This document shows positions 1-64,000 of a stretch of 64,000 nucleotides of DNA, piece after piece; within the stretch, counting starts at the first letter, position 1; the number at the start of each line of letters is the position of its first letter. The notes beneath the pieces were generated by a model that saw nothing but the letters and a program-made list of their open reading frames with translations, was not told where the DNA came from and did no database searches. Origin of the DNA: Vicinamibacterales bacterium (GTDB lineage Bacteria > Acidobacteriota > Vicinamibacteria > Vicinamibacterales > UBA8438); contig OZ241843.1 in the NCBI GenBank assembly GCA_965202695.1, positions 436,781 to 500,780 on the forward strand, given 5' to 3'. Both the position numbers and the translations under genes were made by a program.

Positions 1-591
1 GCCGACGGCATGACCTCGGGGCCGCTGCTGGCGTACGCGCTGAACGGGGCGCCCCTGACGGTGGAGCAGGGCGCGCCGCTGCGGCTGCTGGTGCCCGGCT
101 GGTACGGCGTGACCAACGTGAAGTGGCTCTCCCACGTCCGCCTGCAGGCGGAGCGCTTCCTCGGCAAGTGGCAGGCGCGGTGGTACCGCACCCTCTGGTC
201 GGAGGAGATCGGCGGCGAGACGGTGTGGCACGAGACCGAGGTGTCGCGCCTGCGGGTCAAGTCGGTCATCGCGCGGGTGACCCGCGTCGACGGCCGTCAC
301 GAGGTGCTCGGCTTCGTCCTGCACGACGGCACGCCGCTGCGCGGGGTGCAGGTGAAGGTGGACGACGGGGCGTGGCAGGCGGCGGCGCTCGACCCGTCGA
401 CCCGCGGCCAGTACTCGTGGAAGCTGTTCCGGTTCGCGTGGACCGGGGCGTCGCCGGGCGAGCACACCCTGGTGTCGCGCGTCACCGACGTGAACGGCAA
501 CGTGCAGCCGACGAGCGGCGAGCTGTCGGCCGTCAAGCAGACCGGCCTCGAGGACAACTCGCAGTTCCCGAGGACCGTCATGATCGCCTGA
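1..591 (+). CDS. Sulfite-oxidase-family molybdopterin oxidoreductase, C-terminal part (5' end outside window)
   Basis: Frame open from base 1; LAYALNGAPL..GAPLRLLVPGWYGVTNVKWL Moco-domain motif, then dimerisation domain (VQVKVDDGAWQAA, YSWKLF, GEHTLVSRVTDVNG). Confidence 0.85.
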   Translation, partial: ADGMTSGPLLAYALNGAPLTVEQGAPLRLLVPGWYGVTNVKWLSHVRLQAERFLGKWQARWYRTLWSEEIGGETVWHETEVSRLRVKSVIARVTRVDGRHEVLGFVLHDGTPLRGVQVKVDDGAWQAAALDPSTRGQYSWKLFRFAWTGASPGEHTLVSRVTDVNGNVQPTSGELSAVKQTGLEDNSQFPRTVMIA

Positions 592-631
592 CGCCCCGGC
601 GCCCGTCGCCGGGAACCCGCGGCGGGCTCCC

Positions 632-666
632 GGCCGATGGTTCCGGGATGGCCGGAACCATCGGCC
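632..666 (+). terminator. Perfect 15-bp hairpin after the oxidoreductase gene; possible terminator
   Basis: GGCCGATGGTTCCGG-GATGG-CCGGAACCATCGGCC; no U-tract. Confidence 0.35.
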
Positions 667-895
667 CGCGGTGAAACACCCCGCTGCAATTGCGAGCGGC
701 GCAGCATCTGACCTGACTGCGTCGTTCGTTCGGCGGAACATGCCCGACACGCGCCCTTCTCACGCCTTGCCAGGCAGGCGCGCCTTGCCCGCCGGACGTT
801 CTCCGTCCGCCGGACGTTCTCCGTCCGCCGGCGCCCTCGGCGTTCGCCGGTGCCCGTTCGGGCGCGATACCGCGCAGGGGGGCCGCCACGGGCTG
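662..895. mobile_element. MITE-family copy
   Basis: Ends CGGCCCGCGGTGAAAC...CCGCCACGGGCTG; body similar to 39818-39976; internal 18-bp tandem repeat; flanks CCAT/CTAT. Confidence 0.75.
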
Positions 896-931
896 CTATA
901 CTGGGGATTCCGAAGGTCAAAGAGGGGGGCC

Positions 932-3325
932 ATGGTCGCGCGAAGCATCGGAGCGGCGCTGCTGACGGGCGCGGCGCTCGCGGGCGGGCCGGCGCCGGCG
1001 GCGGGCGGACAGGACGCCGCCGCCCCCCCGTCGCGCGCGCTCTTCGACCGCTACTGCGTCGCCTGCCACAACCAGCGGCTCCGGACCGGCGGGCTCGCCC
1101 TCGACGAGGTGGACCCGGCCCGCGCCGCGGTCCATGCCCCGGTCCTCGAGAAGGTCGTCCGCAAGCTGCGCACCGGGCAGATGCCGCCGGAGGGCCGGCC
1201 GCGGCCGGCGCCGGCGGAGATCGACGCGTTCGCGACCCGCCTGGAGCGCGCGCTCGACCGCGCGGCGGCGGCCGACCCCAACCCCGGCCGGGTGGCGTCG
1301 CGGCGGTTGAACCGCGTCGAGTACGTCCACGTCGTCGAAGACCTGCTGGGCCTCGAGGTCGACGGCGAAGAACTGCTCCCCTCGGACATGGCGGGGTTCG
1401 GCTTCGACAACAACGCCGACGTGCTGTCGATCACGCCGGGGCTGATGTCCCGCTACATGGCGGCCGCGACCAAGATCAGCCGGGCCGCGGTCGGCAGCCC
1501 CGACGTCCGTCCCGTCATGCAGCTCTACCAGGTGGGCTACGAGCGGCGCGACGTGCGGGCCGGCGAGGACCTGCCGTTCGCGACCCACGGCGGGCTCGCG
1601 GTGCGCCACCACTTCCCCCTGGACGGCGAGTACGTCTTCGCCGTCCGGCTCAAGCGCAACGAGACCATCGAGACCATCGACGGCATCGCCGAGAACGAGC
1701 ACCGGATCGAGATCCGGATCGACCACGCCCTCGTCGAGGAGTTCGCCATCGGGGGGAAGTACCCCGGCCCCGACCCCGGCTCGCTGATCGCGGTGCCGGA
1801 GGACGACGTCGAGGGCCAGCGGCTGCACGAGTACCGGATGACCGCCGACCACGCGCTGGAGGTCCGCGTGCCGGTCGAGGCGGGCACGCGGCTGCTGTCG
1901 GTCGCGTTCGCCGACTCGGCGCCGTCCCCGCATCCGCCGGGGCTGCTGCCGGGCATCGACAAGGTCTTCGTCTCCGGGCCGTTCGCCGGCGCGACGCCCG
2001 GCGACACGCCCAGCCGCCGGCGCATCTTCACGTGCCGGCCGCGGCAGGCCGAGGACGAGGAGCCCTGCGCGCGCGCCATCCTCGCCCGGCTGGCGCGCCG
2101 GGCCTACCGCCGCCCGGTGGAGTCCGACGACGTCGAGCCGCTGCTGGGCGTCTACCGCGAGGGGCGGCGCGAGCGGGGCTTCGAGGCGGGGGTCGAGCGG
2201 GCCCTCGAGGCCCTGCTCTCGATGCCCCGGTTCCTGATGCGGGTCGAACGGCAGCCCGCGGACACGCCGGCCGGCGCCGCCTACCGGCTGAGCGACCTCG
2301 AGCTGGCCACCCGGCTGTCGTTCTTCCTGTGGAAGAGCATTCCGGACGAGGAGCTGCTCGACCTGGCCGAGCGCAACGCCCTGAGCGCGCCCGGCACGCT
2401 GGCCCGGCAGGTGCGCCGGATGCTCGCCGACCGGCGGGCCGAGCGGTTCATGGACGACTTCGCGGGCCAGTGGCTGCAGGTGCGGAACATCTTCTCGCAA
2501 GACCCCGACGGCGCGCTCTTCGCGGGGTTCAACGACTCGCTGCGGAAGGCGATGGTCCGCGAGACGCAGTTGTTCTTCCGGAGCCAGGTCCGCGAGGACC
2601 GCCCGCTGCAGGACCTGCTGCGGGCCGACTACACGTTCCTGAACGAGCAGCTCGCGCGCCACTACGGCGTGGACGATCTCTACGGCAGCCACTTCCGGCG
2701 GTACGCGTGGGACGACGACCGCCGGCACGGGTTGCTGGGGCACGCGAGCCTGCTGACCGTCACCTCGTACGCGAACCGGACGTCGGTGGTGCTGCGGGGC
2801 CTGTGGGTGCTCGAGACGCTGCTCGGGTCGCCCCCGCCGCCCCCGCCGCCCAACGTGCCGCCGCTGCCCGAGAGCGACCGCGTCCGCCCGACGGCGCTGC
2901 GCGAGCGGATGGAGCAGCACCGCGACAGCCCCGTGTGCGCGAGCTGCCACCGCCGCATGGACCCGCTGGGCTTCGCGATGGAGCACTTCGACGCCATCGG
3001 CCGCTGGCGCGAGCGCGACGGCGGGGCCGAGATAGACGCCGCCATCGAATGGAACGGCGCCGCCATCGACAGCCCGCGCGCGTTCCGCGAGGCGCTGCTC
3101 GCGTCGGGGGACGAGTTCGCGCACACGGTCGCCGAAAAGCTGCTGACCTATGCGCTGGGCCGCGGCGTCGACTACTACGACGCGCCGGCCCTGCGGCGCA
3201 TCGTGCGGGACCTGGAGCGCGGCGGCTACCGCTGGTCGGCGCTGGTGCTCGGCGTCGTCACCAGCGAGCCGTTCCTCATGCGGCGCGCTCCCGCGGCGGA
3301 AACCCCGGCGGACGCCGGGCCCTGA
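932..3325 (+). CDS. DUF1592-domain cytochrome c-like protein (PSCyt/PSD domains)
   Basis: Signal peptide; CxxCH motifs (YCVACHN, CASCHRR); RRLNRVEY, GFGFDN, ELATRLSFFLWKSIPDEELL, RTSVVLRG, MDPLGFAMEHFDAIGRWR; GAGG RBS. Confidence 0.9.
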   Translation: MVARSIGAALLTGAALAGGPAPAAGGQDAAAPPSRALFDRYCVACHNQRLRTGGLALDEVDPARAAVHAPVLEKVVRKLRTGQMPPEGRPRPAPAEIDAFATRLERALDRAAAADPNPGRVASRRLNRVEYVHVVEDLLGLEVDGEELLPSDMAGFGFDNNADVLSITPGLMSRYMAAATKISRAAVGSPDVRPVMQLYQVGYERRDVRAGEDLPFATHGGLAVRHHFPLDGEYVFAVRLKRNETIETIDGIAENEHRIEIRIDHALVEEFAIGGKYPGPDPGSLIAVPEDDVEGQRLHEYRMTADHALEVRVPVEAGTRLLSVAFADSAPSPHPPGLLPGIDKVFVSGPFAGATPGDTPSRRRIFTCRPRQAEDEEPCARAILARLARRAYRRPVESDDVEPLLGVYREGRRERGFEAGVERALEALLSMPRFLMRVERQPADTPAGAAYRLSDLELATRLSFFLWKSIPDEELLDLAERNALSAPGTLARQVRRMLADRRAERFMDDFAGQWLQVRNIFSQDPDGALFAGFNDSLRKAMVRETQLFFRSQVREDRPLQDLLRADYTFLNEQLARHYGVDDLYGSHFRRYAWDDDRRHGLLGHASLLTVTSYANRTSVVLRGLWVLETLLGSPPPPPPPNVPPLPESDRVRPTALRERMEQHRDSPVCASCHRRMDPLGFAMEHFDAIGRWRERDGGAEIDAAIEWNGAAIDSPRAFREALLASGDEFAHTVAEKLLTYALGRGVDYYDAPALRRIVRDLERGGYRWSALVLGVVTSEPFLMRRAPAAETPADAGP

Positions 3326-3374
3326 GCGCAGCGCGGGCCTTCCCGAGCGTCCGCGGCACTTCTGGAGAATCGCC

Positions 3375-4724
3375 ATGTTCATCACCCGGATGCATCTGCC
3401 GCGCCGCCGCGTGCTGCGCGGTCTCGGCGCCGCCGTGGCCCTCCCCCTGCTCGACGGCATGGTGCCCGCCCTGACCGCGCAGAGCCGGACGGCGGCCGCG
3501 CCGGTCAGGCGCTTCGGCGTGTTCTACGTGCCCAACGGGATGTCCATGCCCTACTGGTACCCGCGGGAGGAGGGGCGGCTCGACCGCCTGCCGCCGACCC
3601 TGCGCGCGTTGGAGCCGTTCCGCGACCGGGTGCTGATTTGCGGGGGCCTCGACGACGAGGCGGCCAACCTCGTCACCGGCGGCGGCGACCACGCCCGGTC
3701 CGCCGGCACCTTCCTGACCTGCGTCCCCTACAAGATGACCAGCGGGGCCGACGTCTCGAACGCCGTCTCGGTGGACCAGATCGCGGCCCGCGAGCTGCGG
3801 AACGAGACCCAGTTGGCGTCGCTCGAGCTCGGCATCGAGTCGAACGCCATGGTCGGGAACTGCGACGGCGGCGCGAGCTGCGCCTACACCAACACCATCG
3901 CGTGGCGGACGCCCACCACTCCGCTGCCCATCGAGAACGACCCCCGCGCGGTGTTCGAGCGCCTGTTCGGCACCAGCGGCAGCACCGACCCGGCGGCGCG
4001 GCGGGCGCGGATGCGGCGCGACCGCAGCATCCTCGACCTCGTGAACGACGAGCTGCGCGGGCTCGGACGGGTCGTGGGGCCGGGAGACCGGGCCCGGCTG
4101 GACGAGTACGCCGAGGCGGTCCGCGACATCGAGCGGCGGATCGCGATGGCCGAGGAACAGAGCGCCCGCGAACTGCCGGTCGTCGACCAGCCCGTCGGCG
4201 TGCCGAGCGACTACGCCGAGCACGCCCGGCTGATGATGGACCTGCTCGCCCTCGCCTACCAGACGGACCTCACCCGCATCAGCACGTTCATGCTGGCGCG
4301 CGAGGTGAGCGGCCGCGCCTATCCGGAGATCGGCGTGCCCGACTCGCACCACCCGCTGTCGCACCACCAGGACGAGCCGGCGAAACTCCACCGGCTGCAC
4401 CTCGTCAACGAGTACCACTTCCAGCAGTTCGCCTATCTCGTGGCGAAGCTCGACGCGACCCCCGAGGGCGACGGGTCGATGCTCGACTCGACGCTGTTCC
4501 TCTACGGCACCGGCATCAGCGACAGCAACACCCACTTCCACGACGACCTGCCGATAGCGCTGGTCGGCGGGAAGAACGCGGGCATCGCGGGCGGCCGGTA
4601 CGTCCGCTATCCCCAGGACACGCCGCTCGCCAACCTGCACGTCACGGTTCTCGAAAAGCTGGGGACGCCGGTGGAGGCGTTCGGCGACAGCACCGGCCGG
4701 CTCGGCCGGCTGACGGGGGTGTAG
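3375..4724 (+). CDS. DUF1552-domain protein
   Basis: MFITRMHLPRRRVLRGLGAAVALPLLDGM, YVPNGM, SVDQIAA, SLELGIE, PRAVFERLFG, HHPLSHH; usual partner of DUF1592. Confidence 0.9.
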   Translation: MFITRMHLPRRRVLRGLGAAVALPLLDGMVPALTAQSRTAAAPVRRFGVFYVPNGMSMPYWYPREEGRLDRLPPTLRALEPFRDRVLICGGLDDEAANLVTGGGDHARSAGTFLTCVPYKMTSGADVSNAVSVDQIAARELRNETQLASLELGIESNAMVGNCDGGASCAYTNTIAWRTPTTPLPIENDPRAVFERLFGTSGSTDPAARRARMRRDRSILDLVNDELRGLGRVVGPGDRARLDEYAEAVRDIERRIAMAEEQSARELPVVDQPVGVPSDYAEHARLMMDLLALAYQTDLTRISTFMLAREVSGRAYPEIGVPDSHHPLSHHQDEPAKLHRLHLVNEYHFQQFAYLVAKLDATPEGDGSMLDSTLFLYGTGISDSNTHFHDDLPIALVGGKNAGIAGGRYVRYPQDTPLANLHVTVLEKLGTPVEAFGDSTGRLGRLTGV

Positions 4725-4784
4725 CCCGGGGCTAGCTGGAGCCCTCGCCGCTCTTGGGGGCAACGCAGAATCCCCCCGCCGGGG

Positions 4785-6086
4785 TCAGTCGCGGGCGCCG
4801 AGGTCCAGGGCTACGATGCGCGCCCGGTCGCGGGCATAGAGGGTCGTCCCGACGAGGGTCGGCACCGTCCACGACCGCGTGTCGAACAGTTGCGCGGTCG
4901 CCAGCCGCTCGAGGCCGTTCGGACTCAGCCTGACGAGCGAGAGGTCGCCGTCTTCCTCCAGCAGAATCGCCTTCCCGTCTCCGTAGACCATGGTCGCGCG
5001 GCTGAATCCGCGCTCGCGCCACGCCGTCTCGCCCGATTCCATGTGGGTGGCGGTCAGCACCGCGGCCGCGCCCTGGCCGCTCGTGCCGTAGATGAAGTCG
5101 CCGATCTTCAGCACGTTGAGGAAAGTGAACCGCAGGCGGCGGTCGGCCCACAACGCCTCGGTGCGCACGACGCCGCCGTCGGGCACGAGACGTATCGCCT
5201 GGCTGCCGCCGATGTAGCCGGACGAGAAGAACAGCACCCGACGATCGGGATCGTAGTGGGGAATCTGGAAGTTGAAGTCGTTGCCGGCGTCGTGGGGGTG
5301 GGCCCAGAGCACCTCCCCGGTGTCGGGGTCCATGCCGACCACGGCCTGGCCGGCGAAGACCACCGCGTGGGTCCGGCCGTCGACCGGAATCAGGCCTACC
5401 GGGGCGTGGGACACCAGGAAGCTGCCGCTCTTCCAGACCACCTCGCCGTCCCGCTGCCGCAACGCCATCACGGCCTGGCCGGGTCCGCCGACCTGCAGCA
5501 GGATGGTGTCCTCGTAGGGAGTCGGACTCATCCCCGACCCCGGCTTGATCATCGAGCGGATCAGCAGCGGCGGCGCCCCGAAGTCGGTGACGAGATTCCT
5601 CGACCACCGCAGCGCGCCGGTCTCCGGATCGAAGGCGTGCAGTTCCTTGTTGCTGCCCACGGTGAACAGCCGGCCGCCGGCCAGCAACGGCGTCGCGTGC
5701 GGCCCCGCCCCCTGGTCGAAGTCCTGGTTCTTCGACGCGTACTCGTACTCCCACAGCGTCGCCCCGGTCGCCGCATCGAGGGCGACGACCACCTCGCGCG
5801 GCGTCCACGGCGCGCCTCCGCCGTCTCCGTGCGAGACACGGTACATGGTGAACAGCCGGCCGCCGGAGGCGAGAATGGCGGAATGCCCGGCACCCAGAGG
5901 CCGGCTCCAGATCTCGGGCGGCCCCGAGGCCGGCCAGCGCTCGGCGAGCCCGTCCGACTCGACCGTGAAGTCGCGGTTGCGCCCCGCCCACTGACGCCAC
6001 TCTCCCTCCTGCGCCCTTGCCGCCGCGGGCAAGAGAAGGGTCGCGGCCAGGGCCATGCGGATCGGCGCCTCGTGTCGTCTCGTCAT
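4785..6086 (-). CDS. Secreted PQQ-like beta-propeller protein
   Basis: Signal peptide, WRQWAG..R, ALDAATGATLWEY, GPHATP, C-terminal SWTVPTLVGTTLYARD. Confidence 0.85.
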   Translation of the reverse strand: MTRRHEAPIRMALAATLLLPAAARAQEGEWRQWAGRNRDFTVESDGLAERWPASGPPEIWSRPLGAGHSAILASGGRLFTMYRVSHGDGGGAPWTPREVVVALDAATGATLWEYEYASKNQDFDQGAGPHATPLLAGGRLFTVGSNKELHAFDPETGALRWSRNLVTDFGAPPLLIRSMIKPGSGMSPTPYEDTILLQVGGPGQAVMALRQRDGEVVWKSGSFLVSHAPVGLIPVDGRTHAVVFAGQAVVGMDPDTGEVLWAHPHDAGNDFNFQIPHYDPDRRVLFFSSGYIGGSQAIRLVPDGGVVRTEALWADRRLRFTFLNVLKIGDFIYGTSGQGAAAVLTATHMESGETAWRERGFSRATMVYGDGKAILLEEDGDLSLVRLSPNGLERLATAQLFDTRSWTVPTLVGTTLYARDRARIVALDLGARD

Positions 6087-6652
6087 CGCGTCGTCCCCTC
6101 GCGCGCGGCGCCCGCGCCGACGGCCGGGAGCTCGTCCTGGGGGAACTCCCGGCACGGCATCGCCCACGTGTCGCACGCCCCGACGGGACCGTCCGACCGA
6201 TAGACCAGCCGGTTGCGGGTCTCCCCCGCCGGCGTGCCCGTGGTCACCTCGATGGTCAGGGTTCCGCCGTCGGAGCTCAGCGTCATCACTTCGCGCATGG
6301 TCATGCCGCCCAGCGTCCCTTCCACCACCAGCCGCTCGCCCTCCCACCGCGACGCGGCCAGCATGGTGGTGTCGCGGCCGACAGGAATGGCCATCTCCCG
6401 CCCCGGCGCATAGGACCAGGCCTTGCGGCCGTTGGTCTCCGCGCCGACGATGACCGTGCCGTTGGCGGCATGGGTTATGAACAGGCGCCCGACGTCGTCC
6501 CCGCCGCGGCCGCCGCTGAACGCCGGCGCCGTGACCTCGCTCGCCGCGCGATCGAGCGTCCACATTCCGGAGAAGTCGGGACGCTGCGCGGAAGCGAGTC
6601 CCGCCGCCAGAAGCATCCCCGCCACCGTCAAGCCGCGTCCGCCATGCGTCAC
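6083..6652 (-). CDS. Hypothetical secreted protein, lipocalin-like
   Basis: Signal peptide then PDFSGMWTLDRAAS and TLSSDGGTLTIE; 4-bp overlap with the next gene. Confidence 0.65.
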   Translation of the reverse strand: MTHGGRGLTVAGMLLAAGLASAQRPDFSGMWTLDRAASEVTAPAFSGGRGGDDVGRLFITHAANGTVIVGAETNGRKAWSYAPGREMAIPVGRDTTMLAASRWEGERLVVEGTLGGMTMREVMTLSSDGGTLTIEVTTGTPAGETRNRLVYRSDGPVGACDTWAMPCREFPQDELPAVGAGAAREGTTR

Positions 6653-6724
6653 ACCCGTCCTCCCCCGGTTGAAGCGATCGGTCCAGTGTCGTCCTTTCGG
6701 CGCCGCTCCGCAAGCGCACTATAG

Positions 6725-6850
6725 CAGCCCGTGGTGAAACGCCCCGCTGCATTGCGGCGCTGCATCCCGCCTGACTGCTTTTGTCCGTCGGACCGTTTTG
6801 CGATCCGCGACCGCTTGCGGTCCGCGGTTGCGGGAGGTTCCCGCGGCGAG
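6725..6850. mobile_element. MITE-family partial copy (left end)
   Basis: CAGCCCGTGGTGAAACGCCCCGCTGCATT...GCTGCATCCCGCCTGACTGC nearly identical to the start of 39818-39976; right end degenerate. Confidence 0.7.
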
Positions 6851-6852
6851 TG

Positions 6853-6900
6853 GTTGCAATTTAACATCCTTGCAACATATAATTAACCCGCATTTAACAT
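6853..6900 (+). promoter_or_regulatory. Putative sigma70 promoter with operator-like repeats
   Basis: AT-rich island; TTGCAA(6854)-18-TATAAT(6878); inverted repeat GTTGCAA/TTGCAAC; ATTTAACAT twice, 33 bp apart. Confidence 0.5.
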
Positions 6901-6935
6901 TGACAGGTGCGCACCTGCCGTCGGGGGACACGCTG

Positions 6936-7349
6936 ATGAAGATCATGCAGAGCATCGGACTCGTCACCTTCGTCGTCGCCGTCCTGGCTGTCGCCGACGC
7001 ACGGACGGCCTCGACGTCGCCCCGGCAACTGCTGGCCGCGGCCGCGGAAGGAACGGCGGCGTTCTCCGAACCCCGGCCCACGCTGCTCGTCGCCGCGCCG
7101 GGCGAAGTCGATATCAGCATCCGGATCCGACCGACCGAACACTCCCGCGAACTTCGCATCGTCGCCGATTCCGGCTCGTACTATCGGAGCACGAGCATCG
7201 GCTTGCGGGGCGCCGATTCGGAGCCGTTGCACAACTTCACCTGGCGCGGCTTCCCGGTCGGCGACTACGAGATCGTCGGAGTCCTGCTCGACGACCGCGG
7301 GGAGGAAGAGGTCGTGGTGCAGGCGGCGATGCGGGTCATCGTCCGCTAG
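6936..7349 (+). CDS. Hypothetical secreted protein
   Basis: MKIMQSIGLVTFVVAVLAV signal-like start, GGGGA RBS, protein-like composition. Confidence 0.65.
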   Translation: MKIMQSIGLVTFVVAVLAVADARTASTSPRQLLAAAAEGTAAFSEPRPTLLVAAPGEVDISIRIRPTEHSRELRIVADSGSYYRSTSIGLRGADSEPLHNFTWRGFPVGDYEIVGVLLDDRGEEEVVVQAAMRVIVR

Positions 7350-7368
7350 CTAGTCTGGCTAGAGCCAG

Positions 7369-7725
7369 CTAGAAGCCGATCCTTCCTTGCAGGACGAACC
7401 GGCGATCCATGGGCTGACGGCGCGTGGCGAGTTGCTCGACGAAGAGGTCGATCAGGAAGCGCAGGCCCGGGACCCGGGCGAGGGACAGGTTCCGGGCCCG
7501 GCCGTCGCCACGCGGGTTCAGCACGGCCCAGCGCGTCCCCGCGTTCAGGCGCCAGCCTTCGATCCCCTCGCGGCTCCAGCCGCCGAACGGTGTGAACTCG
7601 CCGCCGCCGGGCAGCACGACGCCCCAGCCCAACTCCAGGGCCAGCCGGTCCGGACCCCAGCCGGACGTGTCCGGGGACGCCGCCGGGTCCCGCCCCAGGA
7701 CCTCCCCCGCGCCGAGCCCGCCCTG
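7369..7725 (-). pseudogene. Orphan C-terminal fragment of an outer-membrane beta-barrel/autotransporter-like protein
   Basis: RLALELGWGV..FTPFGGWS..WRLNAGTRW...VLQGRIGF*: amphipathic strands and terminal Phe; begins abruptly at the IS3 left end. Confidence 0.6.
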
Positions 7726-7781
7726 TGGAGTTGCCCCGGTTTCGTGGACACCTATCCTGTTGGGAGGAGGAGGTATCCGCG

Positions 7782-8090
7782 ATGCCGAAATCGAGACCGC
7801 CGTATGCGGCGGAGTTCCGCCGGCAGATGGTCGAGCTGGTCCGGTCGGGGCGCACGCCGGAGGCTCTGGCGCGGGAGTTCGAGCCGTCGGCCCAGGCCAT
7901 CCGGAATCGGGTGGCGCAGGCCGGCCGGGATGCCGGCGAGCGCACCGACGGCCTGCGCACCGGGGAGCGTGAGGAGATGCGCCGGCTGCGTCGGGAGAAC
8001 CGGCGGCTGCGGGAAGAGCGGGAGATCCTGGCAAAAGCCACGGCCTGGTTCGCGCGGGAGACCGGATCCGGGGGGTCTACCGGTTCATGA
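7782..8090 (+). CDS. IS3 transposase OrfA (HTH)
   Basis: MPKSRPPYAAEFRRQMVELVRSGR...LRRENRRLREEREILAKATAWFARE; GGAGG RBS. Confidence 0.9.
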   Translation: MPKSRPPYAAEFRRQMVELVRSGRTPEALAREFEPSAQAIRNRVAQAGRDAGERTDGLRTGEREEMRRLRRENRRLREEREILAKATAWFARETGSGGSTGS

Positions 8091-9053
8091 GCGCGAATCA
8101 GGCCCGCTTCCGGATCGCCACCATGGCCCGGGTGCCCGGTGTCTCCCCGAGCGGGTACTATGCGTGGCGTCGGCGGGGTGCGTCCGTCCGGGCGCAGGCT
8201 GACGCGGACCTGACGGTCCGCGTCAGCGCGATCCACGCCCGCAGCCGCGGGACGTATGGCGCGCCCCGGATTCAGGCGGAACTGTCGGCAGACGGGGCCG
8301 CGGTGAGCCGCAAGCGGGTGGCGCGGGTGATGCGTGCGGCGGGCATTGCGGGGGTGAGCCGGCGCCGCGGGCCGCGCACGACGCGGCGGGCGGTGCGGGT
8401 CCGGCCGGCCCCGGATCGGGTCGAGCGCCGTTTCGAGGCGGCGGGACCGAACCGGCTGTGGGTCGCCGACATCACCTACCTACGTCCCGACGCTGGCCGG
8501 CTTCCTCTATCTGGCCGTCGTCCTCGACGTGTTCAGCCGGCGGGTCGTGGGTCAGGCGATGGCGGCGCACCTGCGCACGGCGCTGGTGACCGGGGCGCTG
8601 GAGATGGCCGTGAAGCAGCGCCGTCCGGCGGCGGTGATCCATCACTCCGACCAGGGCTGCCAGTACACGTCGTTGGCCTTCGGCGCCCGCTGTCAGGAAT
8701 GGGGCGTGACGCCGTCGATGGGTTCGGTCGGCGACTGCTTCGACAACGCGATGGCCGAGAGCTTCTTCGCGACGCTGGAGTGCGAGTTGCTCGACCGCGC
8801 GAAGTGGGCGACGCACGCCGAGGCGCGGTCGGCGGTGTTCGCGTTCATCGAAGGGTGGTACAACACGCGGCGGCGTCATTCCGCGTTGGGCTACCTGTCG
8901 CCGCTGGATTTCGAACGTCTCCGGGAGACGGCGCCCGCGGACGGGGACCGGTCCGGCGAGGCGCTCGAACCCGCGGTCCGGGTCGCGTCCGGCGCGCCGG
9001 CGCCGGCTGGCGTCGTCACCGGCGTTGCTGCCGGAAACACGGGGAGGGCATGA
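8087..9053 (+). pseudogene. IS3 transposase OrfB (DDE), frameshifted
   Basis: WVADITY, then a CTAC duplication at 8476-8483; other frame continues VPTLAGFLYLAVVLDVFSRRVVG, HHSDQGCQY, DNAMAESFF, WYNTRRRHSALGY. Confidence 0.88.
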
Positions 9054-9389
9054 TGGCGCACGGCTCGCCTCGCTGTCGCGAGGCGGACAACCGCCGTGAA
9101 GCGGCGTCGGCGGACCGAGCGGGCGCCGGGGGCGCTGTGGACCTGCCCGGCCTGTGGACGCCCGCGGGGCGTCGTACTGCATCCGCAGATCGGCGCGGCG
9201 GGCGCCCACAGGCCGTTGGAAATCTCGCGGGCGATCGCTGCCGCCGGTGCCTGCACCGAGGCCGCGAGATTCCCACAGGTCCACAGCGCTTGTTCCTCGT
9301 TGATGACTCACACGCAAACCCGTCCATCCGGGGGACCGTCATGATGGGAACCCAAGCGTTAACCTGTCCACGGAATCGGGGCAACCTCA

Positions 9390-12300
9390 GACCCGTCACT
9401 ATCGGCGGCCCCAGGACGCCGTCCACCTTGTGGTTCGCGCTGTTCGAGATCGCATTCGCGCCCAGCCCCAGGCTCGCCGCCGCCGTGGAGTCGCGCGCGT
9501 CGTCGATCTCCCCGCCGTTCAGGGTCAGCGCGCCCGCCCCCACGCTGATCCCGTCCGTGTCCGCGTCCGCCGCGACCACCGTGTAGCGGAAAACCAGCGA
9601 CGCCGTCCCCGTCCCCGAAACGTACGACGCCTGCCGCGTCTGCGTGCCGATGGTCAAGGCCAGCCGCGGCGAACCCGTCACCGTCACCGGCCGCACGAAC
9701 GTCACCTGCGCCTCGATCCGCTCGTCCAGCCCGTAGGTGTCACCGCTGGCCGGGGTGCTCGTGATCGACACGCCGCTCACCGACGGCGCCGTGAACGTCG
9801 CACCCGCCACCTTGTGGCCCGCGCTGTTCGAGACGGCGTGGGCGCCCAGCCCCAGCACCGCGTCGGTCGTGCCGCCGGATACGTCGATCGTCCCGCCGTT
9901 CAGCGTCAGCGCGCCCGCCGCGATGCTGATCCCGTCCGCGTCCGCGTCCCCCGCCACCACCGTGTAGCGGAAAACCAGCGACGCCGTCCCCGTGCCCGAG
10001 GCGTACGACGCCTGCCGCGTCGCCGTCCCGACCCCCAGCGCCAGCCGCGGCGTCCCCGTGACGTCCACCGCCTTGTTGAACGTCACCGTCACTTCGATCC
10101 GCTCGCCCCGCTCGAACGTGCCGTCCGCCGCCGGCGAGTTCAGCGCCACGCCCTGCACCCCCGGCGGCCCCTGGGTGCTGTCCACCTTGTGGAGCGCGCT
10201 GTTGGAGATCGCGTTCGCGCCCAACCCCAGGCTTGCGGCCGCCATGGCGTCGCGCGCGTCGTCGATCCTCCCGCCGTTCAGGGTCAGCGCGTCCGCCGCG
10301 ACGCTGATCCCGTCCGCGTCCGCGTCGCCCGCGACCACCGTGTAGCTGAACGTCAGCGCCGTCGCCATCCTCGCGCCCGATACCCAGGCCGCCTGCCGGG
10401 TCGCCGTGCCGATGGTCAGCGCCAGTTGCGGCGAACCCGTCACCGCCACCCGCCGCGCGAACGTCACCCGCACCGTGATCTCGTCGCCCAGCCTGTACGT
10501 GCCGCCGACCGGGAAGTCCGTGATCGACACCTGGCTCACCGCCGCCGCCGTGAACGTCCCGCCCGCCACCTTGTGGCCCGTGCTGTTCGAGACGGCGTTC
10601 GGCCCCAGCCCCAGCGCCGCGTCCAGGGTCGCGCCCGCCGCCCGGATCGTCCCGCCGTTCAAGGTCAGCGCGCCCGCCGCGATGCTGATCCCGTCCGCGT
10701 CCGCGTCCGACGAGGCCACCGTGTAGCGGAACACCAGCGACGCCGTTCCCGTGCCCGAGACGTAGGACGCCTGCCGCGTCTGCGTCCCGACCCCCAGCGC
10801 CAGCCGCGGCGTCCCCGTCACGTCCACCGCGCTCCTGAACGTCAACGTGACTTCGATCCGCTCGCCGCGCTCGAACGTGTCGCCCGCCGCCGGCGAACCG
10901 ATCGTCAGACCCGTCACGTCCGGCGGCCCCCGGCTGCCGTCCACCTTGTGGCTCGAGTCGTTCGCAATCGTGTGCGTGCCCAGCCCCAGCAGGGCGTTCG
11001 TTCCCGCCGCGCTCCGGATCGTCCCGCCGGCCAGCGACAGGGCGCCCGCCCCCACGCCGATCCCGTCGACGTCCAGGTCGCCCACGGCCACCGTATAGCT
11101 GAACGTCAGGGCCGTCGTGCCGCTGCCGCCCGCGTACGCCGCGGACCGCGACCCCGTCCCGACCGCCAGGCTGACCCTCGGCGCGCCCGTCACCCTCACC
11201 GGGATGCGGAACCCCACCTGCACGTCGATCGTCTCTCCCCGCCCGTACGTGTCCCCGATCGCCGGACTGCTCGCAATCGAAACCAAGTTCACCGCCGGCG
11301 CCGGCGCCGTGCTTCCGTCCACCTTGTGGGCCGCGGCGGCCGCAATCGCGTTCACGCCCAGGCCCAGCGCCGCCGCCGTCCGGTTCCCGTTCAGGATCGT
11401 CCCCCCGTTCAGGCCCAGAGCGCCCGCCGAGACGCCGATCCCGTCACTGTCCCTGTCCGCCGCCTGCACCGTGTAGTGGAACGTCAGGGCCGTCGTGCCG
11501 CTGCCGCTCGCATACGCCGCCTGGGCCGTGGCGGCCCCGATCGTCAGCGCCAGTCGCGGCGTCCCCGTCACCGTCACCGCGGTCGAGAACCCCACCGCCA
11601 CCGCGATCCGCTCGCCCGCCCCGTAGGTGTCGCCGCTCACCGGACTGCTCGTGAGCGAAACCTGGCTCACGGCCGCCCGCGCCCCGTCCACCTTGTGGCC
11701 GCCGGCCGTCGGGAACCCGCCGACGCTCAGATTGGCGTTCACGCCGTTCCCGCTCCGCATCGTCCCGCCGTTGAGCGACAGGGCGCTCGTCCCCACGCTG
11801 ATCCCGGCGACGTCCAGATCCGTCGCCTGCACGGTGTAGCGGAACGTCAGGGCCGTCGTGCCGCTGCCGCTCGCATACGCCGCCTGGGCCGTGGCGGCCC
11901 CGATCGTCAGCGCCAGTTGCGGCGTCCCCGTCACCGTCACCGGGATCTGGAACCTCACCTCCACCGCGATCGTCTCTCCCGCGCCGTAGACGTCGCCGCT
12001 CGCCGGAGAACTCGAGACCCTGACTCCGTCCGACGGGGACCGCGGCGCCGTGGCGGGGCCGTTCACCTTGTGGTCCGCCTGGTTCGTCAGGGCGTGCGTG
12101 CCCAGCCCCAGCGCCGCGTTCGTCATCGCGGCGCTCCGGATGGTCCCGCCACCGAGGGCCAGCGCGCTCGCCCCGATCGCGATCCCGTCCGCGTCCGCAT
12201 CCGTCGCCAGCACCGTGTAACGGAACGTCAGCGTCCGCGTCCCGCTCCCGCCCGCGTAACCCGCCTGCCCCGTGCCGGTTCCGATGGTCAGCGCCAGCCG

Positions 12301-13056
12301 CGGCGTGCCCGTCACCGTCACCGGAATCTGGAACCCCACCTCCACCGCGATCGTCTCCGCCGCTCCGTACGTGTCTCCGCTCGCCGGACGGCTGCTGATC
12401 GCCACCGAACTCACCGCCGGAGCCGTCGCGGCTCCGTTCACCTTGTGGTCCGCCTGGTTCGTCAGGGCGTGCGCGCCCAACCCCAGCACGGCGTCGATCA
12501 TCGCGGCGCTCCGGATGGTCCCGCCACCGAAGGCCAGCGCGCTCGCCCCGATCGCGATCCCGTCCGCGTCCGCGTCCGTCGCCAGCACCGTGTAACGGAA
12601 CGTCAGCGTCTGCGTCCCGCTCCCGCTCGCGTAACCCGCCTGCCCCGTGCCGGTTCCGATGGTCAGCGCCAGCCGCGGCGTGCCCGTCACCGTCACCGGA
12701 ATCTGGAACCCCACCTCCACCGCGATCGTCTCGCCCGCTCCGTAGGTGTCCCCGCTCACCGGACTGCCCGCAATCGAAACCGAGCTCACCGCCGGCGCCG
12801 TTTGCGCCTCCGCGGCCGGCGCGAAAACGAAAACGGACAGCACCGCCAGACCGTGGAACCCCGCGCCGCGCGCGGCGCCGCCGGGCCGCGCCCGCACGGC
12901 GCCCGGGGCGGAATTCTTCCGCCTGCCCGCCCCGCCCCGCCGTCCTCCGCGCCGCCCGCCGCGGCTGCGCAGACCAGGCCCCCCGACGGTCCGCCCGGAG
13001 ACGGGAGGTAGTGCAGACAAAGGAAGGGCCGGGAGGGGAGGAGGGGGGTTCACCAT
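9390..13056 (-). pseudogene. Giant secreted protein with nine complete ~120-aa Ig-like repeats, truncated by IS3
   Basis: Signal-like AVLSVFVFAPAAEA; repeat SSPxSGDTYGxGETIxVxVxF..VTVTGTPRLALTIG..AxYASGSGT..LTFRYTVxAxDADADGI..LxLNGGTI..HKVDG; tenth repeat cut at the IS3 right end; start codon uncertain. Confidence 0.8.
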
Positions 13057-13424
13057 GCGACTCTTGCGCGATTGCCCGGTTCGGTCAGCGCTCGCGAACC
13101 CGCGAGACCCCACCTCGGACCGACGAGACCGGCGGGCCTCGGCGTCTGCCGGGGGACGGGAACCGGCCACGGCCGTCGCTCCCGCCGCGGCGCGAAGCCG
13201 GGCAGGGCCTGGAGGCGGCGTTTCGACAAGTTTATCGTCGAATCGAAACGACGCACCATCGGCAAGCGGACCGACGGCAGCGGCGAAAACCTCGCCGCGT
13301 TCGACGGCCCGGCGCGGGGTCGCGGACCGCGGGACGGTCCGGCGGACGACGCGGTCGGGCGGGATGCGGCGCCGCCCGCGATGCCGCGGGGCGCTTCGCC
13401 GCCGGCTGATAAGATGGCGCCCGC

Positions 13425-14345
13425 ATGGCCGACTCCCCGGTGGTCCGGGTCTCCGGCATTCGGAAGGCCTATGGCGCGACCGTGGCCGTGGACGACGTCT
13501 CGTTCACCGTGCGGGCGGGCGAGATCTTCGGCCTGATCGGCCCGAACGGAGCCGGGAAGACCACCACCCTGGAGTGCGTCGAGGGCCTGCGCCGGCCCGA
13601 CCGGGGGCGCATCGAGGTCCTCGGGCTCGACCCCGTCCGGGACGCCGGCGCCCTCCAGCCCCGCATCGGGGTGCAGTTGCAGGAGGCGCAGCTCCAGAAG
13701 CGCATCAAGGTGTGGGAGGCGGTGGACCTGTGGGCCGCGCTCTACGACACGGCGGTCGACGGAGACCGGCTGCTGGAGCAGCTCGGGCTGAGCGACAAGC
13801 GCGGCGCGTGGTTCATGACCCTCTCGGGGGGCCAGAAGCAGCGGCTGTTCATCGCCCTCGCCCTGATCAACGCGCCCGAGCTGGTGTTCCTCGACGAGCT
13901 CACCACCGGCCTCGACCCGCAGGCGCGGCGGGCCATCTGGGACCTCGTGCGGGCCATCCGCGACCGCGGCCGGACGGTCTTCCTGACGACCCACCTGATG
14001 GAAGAGGCGGAACGGCTGTGCGACCGGGTCGCCATCATCGAGCACGGGCGCATCGTCGCCCACGACACGCCGGCCGGGCTCGTCGCCCGCCACTGCCCCC
14101 GGCGCACGGTGGTGGTGACCACCGCCCACGACGGCGCCGCGGCCCGGTTCGCGGGTCTGGACTCGGCCGACGCGGTCCGCCGGGACGGCGAGCGGCACAC
14201 CATCCGCGGGCGCGGGGACGACCTCGTGACCGAGGTCATCCACTGCCTCTCGGAACACCGCATGCAGGTCACCGCGTTCCGCACCGTGGAACCGACGCTC
14301 GAGGACGTCTTCCTCACGCTGACCGGCCATTCCATCCGCGACTGA
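13425..14345 (+). CDS. ABC-2-type transporter ATP-binding protein
   Basis: GPNGAGKTT, LSGGQKQR, VFLDELTTGLDP, TTHLMEEAERLCDR. Confidence 0.93.
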   Translation: MADSPVVRVSGIRKAYGATVAVDDVSFTVRAGEIFGLIGPNGAGKTTTLECVEGLRRPDRGRIEVLGLDPVRDAGALQPRIGVQLQEAQLQKRIKVWEAVDLWAALYDTAVDGDRLLEQLGLSDKRGAWFMTLSGGQKQRLFIALALINAPELVFLDELTTGLDPQARRAIWDLVRAIRDRGRTVFLTTHLMEEAERLCDRVAIIEHGRIVAHDTPAGLVARHCPRRTVVVTTAHDGAAARFAGLDSADAVRRDGERHTIRGRGDDLVTEVIHCLSEHRMQVTAFRTVEPTLEDVFLTLTGHSIRD

Positions 14346-14384
14346 ACCGGCCCGAGGCGGGGCCGGCGCCGCCGCCCGACGCCC

Positions 14385-15149
14385 ATGACCCGACACCGCC
14401 CTCTGCGCGGCCTTCTGAAGCTCACCTGGCTCGAAATGAAGATCTTCGTGCGCGAGCCGATGGGCCTCATCGGGTCGGTGGTCGTCCCGGTGCTGATGTT
14501 CCTCGTCCTCGGGCGCACCTTCGGGCCGCGGCTCGCCCAGGGCGCGTCGCCGACCATGGTCCTGCTCCGCACCGGGCTTCCCGTGCTCGCGGCCGTCTTC
14601 ATCGCCGTCAGCGCGGTGCTGTCGCTGGTCGCGATCATCGCCATCTACCGCGAGGGGGGCATCCTCAAGCGGCTCCGCGCGACCCCCCTCGGCCCCGTCA
14701 CCATTCTCGTGGCCCACGTGCTGGTGAAGCTCGTCCTGACCGCGGTCACCGTGCTCCTGATGGTCCTCGCGGGGCGCCGCTACTACCCCGCGGGCGCCGA
14801 CGTGCCGCTGCTCTCGTTCACGGCCGCGCTGCTGTTCAGCACCTGGAGCATCCTGTCCATCGGCTTCATCGTCGCCAGCCTCGTGCGCACCGCGCGGTTC
14901 GCCCCGCCGATCGGCAGCCTCGCCCTCTACTCGATGCTGCCGTTCTGCGGGCTCTTCTTCCCCATCGACGCGCTGCCGCCCGCGATGCAGGCGGTCTCCC
15001 GGGTGGTGCCGCTGACCTACGCGGTGTCCCTGCTCTCGGGCATCTGGCGGGGCGACCCGTGGTCGGCCCATCTCGGGGACGTCGCGGCCCTCCTGGTCGT
15101 CTTCGGCGTGTGCACCCTGGCCGCGTCGCGGGTCTTCAGGTGGGAATGA
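14385..15149 (+). CDS. ABC-2-type transporter permease
   Basis: About six hydrophobic segments; YREGGILKRLRATP, GLFFPIDALP, PLTYAV. Confidence 0.9.
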   Translation: MTRHRPLRGLLKLTWLEMKIFVREPMGLIGSVVVPVLMFLVLGRTFGPRLAQGASPTMVLLRTGLPVLAAVFIAVSAVLSLVAIIAIYREGGILKRLRATPLGPVTILVAHVLVKLVLTAVTVLLMVLAGRRYYPAGADVPLLSFTAALLFSTWSILSIGFIVASLVRTARFAPPIGSLALYSMLPFCGLFFPIDALPPAMQAVSRVVPLTYAVSLLSGIWRGDPWSAHLGDVAALLVVFGVCTLAASRVFRWE

Positions 15150-15209
15150 AGCGGCGGCGGGCGGGATGCGGCGCCGCGCGCAATGCCGCGGGCCGTTCAC
15201 CGCGGGCGG

Positions 15210-15833
15210 TCAGCGTTCGCGCGCCGGCGTCCACGCGTCGGCGAGCCGGCGGCCCTCCGCGATCTGCCCGGCGGTGACCGCCGCCGCGAGCTCGGCGCGC
15301 TGGCCGGCGTAGAGACGCCAGTCGGGGGCGCCCACGCTGGCCCGCCACGCCAGCTCCATCCACATGGACGCGAGGACCGGGTCGGCATCGACGCCGGCGC
15401 CGTAGAGGTACAGGGCGCTCAACGCCGCCTGGGCCGGCGGATAGCCCTGCTCCGCCGCCGCCCGGTACCAGCGCGCCGCCGCCGCGTCGTCGCCGGCGAC
15501 GACGCGCCCCCGGAAGTAGAGGAGGCCCAGGTTGTACTGGGCCGCCGCGTGGCCCTGCCCGGCCGCGAGCCGGGTCCAGCGGACGGCCTCGGCGTCGTCC
15601 CGCGGCACGCCCTGTCCCGCGTAGTAGCGGCGGCCCAGTTCGGCCCGGGCGTCCGCGTCTCCCTGCTCCGCCCGCTCGCGCAGGCCCTCGGGAAGCTGGG
15701 CGGCGGCCGGCGGCAGGGCGGCGAGGACCACCACGGCGGCGGCCGCCGCGCGTCGACGCGCCGCGGCGCAGGCCGCGCCGGGGCGGCGCAGACGCCGCCG
15801 GCTCGCGGCGGGTCGGGGGATCATCCGATGCAT
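15210..15833 (-). CDS. Sel1-repeat protein
   Basis: AEQGDADARAELGRRYYAGQGV, AAGQGHAAAQYNLGLLY, AAEQGYPPAQAAL; signal-like N-terminus. Confidence 0.85.
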   Translation of the reverse strand: MHRMIPRPAASRRRLRRPGAACAAARRRAAAAAVVVLAALPPAAAQLPEGLRERAEQGDADARAELGRRYYAGQGVPRDDAEAVRWTRLAAGQGHAAAQYNLGLLYFRGRVVAGDDAAAARWYRAAAEQGYPPAQAALSALYLYGAGVDADPVLASMWMELAWRASVGAPDWRLYAGQRAELAAAVTAGQIAEGRRLADAWTPARER

Positions 15834-15864
15834 CCAGCGACCGTGGAAACCGGGGATCGCCGGA

Positions 15865-18786
15865 TCAGACGATCTGCCGGCGGGCGAGGGCGGCGAACGC
15901 GCCGTCGAGCGACATCAGCTCGTCGTAACGGCCGCTCTCGACTATCCGGCCCGCCTCCATCACGAAGATCCGGTCGGCGTCCTGCACCGTGCTGAGACGG
16001 TGGGCGATCACCACGCGGGTGACGCTCAGCTTCTTCAGCGAAGCCTGCACCTGCGCCTGGGTGCGGTTGTCCAGGGCGCTGGTCGCTTCGTCGAACAGCA
16101 GGATGCGGGGCTTCTGGGCGAGGGCGCGGGCGATCAGCAGCCGCTGTTTCTGCCCCCCGGAAAGTCCGCCTCCGCCCTCGGGCAGCACCGTGTGCATGCC
16201 CATGGGCATCGCCTCGACGTCCGCGGCGAGGCCGGCGGCGCGCGCCGCCGCCCACGCGTCCTCCATCGTCAGCGGCGCCGTGCTCGCGATGTTCTTGAAG
16301 ATGCTGTCGGCGAGCAGTTGCCCGGTCTGGAGCACCACCCCCATCTGGCCCCGGACGGCCGGCAGATCGAGGTTCGCGAGGTCGTGGCCGTCGAGGAAGA
16401 CGGCCCCCGCGTCCGGCTGCTCGAAACCGAGCATCAGGCGGTAGACCGTCGACTTCCCGGAGCCGGAAGGCCCGACGAAGGCCACGTAGTCGCCCTGCCG
16501 GATATGGAAGGACACGCCGTCGACCGCGTTCGGCAGATCCGGCAGATACCGGAACACGACGTTCGCGAACTCGACGTCCCCGGCGACCTCGTGCAGATGG
16601 CCGCCGGCCACCGTTTCGGGCCGGGCGTCGAGAATCGGCTGCGCGCGCTCGAAGAGCGGGAGCGCCGAGATCACCGTCGTCCACGCGGCCGTCAGGCCGG
16701 TCAGGGCCGCCGCGAACTGCCCGAACGCCGCGTTGAAGGACAGGAAGTCCTGGAGGGCGAATCCCGGCTGCAACTCGGCGTCGAGGAGCTGGTACCAGAT
16801 GAACGCGAACAGGCCGAGCGAGGACAGCGGCGCGAACATGGCGTTGACGGTGTTCTGCCCCGCGGCCCAGCGGCGGGCGGCGAGGGTCTCGCGCTTCTGC
16901 TCGGCGAACCGCTCCGCCCATCGCGCGAGCGCGAAGTGTTCGGCGTGCGCGATCCGCAGCTTGGCGACGCCCGAGATCATCTGGAACACGAGACCGTCGA
17001 TGGCGCCCTGAATCCGGAACGCCGCGCGATGGTGGCGCATCTGGGCGCGGGCCAGGAGCCAGGTCGCGCCGACCAGCAGCGACACCAGGAGGCCCGCGAT
17101 CAGCGCCAGCCGCCAACTGTAGTAGAAGAGCAGGGCATAGCTGAAGACGGAAAAGATGCCGCCGACCACGGCGGTGGCGGTGGCGCCGGTCAGCAGATGC
17201 CGGATCAGGCTGATGCCGTTCGCCCGGTCGGCCAGGTCGCCCGACGTGTAGTTCCGGAAGAACGGGAGCGGCAGCGCGAGCAGCCGGATCCAGACCGCGG
17301 CCTGCAGGCGCTCGTCGATGCGGCCCTCGATGCGCAGCATCGCCAGCGCGCGCACGACTTCGAACGCCGCGGTGCAGAGCGCGCCCAGGAACAGCGCGCC
17401 GAGCATGGCCATCCACATCGGGGTGTCGACGCGCGGGATGACCTGGGCCAGCAGGCGGCCGGTCAGCTCCGGGGTCAGCAGCGCGATAACCGCGCCGGCG
17501 ACCCCCATGCCGGCCACCGCCCGCAGATCCCGTTCGCACCCGCGCACGGCGTCCCGCAGCAAGCCCGGCCCGCTCTCGACGCTCTCCGGGATCGGCGCGT
17601 ACAACACGACCCCGTGCCGCCCGAGCCGGGCGGCGAGCTCGTCGTCGACCTCGGCGGACGCGCCGCTCACCGGATCGACGGCGCGATGGGCGCCGCGCCG
17701 GTCCGACAGCACGGCGACCGGCCGATCCCCGCCGGCCGCGGTCTCCAGCCCGACGAAGGAGGGACCGCCCCGGCGCCACCACCCGGGCGCCAGGACGATC
17801 CGGCGCGACCGCATCCCGGACCGGCGGGCGACCGCCGCGACCGCCTCCATCGGGTCGTCGTGGTCGGTCATCCCGACCGGGACGTCGAAATCGACGCCCA
17901 TGGCGTCGGCGATCAGACCGACCGCCGTCTGCAGCGGCGTCCGGCCGGTTCGCACCGCGCCCTCGCCGGCGCCCGTCGGCCGCAGCACGCCGCCGAGGGT
18001 GCGCGACGTCATCGCCGCGGTATCCCGGCGCGTCCGGTCCGCGCGGCTGTGCCGGTCGCGACCGGTTTCGAACTGCTCCTGCGAGTGGATGCGGGAGTAG
18101 CGCAGGGCCAGCAGGCTGTAACGATCGAACGCGGGCCACAGACGCCCGGTGACGACGGCGGTCGGCGTGTGGATCGCGGACACCGCCGTATCCGCGTCGA
18201 ACTCGAACCAGTTCCGTTCCGACAAGGGCAGGAGCTCGCCCGCCGCCAGCACCAGATCGGCCCGGCCGGTGAAGCGCATCGGCCGGTCGGCGCTGACCCA
18301 GAGCACGTCCGAGTGGTGCGCGCTCACCACCGACGCCGCGGGACAGGGCACGTCCGGGTCCGCCTCGAGCAGCCGCAGGTCGCTCGACGCCGGGCGCCGG
18401 CCCCGGGCCATGAACTCCGAGAGGCGGAAGATCCAGTCGTCGATCCAGATCGTCACGTCGATGCCGAAGTTCTCGGCGTTCACGAGGCCGGCGCGATCGC
18501 ACTCGACGACCACCGCGCTCCGGGCGGGGATCGCCTGGAAGTTGATGGAACAGCCCTCCGCGGCGCGCTCGAAGACCGGCGCGCCGAAGGCGATGGCGCC
18601 GGCGGGGACGCGGCCCACGAACGGCTTGCGGTTGGAGGGCTCGCCGTCCTCCATTTCGACCGCGAAGAGGTCCAGGTGCCCCTGCTCGACGTAGAAGGCG
18701 CGCGCGGGGTCGTCAAGCAGGAACGGCTGGTTCGCGCCGGCGGCGAACGACCGCCGTTTCACGCGTTCGATGACGGCGGCGCTCAT
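15865..18786 (-). CDS. NHLP bacteriocin-export ABC transporter permease/ATPase
   Basis: N-terminal FLLDDP..FYVEQGHLDLF domain; WWRRGGP; RLLALPLPFFRNYTSGDLADR; GPSGSGKST; LSGGQKQR; FDEATSALDN. Confidence 0.9.
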   Translation of the reverse strand: MSAAVIERVKRRSFAAGANQPFLLDDPARAFYVEQGHLDLFAVEMEDGEPSNRKPFVGRVPAGAIAFGAPVFERAAEGCSINFQAIPARSAVVVECDRAGLVNAENFGIDVTIWIDDWIFRLSEFMARGRRPASSDLRLLEADPDVPCPAASVVSAHHSDVLWVSADRPMRFTGRADLVLAAGELLPLSERNWFEFDADTAVSAIHTPTAVVTGRLWPAFDRYSLLALRYSRIHSQEQFETGRDRHSRADRTRRDTAAMTSRTLGGVLRPTGAGEGAVRTGRTPLQTAVGLIADAMGVDFDVPVGMTDHDDPMEAVAAVARRSGMRSRRIVLAPGWWRRGGPSFVGLETAAGGDRPVAVLSDRRGAHRAVDPVSGASAEVDDELAARLGRHGVVLYAPIPESVESGPGLLRDAVRGCERDLRAVAGMGVAGAVIALLTPELTGRLLAQVIPRVDTPMWMAMLGALFLGALCTAAFEVVRALAMLRIEGRIDERLQAAVWIRLLALPLPFFRNYTSGDLADRANGISLIRHLLTGATATAVVGGIFSVFSYALLFYYSWRLALIAGLLVSLLVGATWLLARAQMRHHRAAFRIQGAIDGLVFQMISGVAKLRIAHAEHFALARWAERFAEQKRETLAARRWAAGQNTVNAMFAPLSSLGLFAFIWYQLLDAELQPGFALQDFLSFNAAFGQFAAALTGLTAAWTTVISALPLFERAQPILDARPETVAGGHLHEVAGDVEFANVVFRYLPDLPNAVDGVSFHIRQGDYVAFVGPSGSGKSTVYRLMLGFEQPDAGAVFLDGHDLANLDLPAVRGQMGVVLQTGQLLADSIFKNIASTAPLTMEDAWAAARAAGLAADVEAMPMGMHTVLPEGGGGLSGGQKQRLLIARALAQKPRILLFDEATSALDNRTQAQVQASLKKLSVTRVVIAHRLSTVQDADRIFVMEAGRIVESGRYDELMSLDGAFAALARRQIV

Positions 18787-18789
18787 GGC

Positions 18790-20985
18790 TCAGTTCGAGG
18801 TGACGAGCGCGCGGTAGGCGCCGTCCTGCCCGATGAGCTCGTCGTGGGTGCCGCTCTGGACGATGCGGCCTCTGTCGAGCACCACTATCTCGTCCGCGTC
18901 CCGGATCGTGCTCAGCCGGTGCGCGACGATCAGGCAGGTGCATCCGCGCCGCCGGATGCGGTCGTCGAACTCCATCTCGGTGATCGGGTCGAGCGCGGCG
19001 GTCGCCTCGTCGAGAATCAGCACCGTCGGATTGGACGCGAGCGCGCGGGCGACTTCCAGACGCTGGCGCTGGCCGCCGCTGAAGTTGCGCCCGCCTTCCT
19101 CGACCGGCGAGTCGTACTTGCCGGGCCGGCGCGCGATCTCGTCGTGGATCACCGCGCCGCGCAGGGCGTTGGTGACGTCGCTTTCCGGAATGGTCGGATT
19201 CCAGAGGGTGACGTTCTCGCGCACGTTGCCGTCGAACAGCATGACGTCCTGGTCGACGTAGGAGAGCGTACCGGTCAGGTGGCTCGGGGGAATTTCGGTC
19301 ACCGGCCGGCCGTCCATCCGCACCGTCCCGGACCACGGCGTCAGCAGGCCGCAGACCAGCTTGGCGATCGTCGACTTGCCGCATCCGGACGAGCCGACGA
19401 GCGCCACGCGCTGCCCCGGCCGGATCGACAGGCTGAAGTCCTGGATGAACGGCGGCTCCTGCTCGTTGTACCCGAACGTGAGGTTCTCGACGTCGACGAA
19501 TCCCCGCGTCGGCGCGGGCGCGTCCGGCGCCGACCGGTCCAGGGCCTGCGCCGCGCGCGCGTCCGGCTGGTAGTGCAGCACGTCGTCGAGGCGGGCGATG
19601 TCGCCCTTCACGGTCTGCAGCTCGGCGGCGAACTTCACCAGTCCGTCGACCGGCTGGAGGAAGCTCCGGGCGAGGTTCTGGAAGGCGATCAGGCCGCCGA
19701 CGGTGATCGCGCCGGCGTTCATCCGCAGGCCGCCCGCGCCCAGGATGGAGACGGTCGTGACGGACGAGAGCAACGGCGGGAGGACGTTCAGCAGGTTGGT
19801 GAGGACGCCGATCTGCTGTTGCGCGGCGAGCGCGTTGGCCTGCAGGCCGGACCAGCGCGTGAAGAATTCGTCTTCGGAGCCGTTCGCTTTCAGCGTCTCG
19901 ATCATCCGGATCCCGTTCACCGAGGCGCCGGCCAGGCTCCCCTCCTCCTTGAGCATCCGGCGGCTGCCGTCTTCGCGCGCGCGCGACACCAGGCGGAGCG
20001 CCATCAGGTTGACGGCGGCCATCGCGACGACGACCAGCGCCAGCGCCGGGTCGTAGGAGACCATGACGAAGCCGTAGATCGCCATGGTGATCAGGCCGAC
20101 GAAACTGGTGGCCAGCTGCCCCGACAGGAGCTCGGCGACCCGGTCGTTGGAAGCCACCCGGTGGGCGATCTCGCCGGCGAACCGCTGGCCGAAGAAGTGC
20201 ATCGGCAGGGTCACGACGTGGCGGAAGAAGCGGTAGGTGGCGACCAGCGAGAGCTTGATCTCCAGGCGGGCGAGACAGTGCTGCTGCAGCCACGTCAGGC
20301 CGCCCTGCATGGCGGCGGCCGCCGCCAGGCCGAGCAGCATCGGCATGACCAGGTCTTCGCTGCGCGGGATCAGCACGTCGTCCACGAACACCTTGGACAG
20401 CGTGGCGACGGCGAGGCCGGGCACGACCAGCACCAGGGTCGCGAGGACGACGAAGCCGAGCGGCGACCACGCCTCCCCCAGCCGGGCGAGCAGGCCGCGG
20501 GACACGCTGGGGGCCGAGCCGGCCCGGCGGAAATCCGGACCGGGAACGAACGCCAGGCAGACGCCGGTGAAGCCCTCGTCGAACTCCTGCCACGACAACC
20601 GGCGCGGCCCTTCGGCCGGATCGTTGACGTAGACGGTCCCGCGCCGGATACCTTCGACCACGATGAAATGGTTGAAGTCCCAGAAGACGATCAGCGGGAA
20701 GGGCAGGTCGAACAGCCGCCCCGGTTCGCGCCGGAAGCCCTGCGCGACGAGGCCGTACTCCCGCGCCGCCCGCAGCATGTTGACCGCCTTGCTGCCGTCG
20801 CGCGAGACGCCGCAACGCACCCGCAGCTCTTCCAGCGGCGCCCAGCGCCCGAAGTATGCGAGGATCATCCCGAGGCACGCGGCGCCGCACTCGGTCATCT
20901 CCATCTGCAGGATGGTGGGCACGGTCCGGCGGCCGCCGCGCTTGCGGGTGACGTTGCCCCGGAAGGCGGAAACGTCGCCGCTCAC
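18790..20985 (-). CDS. NHLP bacteriocin-export ABC transporter with C39 peptidase domain
   Basis: PTILQMEMTECGAACL, CGVSRDGSKA, WDFNHFIVV, NDPAEG (Cys/His/Asp present); GSSGCGKST, FSGGQRQRLE; GTG start inferred. Confidence 0.92.
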   Translation of the reverse strand: MSGDVSAFRGNVTRKRGGRRTVPTILQMEMTECGAACLGMILAYFGRWAPLEELRVRCGVSRDGSKAVNMLRAAREYGLVAQGFRREPGRLFDLPFPLIVFWDFNHFIVVEGIRRGTVYVNDPAEGPRRLSWQEFDEGFTGVCLAFVPGPDFRRAGSAPSVSRGLLARLGEAWSPLGFVVLATLVLVVPGLAVATLSKVFVDDVLIPRSEDLVMPMLLGLAAAAAMQGGLTWLQQHCLARLEIKLSLVATYRFFRHVVTLPMHFFGQRFAGEIAHRVASNDRVAELLSGQLATSFVGLITMAIYGFVMVSYDPALALVVVAMAAVNLMALRLVSRAREDGSRRMLKEEGSLAGASVNGIRMIETLKANGSEDEFFTRWSGLQANALAAQQQIGVLTNLLNVLPPLLSSVTTVSILGAGGLRMNAGAITVGGLIAFQNLARSFLQPVDGLVKFAAELQTVKGDIARLDDVLHYQPDARAAQALDRSAPDAPAPTRGFVDVENLTFGYNEQEPPFIQDFSLSIRPGQRVALVGSSGCGKSTIAKLVCGLLTPWSGTVRMDGRPVTEIPPSHLTGTLSYVDQDVMLFDGNVRENVTLWNPTIPESDVTNALRGAVIHDEIARRPGKYDSPVEEGGRNFSGGQRQRLEVARALASNPTVLILDEATAALDPITEMEFDDRIRRRGCTCLIVAHRLSTIRDADEIVVLDRGRIVQSGTHDELIGQDGAYRALVTSN

Positions 20986-21102
20986 GACCCGAACGTCTCC
21001 CGCGGCGCCCGCGCCGCCAGGGTGCTCGACGCCCGGCTCCGAGTCTCGACTTCGATGGGCGCCGGCGGGCCGTCCTCGGCGAGCACGTCTCCCGGTACCT
21101 TG

Positions 21103-21247
21103 CAGCCCGTGGTGGAATCCGCGCGCCGCGCCGCGCCCGAAGGGCGCCGGCGGACGCCGAGGGCTTCGGCGGACGGAGAACGTCCGGCGGGCAGGGAGCA
21201 CCCGACCGGCAAGGCGCGAAAAAGGCGCATGCCAGACATGTTCGCGG
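21103..21247. mobile_element. MITE-family partial copy (reverse) in the exporter leader region
   Basis: CAGCCCGTGGTGGAA end plus GGCGGACGGAGAACGTCC unit. Confidence 0.65.
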
Positions 21248-21248
21248 C

Positions 21249-21277
21249 AAAGTAACTACACGGCGCGCGATTGTCAA
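21249..21277 (-). promoter_or_regulatory. Sigma70-like promoter of the exporter operon
   Basis: TTGACA-17 bp-TACTTT on the minus strand. Confidence 0.6.
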
Positions 21278-21369
21278 GGTCGAACGGCGCGCGGGGCGCG
21301 CGTCGGATCGCGAGGCGAGTGCTCGTCGGCGCGGTCAGGGCCGTCGATTACGGGGGGCCGCCGAGCACC

Positions 21370-21963
21370 ATGCGAGACTGTTGGTACGGCGACGACCGCG
21401 ACGTAGTGAAGTGGGGCGCCGTCGTGCACCTCGCGCGCCGCGAGGCGATCGCCGACGTGCTGTACGCGGCCCTGTACCGGCCCGACGCCGACTGGCCGGC
21501 CCTCGCCACCGCGCGGGGGCCGGCCCCGTTGCCGGACGAGGTCGTCGGCCACTTCCGCGACCTCGACGACCTGCAACGGCTGGCCGCCGCGGCCGGACTG
21601 CGCATCGAGACGGTGAAGGAGCCGTTCGTCGATCGGGCCGCCTACTTCCGGCGCCTGTGCGGCCGGCTCGAAGGGCGCACGGGGTCGGTGCTGGTGCTGC
21701 TCGACCCCGACACCGGACTCGCCCCCGACGGCGGCGCCGGTCCCCAGCACGTGACGTCGGCCGAGGTGGCGGCGGTCTTCGCCGCGCTGCGGCCGGGCGG
21801 CGTCCTCGTCTGCTATCAGCACGCACGCCGCCAGAAGGACTGGCGCGGGCGGGCCCGGCGCGCCTTCGCGAACGCCCCCGGCGTGCCGTCGTTCGAGGTC
21901 GAGGCCCTGCGCTCGGACCTGGCCCGCGACGTGCTCCTGCTGGCGGTGAGGAAAGGAGCGTAG
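21370..21963 (+). CDS. Conserved hypothetical protein
   Basis: MRDCWYGDDRDVVKW...LVLLDPDTGL...LVCYQH; protein-like composition. Confidence 0.65.
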   Translation: MRDCWYGDDRDVVKWGAVVHLARREAIADVLYAALYRPDADWPALATARGPAPLPDEVVGHFRDLDDLQRLAAAAGLRIETVKEPFVDRAAYFRRLCGRLEGRTGSVLVLLDPDTGLAPDGGAGPQHVTSAEVAAVFAALRPGGVLVCYQHARRQKDWRGRARRAFANAPGVPSFEVEALRSDLARDVLLLAVRKGA

Positions 21964-22082
21964 CGTAGCGGTGCGGCGGGGACGCGCCGCGGGAGGTCGA
22001 AGCCGGACGGGCGGCGCGATATCGAAGTGCGGTGCGCGGGCGCGTGGCCGGCGCGCACAGACCCGCCGCGGCGTCCGCGCCG

Positions 22083-22198
22083 TCTCTGTCCGCCGGACGC
22101 TCTCTGTCCGCCGGACGTTCTCTGTCCGCCGGACGTTCTCTGTCCGCCGGCGCCCCCCTTCGCCGCTCTCCGGCGGCGCGGGGTTCAACCACGGGCGG
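22083..22198. repeat. MITE-family right end with ~4 tandem 18-bp units
   Basis: (TCTCTGTCCGCCGGACGT)n, then GGGGTTCAACCACGGGCGG. Confidence 0.7.
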
Positions 22199-22215
22199 CT
22201 GCCGGCGGTCGTCCG

Positions 22216-23853
22216 TCACATGCCCCACACGTCGATCGGGAGGCCGCCGGGCGACGTCGTCCGCTCGTGGAACACCTTGTCCCGCCAGGGCTTCTCCCCG
22301 GCGCGGTCGACGATCACCAGATGCCCCTCCCGCGCCGCGCAGCGGTCCATGTACTCCGCCGTCTGCCGCAGACCGGCGTCGACCGTCTTCTCCCGGCCGC
22401 CGTGCAGCACCTTGCACTCGACCACGATCCGGTCCGCCCGCGCCGCCCCCTCGGCGGCCCCTCCGCCGCCGGCCCGTGACGCACCGCCGCCGCCCGCGCT
22501 CCCGCCGAACCGCGGCCAGACGATCAGGAGGTCCGTGCGCCCCCGCCCCAGCCCGTACTCCCGCTCGATGCGTCCGCCGCTGTTCACCACCCGCTGCAGG
22601 AACGCCTGCAGCAGCAACTGCGGCCACGCCTCCTGATACTGGAACCGCTTCGACCAGTGCTCGGAGTGCTCCCGGAAGAACGCCTGGAACGCCGCCAGCA
22701 GCTTCCGCGCGTCCAGCCCGCCGGCAGCGTCGACGTACCACGCCGGGTCGTCCGTCAGTCCCTCCTGGACGGCCCGGGTCAACTCGCGCGGCACGACCTC
22801 CGCATAGATCGGGTTGGCGACCCGGAGCGGCGCGTCGAGCGCCACCAGGCCCAGGTCGCGGACGTACTCCAGGTCGCGGGCCGAGAAGGTCCGCTCGTCG
22901 GCGCCGCTCAGCAGCGGCTCGACCACCCGCCGCACGCGCTCTTCCCGCAGCTTGTCCGCCAACTGGTCCAGGTGCGTCTCCCGCCGCAGGATCAGGCGTT
23001 CCTGCGCCGCCCGGAACGCCTCCGCGCCGATGGGCCGCGACCGGTCCCGGCCCGCCTTGTCCTCGAAGCAGGCGTCGTACGCCAGCGCGTTCACCAGCCA
23101 CGGCTGCCCCTGCGTCCGTTCCCACACCAGCTCCTGCGCCCCGGCCGTGAACGCCTGCCCCGTCTCCGCCGTGTGCTGCCCCAGCAGCGCCGCCACCTCG
23201 CCCCGCGAGAAGTCTCCCAGCCGCAGCGACTTCGCCTTCACGTTGAACGCGCTGCCCCCGGCGACCACCGCGTCCGCCGACGCCGAACGGATGCGGTAGT
23301 CCCGCACGTCGCGCACCCCGCACAGCACCACGCTCTGCGGAAAACCCGCCGGACGCCGGTCGTACCCCGCCCGCAACTGCCGCAGCACCGACAGCAGCGA
23401 ATCGCCCTCCAGCGCGTCGATCTCGTCGATCAGCAGCACCAGCGGCTTCGCGTCCGCCGCCGCCCAGCGCGTCAGCGCCTCCAGCAATGCGCCGCCCGGA
23501 CCGTGCTTCGCCAGCACGCCGGGCCAGACGCCGTCCAGGAACTCGTCCCCCAGCTCCCAGCGCGCCCGCGACGCCAGCGCGCCCAGCACCGTGCGCATCA
23601 CCTCGGCCACGTCCCCGCGCATCGCCTGGCCGCCCTCGACGTTGCCGTACACGCACCGGTACCCGTCCGCGCGCAGCCGGTCCCGCAGCGCCAGCAGCGC
23701 CGAGGTCTTCCCCGTCTGCCGCGGCGCGTGCAGCACGAAGTACTTCTCGTCCCGGACCAGCGCGAGCACGTCGTCCAGGTCCAGGCGATCGAGCGGCGGA
23801 ATGCAGTAGTGCCGGTCGGGTCTGACGGGGCCGGCGGTGTTGAAGAAACGCAT
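22216..23853 (-). CDS. AAA+ ATPase with C-terminal PD-(D/E)xK-like domain
   Basis: MRFFNTAGPV, HAPRQTGKTS, LLIDEIDAL, GVRDVRDYRI, QGQPWLVNAL; EREYGLGRGRTDL...VVECK. Confidence 0.85.
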   Translation of the reverse strand: MRFFNTAGPVRPDRHYCIPPLDRLDLDDVLALVRDEKYFVLHAPRQTGKTSALLALRDRLRADGYRCVYGNVEGGQAMRGDVAEVMRTVLGALASRARWELGDEFLDGVWPGVLAKHGPGGALLEALTRWAAADAKPLVLLIDEIDALEGDSLLSVLRQLRAGYDRRPAGFPQSVVLCGVRDVRDYRIRSASADAVVAGGSAFNVKAKSLRLGDFSRGEVAALLGQHTAETGQAFTAGAQELVWERTQGQPWLVNALAYDACFEDKAGRDRSRPIGAEAFRAAQERLILRRETHLDQLADKLREERVRRVVEPLLSGADERTFSARDLEYVRDLGLVALDAPLRVANPIYAEVVPRELTRAVQEGLTDDPAWYVDAAGGLDARKLLAAFQAFFREHSEHWSKRFQYQEAWPQLLLQAFLQRVVNSGGRIEREYGLGRGRTDLLIVWPRFGGSAGGGGASRAGGGGAAEGAARADRIVVECKVLHGGREKTVDAGLRQTAEYMDRCAAREGHLVIVDRAGEKPWRDKVFHERTTSPGGLPIDVWGM

Positions 23854-23864
23854 GGCGTCCGCCG

Positions 23865-24659
23865 TCAACGGCGGGGCGCGAAGGGCGCGGCGCGGGCGCG
23901 GAGTCCGCCGCCGCGCACCTCCACCCGCGGCGCCGGGGTCTCCGCCGCGCCGGGCGCGACGGACACCAGATACTGCGTCCCCAGCTCGCGGCCGATGCCG
24001 AAGAGGATGTCTCCGAGCGCCGCCGGGTCTTCGATCCGCTCGAAGCGGCCGCCGGTGGCGGCGGCGAGCCGCTCGAAGTTGGGGAGGGGGACGCCGGTGA
24101 CGGCGACGCCGGAGAACTGCACGCCGTGCGCGGCCAGCAGGTCCGCGAGCCCGTCGACGTCGCCCGACAGGTCGGCGGCGCGCCGCCGGCCGCGCACCTG
24201 CGACGACGGCAGCTCGGCGCGGGCCATCTCGCTGGCCTGGCCCAGCATGACGACGACCGGGCGGGACGCGCCGCGGGTGCGCAGGTCGCGCACGGCCGCG
24301 GCGATGGCGTCTTCGAGCGGGCCGTCGACGCTCTGCACGTCGAGGACGCTCTCGTCGTCGAGCGCGCCGATCAGGCGGCCGATGCCGGCGTTGACCTGCC
24401 GCTGGGTCACCGCGAGGTTCTCGAAGACGGCCACGATCTGGACGGCGCGGGGCGCCGGCGCCGCGTCCACGACCTCGAGCTCGACCCCGCCCGCGCGCAC
24501 CGTGAAGTCGTCGCGGGTCAGGCCCGCGACCGGCGCCCCGCCGCCGTCCACCACCGTCACCAGCAGTCGGCCGGCAGACTGGGCGAGCGCCGCCGGCGCG
24601 AGGAGGGGGAGCACGAGAAGCGCCGCGGCCGCCGGCCGCGCGGAGAAGATCGACGTCAT
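23865..24659 (-). CDS. Secreted VWA-related protein
   Basis: Signal peptide; VTVVDGGGAPVAGLTRDDFTV; LAAATGGRF; ELGTQYLVS. Confidence 0.65.
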   Translation of the reverse strand: MTSIFSARPAAAALLVLPLLAPAALAQSAGRLLVTVVDGGGAPVAGLTRDDFTVRAGGVELEVVDAAPAPRAVQIVAVFENLAVTQRQVNAGIGRLIGALDDESVLDVQSVDGPLEDAIAAAVRDLRTRGASRPVVVMLGQASEMARAELPSSQVRGRRRAADLSGDVDGLADLLAAHGVQFSGVAVTGVPLPNFERLAAATGGRFERIEDPAALGDILFGIGRELGTQYLVSVAPGAAETPAPRVEVRGGGLRARAAPFAPRR

Positions 24660-24784
24660 GGAGGGGCACCTGGACGAAACGGGAAGGCCGTGGGCTGTCG
24701 GACCGTTATTACTACAGATCGCGCGCGGGTGTCACGCCGGCGGCGGCCGAGGAGTGCGCGGCGGCGTCCCGTGGGGCTGCCGGG

Positions 24785-27676
24785 TCACCCCGGGGGCAGG
24801 AGATCGGCGAGCAACTGCGCCGGGTGCGCCGCCGGCGCGGCCGCGAGGTCGCGCACCTGGTGCCGGCACGACACCCCCGCCGCCACCAGCCGTTCGTCCG
24901 CGCCGAGGGCGCGGGCGGCGGGCAGCAGCCGGCGCTCGCCGATCCGCCGCGACACGTCGAAGTGCTCGCGGGCGTAGCCGAAGGACCCGGCCATGCCGCA
25001 GCAGCCGGCGTCGAGGTCCACGACCTCGGCGCCGGGGACGCGGGACAGCAGGGCGAGGGCCGGGGGCACGAGGCCCAGCGACTTCTGGTGGCAGTGCCCG
25101 TGCAACAGCAGCCGCCGCGGACCGGGCCGCAGGTCGAGGCGGAGGGCGCCGGCGGCGAGCTCGCGCTCCAGCCATTCCTCGAACCCCACGCAGGCGCCGG
25201 CCACTTCGCGGGCCCGCCGTTGCGCGTCGCCGCGCAGCAGCGCCGGCAGGTCCTCGCGCAGGGCCGAGAGGCAGCTCGGTTCGAGGACCACGACCGCCTG
25301 CCCGTCCGCGGCGTGGGGATGGAGGCGGGCCACGGCGTCCTCCCCCCGGCGCCGCGCTTCCCGCAGCAGCCCCTGCGAGATGAGCGGCCGGCCGCAGCAG
25401 ACGTCCGGTCCGAGCGCGGCCCCGACCCCGGCGCGGCCGCATACGTCGGCCGCCGCCATCCCGATCTCGGGGTGGTAGTAGTTGGTGAAGGTGTCCGCGA
25501 ACAGGACGATGGACGGCCCGCCGGCGGTCGGGCGCGGTCGCTCGCGCCACTGCGCCCGCAGGGTGCGGACCGCCCACCGCGGCAGCGTCCGGCGCCGGTC
25601 CACTCCCAGCAGCCGCTCGTTCAGGGCGCGGACCCACGGCCGGCCGAGCCACGGGTTGACGAACCGCGCCCAGGGGCTGGCCGCGGCCGAGAGCGCGCGG
25701 ACGTTCCCCAGCAACCGCGCCCGCAGGGGCGTCCCGCGCCGGGCGTGGTAGTCGGCGAGGAACTCCGCCTTGAACCGCGCCATGTCCACCCCCACCGGGC
25801 ATTCCGCCTTGCAGGCCCGGCACTCGAGGCACAGGTCGAGCGCGTCGCGGACCCCCTCGTCGCCGAGCCCCGTTTCGCCGAGGCGGCCGGTCATCGCCGC
25901 CCGCAGGGCGTTGGCCCGCCCCCGGGTGGAGTGCGTCTCGTCCCGCGTGGCCATGTACGACGGGCACATCGTGCCGCCCAGGGTCTTCCGGCACGCGCCG
26001 ACGCCGCTGCACATCTCGACCGCGCGGCCGAGGCCGCCGAACGCCGTGTAGTCGAAGAACCCCGCCGGCTCCGGGGTCCGGTAGCCGGCGCCGTAGCGGA
26101 GGTTGGCGGCGAGGGGGGGCGTGTCGACGATCTTGCCGGGGTTGAACAAGCCCGTGGGGTCGAAGGTGCGCTTGACGGTGCGGAACGCCGCGTAGAGTGC
26201 GGGGCCGAACATCCGCTCCATGAACGGCCCCCGCACCAGCCCGTCCCCGTGCTCGCCGGAGAGCGCGCCGCCGAACTCCAGCACCAGCTCGGCCACGTCG
26301 CGGGCGATCGCCTCGAACTGGCGGACCCCCGCCGCCGTCTTCAGGTTGACGACGGGGCGCACGTGCAGGCAGCCGACCGACGCATGGGCGTAGACGCCGG
26401 TGGTGCTGCCGTGGCGCTTCACGACGTCCAGGAACCGCGCGATGTAGTCGCGCAGGCGCGCGGGCGCCACCGCCGTGTCTTCGACGAACGAGATGCTCTT
26501 CGCGTCGCCCTTCATCGCCATCGACAGCCCCAGCGACGACTGCCGCAGGCGCCAGATGCGGGCCTGGGCGGCGGCGTCGACGGCCCGCGACGCGCGGCAG
26601 GCGACGCCCCGCGCCGCGAGGTCGTCCTCGACGGCGCCGAGGCGGTCGGGCAGGTCGGCCGCGTCGTCCGCGTGGAACTCCACGCAGAGCAGGGCGCCGG
26701 GCGTCTCGCGGCCCTGCAGCACGGCCCGGCGCAGCGCGTCGAGGGCCGGGCTCTCGCGGGCGTGGTCGAGGATGAAGCGGTCCATCACCTCGACCGCCGA
26801 CGGCCCGTGTCCGAGGATCGCGGGGGTGGCCCCGAGGGCGTCGAGGAGGTCGTCGAACTCGAGGACCAGGACCGCCCTGGCCGTGGGCAGGGGCACCAGG
26901 TTGACCCGCGCCTCGACCACCACCCCGAGGGTGCCCTCGGACCCGACGATCATCTCCGCGAGGTTGAACGGCCGGGCGGGGTCGGTGAACCGGTCCAGGT
27001 TGTAGCCGCCGACCCGGCGCAGGATCTTCGGATACCGGCGGTCGATCTCCTCCGCGTGGACCGGCGCCAGCCGGCGCACCACCCGGTGGCACGCGCCTTC
27101 GAGCGTGTCGGCCGCGCACGCCGCCTCGAGTTCGTCCGGGGCCAGCGGGCGCAGGTGGGCGACGGAACCGTCGCTCAGGGCCACGTGGAGATCGAGCACG
27201 TGGTCGATGGTCTTGCCGTACAGCACGGAGCGGGCGCCGCTGGAGTTGTTGCTGATCATGCCGCCCACCGTGGCCCGGTTGGCGGTGGAGACGTCGGGGG
27301 CGAAGCGCAGCCGGTGCGGCGCGAGGCGCGCGTTCAGCTCGTCGAGCACGATGCCCGGCTCGACGCGCGCCCACCGCTCGGCCGGGTTGACCTCCAGCAC
27401 CCGGTTGAAGAACCGGGCGGTGTCGAGCTGCAGCCCCGGGCCGATGGCCTGGCCCGCCTGCGACGTCCCGCCCCCCCGCGCGGTGATCGACACCCCGTGG
27501 CGGCGGGCGGCCCCGATGGTGCGCAGCACGTCCTCGCGGTTGCGCACCACCACCACCCCGGCCGGCTCGATCTGGTAGACGCTGGCGTCGGTCGAGTAGA
27601 GGGCGCGGCTGATCCGGTCGAAGCGCACGTCGCCTTCGATGCACGCCTCCAGATCGCGCTGCAGACCGCCGGCCAC
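24785..27676 (-). CDS. FAD-linked oxidase with 4Fe-4S and CCG domains (D-2-hydroxyacid/glycolate dehydrogenase-like)
   Basis: YSTDASVY, RGGGTSQAGQ, GSEGTLG, LSGEHGDG, CSGVGAC, CLECRACKAECP, HGHCHQK, CCGMAGSFGY. Confidence 0.9.
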   Translation of the reverse strand: MAGGLQRDLEACIEGDVRFDRISRALYSTDASVYQIEPAGVVVVRNREDVLRTIGAARRHGVSITARGGGTSQAGQAIGPGLQLDTARFFNRVLEVNPAERWARVEPGIVLDELNARLAPHRLRFAPDVSTANRATVGGMISNNSSGARSVLYGKTIDHVLDLHVALSDGSVAHLRPLAPDELEAACAADTLEGACHRVVRRLAPVHAEEIDRRYPKILRRVGGYNLDRFTDPARPFNLAEMIVGSEGTLGVVVEARVNLVPLPTARAVLVLEFDDLLDALGATPAILGHGPSAVEVMDRFILDHARESPALDALRRAVLQGRETPGALLCVEFHADDAADLPDRLGAVEDDLAARGVACRASRAVDAAAQARIWRLRQSSLGLSMAMKGDAKSISFVEDTAVAPARLRDYIARFLDVVKRHGSTTGVYAHASVGCLHVRPVVNLKTAAGVRQFEAIARDVAELVLEFGGALSGEHGDGLVRGPFMERMFGPALYAAFRTVKRTFDPTGLFNPGKIVDTPPLAANLRYGAGYRTPEPAGFFDYTAFGGLGRAVEMCSGVGACRKTLGGTMCPSYMATRDETHSTRGRANALRAAMTGRLGETGLGDEGVRDALDLCLECRACKAECPVGVDMARFKAEFLADYHARRGTPLRARLLGNVRALSAAASPWARFVNPWLGRPWVRALNERLLGVDRRRTLPRWAVRTLRAQWRERPRPTAGGPSIVLFADTFTNYYHPEIGMAAADVCGRAGVGAALGPDVCCGRPLISQGLLREARRRGEDAVARLHPHAADGQAVVVLEPSCLSALREDLPALLRGDAQRRAREVAGACVGFEEWLERELAAGALRLDLRPGPRRLLLHGHCHQKSLGLVPPALALLSRVPGAEVVDLDAGCCGMAGSFGYAREHFDVSRRIGERRLLPAARALGADERLVAAGVSCRHQVRDLAAAPAAHPAQLLADLLPPG

Positions 27677-27848
27677 GGGGGGAGTATATCCCCGCCGCGG
27701 GCGGCCTCGCGGCGCGGGCGGCCGCGGGGCCGCCGGCCGGGGATGGTGGATCGTCGCGGGCGGCTCGTGGCACGATACCCGCGTCGCGGCGGGGCGCGGG
27801 CCGGCGGGGAAGCGCCGGGGCCGTCTTCGAGAACCGGAGAACGCACGC

Positions 27849-29027
27849 ATGACCTACCGAGCCGGCCGTCACTTCCTGCAGATTCCCGGGCCGACCAACG
27901 TCCCCGACCGGGTGCTGCGGGCCATGGCGCAGCCCACCATCGACCACCGCGGGCCCGCGTTCCAGGCGCTGGGGCGTGAGCTGCTCGACGGGGTCCGCGA
28001 GGTCTTCCGGACCACCCGGCCGGTGGTCGTCTATCCGGCGTCGGGCACCGGGGCGTGGGAGGCGGCGCTGGTCAACGTGCTCTCGCCCGGCGACCGCGTC
28101 CTGATGTTCGAGACCGGGCACTTCGCGACCCTCTGGAAGCGGATCGCCGAGCGGCTGGGCCTCGCCGTCGAATGGGTCCCCGGCGACTGGCGGCGCGGCG
28201 TCGACCCGGCGCAGGTCGAAGCGCGCCTGCTGGAGGACCGCGAGCACGCCATCCGGGCCGTGTGCGTGGTGCACAACGAGACCTCGACGGGGGTGGCCAG
28301 CCGCATCCCCCGCATCCGCCGCGCCATCGACCACGCCCGGCACCCCGCCCTCTTCATCGTCGACACCATCTCGTCGCTGGGGTCCATCGACTACCGGCAC
28401 GACGAGTGGTCGGTCGACGTGACGGTGGGGGCGTCCCAGAAGGGGCTGATGCTGCCGCCGGGGCTCGCCTTCAACGCGATCGGCGAGAAGGCCCTGTCGG
28501 CGCACGGCCGCGCGGCCCTGCCGCGCGCCTACTGGGACTGGAGCGCGGTGCTCGCGGCCAACGAGAAGGGCTTCTTCCCCTATACGCCGGCCACCAATCT
28601 CCTGTACGGGCTGAAGGAGGCGCTGGCCCTGCTGCGGGAAGAAGGTCTGGAACAGGTGTTCGCCCGGCACGCGCGCCACGCCGAGGCCACGCGCCGGGCC
28701 GTGCGGGCGTGGGGCCTGGAAATCCTGTGCGCCGACCCCGACGAGTACAGCGCGTCGATAACCGCGGTGATGATGCCGCCGGGGCACGACGCGGACCACG
28801 TGCGGCAGGTGGTGCTCGACCGTTTCGACATGTCGCTCGGGGTCGGGCTCGCCAGGCTCTCCGGCGCCGTCTTCCGCATCGGCCATCTCGGCGACCTGAA
28901 CGACCTGAGCCTGCTCGGCACGCTGGCGGGGGTCGAGATGGGCCTGCGGCTCGCCGCGGCGCCGGTCGCCGCGAGCGGCGTCGAGGCGGCGATGCGGTAT
29001 CTCGAAGAGCAGGCGCGGCCGGCCTGA
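27849..29027 (+). CDS. Class V PLP aminotransferase (serine/alanine-glyoxylate aminotransferase-like)
   Basis: FLQIPGPTNVPDRVLRAM, SGTGAWEAAL, VHNETSTG, DTISSL, ASQKGLMLPPG, FRIGHLG. Confidence 0.92.
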   Translation: MTYRAGRHFLQIPGPTNVPDRVLRAMAQPTIDHRGPAFQALGRELLDGVREVFRTTRPVVVYPASGTGAWEAALVNVLSPGDRVLMFETGHFATLWKRIAERLGLAVEWVPGDWRRGVDPAQVEARLLEDREHAIRAVCVVHNETSTGVASRIPRIRRAIDHARHPALFIVDTISSLGSIDYRHDEWSVDVTVGASQKGLMLPPGLAFNAIGEKALSAHGRAALPRAYWDWSAVLAANEKGFFPYTPATNLLYGLKEALALLREEGLEQVFARHARHAEATRRAVRAWGLEILCADPDEYSASITAVMMPPGHDADHVRQVVLDRFDMSLGVGLARLSGAVFRIGHLGDLNDLSLLGTLAGVEMGLRLAAAPVAASGVEAAMRYLEEQARPA

Positions 29028-29351
29028 CGCGCCGTTCCGCGGGCGGCGCCGAAGAGCGCCGACGATGATCCCGGGAGCTTGCATCCCGACCACGCCGCAA
29101 TTACGATTGTCGAGACTCCTCTGATTGGGGCATGGCAGGGAAGCCTTCGTCGAGCTTCCGACCAGAAGCCTTGCGAGACACGCTTACAACTGTCGCGACA
29201 AGGTTCTTTCCGAAAAACGGCAAACGAATCGAGTTGGTGGCGTTCGCCGATGGAGTATCGACGGACTTGCAGGTGCGATCCGATCGGATCCACCGGATCG
29301 ACGAATTCGCGGACAACGTGCGCAAGGAGTGACGGCAGGGAGGAACAGCCG

Positions 29352-30329
29352 ATGTCGATGAAACGTTTCGCGGGGCTCTTCGTCGTGGTCCTCACGTCTC
29401 TCGCGGGGTGCGGCGGCGGCGCGCCGGTGGAGGAGGATGCGGCGGCCGGCGACGCGGCCGAGGCCAACCCGATGGACCGGTTCGCCGGCGCGTGGTCGCT
29501 GGTGCGCAGCGAGCGCCGCGGCGACCTCGGCGCGCTGATCGGCGAGCCGCGCGAAGACCGGGTGGGCTACCTCATGTACGACGCCACCGGCCACATGGCG
29601 GTGGCCCTGATGAACCCCGGCCGGGAGCCGTACTCCGAGGGCGGGCCGACCGCCGACGAGGCCCTGGCCCAGTGGGGCAGCTACTCGTCCTACTTCGGGC
29701 GCTACAGCGTGAACGAGGCCGAAGGCTACGTCACCCACCACCTCGAGGGCAGCCTGAACCCGGGCGGCGCGGGGTCGGACTATCAGCGGTTCTTCACCTT
29801 CGAGGGAGACAACCTGATTCTGCAGCCGCCCGCGAGCGAGGACGGGTCGCAGTCGCACATCATCTGGGAGCGCCTGCCCGACCTGCCGGAGTCGGAGCTC
29901 ACCGACACCCACCGGCGGCTCTTCGGCTTCTACCGCGTCGAGTCGGTGACGCGGGAGACCGGCGACGGCGAGCCGCTGCCGGCCGACCAGTACGAGACGG
30001 CGTACATCGCCTACGCGCCGTCGGGACACATGTCGGTGCATCTGATGCGGGCCGGGCGCGAAACCTGGGCGGGCGACGAGCCGACGGCGGAGGAGGCGCT
30101 GGCCGCCGTGGAGTCCTACGGCAGCTACTTCGGTCCGTTCTGGATCGAGGAAGGTTCGTATTTCGTTCACAATCGGATCGGCAACGAGGACCCGGGCCAG
30201 TCCGGCACCGACGCGCAGCGCTTCTACGAGCTGACCGACACGCACCTCGTCCTGATGCCGCCTCCGTCGACCGACGCCGAGGGACGGACGGTGCGGAGCA
30301 CCATACGCTGGGCCCGCATCAGCGGGTGA
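29352..30329 (+). CDS. Lipoprotein with two lipocalin-like domains
   Basis: Lipobox LAGC; duplicated domain (GAWSLV/GFYRVE, GHMAV/GHMSV, YSSYFG/YGSYFG, QRFF/QRFY). Confidence 0.8.
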   Translation: MSMKRFAGLFVVVLTSLAGCGGGAPVEEDAAAGDAAEANPMDRFAGAWSLVRSERRGDLGALIGEPREDRVGYLMYDATGHMAVALMNPGREPYSEGGPTADEALAQWGSYSSYFGRYSVNEAEGYVTHHLEGSLNPGGAGSDYQRFFTFEGDNLILQPPASEDGSQSHIIWERLPDLPESELTDTHRRLFGFYRVESVTRETGDGEPLPADQYETAYIAYAPSGHMSVHLMRAGRETWAGDEPTAEEALAAVESYGSYFGPFWIEEGSYFVHNRIGNEDPGQSGTDAQRFYELTDTHLVLMPPPSTDAEGRTVRSTIRWARISG

Positions 30330-30364
30330 GCGGGGCGTTTCACCACGGGCGGTCAGGAGGACTC

Positions 30365-31726
30365 ATGCGCGGTACGGCGCTCACCGGCTTCGCCCTGCTC
30401 CCGTTGCTCGCGGCCGGAGCGGCCGCCCCGGCGGGGGCCCAGCCGGGCCAGTGGCCCGGGTTCCGCGGCCCGAACGCCGGCGCGGTGGCCGACGACCCGC
30501 GGCTGCCCGAGACCTGGAGCGAGACCGAGAACGTCGTCTGGGTCGTCGACGTGCCCGGCCTCGGCTGGAGCTCGCCCGTCGTCTGGGACGACCACGTCTT
30601 CCTGACCACCGCGGTCAGCGCCGGCGAGGAGCGGCCGCCGCGGCCGGGGCTGTACGACCCCGGGGCCGACTTCGGGGCCGTCCCGGCCGCGGCCGAACAC
30701 CGGTGGCTCGTCTACGACGTCGCCTTCTCGACGGGGGAGGTCCGCTGGGTGCGCGAGCTGCGCGCCGCGACGCCGGCCATCGAGCGGCACGTCAAGAACA
30801 GCTTCGCGTCCGAGACCCCGGTGACCGACGGCGAACGGGTCTACGCGTACTTCGGGGCCATCGGGCTCGTGGCCGCCCTCGACTTCGCGGGCGACGTGGT
30901 CTGGACCCGCGAGGTCGGCGTCTTCAACGGCTGGCAGCGGTTCGGCACCGCGGCCTCGCCGGCCCTGCACGACGGCCGGCTGTACGTCGTCAACGACAAC
31001 ACGACCGGGTCGTTCCTGCTCGCCCTCGACGCCCGCACCGGCGACGAGGCGTGGCGGGTCGAACGCGACGAGAACGAGAACTGGTCGAGCCCGTTCGTCT
31101 GGGAGAACGACCTGCGGACCGAGATCGTCACCGCGGGCCGCCGCCGGGTACGGTCCTACGGCCTCGACGGACGTCTGCTGTGGGAGATCGGCGGCATGAC
31201 CGTCAACGTCGTCCCGACCCCGTTCGCCCGCGGCGGGCTGGTCTACGTCAGTTCGGGGTACCCCGGCGGGATGCCGCGGCCGGTCTACGCGGTGCGCGCC
31301 GGCGCCTCGGGCGACGTCTCGCTCGCGCCCGGCGAGAGCGGGAACGACTACGTGGTCTGGTACCAGCCGATGCTGGGAACCTACAACACGTCGGCCCTGG
31401 TCTACGAGGGCGCCTACTACACGCTGCTCGACCGGGGGTTCCTGCTGAGCCACGACGCCCGGACCGGCCGCGAGATATACGGCCGCACCCGCGTCCGGCC
31501 CGGCACGGGGTTCACCGCCTCGCCGTGGGCCTACAACGGCCGGGTGTTCCTGCTCGGCGAGGACGGCGACACGTTCGTGGTCCGGGCCGGACCGGAGTTC
31601 GAGCTGCTCGGCACGAACTCGCTGAACGAGATGGCCCTCGCCACGCCCGCGGTCGTGCGCGGCAGCCTGATCCTGCGGACCCGGTCGAAGCTCTACCGCA
31701 TCAGCCGCGCCGCCGGCGGCCCCTGA
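30365..31726 (+). CDS. Secreted PQQ-like beta-propeller protein
   Basis: WPGFRGPNAG, GLGWSSPVVW, NSFASETPVTDG, ATPAVVRGSLILRT. Confidence 0.88.
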   Translation: MRGTALTGFALLPLLAAGAAAPAGAQPGQWPGFRGPNAGAVADDPRLPETWSETENVVWVVDVPGLGWSSPVVWDDHVFLTTAVSAGEERPPRPGLYDPGADFGAVPAAAEHRWLVYDVAFSTGEVRWVRELRAATPAIERHVKNSFASETPVTDGERVYAYFGAIGLVAALDFAGDVVWTREVGVFNGWQRFGTAASPALHDGRLYVVNDNTTGSFLLALDARTGDEAWRVERDENENWSSPFVWENDLRTEIVTAGRRRVRSYGLDGRLLWEIGGMTVNVVPTPFARGGLVYVSSGYPGGMPRPVYAVRAGASGDVSLAPGESGNDYVVWYQPMLGTYNTSALVYEGAYYTLLDRGFLLSHDARTGREIYGRTRVRPGTGFTASPWAYNGRVFLLGEDGDTFVVRAGPEFELLGTNSLNEMALATPAVVRGSLILRTRSKLYRISRAAGGP

Positions 31727-31741
31727 CCGCCGCCCTCCCCG

Positions 31742-33250
31742 TCATCGCTTCGCGCGGGCCTCTGCGCCGGGGGCGCCGGGCCGGCCGCCCAGGATCGCGA
31801 GGTCCCGGGCGTCGGGAGCGCGGGGCCGGCCGCCCAGGATCACGTCGCCGACCGAACCTTCCACCGTCGGGTCGAGGCCGGTGGCGCGGGCGAACAGGAC
31901 CGCGTCGCCGCTGCCCAGCCCGCAGGGCGAGAGTCCGAGCTCGGTCGCCGCCAGGTACAGGGTCTGGTACAGCACCCCGGTGTTGCGGAGGGTCGTGGCG
32001 TAGCAGATCGATTTGTACTTCCAGGTCACCCGGGCGAAACGCGCGGCGATGACGAGCACGATCTGCGGATCGGCCTGGTTGGCGCTGGCCACGTGCGCAT
32101 CCGCGAAGAACCGCTCGACGTCCCGCGTGCGGCCCGCGATCCGCACCAGCGCGTGCCCGGCCGCGTCGTAGTGGTACAGGCCCGGCTCCAGGCCGTCGCA
32201 GCGGTCGACGACCGGATAGATCTCCAGCTCGTAGCTCGCCCCGCCGTTCGGATAGGGGCGGCGCGTGAGCTCGAACGGGGCGGTCCGGCCGGCGGCGTTG
32301 CCCACCTCGACGACCACGGAGGAGCGGATGCGGGCCGCGCGGTCGAGCAGCGCCCCGAGATCGTCCCGCGATATCGGGTGCGCCTCGTCGTAGTACCGCT
32401 CGGACCGGCGCCGTTCGAGCACGGCCGCGAACGATTCCCCGCCGGCGGGGGCGCGGGCGAGGGGGATCGGCGTCCCGGGCCACGGCGGGCGCGCCGCCGG
32501 CAGCGGCTCGATCTCGCCGATGAACGAGAACCCGGCGCCGAGCGGGTCGCGGTGCCAGCCGCCGCGGCTGTGGGCGTGGAACAGCAGATCGTGGAACTCC
32601 CATTGCGCCAGCGCGTCGCGCCGCGCGGCGTCCGGCCCCGGTTCCGCCGCCGTCCCGTCGGATTTGCCGGTGGCGGGCGGCGGCGCGGACCGCGCGCCGG
32701 CGGGCGGTTGCCGCGTTTCCAGAAACCCCGCGGCGGCGAGCGCGCGGCGGACGATCGGAGCGTCGAGCGCCGCGAGGCGGTCGAACCGGAAGCGCGCCCC
32801 CGCCAGCGGCGACTCGAGGAGCCACGCGCCGCCGTCGCGCCGGATGCAGGCGAAGCGGTCGAGCGGCGCATCGGGTGCGGCCGGGGCCAGCGCGGGCGTG
32901 AACGACGGCCGTTGCGGCACGATGACCGCGGGTTCGTCCGCCGCGTCGACCAGCGGGAATTCGACGAATCCCGCCCCGCACAGCCGCTGCAGCCAGACGA
33001 GGTAGAAGGCGGCGCGCGCGCCGCCGCCGGCGGCGATGACCGTGTCGCGCAACGCGGCGAGCGGCGCGCCGGCGGCGAGCCGGGCGTTGGCCGCCTCGAA
33101 ATCCGGCGCATGCGGACCGAGGACCGCCGGCGCCGGCAGGTCCGGACCCTCGGCGACGAACGAGGCGCCGTCGGCGGACCGCCCGAGGGTCCATCCGGAA
33201 CGGAGGCGCACGCGGATCGCCGGCTCCCGCACGAGGTCGAGGAAAGTCAT
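31742..33250 (-). CDS. SagB/ThcOx-family FMN-dependent azoline dehydrogenase
   Basis: QWEFHDLLFHAHSRGG, LERRRSER, RPYPNGGASYELEIY, GLYHYD, RFARVTWKY (Lys-Tyr), GVLYQTLYLAAT, CGLGSG. Confidence 0.92.
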   Translation of the reverse strand: MTFLDLVREPAIRVRLRSGWTLGRSADGASFVAEGPDLPAPAVLGPHAPDFEAANARLAAGAPLAALRDTVIAAGGGARAAFYLVWLQRLCGAGFVEFPLVDAADEPAVIVPQRPSFTPALAPAAPDAPLDRFACIRRDGGAWLLESPLAGARFRFDRLAALDAPIVRRALAAAGFLETRQPPAGARSAPPPATGKSDGTAAEPGPDAARRDALAQWEFHDLLFHAHSRGGWHRDPLGAGFSFIGEIEPLPAARPPWPGTPIPLARAPAGGESFAAVLERRRSERYYDEAHPISRDDLGALLDRAARIRSSVVVEVGNAAGRTAPFELTRRPYPNGGASYELEIYPVVDRCDGLEPGLYHYDAAGHALVRIAGRTRDVERFFADAHVASANQADPQIVLVIAARFARVTWKYKSICYATTLRNTGVLYQTLYLAATELGLSPCGLGSGDAVLFARATGLDPTVEGSVGDVILGGRPRAPDARDLAILGGRPGAPGAEARAKR

Positions 33251-33258
33251 GCCGTCCG

Positions 33259-35607
33259 TCAGATGAAGACCGACACCGGGTTGAGGTCGGCCTCCGCGGT
33301 GGGGGTCTCGCGCCATCCCATCCGGACCGGCACGTCGTACAGCCGCCCCGGCCCGAAGCGCGGCCAGAAGTGCCGCAGTCCCGGCACCAGGGTCCTGGTC
33401 ACCGGCAAGCCGACGTCCGGCCGGGTCTGGTCGAGCACGAGGAACTCCAGCCCCAGGCCCTCGACCCGCGCGCGGCACAGCTCCACGTCGTCCCGCAGGT
33501 CCGTCGTCGCCGGAACCGGGTAGTCCGCGGCGCCGCGCCGCGCCGCGCCGCCGGCCGGCGCCAGCCAGCGGTGGTCGGCGAGCCGGGCGGTCCGCCACCA
33601 CCGGAGACTCTCCGGGTCGTCGAAGAGGTACCCGCGGCCGTCGCCGTCCACGTCCCGGACCGCCGGCAGCGACTGGTTCAACTCGGTCACCGCCCGCAGC
33701 GCCGCGATGCGCGGGTCCAGGTGGGCGCCGGCCGAGAACAGGATGTCCTCGGCCTCCTTGTCGGTGCGCCGCGAGACGGAGACGAAGACCGGGATGCCGA
33801 GGTCGCTGGTGACGTCCAGCACCCACAGTTCGCGGTGGACCGCGGCGTAGTAGTCGCGCGCGCCGGCCAGCCAGGCGTCGCCGAAGCTGTCCAGGTCCAC
33901 CTCGGGGAGCGCGATCCGGTTGTACCACCAGCAGGCGAACGCGTCGCGCTCGACCAGCTCGAAGAACCCCTGCAGAATCGCTTCCTCGCGCGTGTTGCCG
34001 GCCGCGCAGCCGTTCGAGTCGGGGCCGCAGGAGGCCTTCCCTTTCTCGATCGGCGGGCCGTAGTAGAGCATCTGGGTGGGCAGGTACCGGCGGCGGTCGG
34101 CGGTGAGCGACCAGACCGGCGTCCAGTCCATCTCCGCCGCCGGGTCGAAGCGCACCGGCACGCGGTTGAAGCGCTCCTTGCGCGCGTTGATCTCCCGCGC
34201 GCGGTCGTACTGCGCTTCGCTGTAGCGCATGACGTCGTTGGGGTGTATCGCCTCCCCGTCCGCGAAGTCCTCGAAGCGCGCGCGGCGGCGGATCTCGTCA
34301 CCGTGGTAGACGCCGGAGTAGCGTTCGATCGCCTCGCAGAGCGCGCTCGCCTCCGCCTGCTCCGGCGTGGCGCCCTTGCCCGAGCTCTTGCTCCGCAGGC
34401 TGTTGCGCAACAGGAACAGCGAATCGGTCCGCAAGCCCAGATTGCTCCCCGCCCACCAGACGTGCAGCCAGGAATCGGCCGCGTCGGTGATGCGCTGCAG
34501 CCCCGTCACCACCCCGCTGACCGGGCTGACCAGATGCCGGTACCGGCGCACCGTCTCGGCCGGCGGCACCGACCGCTGCCCGCCGCTGCCGAAGACCGGC
34601 TTGGGGCTCGGCCCGAGCCGGACCGGGGCGTCCGGCCGGTCGGGGCGGTGGAGCGCGGGGTCGCCGCAGACCCGGCACTGCGGCCGGCGCATGACCGGGT
34701 GGCGGTCGACGCCCGGCCCGTGGCAGTCGACCGCAATCGCATGGCGGTGCAGCGGGGCCTGCTCGCCGAGAACCACCCAGCGGACGATTTCGGCTGCCGC
34801 CAGGCCCACCGCCGCGTTCGAGAAGGGCGGCAGGACGGCGCGCGGCCGGATCGCGGCGGCGTCGTCGCCGGCGGCGGCGCGCAGGAAGGTCTCGACCTCG
34901 TCGTTGGCGCGCAGGCGGTGCGCCAGGCATTCCCAGCAGGGCGCGCCGTCTTCCCCCGGCCGGAAGACCGGCCCGAAGAGCGGCCGGACGCCGTGCGGCT
35001 GGACCAGCACCCACGGGACGCCGGAGGCGCGGTGGCGCCGGTTGGCGGCGGCGTGCTCCGGGTCCAGATAATGGGAAGTGGCGGCCACCGCGAGGGTCGG
35101 CTCGCCGGCCGTGACGGTCAGCCGCGCCGCCTCGAGCGCCGCGCCGAGGCGGCCGTCGCCGTCCCCGGCCACCGCGACCCGGGCCGCGCCCAGCCGTTCT
35201 TCCGCCGCGCGGGGCGAGACCCCCGCCGCGCTCCAGAACGCGGCGGCGGCGCGCGGCATGGCGAACTCGGCCGAGACGACGTGGCCTTTCGAGGCGAGGG
35301 AGACGAGCGCGGTCTGCACCTCGATCCGCCCGTGGCGATCGGCCAGCGCGGCGGCGATCTCGTGGCGCGAGCGGGCGCCGTCGACGAGCGGCAGCAGGTC
35401 GACGTACCGCCGCCCGTACAGTATCGTGCTGCCGATCTCGGAAACCAGCAGCACGGCATCGTCGCCGACCGGACGCGCCTCCAGATGCGGGGCCAGCAAC
35501 GGCGTCTCGACGAGACCGCGGTCGGCGGCGGTGGTGTGAGTCAACGCCCGGGCCGGAACGTCCGCGGGGTCGGCCGCGGCCGGTTTGCCGGTGTCGAACC
35601 GTTCCAC
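33259..35607 (-). CDS. Fused RRE/E1-YcaO cyclodehydratase (TruD/PatD-like)
   Basis: PLFGPVF, CWECLAHRL, RRPQCRVCG; HLVSPVSGVV, SSGKG, EAIERYS, SNGCAAG, ELVERDA, RAVTELNQ, PGLRHFWPRFGPGRLYDVP. Confidence 0.93.
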   Translation of the reverse strand: MERFDTGKPAAADPADVPARALTHTTAADRGLVETPLLAPHLEARPVGDDAVLLVSEIGSTILYGRRYVDLLPLVDGARSRHEIAAALADRHGRIEVQTALVSLASKGHVVSAEFAMPRAAAAFWSAAGVSPRAAEERLGAARVAVAGDGDGRLGAALEAARLTVTAGEPTLAVAATSHYLDPEHAAANRRHRASGVPWVLVQPHGVRPLFGPVFRPGEDGAPCWECLAHRLRANDEVETFLRAAAGDDAAAIRPRAVLPPFSNAAVGLAAAEIVRWVVLGEQAPLHRHAIAVDCHGPGVDRHPVMRRPQCRVCGDPALHRPDRPDAPVRLGPSPKPVFGSGGQRSVPPAETVRRYRHLVSPVSGVVTGLQRITDAADSWLHVWWAGSNLGLRTDSLFLLRNSLRSKSSGKGATPEQAEASALCEAIERYSGVYHGDEIRRRARFEDFADGEAIHPNDVMRYSEAQYDRAREINARKERFNRVPVRFDPAAEMDWTPVWSLTADRRRYLPTQMLYYGPPIEKGKASCGPDSNGCAAGNTREEAILQGFFELVERDAFACWWYNRIALPEVDLDSFGDAWLAGARDYYAAVHRELWVLDVTSDLGIPVFVSVSRRTDKEAEDILFSAGAHLDPRIAALRAVTELNQSLPAVRDVDGDGRGYLFDDPESLRWWRTARLADHRWLAPAGGAARRGAADYPVPATTDLRDDVELCRARVEGLGLEFLVLDQTRPDVGLPVTRTLVPGLRHFWPRFGPGRLYDVPVRMGWRETPTAEADLNPVSVFI

Positions 35608-35701
35608 GATCTGCTCGCGATCCGCCCGAATGCGCGCGGGCGGGAAGCGGCCGGGCAGGCGGTCACGCGAAGGACGCGCGCCGCCCCCCGGCCGGACGGC
35701 G

Positions 35702-36025
35702 TCAACTCATGGTCGAAATGGTGCTGATCAGGCAGAACGAGCACTTGGGGCCGAAGCTGATGCCGCCGGCGACCGTTGCGAGGTCCTCGTCCGCCAGGAC
35801 CTCGTTCGGGTCGGGAGGCATGATGAAGTTGAAGGTTTCCGCCGTGTTCGCGACGATCCGCACGTCGCGATCCGAAGGCATGCAGATGCCGTGCTCGGAC
35901 AGCACGGTGCGGGCGTCCTTCTCCGCCCGTGCGCGCAGTTCCGGATCTTCCTGGCACTTCCGGGTGAAGTCGACGAACGGCGCCATCTCGGCGGACTTCG
36001 CAAGGGTGTCGAGGTTGTTCATCAT
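35702..36025 (-). CDS. NHLP-leader RiPP precursor P1 (core ISFGPKCSFCLISTISTMS)
   Basis: NHLP-like leader ending LADEDLATVAGG; Cys/Ser/Thr-rich core. Confidence 0.9.
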   Translation of the reverse strand: MMNNLDTLAKSAEMAPFVDFTRKCQEDPELRARAEKDARTVLSEHGICMPSDRDVRIVANTAETFNFIMPPDPNEVLADEDLATVAGGISFGPKCSFCLISTISTMS

Positions 36026-36115
36026 TGCCGGTTTCCTGGGAGCATGGGGGGGTGCGGCCACGGCCGCGGGCGGCGGTCACGCGAAGGACGCGCGCCGCCC
36101 CCCGGCCGGACGGCG

Positions 36116-36442
36116 TCAACTGAAGGTCGAAATGGTGCTGATCAGGCAGAACGAGGTCTTGGCCTGGGTGCTGCTGATGCCGCCGGCGACCGTTGCGAGG
36201 TCCTCGTCCGCCAGGACCTCGTTCGGGTCGGGAGGCATGATGAAGTTGAAGGTTTCCGCCGTCTGCGCAACGATCCGCACGTCGCGATCCGGCGGCATGC
36301 AGATGCCGTGCTCGGCCAGCACGGCGCGGGGGTCCGCCTCTGCCCGTGCGCGCAGTTCCGGATCTTCCTGATACTTCCGGGTGAAGTCGACGAACGGCTC
36401 AATTTCGCCGGACTCCGCGAGGGTGTCGAGGTTGTTCATCAT
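36116..36442 (-). CDS. NHLP-leader RiPP precursor P2 (core ISSTQAKTSFCLISTISTFS)
   Basis: AGGAGG RBS; leader ending DLATVAGG; close paralog of P1. Confidence 0.9.
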   Translation of the reverse strand: MMNNLDTLAESGEIEPFVDFTRKYQEDPELRARAEADPRAVLAEHGICMPPDRDVRIVAQTAETFNFIMPPDPNEVLADEDLATVAGGISSTQAKTSFCLISTISTFS

Positions 36443-36524
36443 TGCCGGCCTCCTGGGAACATAGATGATACGGCCACGGCCGCGGTCACGCGAAGGACGC
36501 GCGCCACCCTCCGACCGGTTGGCG

Positions 36525-36848
36525 TCAACTATAGCACAGGACGCAACTGATCAGGGTGGACGCGGTCTTGTTGGCTCTGCTGTCGGTGGAGAAGCCGCCG
36601 GCGACCGCGCCGAGGTCCTCTTCCGCCAGGGCGACGTTCGGGTCGGGAGGCATGACGACGTGGAAGGTCTCCGCCGTGTTCGCGACGACCCGCACGTCAC
36701 GCCCGGGCGGCATGCGGATGCCGTGCTCGGACAGCACGGCGCGGGGTTCCGCCTCCGCCCGTGCGCGCAGTCCCGGACTTTCCTGGTACTTCCGGGTGAA
36801 ATCGACGAACTGCGACAAATCGCCGACGGTGTCGATGGTGTCCATCAT
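36525..36848 (-). CDS. NHLP-leader RiPP precursor P3 (core FSTDSRANKTASTLISCVLCYS)
   Basis: AAGGAGG RBS; leader ending DLGAVAGG. Confidence 0.9.
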   Translation of the reverse strand: MMDTIDTVGDLSQFVDFTRKYQESPGLRARAEAEPRAVLSEHGIRMPPGRDVRVVANTAETFHVVMPPDPNVALAEEDLGAVAGGFSTDSRANKTASTLISCVLCYS

Positions 36849-36941
36849 TGCCGGCCTCCTTTGGCGACGGGTGCGCAGCATATCACGACCGCGGAAGCCC
36901 ACGCAACCGGCGCTGGGACGCGGGCATTCCGCCAGGGGCGG

Positions 36942-38393
36942 TCATGCCGTTTCTTCCGCGTCGGCGAAGGCGCAGACCGGCTCGATCAGCACGCCCCGGC
37001 GCCAGAGCGCGGTCACGTCCCTGCGCAGGAAGCGGGACTCGATCGCCGGCCGGCGGGCGAAGTCCCGCACCACGTCGTCCACCCGCGCCCCGCCGCGGAA
37101 GGCGCCGGCGAGGGCCGGCAGGTGGCCCAGGTCGCGGCCCGACCGGAACGTCACCCCGTACCCGTGCCCGTGCCCGGACGCGCGGATCCGGCCGGGACTC
37201 TCCCGGAGCGGCGCCACCGCCACTCCGCGCTGGAGCGCGAGCCGCGCCGGCGGGTCCGGCGTCATGTGGCGGGAGACCAGGCGGTCGATCGCGCGCGCGA
37301 AGTCCCCGCCGCTCCCGAAGCGTTCCTCACCGAAGACGACGTAGCCGTCCGGCCAGCGGTCGGAACAGGGTTCGGGCGAGATCAGGCGCACCCGGCCCAC
37401 GACCGGCTCGATCAGGAACCCGGACACCGAGGCCACCGTCCGGTGCGCGAAATTCTCGGGGTCGAGCCCCGACAGGCGCAGCTTGTTCCGCTCGTGCGCC
37501 GCCAGCTCCGGCCGCCGCCGGGCCGCCGTGCGGGCATGCCCGACCTCCGCCAGCGCCAGGATCGATTCGCGGTTCGCCGGGGCGACCTCCACGTCGGCGA
37601 GCTCCCCGGCGGAGAACTCCGCGTGGATCTGCTCCAGCCGCCGCCGGGTGACCACCGAGAAGCGCACCACGGAGTACGGGTATTCGCGGGGCCGCGCCGC
37701 CGCCAGCAGGCGCCGGGTGCGGGCGGGGTCGGCGACCGCCGCCGCCGTCGTCGTGCTCGGATACCGTCCCAGGAGCCGCCGGAAGACCTCCGCGTACGCC
37801 TCGTAGTCCGGATGGTCCAGCGGATCGGTGGCCCAGTACAGAATGCCCCGCACCGCGCTCGCGCCGAACGGCTCCCGGAGCGTGTCCAGCATCCGTTCCC
37901 AAGCCGCCAGATCCGTCGGCAGCACCCCGCTCAGCGGCTGCGCGGAGACGCCGCAGAACCAGCAGCGGTGGGAACAGCCCCGGGTCAGCTCGACGGCGAA
38001 CGGCAGGTGCGGGTTCACCGCGGCGCCGTCCGCGCCCTGCGCGAAGGCGAACCGCGTGCGCTGCCGCGCCCGCCACGACCGGTAGGACTCGCAGGCCCCG
38101 CCGTCGTCGGCGAAGAAGTCCGCGTAGGCCTGCACGCGCTGGTTGAGGAGACCCCAGGCGCGGGCCTCCGGGGTCCGTTCGTCGCACCGCGCGCCCGCGC
38201 GCCACACGAAGGCGAGGGCCTCGGGGTCGAGGTCGAGGCCCAGGGCGCCGACGGCCGCGCCGGGGTCCTCGCGCAAGGAGGCGCGGAAGCGGTCGTCCCC
38301 CGTCCAGCGTTCGCGGAAACGCTTCACCTGCGCGAGGATCCGCCCGCCGCCGTCCGGCATCCCGCTGCTCACGATCCGGGGTCCCGATTCCAT
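36942..38393 (-). CDS. PoyD/OspD-like radical SAM peptide epimerase homolog 1 (TVAS variant)
   Basis: KRFRERW, PFAVELTRGCSHRCWFCGVSA, YWATDPLDHPDYE, TVASVSGFL, ISPEPCSDRWPDGY. Confidence 0.85.
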   Translation of the reverse strand: MESGPRIVSSGMPDGGGRILAQVKRFRERWTGDDRFRASLREDPGAAVGALGLDLDPEALAFVWRAGARCDERTPEARAWGLLNQRVQAYADFFADDGGACESYRSWRARQRTRFAFAQGADGAAVNPHLPFAVELTRGCSHRCWFCGVSAQPLSGVLPTDLAAWERMLDTLREPFGASAVRGILYWATDPLDHPDYEAYAEVFRRLLGRYPSTTTAAAVADPARTRRLLAAARPREYPYSVVRFSVVTRRRLEQIHAEFSAGELADVEVAPANRESILALAEVGHARTAARRRPELAAHERNKLRLSGLDPENFAHRTVASVSGFLIEPVVGRVRLISPEPCSDRWPDGYVVFGEERFGSGGDFARAIDRLVSRHMTPDPPARLALQRGVAVAPLRESPGRIRASGHGHGYGVTFRSGRDLGHLPALAGAFRGGARVDDVVRDFARRPAIESRFLRRDVTALWRRGVLIEPVCAFADAEETA

Positions 38394-38464
38394 CGCCCTC
38401 GCGGACGAGAAGCGGCCGGGCGGCGGTCACGCGAAGGGCGCGCGCCGCCCCCGGCCGAAGGGCA

Positions 38465-38785
38465 TCAACTGAAGCTCATGATGCAACTGATGATGCACGA
38501 CGCGGTCTTGGGGCCGGTGCTGCCGCCGGAGACCGCCACGAGGTCCTCGTCCGCCAGAACCGCGTTCGGGTCGGGAGGCATGACGAAGTTGTAGGTCTCC
38601 GCCGTGTTCGCAGCGATCCGCACGTCCTGACCCGGCGGCACCTGGATGCCGTGCTCGGACAGCACGGCGCGGGGTTCCACGTCCGCCCGTGCGCGCAGAT
38701 CCGGGCTTCCCTGGTACTTCCGGGTGAAGTCGACGAAATGCTGCAGTTCGCCGGACGCTACGTGGGCCTCGAGGGTGTTCAGCAT
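38465..38785 (-). CDS. NHLP-leader RiPP precursor P4 (core STGPKTASCIISCIMSFS)
   Basis: AAGGAGG RBS; leader ending DLVAVSGG. Confidence 0.9.
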   Translation of the reverse strand: MLNTLEAHVASGELQHFVDFTRKYQGSPDLRARADVEPRAVLSEHGIQVPPGQDVRIAANTAETYNFVMPPDPNAVLADEDLVAVSGGSTGPKTASCIISCIMSFS

Positions 38786-38885
38786 GTTGGCCTCCTTTAC
38801 TGGTGACGGGCAATAAGCATATCACGACCACGGAGTCCCAGGCAACCCCATCGGACATGGAGACACGGAAATTCCACACGGGCCG

Positions 38886-39099
38886 TCATGCCGTCTCTTC
38901 CGCGTCGGCGTCGGCGCAGGCGCCGACCGGTTCGATCAGCACGCCCTGCCGCCACGGACAGGCCGCGTCCGGGTACCTCCCGGATACGACGGGCCGGCAG
39001 CGGCGGCGGTCGGCGGCGGTGCGCGTCAAACGCCCGCGTCAAACGCCCGCGTCAAACGCCCGCGGGGCTTGCCGCCTTGCCGGTGTCGAACCGTTCCAC
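38886..39099 (-). pseudogene. Fossil fusion of a YcaO 5' end and a radical SAM 3' end
   Basis: Starts VERFDTGK like the gene at 35607; ends WRQGVLIEPVGACADADAEETA* like the rSAM genes; early stop; 13-bp tandem x3. Confidence 0.75.
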
Positions 39100-39211
39100 C
39101 ACGGTCTGCTCGCGGTCGGTCCGAATGCGATGGGGCAGGCGAGGACCGGCCGGGCGGCGGTCACGCGAAGGACGGCGCGCCGCCCCGGCCGGAGGTCATC
39201 AGGAGAGGCCG

Positions 39212-46993: not shown

Positions 46994-48244
46994 ATGGCCA
47001 ATACACCGTTCCGGCAATCGGCCCTGGACCGGCTCTCCACCCCGGAGCATCTCGATCGCGCGCTGTTCGTGACGGCTCCCCGCGACTGGCTGGCGTTCGG
47101 GACGCTGACGGCGATCGCCGCCGCGGTGGTCGTCTGGGCCTTCGTGGGCGAAGTGGCGACCTACGTGCATGCGAACGGGATTCTGCTGAGCCAGGGCGGC
47201 ACGGTCGTCGACGCGGTGGCGGGCGGGCCGGGCACGGTGGCCCGGATCGTGCCCGCCGTGGGCGACGAGGTCGAAGAGGGGGCGGTCGTCGCGCAAATCG
47301 CCAACCTGGAAGTCGCCGAGCGCCATGCCGGCGCGCTGGCGCTGGTGGAGGAGCGCCGGGCGGGGCTCGCCGACACCCGCGCGGCGGTGGCCGAGGAGAA
47401 CGCGCTCATCGAGGGCAACCTCGCCCGGCAGCGCGAGCGCCTCGCCGACCTGGAGCGCAGCAGCCGCGAGGCGGTCGAGACCGCCCGGCAGCGCCTGGAG
47501 AACCACCGGCAGCTCTTCGCCGACCGCGTCGTCACGCGCGTGACCGTGGAGCGCAGCCAGGCGGCCTTCGATCAGGCCCAGCGCGACCTGTTCGGCGTGC
47601 TGAGCGAGCGCGACAACCTGGAATCGACCGAGCTCCAGCGCCGCAACCGGAACAACACCCGCATCGGCGAAGCGGAGGCCCGCCTGCTCGCGGCCGAACG
47701 CCAGGTCAACGAGCTCGGGGTGCTGCTCGACACCCGGCAGGTGACGGCCCCGGTCTCCGGCCGCGTCACCGAGATCAAGACGCAGCTCGGCGCCGTGATC
47801 CAGGCGGGGCAGCCGGCGCTCAGCATCCAGTCGGGGGCGGAGAACCTCGGCGTGCTCATCTACGTGCCGCCGGCCGACGGCCGCAAGGTCGAAACGGGCA
47901 TGGAAGTGCTCGTCTCCCCGTCCACGGTGCGGGCCGAGGAGTACGGCTACGTGCGGGGCCGGGTCGAGAACATCTCCGAGTTCCCGGCCAGCGTCGAAGG
48001 CATGGTCGCGGTGCTGCAGAACCGCGCCCTCGCGCAGACGTTCTCGGAGAGCGGGCCCCCCTATGCCGGCCGGGTGCTGCTCGTGCCCGATCCGGCGACC
48101 GCCAGCGGCTTTGCCTGGACTTCGCCCAAAGCCTCGGGCGAGGTGCTCACGGACGGCACGCTGGCGCGCATCGAGGTCAAGATTCAGAGCCAGACGCCGA
48201 TCACCCTGGTGGCGCCGCTGTTGCGGGAGACGTTCGGGCTGTAA
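46994..48244 (+). CDS. NHLP bacteriocin-system secretion protein (HlyD family)
   Basis: FRQSALDRLSTPEHLD, one TM segment, coiled coil, VSPSTVRAEEYGY, SGFAWTS, PITLVAP. Confidence 0.92.
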   Translation: MANTPFRQSALDRLSTPEHLDRALFVTAPRDWLAFGTLTAIAAAVVVWAFVGEVATYVHANGILLSQGGTVVDAVAGGPGTVARIVPAVGDEVEEGAVVAQIANLEVAERHAGALALVEERRAGLADTRAAVAEENALIEGNLARQRERLADLERSSREAVETARQRLENHRQLFADRVVTRVTVERSQAAFDQAQRDLFGVLSERDNLESTELQRRNRNNTRIGEAEARLLAAERQVNELGVLLDTRQVTAPVSGRVTEIKTQLGAVIQAGQPALSIQSGAENLGVLIYVPPADGRKVETGMEVLVSPSTVRAEEYGYVRGRVENISEFPASVEGMVAVLQNRALAQTFSESGPPYAGRVLLVPDPATASGFAWTSPKASGEVLTDGTLARIEVKIQSQTPITLVAPLLRETFGL

Positions 48245-48471
48245 CCGCCCGTGGCGGCGCCCCCCGCCCGAGGGGCGTCAGCGACGTAGTGCGCAAGCGG
48301 ACAGAAACGCCCGCCTGACAATGCAAAGGAGGGCCGTTCAACGACGGGCCGGTGTCCGCCTTTTCCGCCCTTCGGGGGGACACGTCACCCGCAAAGCCCG
48401 GCGTGCGGCGGGCCGTACAGCCGATACGGTTCGGGCGCGCCGTCAGGCCGCCGCCGGCGCGCCCGCCCGGG

Positions 48472-48732
48472 TCAGTCCCCGGACTTGACCGCCGGCAGCA
48501 CGATGTGCAGCAGATTTTCGGTGTTGAACAGCAGCTTGACGGAGGCGCCCGCCGGGACGTCGATCCCCTCGGCCTTGAGCACCGCGGTCGGGTCCGCGTC
48601 CACCGCCGCCTTGAAATCGGGGTCGCCGTAGTACTTGGCCACCACGTCGGCGTACACCCGCTGGTTGCGTTCGAGGCGATCGCGGGTCAGCCCCTCCAGT
48701 ACTTCGTCCGTCGCGTTCGTCTTGTCTGTCAT
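48472..48732 (-). CDS. Core-less NHLP-leader-like protein
   Basis: VVAKYYGDPDFKAAVDADPTAVLKAEGIDVPAGASVKLLFNTENLLHIVLP, then stop; no GG motif or core. Confidence 0.75.
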   Translation of the reverse strand: MTDKTNATDEVLEGLTRDRLERNQRVYADVVAKYYGDPDFKAAVDADPTAVLKAEGIDVPAGASVKLLFNTENLLHIVLPAVKSGD

Positions 48733-48939
48733 TCTCTCGTCTCGCTTCTCTATTCGTCACTGCACGCCGGCCGGAGAACGCCGCCGCGGCCTCGCGCCGC
48801 CCAACCAACCCTGCCGGTGTCCGCGCCGTTCCACGCCGCGCTTCCCCACCCGGAAAGCGGCTCATTATACTCCCCCCGCGGACGCCGCGCAACCCGCGCC
48901 AGGACCCGGTAATACCCCGAGGCGGCGCTTCACCGCCTA

Positions 48940-50355
48940 CTACTTGCCGCCGCCGCGCGAGAGAAAGCCGTGCGAAAGGCGCCAGCGGGCGTCGAGAGCC
49001 TCCTGGTCGAGATCCGGCAGGCCCGCGATTCCCAGCGCGCGCGCGGTCAGCCCCCCGACCGCCTCCAGCAGGCGGTAGGCGCCGACGACGGCGTCGCGCT
49101 CCGCGCCGAGCGCGGCGACCTGACGCGAGACGAGGTTCCGTTCGGCGTCGAGCACCTCCCGCGTCGTCCGTTCGCCGATGTCGGCCTCGCGCTGGATGCC
49201 GGTCAGCGCCGTACGCGATGCGTCGACCGCGGTCCGGAGCGCGGCGAGCCGCTCCCGGGCCGAGTGCAGGGCGAGCCAGGCGGCGGTCGCCCGTTGCGCC
49301 GCCTCCCGCGCGGCGGCCTCCTGCTCGCTGCGGGCCCGCTCCTGCACGCGGTGCGCCTGCCGGAGGCGCGCGCCCACGGCCCCGGCCTGATAGATCGGCA
49401 TGGTCACCTGGACGCCCAGGGTCATGTCGGTGCTGTTCGGCAGGAAGGAGAGCTGCCCCTGGCCCAGGGTCCTCGTGATCGTCCCCCGCAGATCGACCCG
49501 CGGTCCGAGCTCGCCGGTGACCGCGCGCGCGGCGTGGCCGGCGGCGCGCACGGCGTGGTCGGCGGCGCGCACGGCCGGCCGGCCGCCCTCGGCCATGCGA
49601 ATCGCCTCCGCCAGGCTGCCCGGCAGGCCGGCCGGCTCGTCCGGCGCCACCAGACCGTGCGGGCGGACCCCGACCAGCATCGCGAACAGGGACCGCTGCG
49701 TTTCGAGATCCGCCTCCGCCGCCGCCACCTCGGCGATCGCCACGTCCCGTTCCGCAAGGGCCTGGGCGACGTCGGCGGCGGTACGGTCGCCGACCTCGAA
49801 CTGGGCCTCGTTCTCGCGGACGCGCGCCTCGAACGCACCGAGCGCCGCCCGGCGCAGCTCGGCCGTGCGTTCGGCGCGCAGCACGTCGAGGTAGACGGTG
49901 GCGACGCGCAGAAGCACGACCTGCTCCACGTCCTCGACGGCGGCGTGGGCCTGCAGGACCTCCTGGTCGGCGCGGCGGAGCAGCGCGCCGTTGCGGCCGC
50001 TGTGATAGAGGTTCTGCGTCGCCGACAGCGTGAGGATCCGCTGGCTGGTCACCAGAGGGGACGCGCTGAAGTCGGTGAAGTCGAGGGCGCTCCCGATGCG
50101 GGTGAGGCTCGCCCGCGTGTCGGCCTGCACGGCGGGCATCCAGACCGCGCGGGCGAGAGGGACGCCCTCGTGGGCGGAACGCGCGGCCTCGCGGGCCGCG
50201 CCCACGTTCGGATTGGTCCGGAGCGCCTCCGCGAAAGCCTCCGCGAGCGTCAGCGCGCGAAGCGGCGCCGCCGCCAGCGACAGCAGCGCCAGCCCGGCCG
50301 CCGCCCGCCGCCACCCCTTCCTCCGCCGCCCGATTCCGCCTGTCCTGTCGTCCAT
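48940..50355 (-). CDS. TolC-family type I secretion outer-membrane protein
   Basis: Signal peptide; LTLAEAFAEALRTNP, QFEVGDRTAADVAQA, PIYQAG, GERTTREVLDAE, YRLLEAVGGL. Confidence 0.9.
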   Translation of the reverse strand: MDDRTGGIGRRRKGWRRAAAGLALLSLAAAPLRALTLAEAFAEALRTNPNVGAAREAARSAHEGVPLARAVWMPAVQADTRASLTRIGSALDFTDFSASPLVTSQRILTLSATQNLYHSGRNGALLRRADQEVLQAHAAVEDVEQVVLLRVATVYLDVLRAERTAELRRAALGAFEARVRENEAQFEVGDRTAADVAQALAERDVAIAEVAAAEADLETQRSLFAMLVGVRPHGLVAPDEPAGLPGSLAEAIRMAEGGRPAVRAADHAVRAAGHAARAVTGELGPRVDLRGTITRTLGQGQLSFLPNSTDMTLGVQVTMPIYQAGAVGARLRQAHRVQERARSEQEAAAREAAQRATAAWLALHSARERLAALRTAVDASRTALTGIQREADIGERTTREVLDAERNLVSRQVAALGAERDAVVGAYRLLEAVGGLTARALGIAGLPDLDQEALDARWRLSHGFLSRGGGK

Positions 50356-50577
50356 GATTCGGGTTCCCTCGTGACCGCAAGCAGCGGATGCCGTCCGGAA
50401 GGCGCCGCCGGAGCTCTCTGTCTTTCGGCCGTTCGACCCCGGACGTTGAGACGGCGCGGCGCATTCGGCGGCCGGATGCGCCGTTTCGGGACGCCGGTCG
50501 AGCACGGGTGAGACGCGCCGACGGCGCGGGGTGCGCGGTCGGGAACGACGCCGACGAACGGCCGGACGGCTCCGGGG

Positions 50578-51129
50578 CTAGCGCCGCCGGACGGACTGGA
50601 TCACCACCACCTCGTCCGGCAGGCTGTTGGTCACCGGCACGGCGGCGATGCGGTCCACGACGTCGGCGCCGTCGATGACCCGTCCGAACACCGCGTACCC
50701 GAAGTCGCGCACGCCGTGGTTGAGGAAGTTGTTGTCGACGGTATTGATGAAGAACTGATCGGTCGCGCTGTGGATCTCGCTGGTCCGCGCCATGGCGATC
50801 GTGTATCGGTCGTTCAGCAGCCCGTTCTCCGCCTCGTTCTCGATCGGGTCGCGGGTCGGCCTGGTGCGCATCTCCGTCGAGTAGGCGCCGCCCTGGATCA
50901 TGAACCCCTGGATGACGCGGTGGAAGATGGTGCCGTCGTAGTGCCCGGCGTCCACGTACTGCAGGAAGTTGTCGACGCTGATGGGCGCCTCGGCGGGCGC
51001 GAGCTCGATGGTGATGACGCCCAGGCTGGTCTCCATCACCACGACGGGGTCGTCCTGCGCGGACGCGGGGAGGGGACCGGACAGCGCGAACGCGATGCCG
51101 GCGGCGACGGCGAAGCGGCGGAACGTCAT
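50578..51129 (-). CDS. ppiA: Periplasmic cyclophilin peptidyl-prolyl isomerase
   Basis: YDGTIFHRVIQGFMIQGG, IAMART, SATDQFFIN, GYAVFGRV; signal peptide. Confidence 0.88.
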   Translation of the reverse strand: MTFRRFAVAAGIAFALSGPLPASAQDDPVVVMETSLGVITIELAPAEAPISVDNFLQYVDAGHYDGTIFHRVIQGFMIQGGAYSTEMRTRPTRDPIENEAENGLLNDRYTIAMARTSEIHSATDQFFINTVDNNFLNHGVRDFGYAVFGRVIDGADVVDRIAAVPVTNSLPDEVVVIQSVRRR

Positions 51130-51247
51130 GCGGCTCTCCTTCTCCGGCCGGCCGCGGCGACGGCCCGCGGCGCACCGGCCGGACTGCGAAAAACGGCGCG
51201 GGGCGAATGCGACGGGATGGTATCACCCCCGCGGCCGCCGGCGGGCC

Positions 51248-51400
51248 GGTCCCGTGGTGGAACCCCCGCGCCGCCCGCGCCCGAAGGGCGCCGGCGGACG
51301 GAATCGTCCGGCGGACAGAGAGCGCCCGCCTGACGAAGGCGTGAGGAGGGCGCGGAACGCCGCCCCGCCCGCAATGCGGCGGGGCGTTCGCCACGGGCGG
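51248..51400. mobile_element. MITE-family copy (reverse)
   Basis: CCCGTGGTGGAACCCCCGCG...GCGGGGCGTTCGCCACGGGCGG. Confidence 0.7.
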
Positions 51401-51964
51401 TCAGGGGGCGCGGCGGTACTTCAGGACCTGGGTCCAGGCGACCGAGAACAGGCAGTAGGCGAGGAAGCAGTAGAAGCCCGGCCCGAGCCCGGAGACGAGT
51501 CGGGTCCGCATGTCCACGTCGACCTGCCGCAGCAGCACCGGCACGCTGAAGCTGTTCGCCTGGGCCTGGTCGCGGGTGGCCAGGAACGCGAGGAAGACCG
51601 CGACCACGAACACGTCGGCCATCGACCACTTCCCGATGACGTCGACGGCGACCACCAGCCGCCTCCTGACCGCGTCGCGGGCCGCGTAGACCGACGCCAG
51701 CAGCATGCCCGCCTTCGTCACCGGCACCAGCACGCTGAACAGCAGGATGAGGAACGAGACCAGGTAGTCGGCCGAGCCCCACAGCTCGCGCACGGTGCCG
51801 AGAATCGACCGCGTCTGCTCGTAGACGGTGACCTCCACCGGATCGGGGATGATGGCCGCCTCGACCTCGGTGGTGATGGCGACGCTGTAGACGGGCAGGA
51901 TCACGCCGGGAACGAGCAGCAGGAAGTTGACGAGGGTGAGGGCGGCGACGACGGCCCTCGTCAC
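51401..51964 (-). CDS. pqiA: Paraquat-inducible protein A-like membrane protein
   Basis: SILGTVRELW, ILLFSVLVPVTK, IGKWSMADVFVVA, GPGFYCF. Confidence 0.75.
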   Translation of the reverse strand: MTRAVVAALTLVNFLLLVPGVILPVYSVAITTEVEAAIIPDPVEVTVYEQTRSILGTVRELWGSADYLVSFLILLFSVLVPVTKAGMLLASVYAARDAVRRRLVVAVDVIGKWSMADVFVVAVFLAFLATRDQAQANSFSVPVLLRQVDVDMRTRLVSGLGPGFYCFLAYCLFSVAWTQVLKYRRAP

Positions 51965-52272
51965 GGCCGGTCGCCCTTCCGGACCGCGGCGATCTTCCGG
52001 TCGCGCGACGACGCGAATTGCGCGAGGTCGCGGCGGTGGTTGGCCTCGATCTCCTGCCGGCCCTCCGGATCGAAGGCGGCCGCGAGCTTCGACCGCATCA
52101 GTATCTCCGCCTCGGCGACCTTCGCCTCGTAGTCGCGGCGGGCGGCCGCGATGGCCTGCTTCTGGCCGTCGGTCAGGGCGCCGCCCGCCGCGGCGCCGCC
52201 CGCCTCCGCATCCTGCCGCCGGAGACGTTCCAGCGCCAGCTCGACCGCACTCTTCGGCCCGGTGTCCGCCAC
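51961..52272 (-). CDS. Conserved hypothetical protein
   Basis: PKSAVELALERL..LTDGQKQAIAAARRDYEAKVAEAEI..RDRKIAAVR; GGAGA RBS; 4-bp overlap with pqiA. Confidence 0.7.
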   Translation of the reverse strand: MADTGPKSAVELALERLRRQDAEAGGAAAGGALTDGQKQAIAAARRDYEAKVAEAEILMRSKLAAAFDPEGRQEIEANHRRDLAQFASSRDRKIAAVRKGDRP

Positions 52273-52384
52273 GTCCGTCCTCTCCTTCCACCCGCGCCGG
52301 CGTTGCGCCACGACGTGGTTCCCCGGAATTATAGCTTGCCGGTCTCCTTCGGCGGCCGTTCCCGTGCGCCGCGCCCCCGGCCGG

Positions 52385-52550
52385 CGGGTCGCGCCGACAC
52401 CCCGCGGCATTGCGGGCGGCGACGCATCCGGCCTGACCGCGTCGTTCGCAGGTGTAACGTGCCCGAATCGTCAGGCCGGCGTTCCCTGTCCGCCGGCGCC
52501 CTCGCGGTCGCCCTTCGGCGCAGTGCGACGCGGGATTCCGCCGCGGGCTG
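52385..52550. mobile_element. Degenerate MITE-family copy
   Basis: GCATCCGGCCTGACCGCGTCGTTCG interior; right end GTGCGACGCGGGATTCCGCCGCGGGCTG. Confidence 0.55.
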
Positions 52551-52565
52551 ATAGGATCACCGGCC

Positions 52566-53954
52566 ATGAAGGTCGTGTCGCGCCGGACCCTGCTGCAGGC
52601 GCTTGCCGGCGGGGCGGTCCCGGCGGGGCCGGCCGCCGCGCAGGCGGTGGTGCGGAACCCGCCGCGTCCGTTGTCGCCCGACGCCGTCACCCACGACTGG
52701 GCCTCGTTCCTCGGCCCCACGCACAACGCGGTGTCCACCGAGACCCGGCTCAGCCGGTCGCTGCCCCCGCCGCTGGTGTGGGAGATGGAGAAGGGCGCCG
52801 GCTATGCTTCGCCGGCCGTCGCGGGCGGCCGGCTGGTGTTCTTCCACCGGGTGGGGGACCACGAGGTGGTCGAGTGCCGCCACCCCGAGACCGGCGCCCT
52901 CGAGTGGGACTTCCGCTACCCGACCCGCTACCGCGACCGCTACGGCTACAACGACGGCCCGCGATCGAGCCCGGTCGCCGCGGACGGCCGCGTGTTCACC
53001 CTCGGGGCCGAGAGCCGCCTGCACGCTTTCGAGCTGGCCACCGGCCGCGGGCTCTGGAGCCGCGATCTGCGGGCCGATTACGGGGTGGGCCAGGACTTCT
53101 TCGGCGCCTCGTCGACGCCCCTGGCCGACGACGGCCGCGTCATCGTCAACGTCGGCGCGCCGCGGGGCGCCTGCGTGGTCGCCTTCGACGCCGCGACCGG
53201 CCGCGAGCGGTGGCGGGCCGGCGACTGGGGGCCCAGCTACGCCTCGCCGGTGCCCGCCGTCGTGCGCGGCCGGCGCCGCGTCTTCGTGTTCGCGGGCGGC
53301 GAATCGTCGCCGCCCACCGGGGGCCTGCTGTCGATCGACCCGGCGGACGGCGCGGTGGACTTCGCGTTCCCGTTCCGCAGCCGGACCTACGAGTCGGTCA
53401 ACGCCTCGTGTCCGGTGGTGTTCGACGACCAGGTCTTCGTCTCCGCCAGCTACCGCACCGGCGGCGCCCTCGTCCGGGTCCTGCCCGACTTCACCCACGA
53501 GGTCGTCTGGACGACCCGCGACTTCGCCCTGCACTTCAACACCGCCGTCCACCGCGGCGGCCACCTGTACGGTTTCGACGGCCGCAACCAGGGCGACGCG
53601 TCGCTCGCCTGCGTCGAGGCGGCGACCGGGCGCGTGGTCTGGCGGGAAGCGCCGCGGTGGACCGAGACCTTCCGGCAGGGGGGGCGGGAGCGCCGGGTCC
53701 GCCTCGGCACGGCGCGGGGGTCGCTGCTCGCGGTCGACGGCCACTTCCTCGCCCTCGGCGAGCTCGGACACCTGCTGTGGCTCGACCTCACCCCCGACGG
53801 CTACCGTGAGGTGTCCCGCGCCTGGCTGGCCGGCGCCCGGGAGTCGTGGACGCTGCCGGTGCTGAGCCGCGGCCTGCTCTACTACGTCCAGAACACGCGC
53901 GATCTGCTGACCGGCGCCGCGCCCCGCCTGGCGTGCTACGACCTCCGGGCGTAG
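52566..53954 (+). CDS. Tat-exported PQQ-like beta-propeller protein
   Basis: SRRTLL Tat motif; DWASFLGP, GYASPAV, GPRSSP, SWTLPVLSRGLLY. Confidence 0.85.
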   Translation: MKVVSRRTLLQALAGGAVPAGPAAAQAVVRNPPRPLSPDAVTHDWASFLGPTHNAVSTETRLSRSLPPPLVWEMEKGAGYASPAVAGGRLVFFHRVGDHEVVECRHPETGALEWDFRYPTRYRDRYGYNDGPRSSPVAADGRVFTLGAESRLHAFELATGRGLWSRDLRADYGVGQDFFGASSTPLADDGRVIVNVGAPRGACVVAFDAATGRERWRAGDWGPSYASPVPAVVRGRRRVFVFAGGESSPPTGGLLSIDPADGAVDFAFPFRSRTYESVNASCPVVFDDQVFVSASYRTGGALVRVLPDFTHEVVWTTRDFALHFNTAVHRGGHLYGFDGRNQGDASLACVEAATGRVVWREAPRWTETFRQGGRERRVRLGTARGSLLAVDGHFLALGELGHLLWLDLTPDGYREVSRAWLAGARESWTLPVLSRGLLYYVQNTRDLLTGAAPRLACYDLRA

Positions 53955-54128
53955 AGGCGCCGGCCGGCGCGGCCCGCGCGGCGTCCCGATGCGCCGGCGG
54001 CGGCCCCGGCGTCCGCGAGGCGCCGGCCGGCGCGGCCCGCGATACACTTGGGGACCCGCGGCGAAGTCCCGGGGCCGCGGCCGGGAACCGGACGTCACGA
54101 GACTCGTTGCCGGAGGACCTTCAGCGTC

Positions 54129-55546
<1,418 letters not shown>

Positions 55547-55547
<1 letters not shown>

Positions 55548-56320
55548 TGCGGGCTCCCCGCACCCTCGTGCTGGTGCCCACCGAGACCGAGCGCCGCCAC
55601 CTCGCGCGGCGGCGGGACTTCGGCGTCGACGCGCCCTGCGCGCTGTGCGGCTTCGGCCCGGTGGCGGCGGCGGCGCGGGCCCGCGACGCCATCGCCGCCC
55701 ACGAGCCCCGGCGGGTCGTCCTCGTCGGCATCGCCGGCACGTTCGACCCCGAGGGGCTTCCGGTCGGCACGGCCGCCGTCTTTCCGTCGGTCGTGATGCA
55801 CGGGGTCGGGGTGGGCACGGCCCCGTTCGTGCCGGCTCCCGCCCTCGGCTACCGCCACTGGCCGCGGCGCGGCGCGGACGGGGCGGACGCACCCGACGCG
55901 CTCGCCCTCGCGTGTCCCGCCCCCCCCGCGGCGGGCCCGCTCCTGACCGTGTGCGCGGCGGCGGCGACCGAGGCCGAAGCCGGCGAGCGGCGGGAACAGT
56001 TCCCCGGCGCGGCGGCCGAAGACATGGAAGGCTTCGGGGTGGCGCTGGCGTGCCGCCTCGCGGAGGTGCCCGCGGCCATCGTCCGCGGCATCTCGAACGC
56101 GGTCGGCGACCGGCGCTTCGAGCGCTGGCGGATCCCCGAGGCGCTCGACGCCGCCTGGACCGTCGCCGCCGACCTGCTCGACCGGCCCGCCTGGCCGCCC
56201 GCGGCGGAACCCCGCGCCGCACCGCGCCCGAAGGGCGCCGGCGAACGCCGCGGGGCCCCGGCGGACGGAGAACGTCAGGCGGACAGGGAACGTCCGGCGG
56301 ACGGAGAACGTCCGGCGTGA
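55547..56320 (+). CDS. mqnB: Futalosine hydrolase
   Basis: GFGPVAAA, LVGIAG, AEDMEGFGVALAC, VRGISNAVGDR; adjacent to mqnD. Confidence 0.82.
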
Positions 56321-57177
56321 CGCCCATCCACCTGGGCATCTCCACCTGCCCGAACGACACGTTCGCCTTCCACGGCATCCTGGAGCGGAAGGTGGACCCG
56401 CGCGGCCTCGACTTCCGCATCGAGCTGCTCGACGTCGAAGAACTGAACCGGCGGCTGTTCGCAGGCGACTTCGACGTGGCGAAGGCCAGCTTCCACGCCG
56501 CGCTCCGGCTGGGGAGCACGCTGGGGGTGCTGCCGGTCGGCGCCGCCCTCGGCTTCGGCGTCGGTCCGCTGCTGCTGGCGGCGCGGCCCGGCGCCCATCC
56601 CCGCGACCCCGTCCCCCGGCCCGGCCGCGGACCCCGGCCCGCGCGCGTGCTGTGCCCGGGCGCGCACACCACCGCCGCGCTGCTCTACGCGCTGTTCCAC
56701 GCGGGCGAGGGCGCGGTCGAGCACGTGGTGTTCTCCGACGTCATGCCCGCCCTCGAGGCCGGCGCCGCCGACTTCGGCGTGTGCATCCACGAGGGCCGTT
56801 TCACGTGGCGCGCGCGGGGACTCGCCCTCGTCGAAGACCTCGGCGCGGTCTGGGAACGGGCCACCGCGGCCCCCCTGCCGCTCGGCGGCATCCTGGCGCG
56901 CCACGCGCTCGGCCCCGAGACCATCCGCGCCGCCGCCGCGGTGATCCGCGACTCGCTCGCCCATGCCCGGACCCACCGCGCGGAGACGCTCCCCACCATG
57001 CGCCGCTACGCGCAGGAGCTCGGCGACGACGTGCTGCGGCAGCACGTCGACCTCTACGTGAACGACTGGACCACCGACCTCGGCGACACCGGCCGGGCGG
57101 CGCTGGAGACGCTCGACCGCGAGGCCCGCCGCGCCGGCCTCGCCGAAGCCGGCGCGCCGCCCCTCCGCGTGTACTGA
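56317..57177 (+). CDS. mqnD: 1,4-dihydroxy-6-naphthoate synthase
   Basis: STCPNDTFAF, DVEELN, GAALGFGVGP, IHEGRFT, PLPLGGI, HVDLYVND. Confidence 0.92.
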   Translation: MTPIHLGISTCPNDTFAFHGILERKVDPRGLDFRIELLDVEELNRRLFAGDFDVAKASFHAALRLGSTLGVLPVGAALGFGVGPLLLAARPGAHPRDPVPRPGRGPRPARVLCPGAHTTAALLYALFHAGEGAVEHVVFSDVMPALEAGAADFGVCIHEGRFTWRARGLALVEDLGAVWERATAAPLPLGGILARHALGPETIRAAAAVIRDSLAHARTHRAETLPTMRRYAQELGDDVLRQHVDLYVNDWTTDLGDTGRAALETLDREARRAGLAEAGAPPLRVY

Positions 57178-57344
57178 ATCCAGCTCGCGCCTTCACCGGC
57201 CCCGCCCCGCCGCCGCCCGTCCGCCCGCCGGGTGGCCGCCCCGCCCGCCCGGCCCCGCGCGGCGGGCGCGGCCGCCGAATCCGGTACAATTCCGCCCCGC
57301 CCGGCGCCGCCCGTCGATCCCCCGGCGCCCCGGCACACCGCGTC

Positions 57345-64000: not shown

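Follow-up and report, generated by a model that had tools for sequence, protein, structure and literature searches.

The pathways of polytheonamide- and landornamide-type proteusins combine an NHLP leader with a radical SAM (rSAM) epimerase of the PoyD/OspD family, as does the locus described here, but unlike it they are not known to contain YcaO/SagB azole machinery. In the landornamide pathway a Zn-containing LanM, OspM, binds the NHLP bundle. The dehydrazoles, a class first described in 2023, comprise carnazolamide from the cca cluster of Chryseobacterium carnipullorum (Pei, Zhu & Nair 2023, PMC10676384). Over 50 related clusters are described there, some with several precursors and most of them from Proteobacteria and Actinobacteria (PMC10676384). 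Nostatin A, the product of the nst cluster in Nostoc sp. (Delawska et al. 2024, PMC11583998), is described as being built of X-Dha/Dhb-azole triplets. These two are the only compounds of the dehydrazole type characterised so far, and carnazolamide was inactive in the assays described.

The locus examined here originates from an uncultured sponge-associated acidobacterium (Vicinamibacterales bacterium; GCA_965202695.1, OZ241843.1, positions 436,781-500,780 of the forward strand). Coordinates refer to this stretch of 64,000 nt, hereafter the window. As the window has a GC content of 73%, reading frames were picked by GC3. Pfam and NCBIfam matches bore out the gene inventory which the first-pass annotation had given for positions 31742-50355: eight precursors, a fused E1-like/YcaO protein, SagB, two PoyD-like rSAM enzymes, a LanM-like enzyme, HlyD and TolC are all present and intact (Table 1). 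Judged from sequence, the cluster probably encodes an intact dehydrazole-type proteusin pathway. Family matches back the gene calls and the predicted chemistry, as do two characterised pathways that use these four types of enzyme; this evidence sustains the azoles, dehydro residues, possible D-residues, library of 18-25-residue cores and C39/HlyD/TolC export predicted earlier. The observation that no methyltransferase or regulator is visible also holds within 31.7-51.2 kb (Pfam, NCBIfam, Rfam and a check of the gaps). The gaps at 38.8-39.2, 39.6-40.3 and 40.7-41.8 kb contained only gene remnants, a MITE and repeat fragments, and Rfam gave 0 matches at gathering score over the whole window, hence neither a riboswitch nor any other known regulatory RNA. 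Genes for a PPIase (50578-51129) and a Sel1 protein (15210-15914) were dropped as cluster members, since tblastn found neither in 25 close loci.

Table 1 Features of the proteusin locus (positions in the window)
Feature	Position	Strand	Evidence or remarks
NHLM ABC2, permease/ATPase	15865..18789 (ORF limits)	-	TIGR03797 803 bits (cut-off 709)
NHLM ABC1, C39 peptidase/permease/ATPase	18790..21255 (ORF limits; start codon not fixed)	-	TIGR03796 1009 bits (cut-off 853)
SagB-type FMN dehydrogenase, N-terminal ThcOx-like domain	31742..33250	-	TIGR03605 153.7 bits (cut-off 78.4); PF00881; PF22767
Fused E1-like leader-binding domain and YcaO cyclodehydratase, 782 aa from GTG start	33259..35607	-	TIGR03882, TIGR03604, PF02624
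Precursor 1	35702..36025	-	NHLP leader, 19-residue core
Precursor 2	36116..36442	-	20-residue core
Precursor 3	36525..36848	-	22-residue core
PoyD-like rSAM enzyme 1 (rSAM1), putative epimerase	36942..38393	-	TIGR04517 291.4 bits (cut-off 325); CxxxCxxC at residues 140-147
Precursor 4	38465..38785	-	18-residue core
Duplication scar, rSAM 3' remnant joined to YcaO 5' remnant	38889..39186	-	tblastn remnants; repeat families
Precursor 5	39212..39538	-	24-residue core
MITE-like insertion, 162 bp, no functional part of the pathway	39818..39979		Terminal inverted repeats of about 22 bp
Second duplication scar, rSAM 3' remnant and YcaO 5' remnant	39980..40273	-	tblastn remnants; repeat families
Precursor 6	40283..40606	-	21-residue core
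Non-coding gap of repeat and IS-end fragments	40760..41800		Many copies elsewhere in genome
PoyD-like rSAM enzyme 2 (rSAM2), putative epimerase	41801..43231	-	TIGR04517 302.3 bits (cut-off 325); CxxxCxxC at residues 135-142
LanMbC-type dehydratase, 841 aa: DUF4135 kinase/lyase and Zn-less, shrunken LanC-like domain	43235..45760	-	DUF4135 E 1e-48
Precursor 7	45949..46290	-	25-residue core
Precursor 8	46581..46904	+	19-residue core; divergent from precursor 7
NHLM-type HlyD periplasmic adaptor	46994..48244	+	TIGR03794 240 bits (cut-off 156)
Coreless NHLP-domain protein (NHLPx), 86 aa	48472..48732	-	Three helices and β-hairpin; no cleavage motif, no core
TolC-family outer-membrane channel	48940..50355	-	TIGR01844 230.5 bits (cut-off 225)

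The genes for the E1-like/YcaO protein, the sole YcaO in the genome, and for SagB are adjacent, and both proteins scored above their family cut-offs (E1-like/YcaO: TIGR03882 137.8 bits, cut-off 36.9; TIGR03604 270.4 bits, cut-off 219; PF02624 E 1.8e-101). SagB is predicted to convert azolines to azoles. The eight precursors, seven encoded on the minus and one on the plus strand, share pairwise identities of 40-85% and all match TIGR03793/NHase_alpha at 36-47 bits, below the cut-off of 50.9. Their cores of 18-25 residues follow a GG/AG site and contain 8-12 Ser/Thr/Cys each, with many Ser/Thr and one to three Cys. A variable spacer of 4-11 residues precedes a C-terminal block of 14 residues that is conserved in all cores, K-[TCS]-[AS]-[SF]-[TC]-[LIM]-[IVL]-S-[CT]-x-x-[CST]-x-S. 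This block is free of Pro, and five of the eight cores have no Pro at all. S-[T/C] dipeptides occurred 20 times in the eight cores against 8.87 ± 2.36 in shuffled cores, and none of 10,000 shuffles reached 20, in a test that takes these paralogous cores to be independent of one another; one S-[C/T] pair recurs without change in every core. By analogy, the conserved block would likely yield roughly four azoles as well as two or three dehydroalanines (Dha). Hairpins are conserved 3' of the precursor genes (-28 to -49 kcal/mol in nine folded stretches), with z-scores of only +0.02 to -3.24 against shuffles of the same GC-rich sequence.

The LanM-like enzyme is the only DUF4135 protein of the genome. 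Its first description as a cyclase-less LanM needs correction: profile searches, an AF2 model, Foldseek and an alignment all indicate that it keeps a diminished LanC-like domain, some 250 residues long and devoid of Zn ligands. LANC_like scored 10.4 bits (cut-off 23.2) over profile positions 2-67 of 350, and TIGR03897 scored 197.7 bits (cut-off 304) on the N-terminal part only, short of a full-length LanM match. Along its full length the AF2 model (pLDDT 93.1) matched LicM2 (E 9e-26) and CylM (E 1e-21), and a local match was obtained to LanCL1 (189 columns, probability 0.99). In an alignment of 18 sequences, the stretch that carries GFAHG, WCHG and LCHGD in canonical LanM is deleted, which removes the Zn-ligand motifs (Cys/Cys/His) along with some 130 flanking residues. 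All 46 of 46 family members share the residues for kinase activity and elimination, D218, H220, K239/K241, D309, N314, D326, R459 and T465, whose roles are described for CylM (PMC4550811). An alternative reading as a class II lanthipeptide pathway, with the enzyme also forming thioether rings with core Cys, could point to the DUF4135 dehydratase domain and to cores that combine a few Cys with many Ser/Thr. Its probability is nevertheless close to negligible, given the deletion of the Zn-ligand motifs and their surroundings, the unmatched LANC_like profile, a characterised homolog type that makes no lanthionine, and the co-located YcaO and SagB, which would use up the Cys.

The enzyme is thus better read as a LanMbC-type dehydratase; lacking a Zn site in its LanC-like domain, it would form no lanthionine. 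The general Ser/Thr dehydration expected of a LanM is accordingly replaced, by analogy with CcaM of the cca cluster, by a predicted azole-dependent and leader-independent activity. As described, CcaM dehydrates Ser only where an azole follows, does so independently of the leader and requires its Zn-less LanC-like C-terminal domain (PMC10676384). The domain of the present enzyme, likened here to that of CcaM from the published description, is the shorter of the two (about 250 versus 371 residues). In the DxH motif of LanM, Trp replaces His in all 46 family members and in the four other Zn-less forms examined. This Trp may be tied to the azole-dependent mechanism and could contact the azole beside the target Ser.

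A ninth NHLP-like ORF, absent from the first-pass annotation, encodes the coreless protein NHLPx, which is conserved better than the cluster enzymes. Its relatives fall into 196 sequence clusters, none of which has a functional name. The AF2 model of NHLPx alone reached a pLDDT of only 64.1, and a complex model paired the protein with a precursor leader. In a three-chain complex model no confident NHLPx-YcaO contact was listed, a result that says nothing on whether the two bind. NHLPx might instead dock on the LanM-like enzyme, in the way NHLP bundles dock on DprM, although the corresponding loop helix is not conserved in the alignment. β-Hairpin pairing between NHLPx and a leader would rebuild the two-repeat fold of a single nitrile hydratase α chain, and the pair may be the form which the maturation or export machinery handles. 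We tentatively propose, as one joint reading that is rather doubtful in its entirety, that NHLPx is a dedicated trans-acting subunit of the dehydrazole subfamily, hairpin-paired with the leader, and that the Trp signature is linked to the azole-dependent mechanism. Neither NHLPx nor cores of this type were found described in the literature searched; supplementary figures 4, 5 and 21 of PMC10676384 may already show this subfamily, its Trp signature or the coreless gene.

The genome contains exactly two PoyD-like genes, both in the cluster and encoding proteins with 72% identity. Their TIGR04517 matches are strong (E 1e-87 for rSAM1, 6e-90 for rSAM2, the latter covering profile positions 2-444 of 446) yet remain below the 325-bit cut-off, so that both rank as relatives that fall short of the trusted set. 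A single CxxxCxxC motif is present in each protein, and the remaining Cys are too few to hold auxiliary clusters. Neither a B12-binding nor a SPASM domain was found in them with Pfam and NCBIfam, and solved structures gave 0 matches to rSAM2 at E <= 0.01. CcaD is described as an epimerase despite only 28% identity to PoyD (PMC10676384), and the sole epimerised residue reported for carnazolamide and nostatin A is one Pro (PMC10676384, PMC11583998). The D-residues predicted by the first-pass annotation are less certain than the other modifications because the conserved block lacks Pro, the only residue epimerised in both known compounds. The targets, or even the reaction, may differ from those of known dehydrazole-type epimerases. 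It is even conceivable that the two enzymes are not epimerases here and introduce another radical modification into the hydrophobic, Pro-less cores, or that one paralog alone is active; the scores below the curated cut-off, the missing structural match for rSAM2, the Pro specificity of the known enzymes and the presence of an rSAM gene in only 8 of 25 related loci would fit. This is unlikely in view of the strong, for rSAM2 nearly full-length profile matches, the single CxxxCxxC motif with few other Cys and neither additional domain, and the precedent of CcaD. Epimerisation remains the preferred assignment, as an accessory step, since so few of the related loci carry an rSAM gene.

The precursor array has grown by tandem duplication. 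In addition to the two duplication scars, gene remnants are located at 39594-39671 and 40680-40751, and a genome search with the gap at 40760-41800 returned 52 matches, the query's own copy included. Assembly of four sequencing runs gave only short contigs with many short-sided joints, and no piece spans the array. The scars and remnants, the MITE and the repeat mosaic in the gap could mark a decaying or silent cluster whose array yields no product, and the 1-kb gap and the MITE inside the presumed operon might disturb expression. Such decay is quite improbable, however: the frames of the eight precursors and of every enzyme are open and strongly biased in GC3, the catalytic residues are preserved, every insertion is intergenic, and the enzymes of an orthologous cluster (L001) are 91-96% identical.

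The HlyD adaptor, the C39-ABC and the second ABC protein all scored at equivalog level and identify an NHLM export system, with the ABC pair found at 15.9-21.3 kb much as the first-pass annotation had located the exporters. The pair is separated from the cluster by 10.5 kb with unrelated genes, whereas in L001, a 94%-identical locus, the ABC pair with the ABC1 ortholog adjoins the cluster.

Of the 25 closest loci, 23 have LanMbC together with YcaO, 23 have it together with SagB (the copy of L001 is cut by the locus end), and 22 contain NHLP precursors. The same cluster type was found in genomes of Acidobacteriota, Alpha- and Gammaproteobacteria and Binatia. This spread over phyla and a gene tree discordant with taxonomy point to a shared, transferable function. 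Twenty of the 21 sequencing runs listed, from seven studies, contain this DNA, five of them at least half of the query words; none of the runs listed as containing it is an RNA run. Near-identical DNA in runs labelled sponge metagenome suggests that the function may relate to life in sponge microbiomes.

From homology, which underlies each step, the following pathway can be proposed. Once the eight NHLP-leader precursors are made, the E1-like/YcaO protein would cyclodehydrate the core Cys and selected Thr/Ser, and SagB would oxidise the azolines to azoles. LanMbC would then phosphorylate and eliminate only those Ser directly before an azole, giving Dha-azole units, and one or both PoyD-like paralogs would subsequently epimerise residues that cannot be predicted. 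Cleavage behind the GG/AG site would fall to the C39 domain of NHLM ABC1, and export of the peptides to the ABC pair, HlyD and TolC. Likely products are peptides of 18-25 residues that carry around four azoles along with two or three Dha.

The srp proteusins share with this locus YcaO-processed NHLP precursors, the sponge-symbiont habitat and the spread across phyla, but SrpI brominates their cores, which terminate in LCCCW, and the srp descriptions mention no LanM-like enzyme (PMC10858898, bioRxiv 10.1101/2023.06.09.544420). A brominated proteusin identity was rejected, as neither a halogenase nor an LCCCW core was found here. With the nst cluster the locus has in common the NHLP precursor, YcaO, dehydrogenase, PoyD-like rSAM and LanM-like enzyme (PMC11583998). 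The B12-dependent rSAM C-methyltransferase NstA, the sactionine bridge and the isobutyl-D-Pro described for nst were not found here, and nst is a cyanobacterial system with a core of 30 residues (PMC11583998). The cca cluster, as described, likewise shares an NHLP-leader precursor with a Ser/Thr/Cys-rich core, YcaO, an azoline dehydrogenase and a PoyD-like rSAM, and further a DUF4135 domain fused to a LanC-like domain free of Zn ligands and Ser-before-azole pairs in the core, the latter seen here as a sequence pattern. The methyltransferase CcaH and the S8 leader protease CcaF are particular to cca; C39-ABC, ABC, HlyD and TolC take their place here. Eight precursors stand against one in cca, the rSAM is present as two paralogs, and the conserved coreless NHLP protein is a further difference. 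The cores of 18-25 residues are hydrophobic with a Pro-less conserved block, in contrast to the 30 residues with one D-Pro in cca.

The first-pass annotation had recognised no characterised counterpart and had named as counterevidence a characterised cluster with the same enzyme set and cores. The first half of this exists, because the carnazolamide and nostatin A clusters share the enzyme set; the cores differ from both. With its eight natural cores, which are short, hydrophobic and of another type, the cluster is of interest in its own right. It also provides a natural test of the Ser-before-azole rule and a pair of diverged epimerase paralogs that cannot have the usual Pro as their target. 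NHLPx may reveal how the cell deals with structured NHLP leaders. The enzyme set itself is thus already known from the dehydrazoles (carnazolamide, PMC10676384) and nostatin A (PMC11583998), and what is new here are the short hydrophobic cores with their new peptide sequences, the duplicated epimerase genes, the array grown by tandem duplication and the horizontal spread across phyla.

The GC content of 73% renders a plain list of open reading frames in the window mostly noise, so reading frames were picked by third-position GC, and each gene call between 31742 and 50355 was backed by Pfam and NCBIfam models. The two NHLM-type ABC exporters, both of which reached equivalog scores, are separated from the cluster by unrelated genes for an FAD oxidase, an aminotransferase, a lipocalin-domain protein, an AAA protein and a secreted PQQ-like propeller. 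Their assignment to the cluster in the first-pass annotation, which placed them at 15.9-21 kb, is nonetheless reasonable, since in L001, the related locus with a 94% identical LanM-like protein, the orthologous ABC pair directly adjoins the cluster, and in the organism's own genome (5.06 Mb, one contig) the only further C39-ABC lies at 2.11 Mb, next to other NHLP precursors. The single YcaO, the single DUF4135 protein and the two PoyD-like genes of this genome all lie inside the cluster. Six further NHLP precursors above the TIGR03793 cut-off are encoded outside it, two of them flanking the second C39-ABC; the organism thus holds several other proteusin-type clusters, which lack YcaO, DUF4135 and PoyD-like genes.

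Features of the cluster and related elements (window coordinates unless a genome contig is named; genes on the minus strand in transcription order)
Feature	Position	Strand	Remarks
TolC	50355-48940	minus	Frame by third-position GC and Pfam/NCBIfam; first in transcription order
Small NHLP-like ORF (coreless)	48732-48472	minus	Follows TolC
Precursor 7		minus	Between small NHLP-like ORF and LanM-like gene
LanM-like gene	45760-43235	minus	Pfam/NCBIfam
rSAM2	43231-41801	minus	Pfam/NCBIfam; followed by 1-kb gap
Non-coding gap	40760-41800		Between precursor 6 and rSAM2; mosaic of repeats
Precursors 6, 5, 4		minus	3' of 1-kb gap
rSAM1	38393-36942	minus	Pfam/NCBIfam; after precursor 4
Precursors 3, 2, 1		minus	After rSAM1
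E1-like/YcaO fusion	35607-33259	minus	Pfam/NCBIfam
SagB	33250-31742	minus	Pfam/NCBIfam; last in transcription order
Precursor 8	46581-46904	plus	
HlyD	46994-48244	plus	Pfam/NCBIfam
NHLM ABC2 and NHLM ABC1 exporters	15865-21255		Equivalog score for both
Duplication remnants (rSAM 3' end, YcaO 5' end)	38889-39186, 39980-40273		
Precursor leader 5' remnants	39594-39671, 40680-40751		
67-nt stem-loops	35637-35703, 36051-36117, 38401-38467, 39135-39201, 40207-40273, 45877-45943		
MITE-like element, 162 bp	39818-39979		Ends inverted over about 22 bp; located in the precursor 6/5 spacer
Further NHLP-leader precursors	Genome contig C1: 164580, 1861748, 1862150, 2105963, 2116718, 4638718		TIGR03793

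Elsewhere in the window, a gene pair at 584-4724 encodes a PSD-domain (DUF1592/1588/1585/1587/1595) and a DUF1552 protein and has no relation to the cluster. A very large ORF at 55947-61625 (1892 aa from stop to stop) combines two protein kinase domains with a NERD nuclease-related domain and a domain resembling the RNA polymerase alpha CTD.

The LanM-like protein yielded no match to the LANC_like profile (10.4 bits against a cut-off of 23.2, profile positions 2-67 only). Its AF2 model, built from an alignment of 46 relatives (pLDDT 93.1), matched LicM2 (Foldseek E 9e-26, 742 columns) and CylM (E 1e-21) over the full length, and the C-terminal part matched LanCL1 (189 columns, probability 0.99). 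When it was aligned by MAFFT with four canonical LanMs, the segment bearing their GFAHG, WCHG and LCHGD motifs proved to be absent from it. The Foldseek match and the alignment therefore contradict the description of this enzyme as a "cyclase-less LanM": it retains a LanC-like remnant that lacks the Zn site and, at about 250 residues, is shorter than the 371-residue C-domain of the dehydrazole enzyme CcaM (PMC10676384). The kinase and elimination residues, whose roles are known from CylM (PMC4550811), are invariant in all 46 relatives except for the His of the DxH motif. This position is Trp in 46 of 46 relatives and in four other Zn-less forms examined; the canonical LanMs carry His (three of four) or Ser (one of four).

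The eight precursors are 40-85% identical in pairwise comparison, and their cores comprise 18-25 residues after a GG or AG site. In each of the eight, the last 14 residues of the core form a conserved block that begins with Lys and contains an invariant Ser-[Cys/Thr] pair. Across the cores, 20 Ser-[Thr/Cys] dipeptides were counted compared with 8.87 ± 2.36 in shuffled sequences, and none of 10,000 shuffles reached 20, a test that overstates independence because the cores are paralogs. CcaM is described as dehydrating Ser before an azole and nothing else, with a dispensable leader and a required C-domain (PMC10676384). In sequence, the cores fit this Ser-before-azole rule, and the conserved block would be predicted to yield two or three Dha alongside some four azoles. 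The relatives' cores are longer, rich in Gly, Ala, Ser and Thr, and start directly after GG with K-[ST]-A-S-[ST]; those of the window carry a variable spacer of 4-11 residues ahead of the conserved Lys, which may be trimmed off.

D-residues are the least secure part of the predicted chemistry. CcaD is reported to form one D-Pro late in the pathway (PMC10676384). Since the conserved block contains no Pro and five of the eight cores lack Pro altogether, the two PoyD-like radical SAM proteins, rSAM1 and rSAM2, would be unable to perform the D-Pro formation of CcaD and NstF. In addition, their TIGR04517 scores (291 and 302) did not reach the cut-off of 325, and each possesses a single CxxxCxxC with few other Cys.

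The ORF directly downstream of TolC encodes 86 residues that align with the precursor leaders and end just past the second beta-strand; in this alignment no LxxxxL region, GG site or core was found. Sixteen of the 25 close loci contain ORFs of this coreless type, 19 in total, with 57-82% identity to the window's copy, while in the same loci YcaO is 58-77% and the precursors are 29-58% identical. The protein database contains 196 clusters of the coreless NHLP protein, and among the 120 listed, with lengths of 74-129 residues, none is functionally named. The profile of this protein hit the NHLP leader structure 8tb1_A (E 1e-13) as well as nitrile hydratase alpha. Judging by this distribution and these profile matches, the coreless gene is no wreck. 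In nitrile hydratase alpha the profile matched two tandem units, e.g. residues 68-120 and 137-186 of 1v29_A; hence in this parent fold two NHLP-like units pack together in one chain.

A complex of YcaO, precursor 3 and the coreless NHLP protein as the partner in question was modelled with three chains. The score was 0.70 compared with 0.50 for the best of three controls. Of 80 solved complexes 58 reach this mark, as do 2 of 110 mismatched pairs; these counts serve only as a rough guide here given the use of own alignments and three chains. The runs agreed in at least 73% of contacts with a partner pLDDT of at least 71. Both partner-replaced controls scored 0.00 and the YcaO-replaced control 0.50, and all confident contacts connected leader residues 48-70 with partner residues 62-83, that is, two beta-hairpins. 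The pass may reflect a memory of the nitrile hydratase fold in the model, or a generic pairing of homologs, like with like. The model supports, without showing it, binding of the coreless NHLP protein, and its pairing with the leader may be regarded as a lead.

The N-terminal approximately 40 residues of rSAM1 and rSAM2 match NHLP-clan models (NF038399, E 1e-6 and 1e-5). A motif common to them and the coreless NHLP protein is G-D-[PD]-x-F-[KR]-A, with a conserved D-P further on. This match and the common motif suggest that the rSAM enzyme, too, may contain an NHLP-like unit.

Database searches with the LanM-like protein returned 106 matches, 89 of them full length (query coverage of 92% or more, 46-96% identity), and PF13575 was the sole domain in 88 of these 89. 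A genome scan revealed 79 loci. The 25 closest (44-94% identity) contained YcaO (23), SagB (23), NHLP precursors (22, often 4-15 per locus) and rSAM (8); two rSAMs in one cluster were found among them only in L001, as in the window. Two complete clusters or duplicated halves are present in L002, L004 and L025, a second YcaO without dehydrogenase in L010, L011 and L013-L015, and in L012 the LanM-like gene stands alone, with none of the other cluster genes inside 10 kb. According to the submitters' labels the loci belong to Vicinamibacterales, other Acidobacteriota, Alpha- and Gammaproteobacteria, "Ca. Porisulfidus", Binatia and Paracoccaceae. A quick ML tree computed from 30 proteins shows the phyla intermingled; the starred branches force at least two changes for Acidobacteriota and at least three for Pseudomonadota, and some Alpha/Gamma pairs are separated by branch lengths of about 0.05. 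This pattern fits horizontal spread, with the reservation that the labels are those of submitters. Near-identical DNA was found in sequencing runs labelled sponge or marine metagenome.

The two rSAMs are 72% identical as proteins, and their DNA repeats share 80-83% identity, spaced by about 4.85 kb. Behind precursors 5 and 6, a 5' remnant of YcaO is joined to a 3' remnant of rSAM; these joint copies share 92-98% identity and lie 1072-1085 bp apart. Such scars are exactly what would be expected from a tandem duplication whose two ends fell in rSAM and in YcaO, and the remnants are best read as joints of tandem segmental duplications through which the precursor array expanded. A conserved GC-rich stem-loop of 67 nt with modest z-scores lies directly 3' of six precursor stops and may represent a transcript-stabilising or attenuating hairpin. 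The MITE-like element is absent from the paralogous spacer. The genome contains at least 53 matches to it (40 of 430 first-look candidates scored), at least 19 of them, the window's own copy included, at 99-100% identity, and in four metagenome runs its depth exceeded that of the neighbouring sequence 60- to 1,000-fold. The gap upstream of precursor 6 contains at least three repeat or IS-end fragments of about 240, 310 and 240 bp that recur in many other places of the genome with 84-96% identity.

The cluster is real and belongs to a class published in 2023-2024. Dehydrazoles were described by Pei, Zhu and Nair (2023) as products of clusters that encode, besides an NHLP precursor, the YcaO enzyme CcaB, the dehydrogenase CcaC, the rSAM epimerase CcaD and CcaM, a "LanMbC" in which a cyclase-like domain devoid of Zn ligands is fused to DUF4135; the number of related clusters was given as more than 50 (PMC10676384). 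In agreement with that account, the LanM-like enzyme is likewise accompanied by YcaO and SagB in the more distant loci of our scan (Cystobacter, Myxococcus, Kouleothrix and others). Nostatin A is attributed to the same four enzyme types and carries X-Dha/Dhb-azole triplets and one modified D-Pro (PMC11583998). Sponge-microbiome surveys have already recorded uncharacterised NHLP clusters in which YcaO, PoyD, LanC-like and nitroreductase genes occur (PMC9426513). New relative to the published class are the core sequences, the presence of two epimerase genes, a leader removal coupled to export, a C-domain of smaller size, the Trp signature and a coreless partner that is conserved.

Follow-up and report, generated by a model that had tools for sequence, protein, structure and literature searches.

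Serine in place of a near-invariant cysteine, the probable hydrogen-atom donor, in a PoyD-family radical SAM protein from a sponge-associated acidobacterium

Radical SAM peptide epimerases are defined mechanistically by a cysteine that gives a hydrogen atom to the opposite face of a Cα radical. Two articles describe this for the PoyD type: Cys372 of PoyD is the single strictly conserved cysteine among about 70 homologs and the proposed hydrogen-atom donor (PMC8326336), and OspD works through a conserved cysteine thiol (PMC13012085), which bears out the statement in the initial annotation that such epimerases quench the radical with an enzyme cysteine. The same articles report what follows when this residue is replaced. 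The C372A variant of PoyD fails to epimerize in vivo and carries out a single event in vitro, and mutation of Cys223 in EpeE (YydG) leads to peptide breakage (PMC8326336); in the C223S variant of EpeE the Cα radical accumulates and epimerization is slow (PMC13012085). Loss of the donor thiol has so far been studied in engineered mutants only. We describe here a natural case, rSAM1, a PoyD-family protein in which serine occupies the probable donor position.

The closest described gene clusters are those containing CcaD and NstF. The CcaD cluster (carnazolamide, a dehydrazole) combines an NHLP precursor, a YcaO protein, a dehydrogenase, a DUF4135/LanM-like dehydratase and a PoyD-like radical SAM (rSAM) enzyme (PMC10676384), a set that recurs around rSAM1, and the NstF cluster (nostatin A; PMC11583998) follows the same logic. 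Compared by description, the CcaD and NstF clusters each have just one PoyD-like enzyme, to which one D-Pro is ascribed, whereas the rSAM1 cluster has two paralogs, one of them lacking the donor thiol, and eight precursors. The host of this peptide-antibiotic-type cluster is a sponge-associated acidobacterium, and the window that we analyzed is the whole stretch of 64,000 nucleotides around it. We classify the cluster as a dehydrazole-like proteusin cluster with YcaO, SagB-type dehydrogenase, DUF4135, two rSAM, eight NHLP precursor, HlyD and TolC genes; NHLP precursor, YcaO, azoline dehydrogenase, DUF4135 and rSAM stand together in one locus, as in the dehydrazole description of PMC10676384.

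On the minus strand, the SagB-type azoline dehydrogenase (31742..33253; TIGR03605, 152.7 bits; PF00881; PF22767) lies in a listed open reading frame that extends to 33928, with homology only from about residue 226 according to a tblastn split. It is followed, also on the minus strand, by a 782-residue fusion of a leader-binding domain and a YcaO cyclodehydratase (33259..35607; TIGR03604, 270.5 bits; TIGR03882, 137.8 bits; PF02624, E 1.7e-101). The precursors have cores of 18-25 residues. Seven are encoded on the minus strand, namely A1 (35702..36025; core ISFGPKCSFCLISTISTMS), A2 (36116..36442; core ISSTQAKTSFCLISTISTFS; TIGR03793, E 6.2e-11), A3 (36525..36848; core FSTDSRANKTASTLISCVLCYS), A4 (38465..38785; core STGPKTASCIISCIMSFS), A5 (39212..39535; core FVSGNTGANNKTASTLISCVFCYS), A6 (40283..40606; core FASGANGKTASTMISCVFCYS) and A7 (45949..46290; core SSTAQRTVQSFKSASTILSCFACAS; TIGR03793, E 1.8e-12), and A8 is on the plus strand (46581..46904; core TRPFSKCASTLVSCALCFS). 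The DUF4135/LanM-like dehydratase of 861 residues (43235..45820, minus strand; PF13575, E 9.5e-49; TIGR03897, 198 bits, below the cut-off of 304) matches DUF4135 at residues 185-543; its LanM matches are weak, and its C-terminal third (321 residues, nucleotides 43235-44200) has a LanM match only, of 46.9 bits. [quoted passage not shown] An NHLP bacteriocin system secretion protein of the HlyD type (46994..48244, plus strand; TIGR03794, 240 bits, above the cut-off of 156.2) and a TolC-family outer-membrane channel (48940..50505, minus strand; TIGR01844, 230.7 bits, above the cut-off of 225.15) complete the set. The window also holds fragments of duplicated rSAM genes, a sign of ongoing gene turnover.

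rSAM1 (36942..38393, minus strand) is an intact open reading frame of 483 residues with the radical SAM [4Fe-4S] motif CSHRCWFC (C140, C144 and C147; 37953..37976, minus strand). Its paralog rSAM2 (41801..43231, minus strand; 476 residues) is 71% identical over 470 aligned residues. Re-reading the letters confirmed the initial annotation on the frame, on the intact CxxxCxxC motif and on the central difference: rSAM1 has TVASVSGFL with TCG at 37428-37430 (minus strand; Ser322), rSAM2 has TIACVSGFL with TGC at 42281-42283 (Cys317), and the change from TGC to TCG involves two bases. Because the L001 ortholog uses TCC for this serine, the path from TGC to TCG amounts to one replacement and one silent change. 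The Ser322 codon is not an assembly error; the interval 37335-37636 is spanned by contigs from four public runs, each belonging to a different study, and none has a variant letter at 37428-37430. Outside the cluster motif rSAM1 has four cysteines, at positions 70, 101, 343 and 474, and it has neither a Cys-rich C-terminus nor an auxiliary [4Fe-4S] SPASM/twitch domain. An expression look-up listed no RNA dataset with the interval 36000-39000.

The family profile TIGR04517 (rSAM_PoyD) matches rSAM1 with E 1.1e-86 (291.5 bits) and rSAM2 with E 6e-90 (302.3 bits), so that by sequence the homology of both is clear, yet both fall below the curated naming cut-off of 325 bits. We name rSAM1 a PoyD-family homolog and not a canonical epimerase, the probable donor cysteine being replaced by Ser322. 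With PoyD and OspD it shares the family, an NHLP-like N-terminal region (NF038399 match), the CxxxCxxC core, a C-terminal RRE fold and adjacent NHLP precursors, and none of these proteins has an auxiliary-cluster domain. It differs from them in the serine, in its score against the profile, in the short cores, and in belonging to a cluster that is predicted to make azoles and dehydro residues as well. The AlphaFold2 models of rSAM1 (pLDDT 92.7) and rSAM2 (pLDDT 93.5) agree in their secondary-structure elements and in the order of these, and Ser322 sits at the same place before a strand as Cys317.

In fold comparisons, the best VIA-align match of the rSAM2 model was EpeE (8ai1_A; Z 10.3, rmsd 6.2, 240 aligned residues, 8% identity), with other radical SAM enzymes tied at no more than 1 Z below it; SkfB (Z 9.6) and CteB (Z 7.8) were among the matches of the rSAM core, and residues 373-467 resembled RRE/PqqD-like domains (Z 6-9.6). 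The rSAM2 sequence matched no PDB chain at E values up to 1, and the family profile left the radical SAM core unmatched among PDB chains, with only weak winged-helix and nitrile-hydratase pieces. The C223S variant of EpeE and the C372A variant of PoyD are altered in a comparable way at their donor positions; they are engineered, whereas the rSAM1 change is natural and conserved in a clade. EpeE has an auxiliary [4Fe-4S] twitch (T-SPASM) domain that is absent from rSAM1, and its match is at the level of the fold only. Sactipeptide thioether synthases of the SkfB, CteB and AlbA type also start from a peptide Cα radical but use SPASM/twitch auxiliary clusters. We considered rSAM1 as a sactisynthase or EpeE-type enzyme and rejected both assignments because the auxiliary-cluster domain is absent.

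The TIAC column is almost uniformly cysteine across the family. Among 216 aligned homologs it holds Cys in 207 and Ser in nine. Of 150 representatives at 50% identity, 148 also have Cys, as do 93 of 94 copies from 80 metagenome loci and every one of 106 further homologs in which the site is covered. Against this background the serine of rSAM1 is no chance difference. The three CxxxCxxC columns are kept in 215 of the 216 sequences, and no other Cys column exceeds 68%. As the sole near-invariant cysteine outside CxxxCxxC, the TIAC residue is by elimination the donor, and the same elimination, read with the published statement on a single strictly conserved cysteine, suggests that this column corresponds to PoyD Cys372. 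The initial annotation had proposed the motif cysteine as the donor, which the elimination supports. No entry under the name PoyD or OspD came up in three homolog searches. A search of 201 genomes of the same order gave close relatives in G000 only, together with five distant homologs, three of which have Cys at the site; the motif pattern gave no match in the other two.

A conserved Ser clade, which the initial annotation had proposed to look for, was indeed found. Its nine rows form a monophyletic group (SH-aLRT 99), whose sister is the Cys clade of the rSAM2 type (joint support 100); the stems of the two clades are similar in length (0.13 and 0.15). Of the 66 members in six protein clusters at 90% identity, 52 were read, and every one of these has TVAS and retains CxxxCxxC. 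Identity across the clade ranges from 74 to 97%, and the Ser codon varies silently between TCG and TCC. We defined family-conserved columns as those at least 95% conserved in the 207 Cys-type proteins (n = 46). Seven Ser-clade sequences fully keep 43 of the 46, the cluster cysteines included, and the sole universal clade-specific change in these columns is C322S. By this sequence evidence the Ser form is not a product of decay, and the earlier suggestion that rSAM1 may be inactive is disfavored because so many of these columns are fully kept. Pairwise dN/dS was discarded as a measure of selection, being uninformative at a third-position GC content of about 95%; Nei-Gojobori values were 0.54-0.71 within the Ser clade and 0.48-0.72 for Cys-type pairs (0.48-0.86 over all pairs), with no separation.

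We favor, with a probability of roughly 0.55, the reading that rSAM1 is a functional, selectively retained paralog in which the donor cysteine has become serine and whose product differs from that of ordinary multi-site epimerization. It is most likely a working radical enzyme unable to quench through the canonical thiol. The gene would have been born by duplication inside the dehydrazole-like proteusin cluster. rSAM1 would bind the NHLP precursors of the cluster by means of an NHLP-like domain at its N-terminus and an RRE domain at its C-terminus, cleave SAM and abstract a Cα hydrogen from a core residue, and could then not return a hydrogen from the canonical position. The O-H bond of serine is too strong for hydrogen donation to a Cα radical. 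With the canonical thiol gone, the radical would have to be resolved in another way: preferentially by capture by a core cysteine to give a Cα-S bridge, next by removal of a further hydrogen (desaturation, -2 Da), and third by scission of the backbone. The minimum outcome would be slow, single-site epimerization with a non-canonical donor, and the Cys-type paralog rSAM2 would be expected to perform ordinary multi-site L-to-D epimerization. In the related azole/dehydro proteusin cluster of nostatin A, which has a PoyD-like enzyme, the product carries a Cα-S (sactionine-type) bridge, for which PMC11583998 gives no proven enzyme. Against thioether formation, rSAM1 lacks the auxiliary-cluster domain that known thioether-forming radical SAM enzymes use.

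If rSAM1 and the other Ser-type enzymes are active, they show either that a Cα radical can be led to new products with no auxiliary cluster involved or that epimerization can proceed via another donor, and either outcome bears on product control in the superfamily and on the genome-based prediction of D-residues and crosslinks. The replacement is also not confined to one branch. Three cyanobacterial-type lineages have each acquired the Cys-to-Ser change on their own: the P0190 cluster, the P0202/Scytonema cluster and, in L018, copy c of three tandem paralogs. In other respects the proteins of these lineages, too, are intact. A metagenome scan for the context of the P0190 contigs returned only relatives of at most 68% identity. 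A natural Ser form did not turn up in word searches of the literature outside subscription papers and supplements. We tentatively raise a broader idea, with the odds against it: that donor-less PoyD-family enzymes might form a recurrent, unrecognized class, in which an isosteric Cys-to-Ser change beside a normal epimerase opens other radical chemistry free of auxiliary clusters, here a Cα-S bridge, α,β-desaturation or a programmed backbone cut.

The alternative that survives best, which we nevertheless hold to be rather unlikely, is that rSAM1 is still an ordinary epimerase that takes its hydrogen from another thiol, most plausibly Cys343, or else from a cysteine in the core peptide or from a small-molecule thiol. 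Cys343 (37365..37367, minus strand) belongs to the ISPEPC motif, which the initial annotation had correctly noted to keep its cysteine in both copies (C338 in rSAM2). In the models the donor position is followed by a strand (residues 323-329 in rSAM1), a short turn, a second strand (334-340) and then ISPEPC, so that Cys343 would adjoin residue 322 if the two strands pair as a hairpin, as the DSSP strings suggest. A cysteine at position 341 or 343 is present in all nine Ser-type sequences and might serve as the donor. EpeE C223S slowly makes D-product, and by analogy a Ser form need not differ chemically. In genome G001, moreover, the Ser-type protein is the sole rSAM enzyme of its sub-cluster; its gene is flanked by DUF4135 and YcaO/SagB orthologs and has precursors of its own. 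The second cysteine is, however, no compensating gain, as it occurs in rSAM2 and in 176 of the 207 Cys-type proteins in all. The ISPEPC position itself holds Cys in 38, Ala in 31 and Ser in 27 of 97 sequences; if a Cys two residues before it is also counted, 185 of the 216 have one. Because the remaining 31 lack it, the alignment indicates that the ISPEPC cysteine is not a general alternative donor, although it could stand in for one locally. To the extent that PoyD has the second cysteine as well, the in vivo failure of its C372A variant (PMC8326336) also speaks against this alternative.

We regard as still less probable the possibility that rSAM1 is a tolerated hypomorph, as a redundant duplicate, or a non-catalytic precursor binder or chaperone for rSAM2. 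A Cys-type paralog accompanies the Ser form in every context that could be read, namely in three of three genomes, in L018 and, by strain label only, in Scytonema; because clusters with more than one paralog are frequent in any case, with 10 among 30 loci that measure 12 kb or more, this company is no more than suggestive. Near-identical Ser and Cys forms, 11 to 14 residues apart, coexist in cyanobacterial clusters, where the serine could be a tolerated polymorphism beside a paralog, and the duplicated rSAM pieces in the window fit with such turnover. A protein that only binds, however, could do without the radical SAM machinery, and the clade nevertheless keeps its three cluster cysteines and 43 of the 46 conserved columns across its whole range of identity, on a stem without rate acceleration. 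In genome G001 the Ser-type gene is retained, and an rSAM2-type sister was not found there.

Finally, that the TIAC cysteine is not the hydrogen-atom donor of the family, which would make its replacement mechanistically meaningless, is highly improbable: the alignments contain neither PoyD nor OspD and the nearest homolog cysteine is at position 371, never exactly 372, but no other Cys column outside CxxxCxxC approaches its conservation, all 83 sequences of a sub-alignment of the 216 match TIGR04517, and PMC8326336 names exactly one strictly conserved cysteine as the proposed donor. Since rSAM1 and rSAM2 are 71% identical and share precursors, the swap mutants S322C and C317S would be directly interpretable.

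The rSAM1 gene (36942-38393, minus strand) is an intact ORF of 483 aa, and its paralog rSAM2 (41801-43231, minus strand) encodes 476 aa. The two proteins share 71% identity over 470 aligned residues (N-terminal region 55%, radical SAM core 77%, C-terminal domain 68%). Residues 140-147 of rSAM1 are CSHRCWFC. Further along, rSAM1 has TVASVSGFL, where codon TCG (37428-37430) specifies Ser322, and rSAM2 has TIACVSGFL, where TGC (42281-42283) specifies cysteine. Four public runs, each from a different study, have contigs spanning 37335-37636, with no alternative letter listed for the Ser codon. The ORF, motif and codon reads confirm the initial annotation, which had described a serine replacing the TIAC cysteine in an intact rSAM1 with an intact CxxxCxxC motif.

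rSAM1 (291.5 bits, E 1.1e-86) and rSAM2 (302.3 bits, E 6.2e-90) are hits to NCBIfam TIGR04517 (rSAM_PoyD, 'radical SAM family RiPP maturation amino acid epimerase') that score below its curated cut-off of 325 bits, and each has a weak NHLP-like match close to its N-terminus. AlphaFold2 models built with 83-84 homologs were confident (pLDDT 93.5 for rSAM2 and 92.7 for rSAM1) and have a common order of secondary structure: a helical N-terminal part, the radical SAM core and a C-terminal beta/helix domain. Searches with rSAM2 and with the family profile gave no sequence match of the core to any PDB chain. The top VIA-align match of the rSAM2 core was the epimerase EpeE (8ai1_A; Z 10.3, rmsd 6.2, 240 aligned residues, 8% identity), tied within 1 Z with BtrN, SuiB, SkfB and others, and residues 373-467 of the rSAM2 model match RRE/PqqD-like peptide-recognition domains (Z 6-9.6).

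According to the available text of two reports, PoyD has one strictly conserved cysteine among about 70 homologs, Cys372, and its C372A mutant shows no epimerisation in vivo and one event only in vitro (PMC8326336), and a conserved cysteine thiol of OspD quenches the C-alpha radical (PMC13012085, 2026). We compared the alignment column of rSAM1 Ser322 and rSAM2 Cys317, here called the donor column, across the family. It holds C in 90 and S in 7 of 97 sequences, in which the only other conserved cysteines are the three of CxxxCxxC; the Cys of the ISPEPC motif is not conserved family-wide (C 38, A 31, S 27 of 97). A set of 216 sequences gave C 207 and S 9, with the runner-up Cys column at 147/216; all 83 members of an alignment drawn from this set (83/83) match TIGR04517. 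The best 150 of 946 representatives at 50% identity comprised C 148, Ile 1 and S 1, the last belonging to rSAM1's Ser clade, while 80 metagenome loci held 93 C copies and one S, and C was found in 106/106 sequences covering the site among 107 further homologs. None of the matches from homolog searches bore the name PoyD or OspD, so the mapping to their donor proceeds by elimination. The proposal of the initial annotation that the TIAC cysteine is the H-atom donor is thereby strongly, if indirectly, supported, this being the only near-invariant cysteine outside CxxxCxxC. Among the family members seen, replacement of the putative donor by a residue other than Ser is limited to a single representative, P0309 (487 aa), which reads GTISIITGFL, with Ile at the donor column, and has CxxxCxxC intact.

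Judged by its sequence conservation, the Ser form is not a decaying copy. Seven Ser-clade sequences fully keep 43 of the 46 columns that are at least 95% conserved among the 207 Cys-type proteins, the exceptions being C322S in 7/7, G143R (common to rSAM2), a single F326L and one gap that falls in a truncated sequence. The sole other clade-diagnostic replacement is the adjoining Ile-to-Val (TIAC to TVAS). A conserved Ser clade, for which the initial annotation had proposed a search, was indeed found: the nine Ser rows group together in one clade (SH-aLRT 99) of a 70-row tree that comprised rSAM1 and rSAM2, four proteins derived from loci, homologs P0001-P0059 and five outgroups, but neither P0060 nor the other distant matches. 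This clade is sister to four rSAM2-type Cys rows, with joint support of 100 and stem lengths of 0.13 and 0.15. TVAS and an intact CxxxCxxC occur in 52/52 members read, the clade's six 90%-identity clusters having 66 members. For this Ser, the window and the related locus L002 use TCG, and a second related locus, L001, uses TCC. Pairwise dN/dS was uninformative, at 0.48-0.86 over all pairs, Cys-type pairs included.

Ser forms also occur in two cyanobacterial-type clusters, P0190 (four Ser and two Cys members) and P0202 (two and one). Ser and Cys proteins differ at 11/500 positions between P0190 and P0219 and at 14/358 between P0220 and P0221, and two members, one Ser and the other Cys, are labelled Scytonema sp. 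NUACC26. At locus L018, an NHLP precursor is followed by three tandem PoyD-type paralogs (Cys, Cys, Ser; 53-56% identical), of which copy c reads TNISLTGFL at the donor site and has an intact CSVGCWFC. Because P0190, P0202 and L018 copy c are only 48-58% identical to one another, they and the Vicinamibacterales clade count as four separate Ser lineages. The enzyme family is a known one, and its Ser form is a genuine natural variant, conserved and recurrent. Co-occurrence with a Cys-type copy is no more than suggestive, since multi-paralog clusters are common anyway (17/84 loci overall, 10/30 loci of at least 12 kb). The L018 locus (1-9472) is a proteusin locus on a metagenome contig of 41% GC and encodes a 662-aa protein downstream of the paralogs.

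rSAM1 combines conserved radical-generating machinery and a conserved predicted fold with the absence of the canonical thiol, and its gene is maintained. The enzyme probably still takes the C-alpha hydrogen from a precursor core. Return of hydrogen from a serine hydroxyl to a captodatively stabilised C-alpha radical is thermodynamically impossible, so the putative rSAM1 radical would have to be resolved otherwise than by the canonical thiol. In the available texts, mutation of Cys223 in EpeE leads to peptide breakage (PMC8326336), and with C223S the radical accumulates and epimerisation is slow (PMC13012085). We favour, at a probability of roughly 55%, that rSAM1 is a functional enzyme with a product unlike ordinary multi-site epimerisation. 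Thiol capture of the radical would be a first guess by analogy with nostatin A, which has a C-alpha-S bridge and whose cluster is a sister type to that of the window, with a PoyD-like enzyme; the available text shows no enzyme making this bridge (PMC11583998).

The main rival, which we consider unlikely, is that rSAM1 epimerises normally through a neighbouring donor. The candidate is a second Cys (rSAM1 residues 341/343; 37365-37373, minus strand), present in 185/216 sequences as ISP-C-PA in most of the family and two residues later, as ISPEP-C, in the rSAM1 lineage. In the model, Cys343 lies just past the second of two strands whose pair starts right after residue 322, and the two residues would be adjacent if the strands pair as a hairpin. 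This nearby Cys is kept in 9/9 Ser forms, but equally in 176/207 Cys forms. With the same strand pairing it may adjoin the donor Cys of the Cys forms, and it could help to re-reduce the thiyl radical in the PoyD family, which has no auxiliary cluster; that of EpeE is absent from proteusin epimerases in the available text of PMC13012085.

The window cluster spans ~31.7 to 50.5 kb and encodes a SagB-type dehydrogenase, a fused leader-binding/YcaO cyclodehydratase, eight NHLP precursors with short cores rich in Ser/Thr/Cys, the two radical SAM enzymes, a DUF4135/LanM-like protein, an NHLP-system HlyD protein (TIGR03794, 240 bits, above cut-off) and a TolC-family protein. Going by the available texts, the gene set is the same as that of the carnazolamide ('dehydrazole') cluster, in which CcaD, a single PoyD-like enzyme, is credited with one D-Pro (PMC10676384), and likewise matches the nostatin A cluster (PMC11583998). 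The SagB ORF as listed (31742-33928, minus strand) overlaps the YcaO 3-prime end by ~670 nt and is homologous to SagB proteins only from about residue 226 on; the 73% GC content explains the long open frame. Many other long ORFs listed on the two strands are also spurious. A cyclophilin-type peptidyl-prolyl isomerase gene (50578-51129, minus strand) adjoins the TolC gene at the cluster edge.

The closest genomes among those found are labelled Vicinamibacterales MAGs. L002 carries a 96% ortholog of rSAM1, and there, as in the window, one YcaO/SagB/DUF4135 set serves the Ser-type and rSAM2-type genes. Genome G001 has only two family members in a whole-genome search. One is the Ser-type gene, a 74% ortholog of rSAM1, flanked by orthologs of DUF4135 (82%) on one side and of YcaO (84%) and SagB (75%) on the other, with its own 'FISCIMSFS'-type precursors; the other, a Cys-type gene, is more distant (58-60% identity, TIAC) and lies within an adjacent second YcaO/SagB/DUF4135 set with a different precursor type. 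Across three genomes the Ser-type gene is kept in 3/3 and its Cys sister in 2/3, and a Cys-type paralog always lies within ~12 kb. Among 201 genomes sampled from the same order, close relatives were found in G000 only, and the rSAM genes were absent from the three same-genus genomes sampled. Public runs holding the window stretch 36000-39000 are mostly labelled sponge or marine metagenomes (six studies). These labels and the same-genus absence suggest an accessory cluster carried by a sponge-associated lineage.

Two short ORFs of the window (38886-39029 and 39977-40114, minus strand), each directly downstream of a precursor gene, finish with a copy of the rSAM C-terminus, '...WRQGVLIEPVGACADA(D)AEETA', and L002 holds an inverted rSAM2 fragment (9073-9444; residues 289-412, 95% identity). 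These fragments appear to be remnants of 'rSAM 3-prime end plus precursor' units that underwent segmental duplication more than once. An additional precursor copy seems to have been broken at 39590-39671 of the window (minus strand), where the beginning of a precursor-like leader, '...ELQHFVDFTRNYQESSDLRARADV', gives way to unrelated sequence. In L001, precursor copies with frameshifts lie at 19164-19498 and 20509-20703. A small NHLP-leader-like protein of ~75-86 aa ('...YADVVAKYYGDPDFKA...LLHIVLP') without a core peptide is encoded at 48472-48732 of the window (minus strand; TIGR03793 E 9e-10, below cut-off) and in related loci (L001 15961-16155; L002 18040-18249; L004 3357-3506 and 5419-5637; L006 18711-18890). 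It is conserved beside 5/7 related clusters read, the window included, and may be a free leader-like accessory protein.
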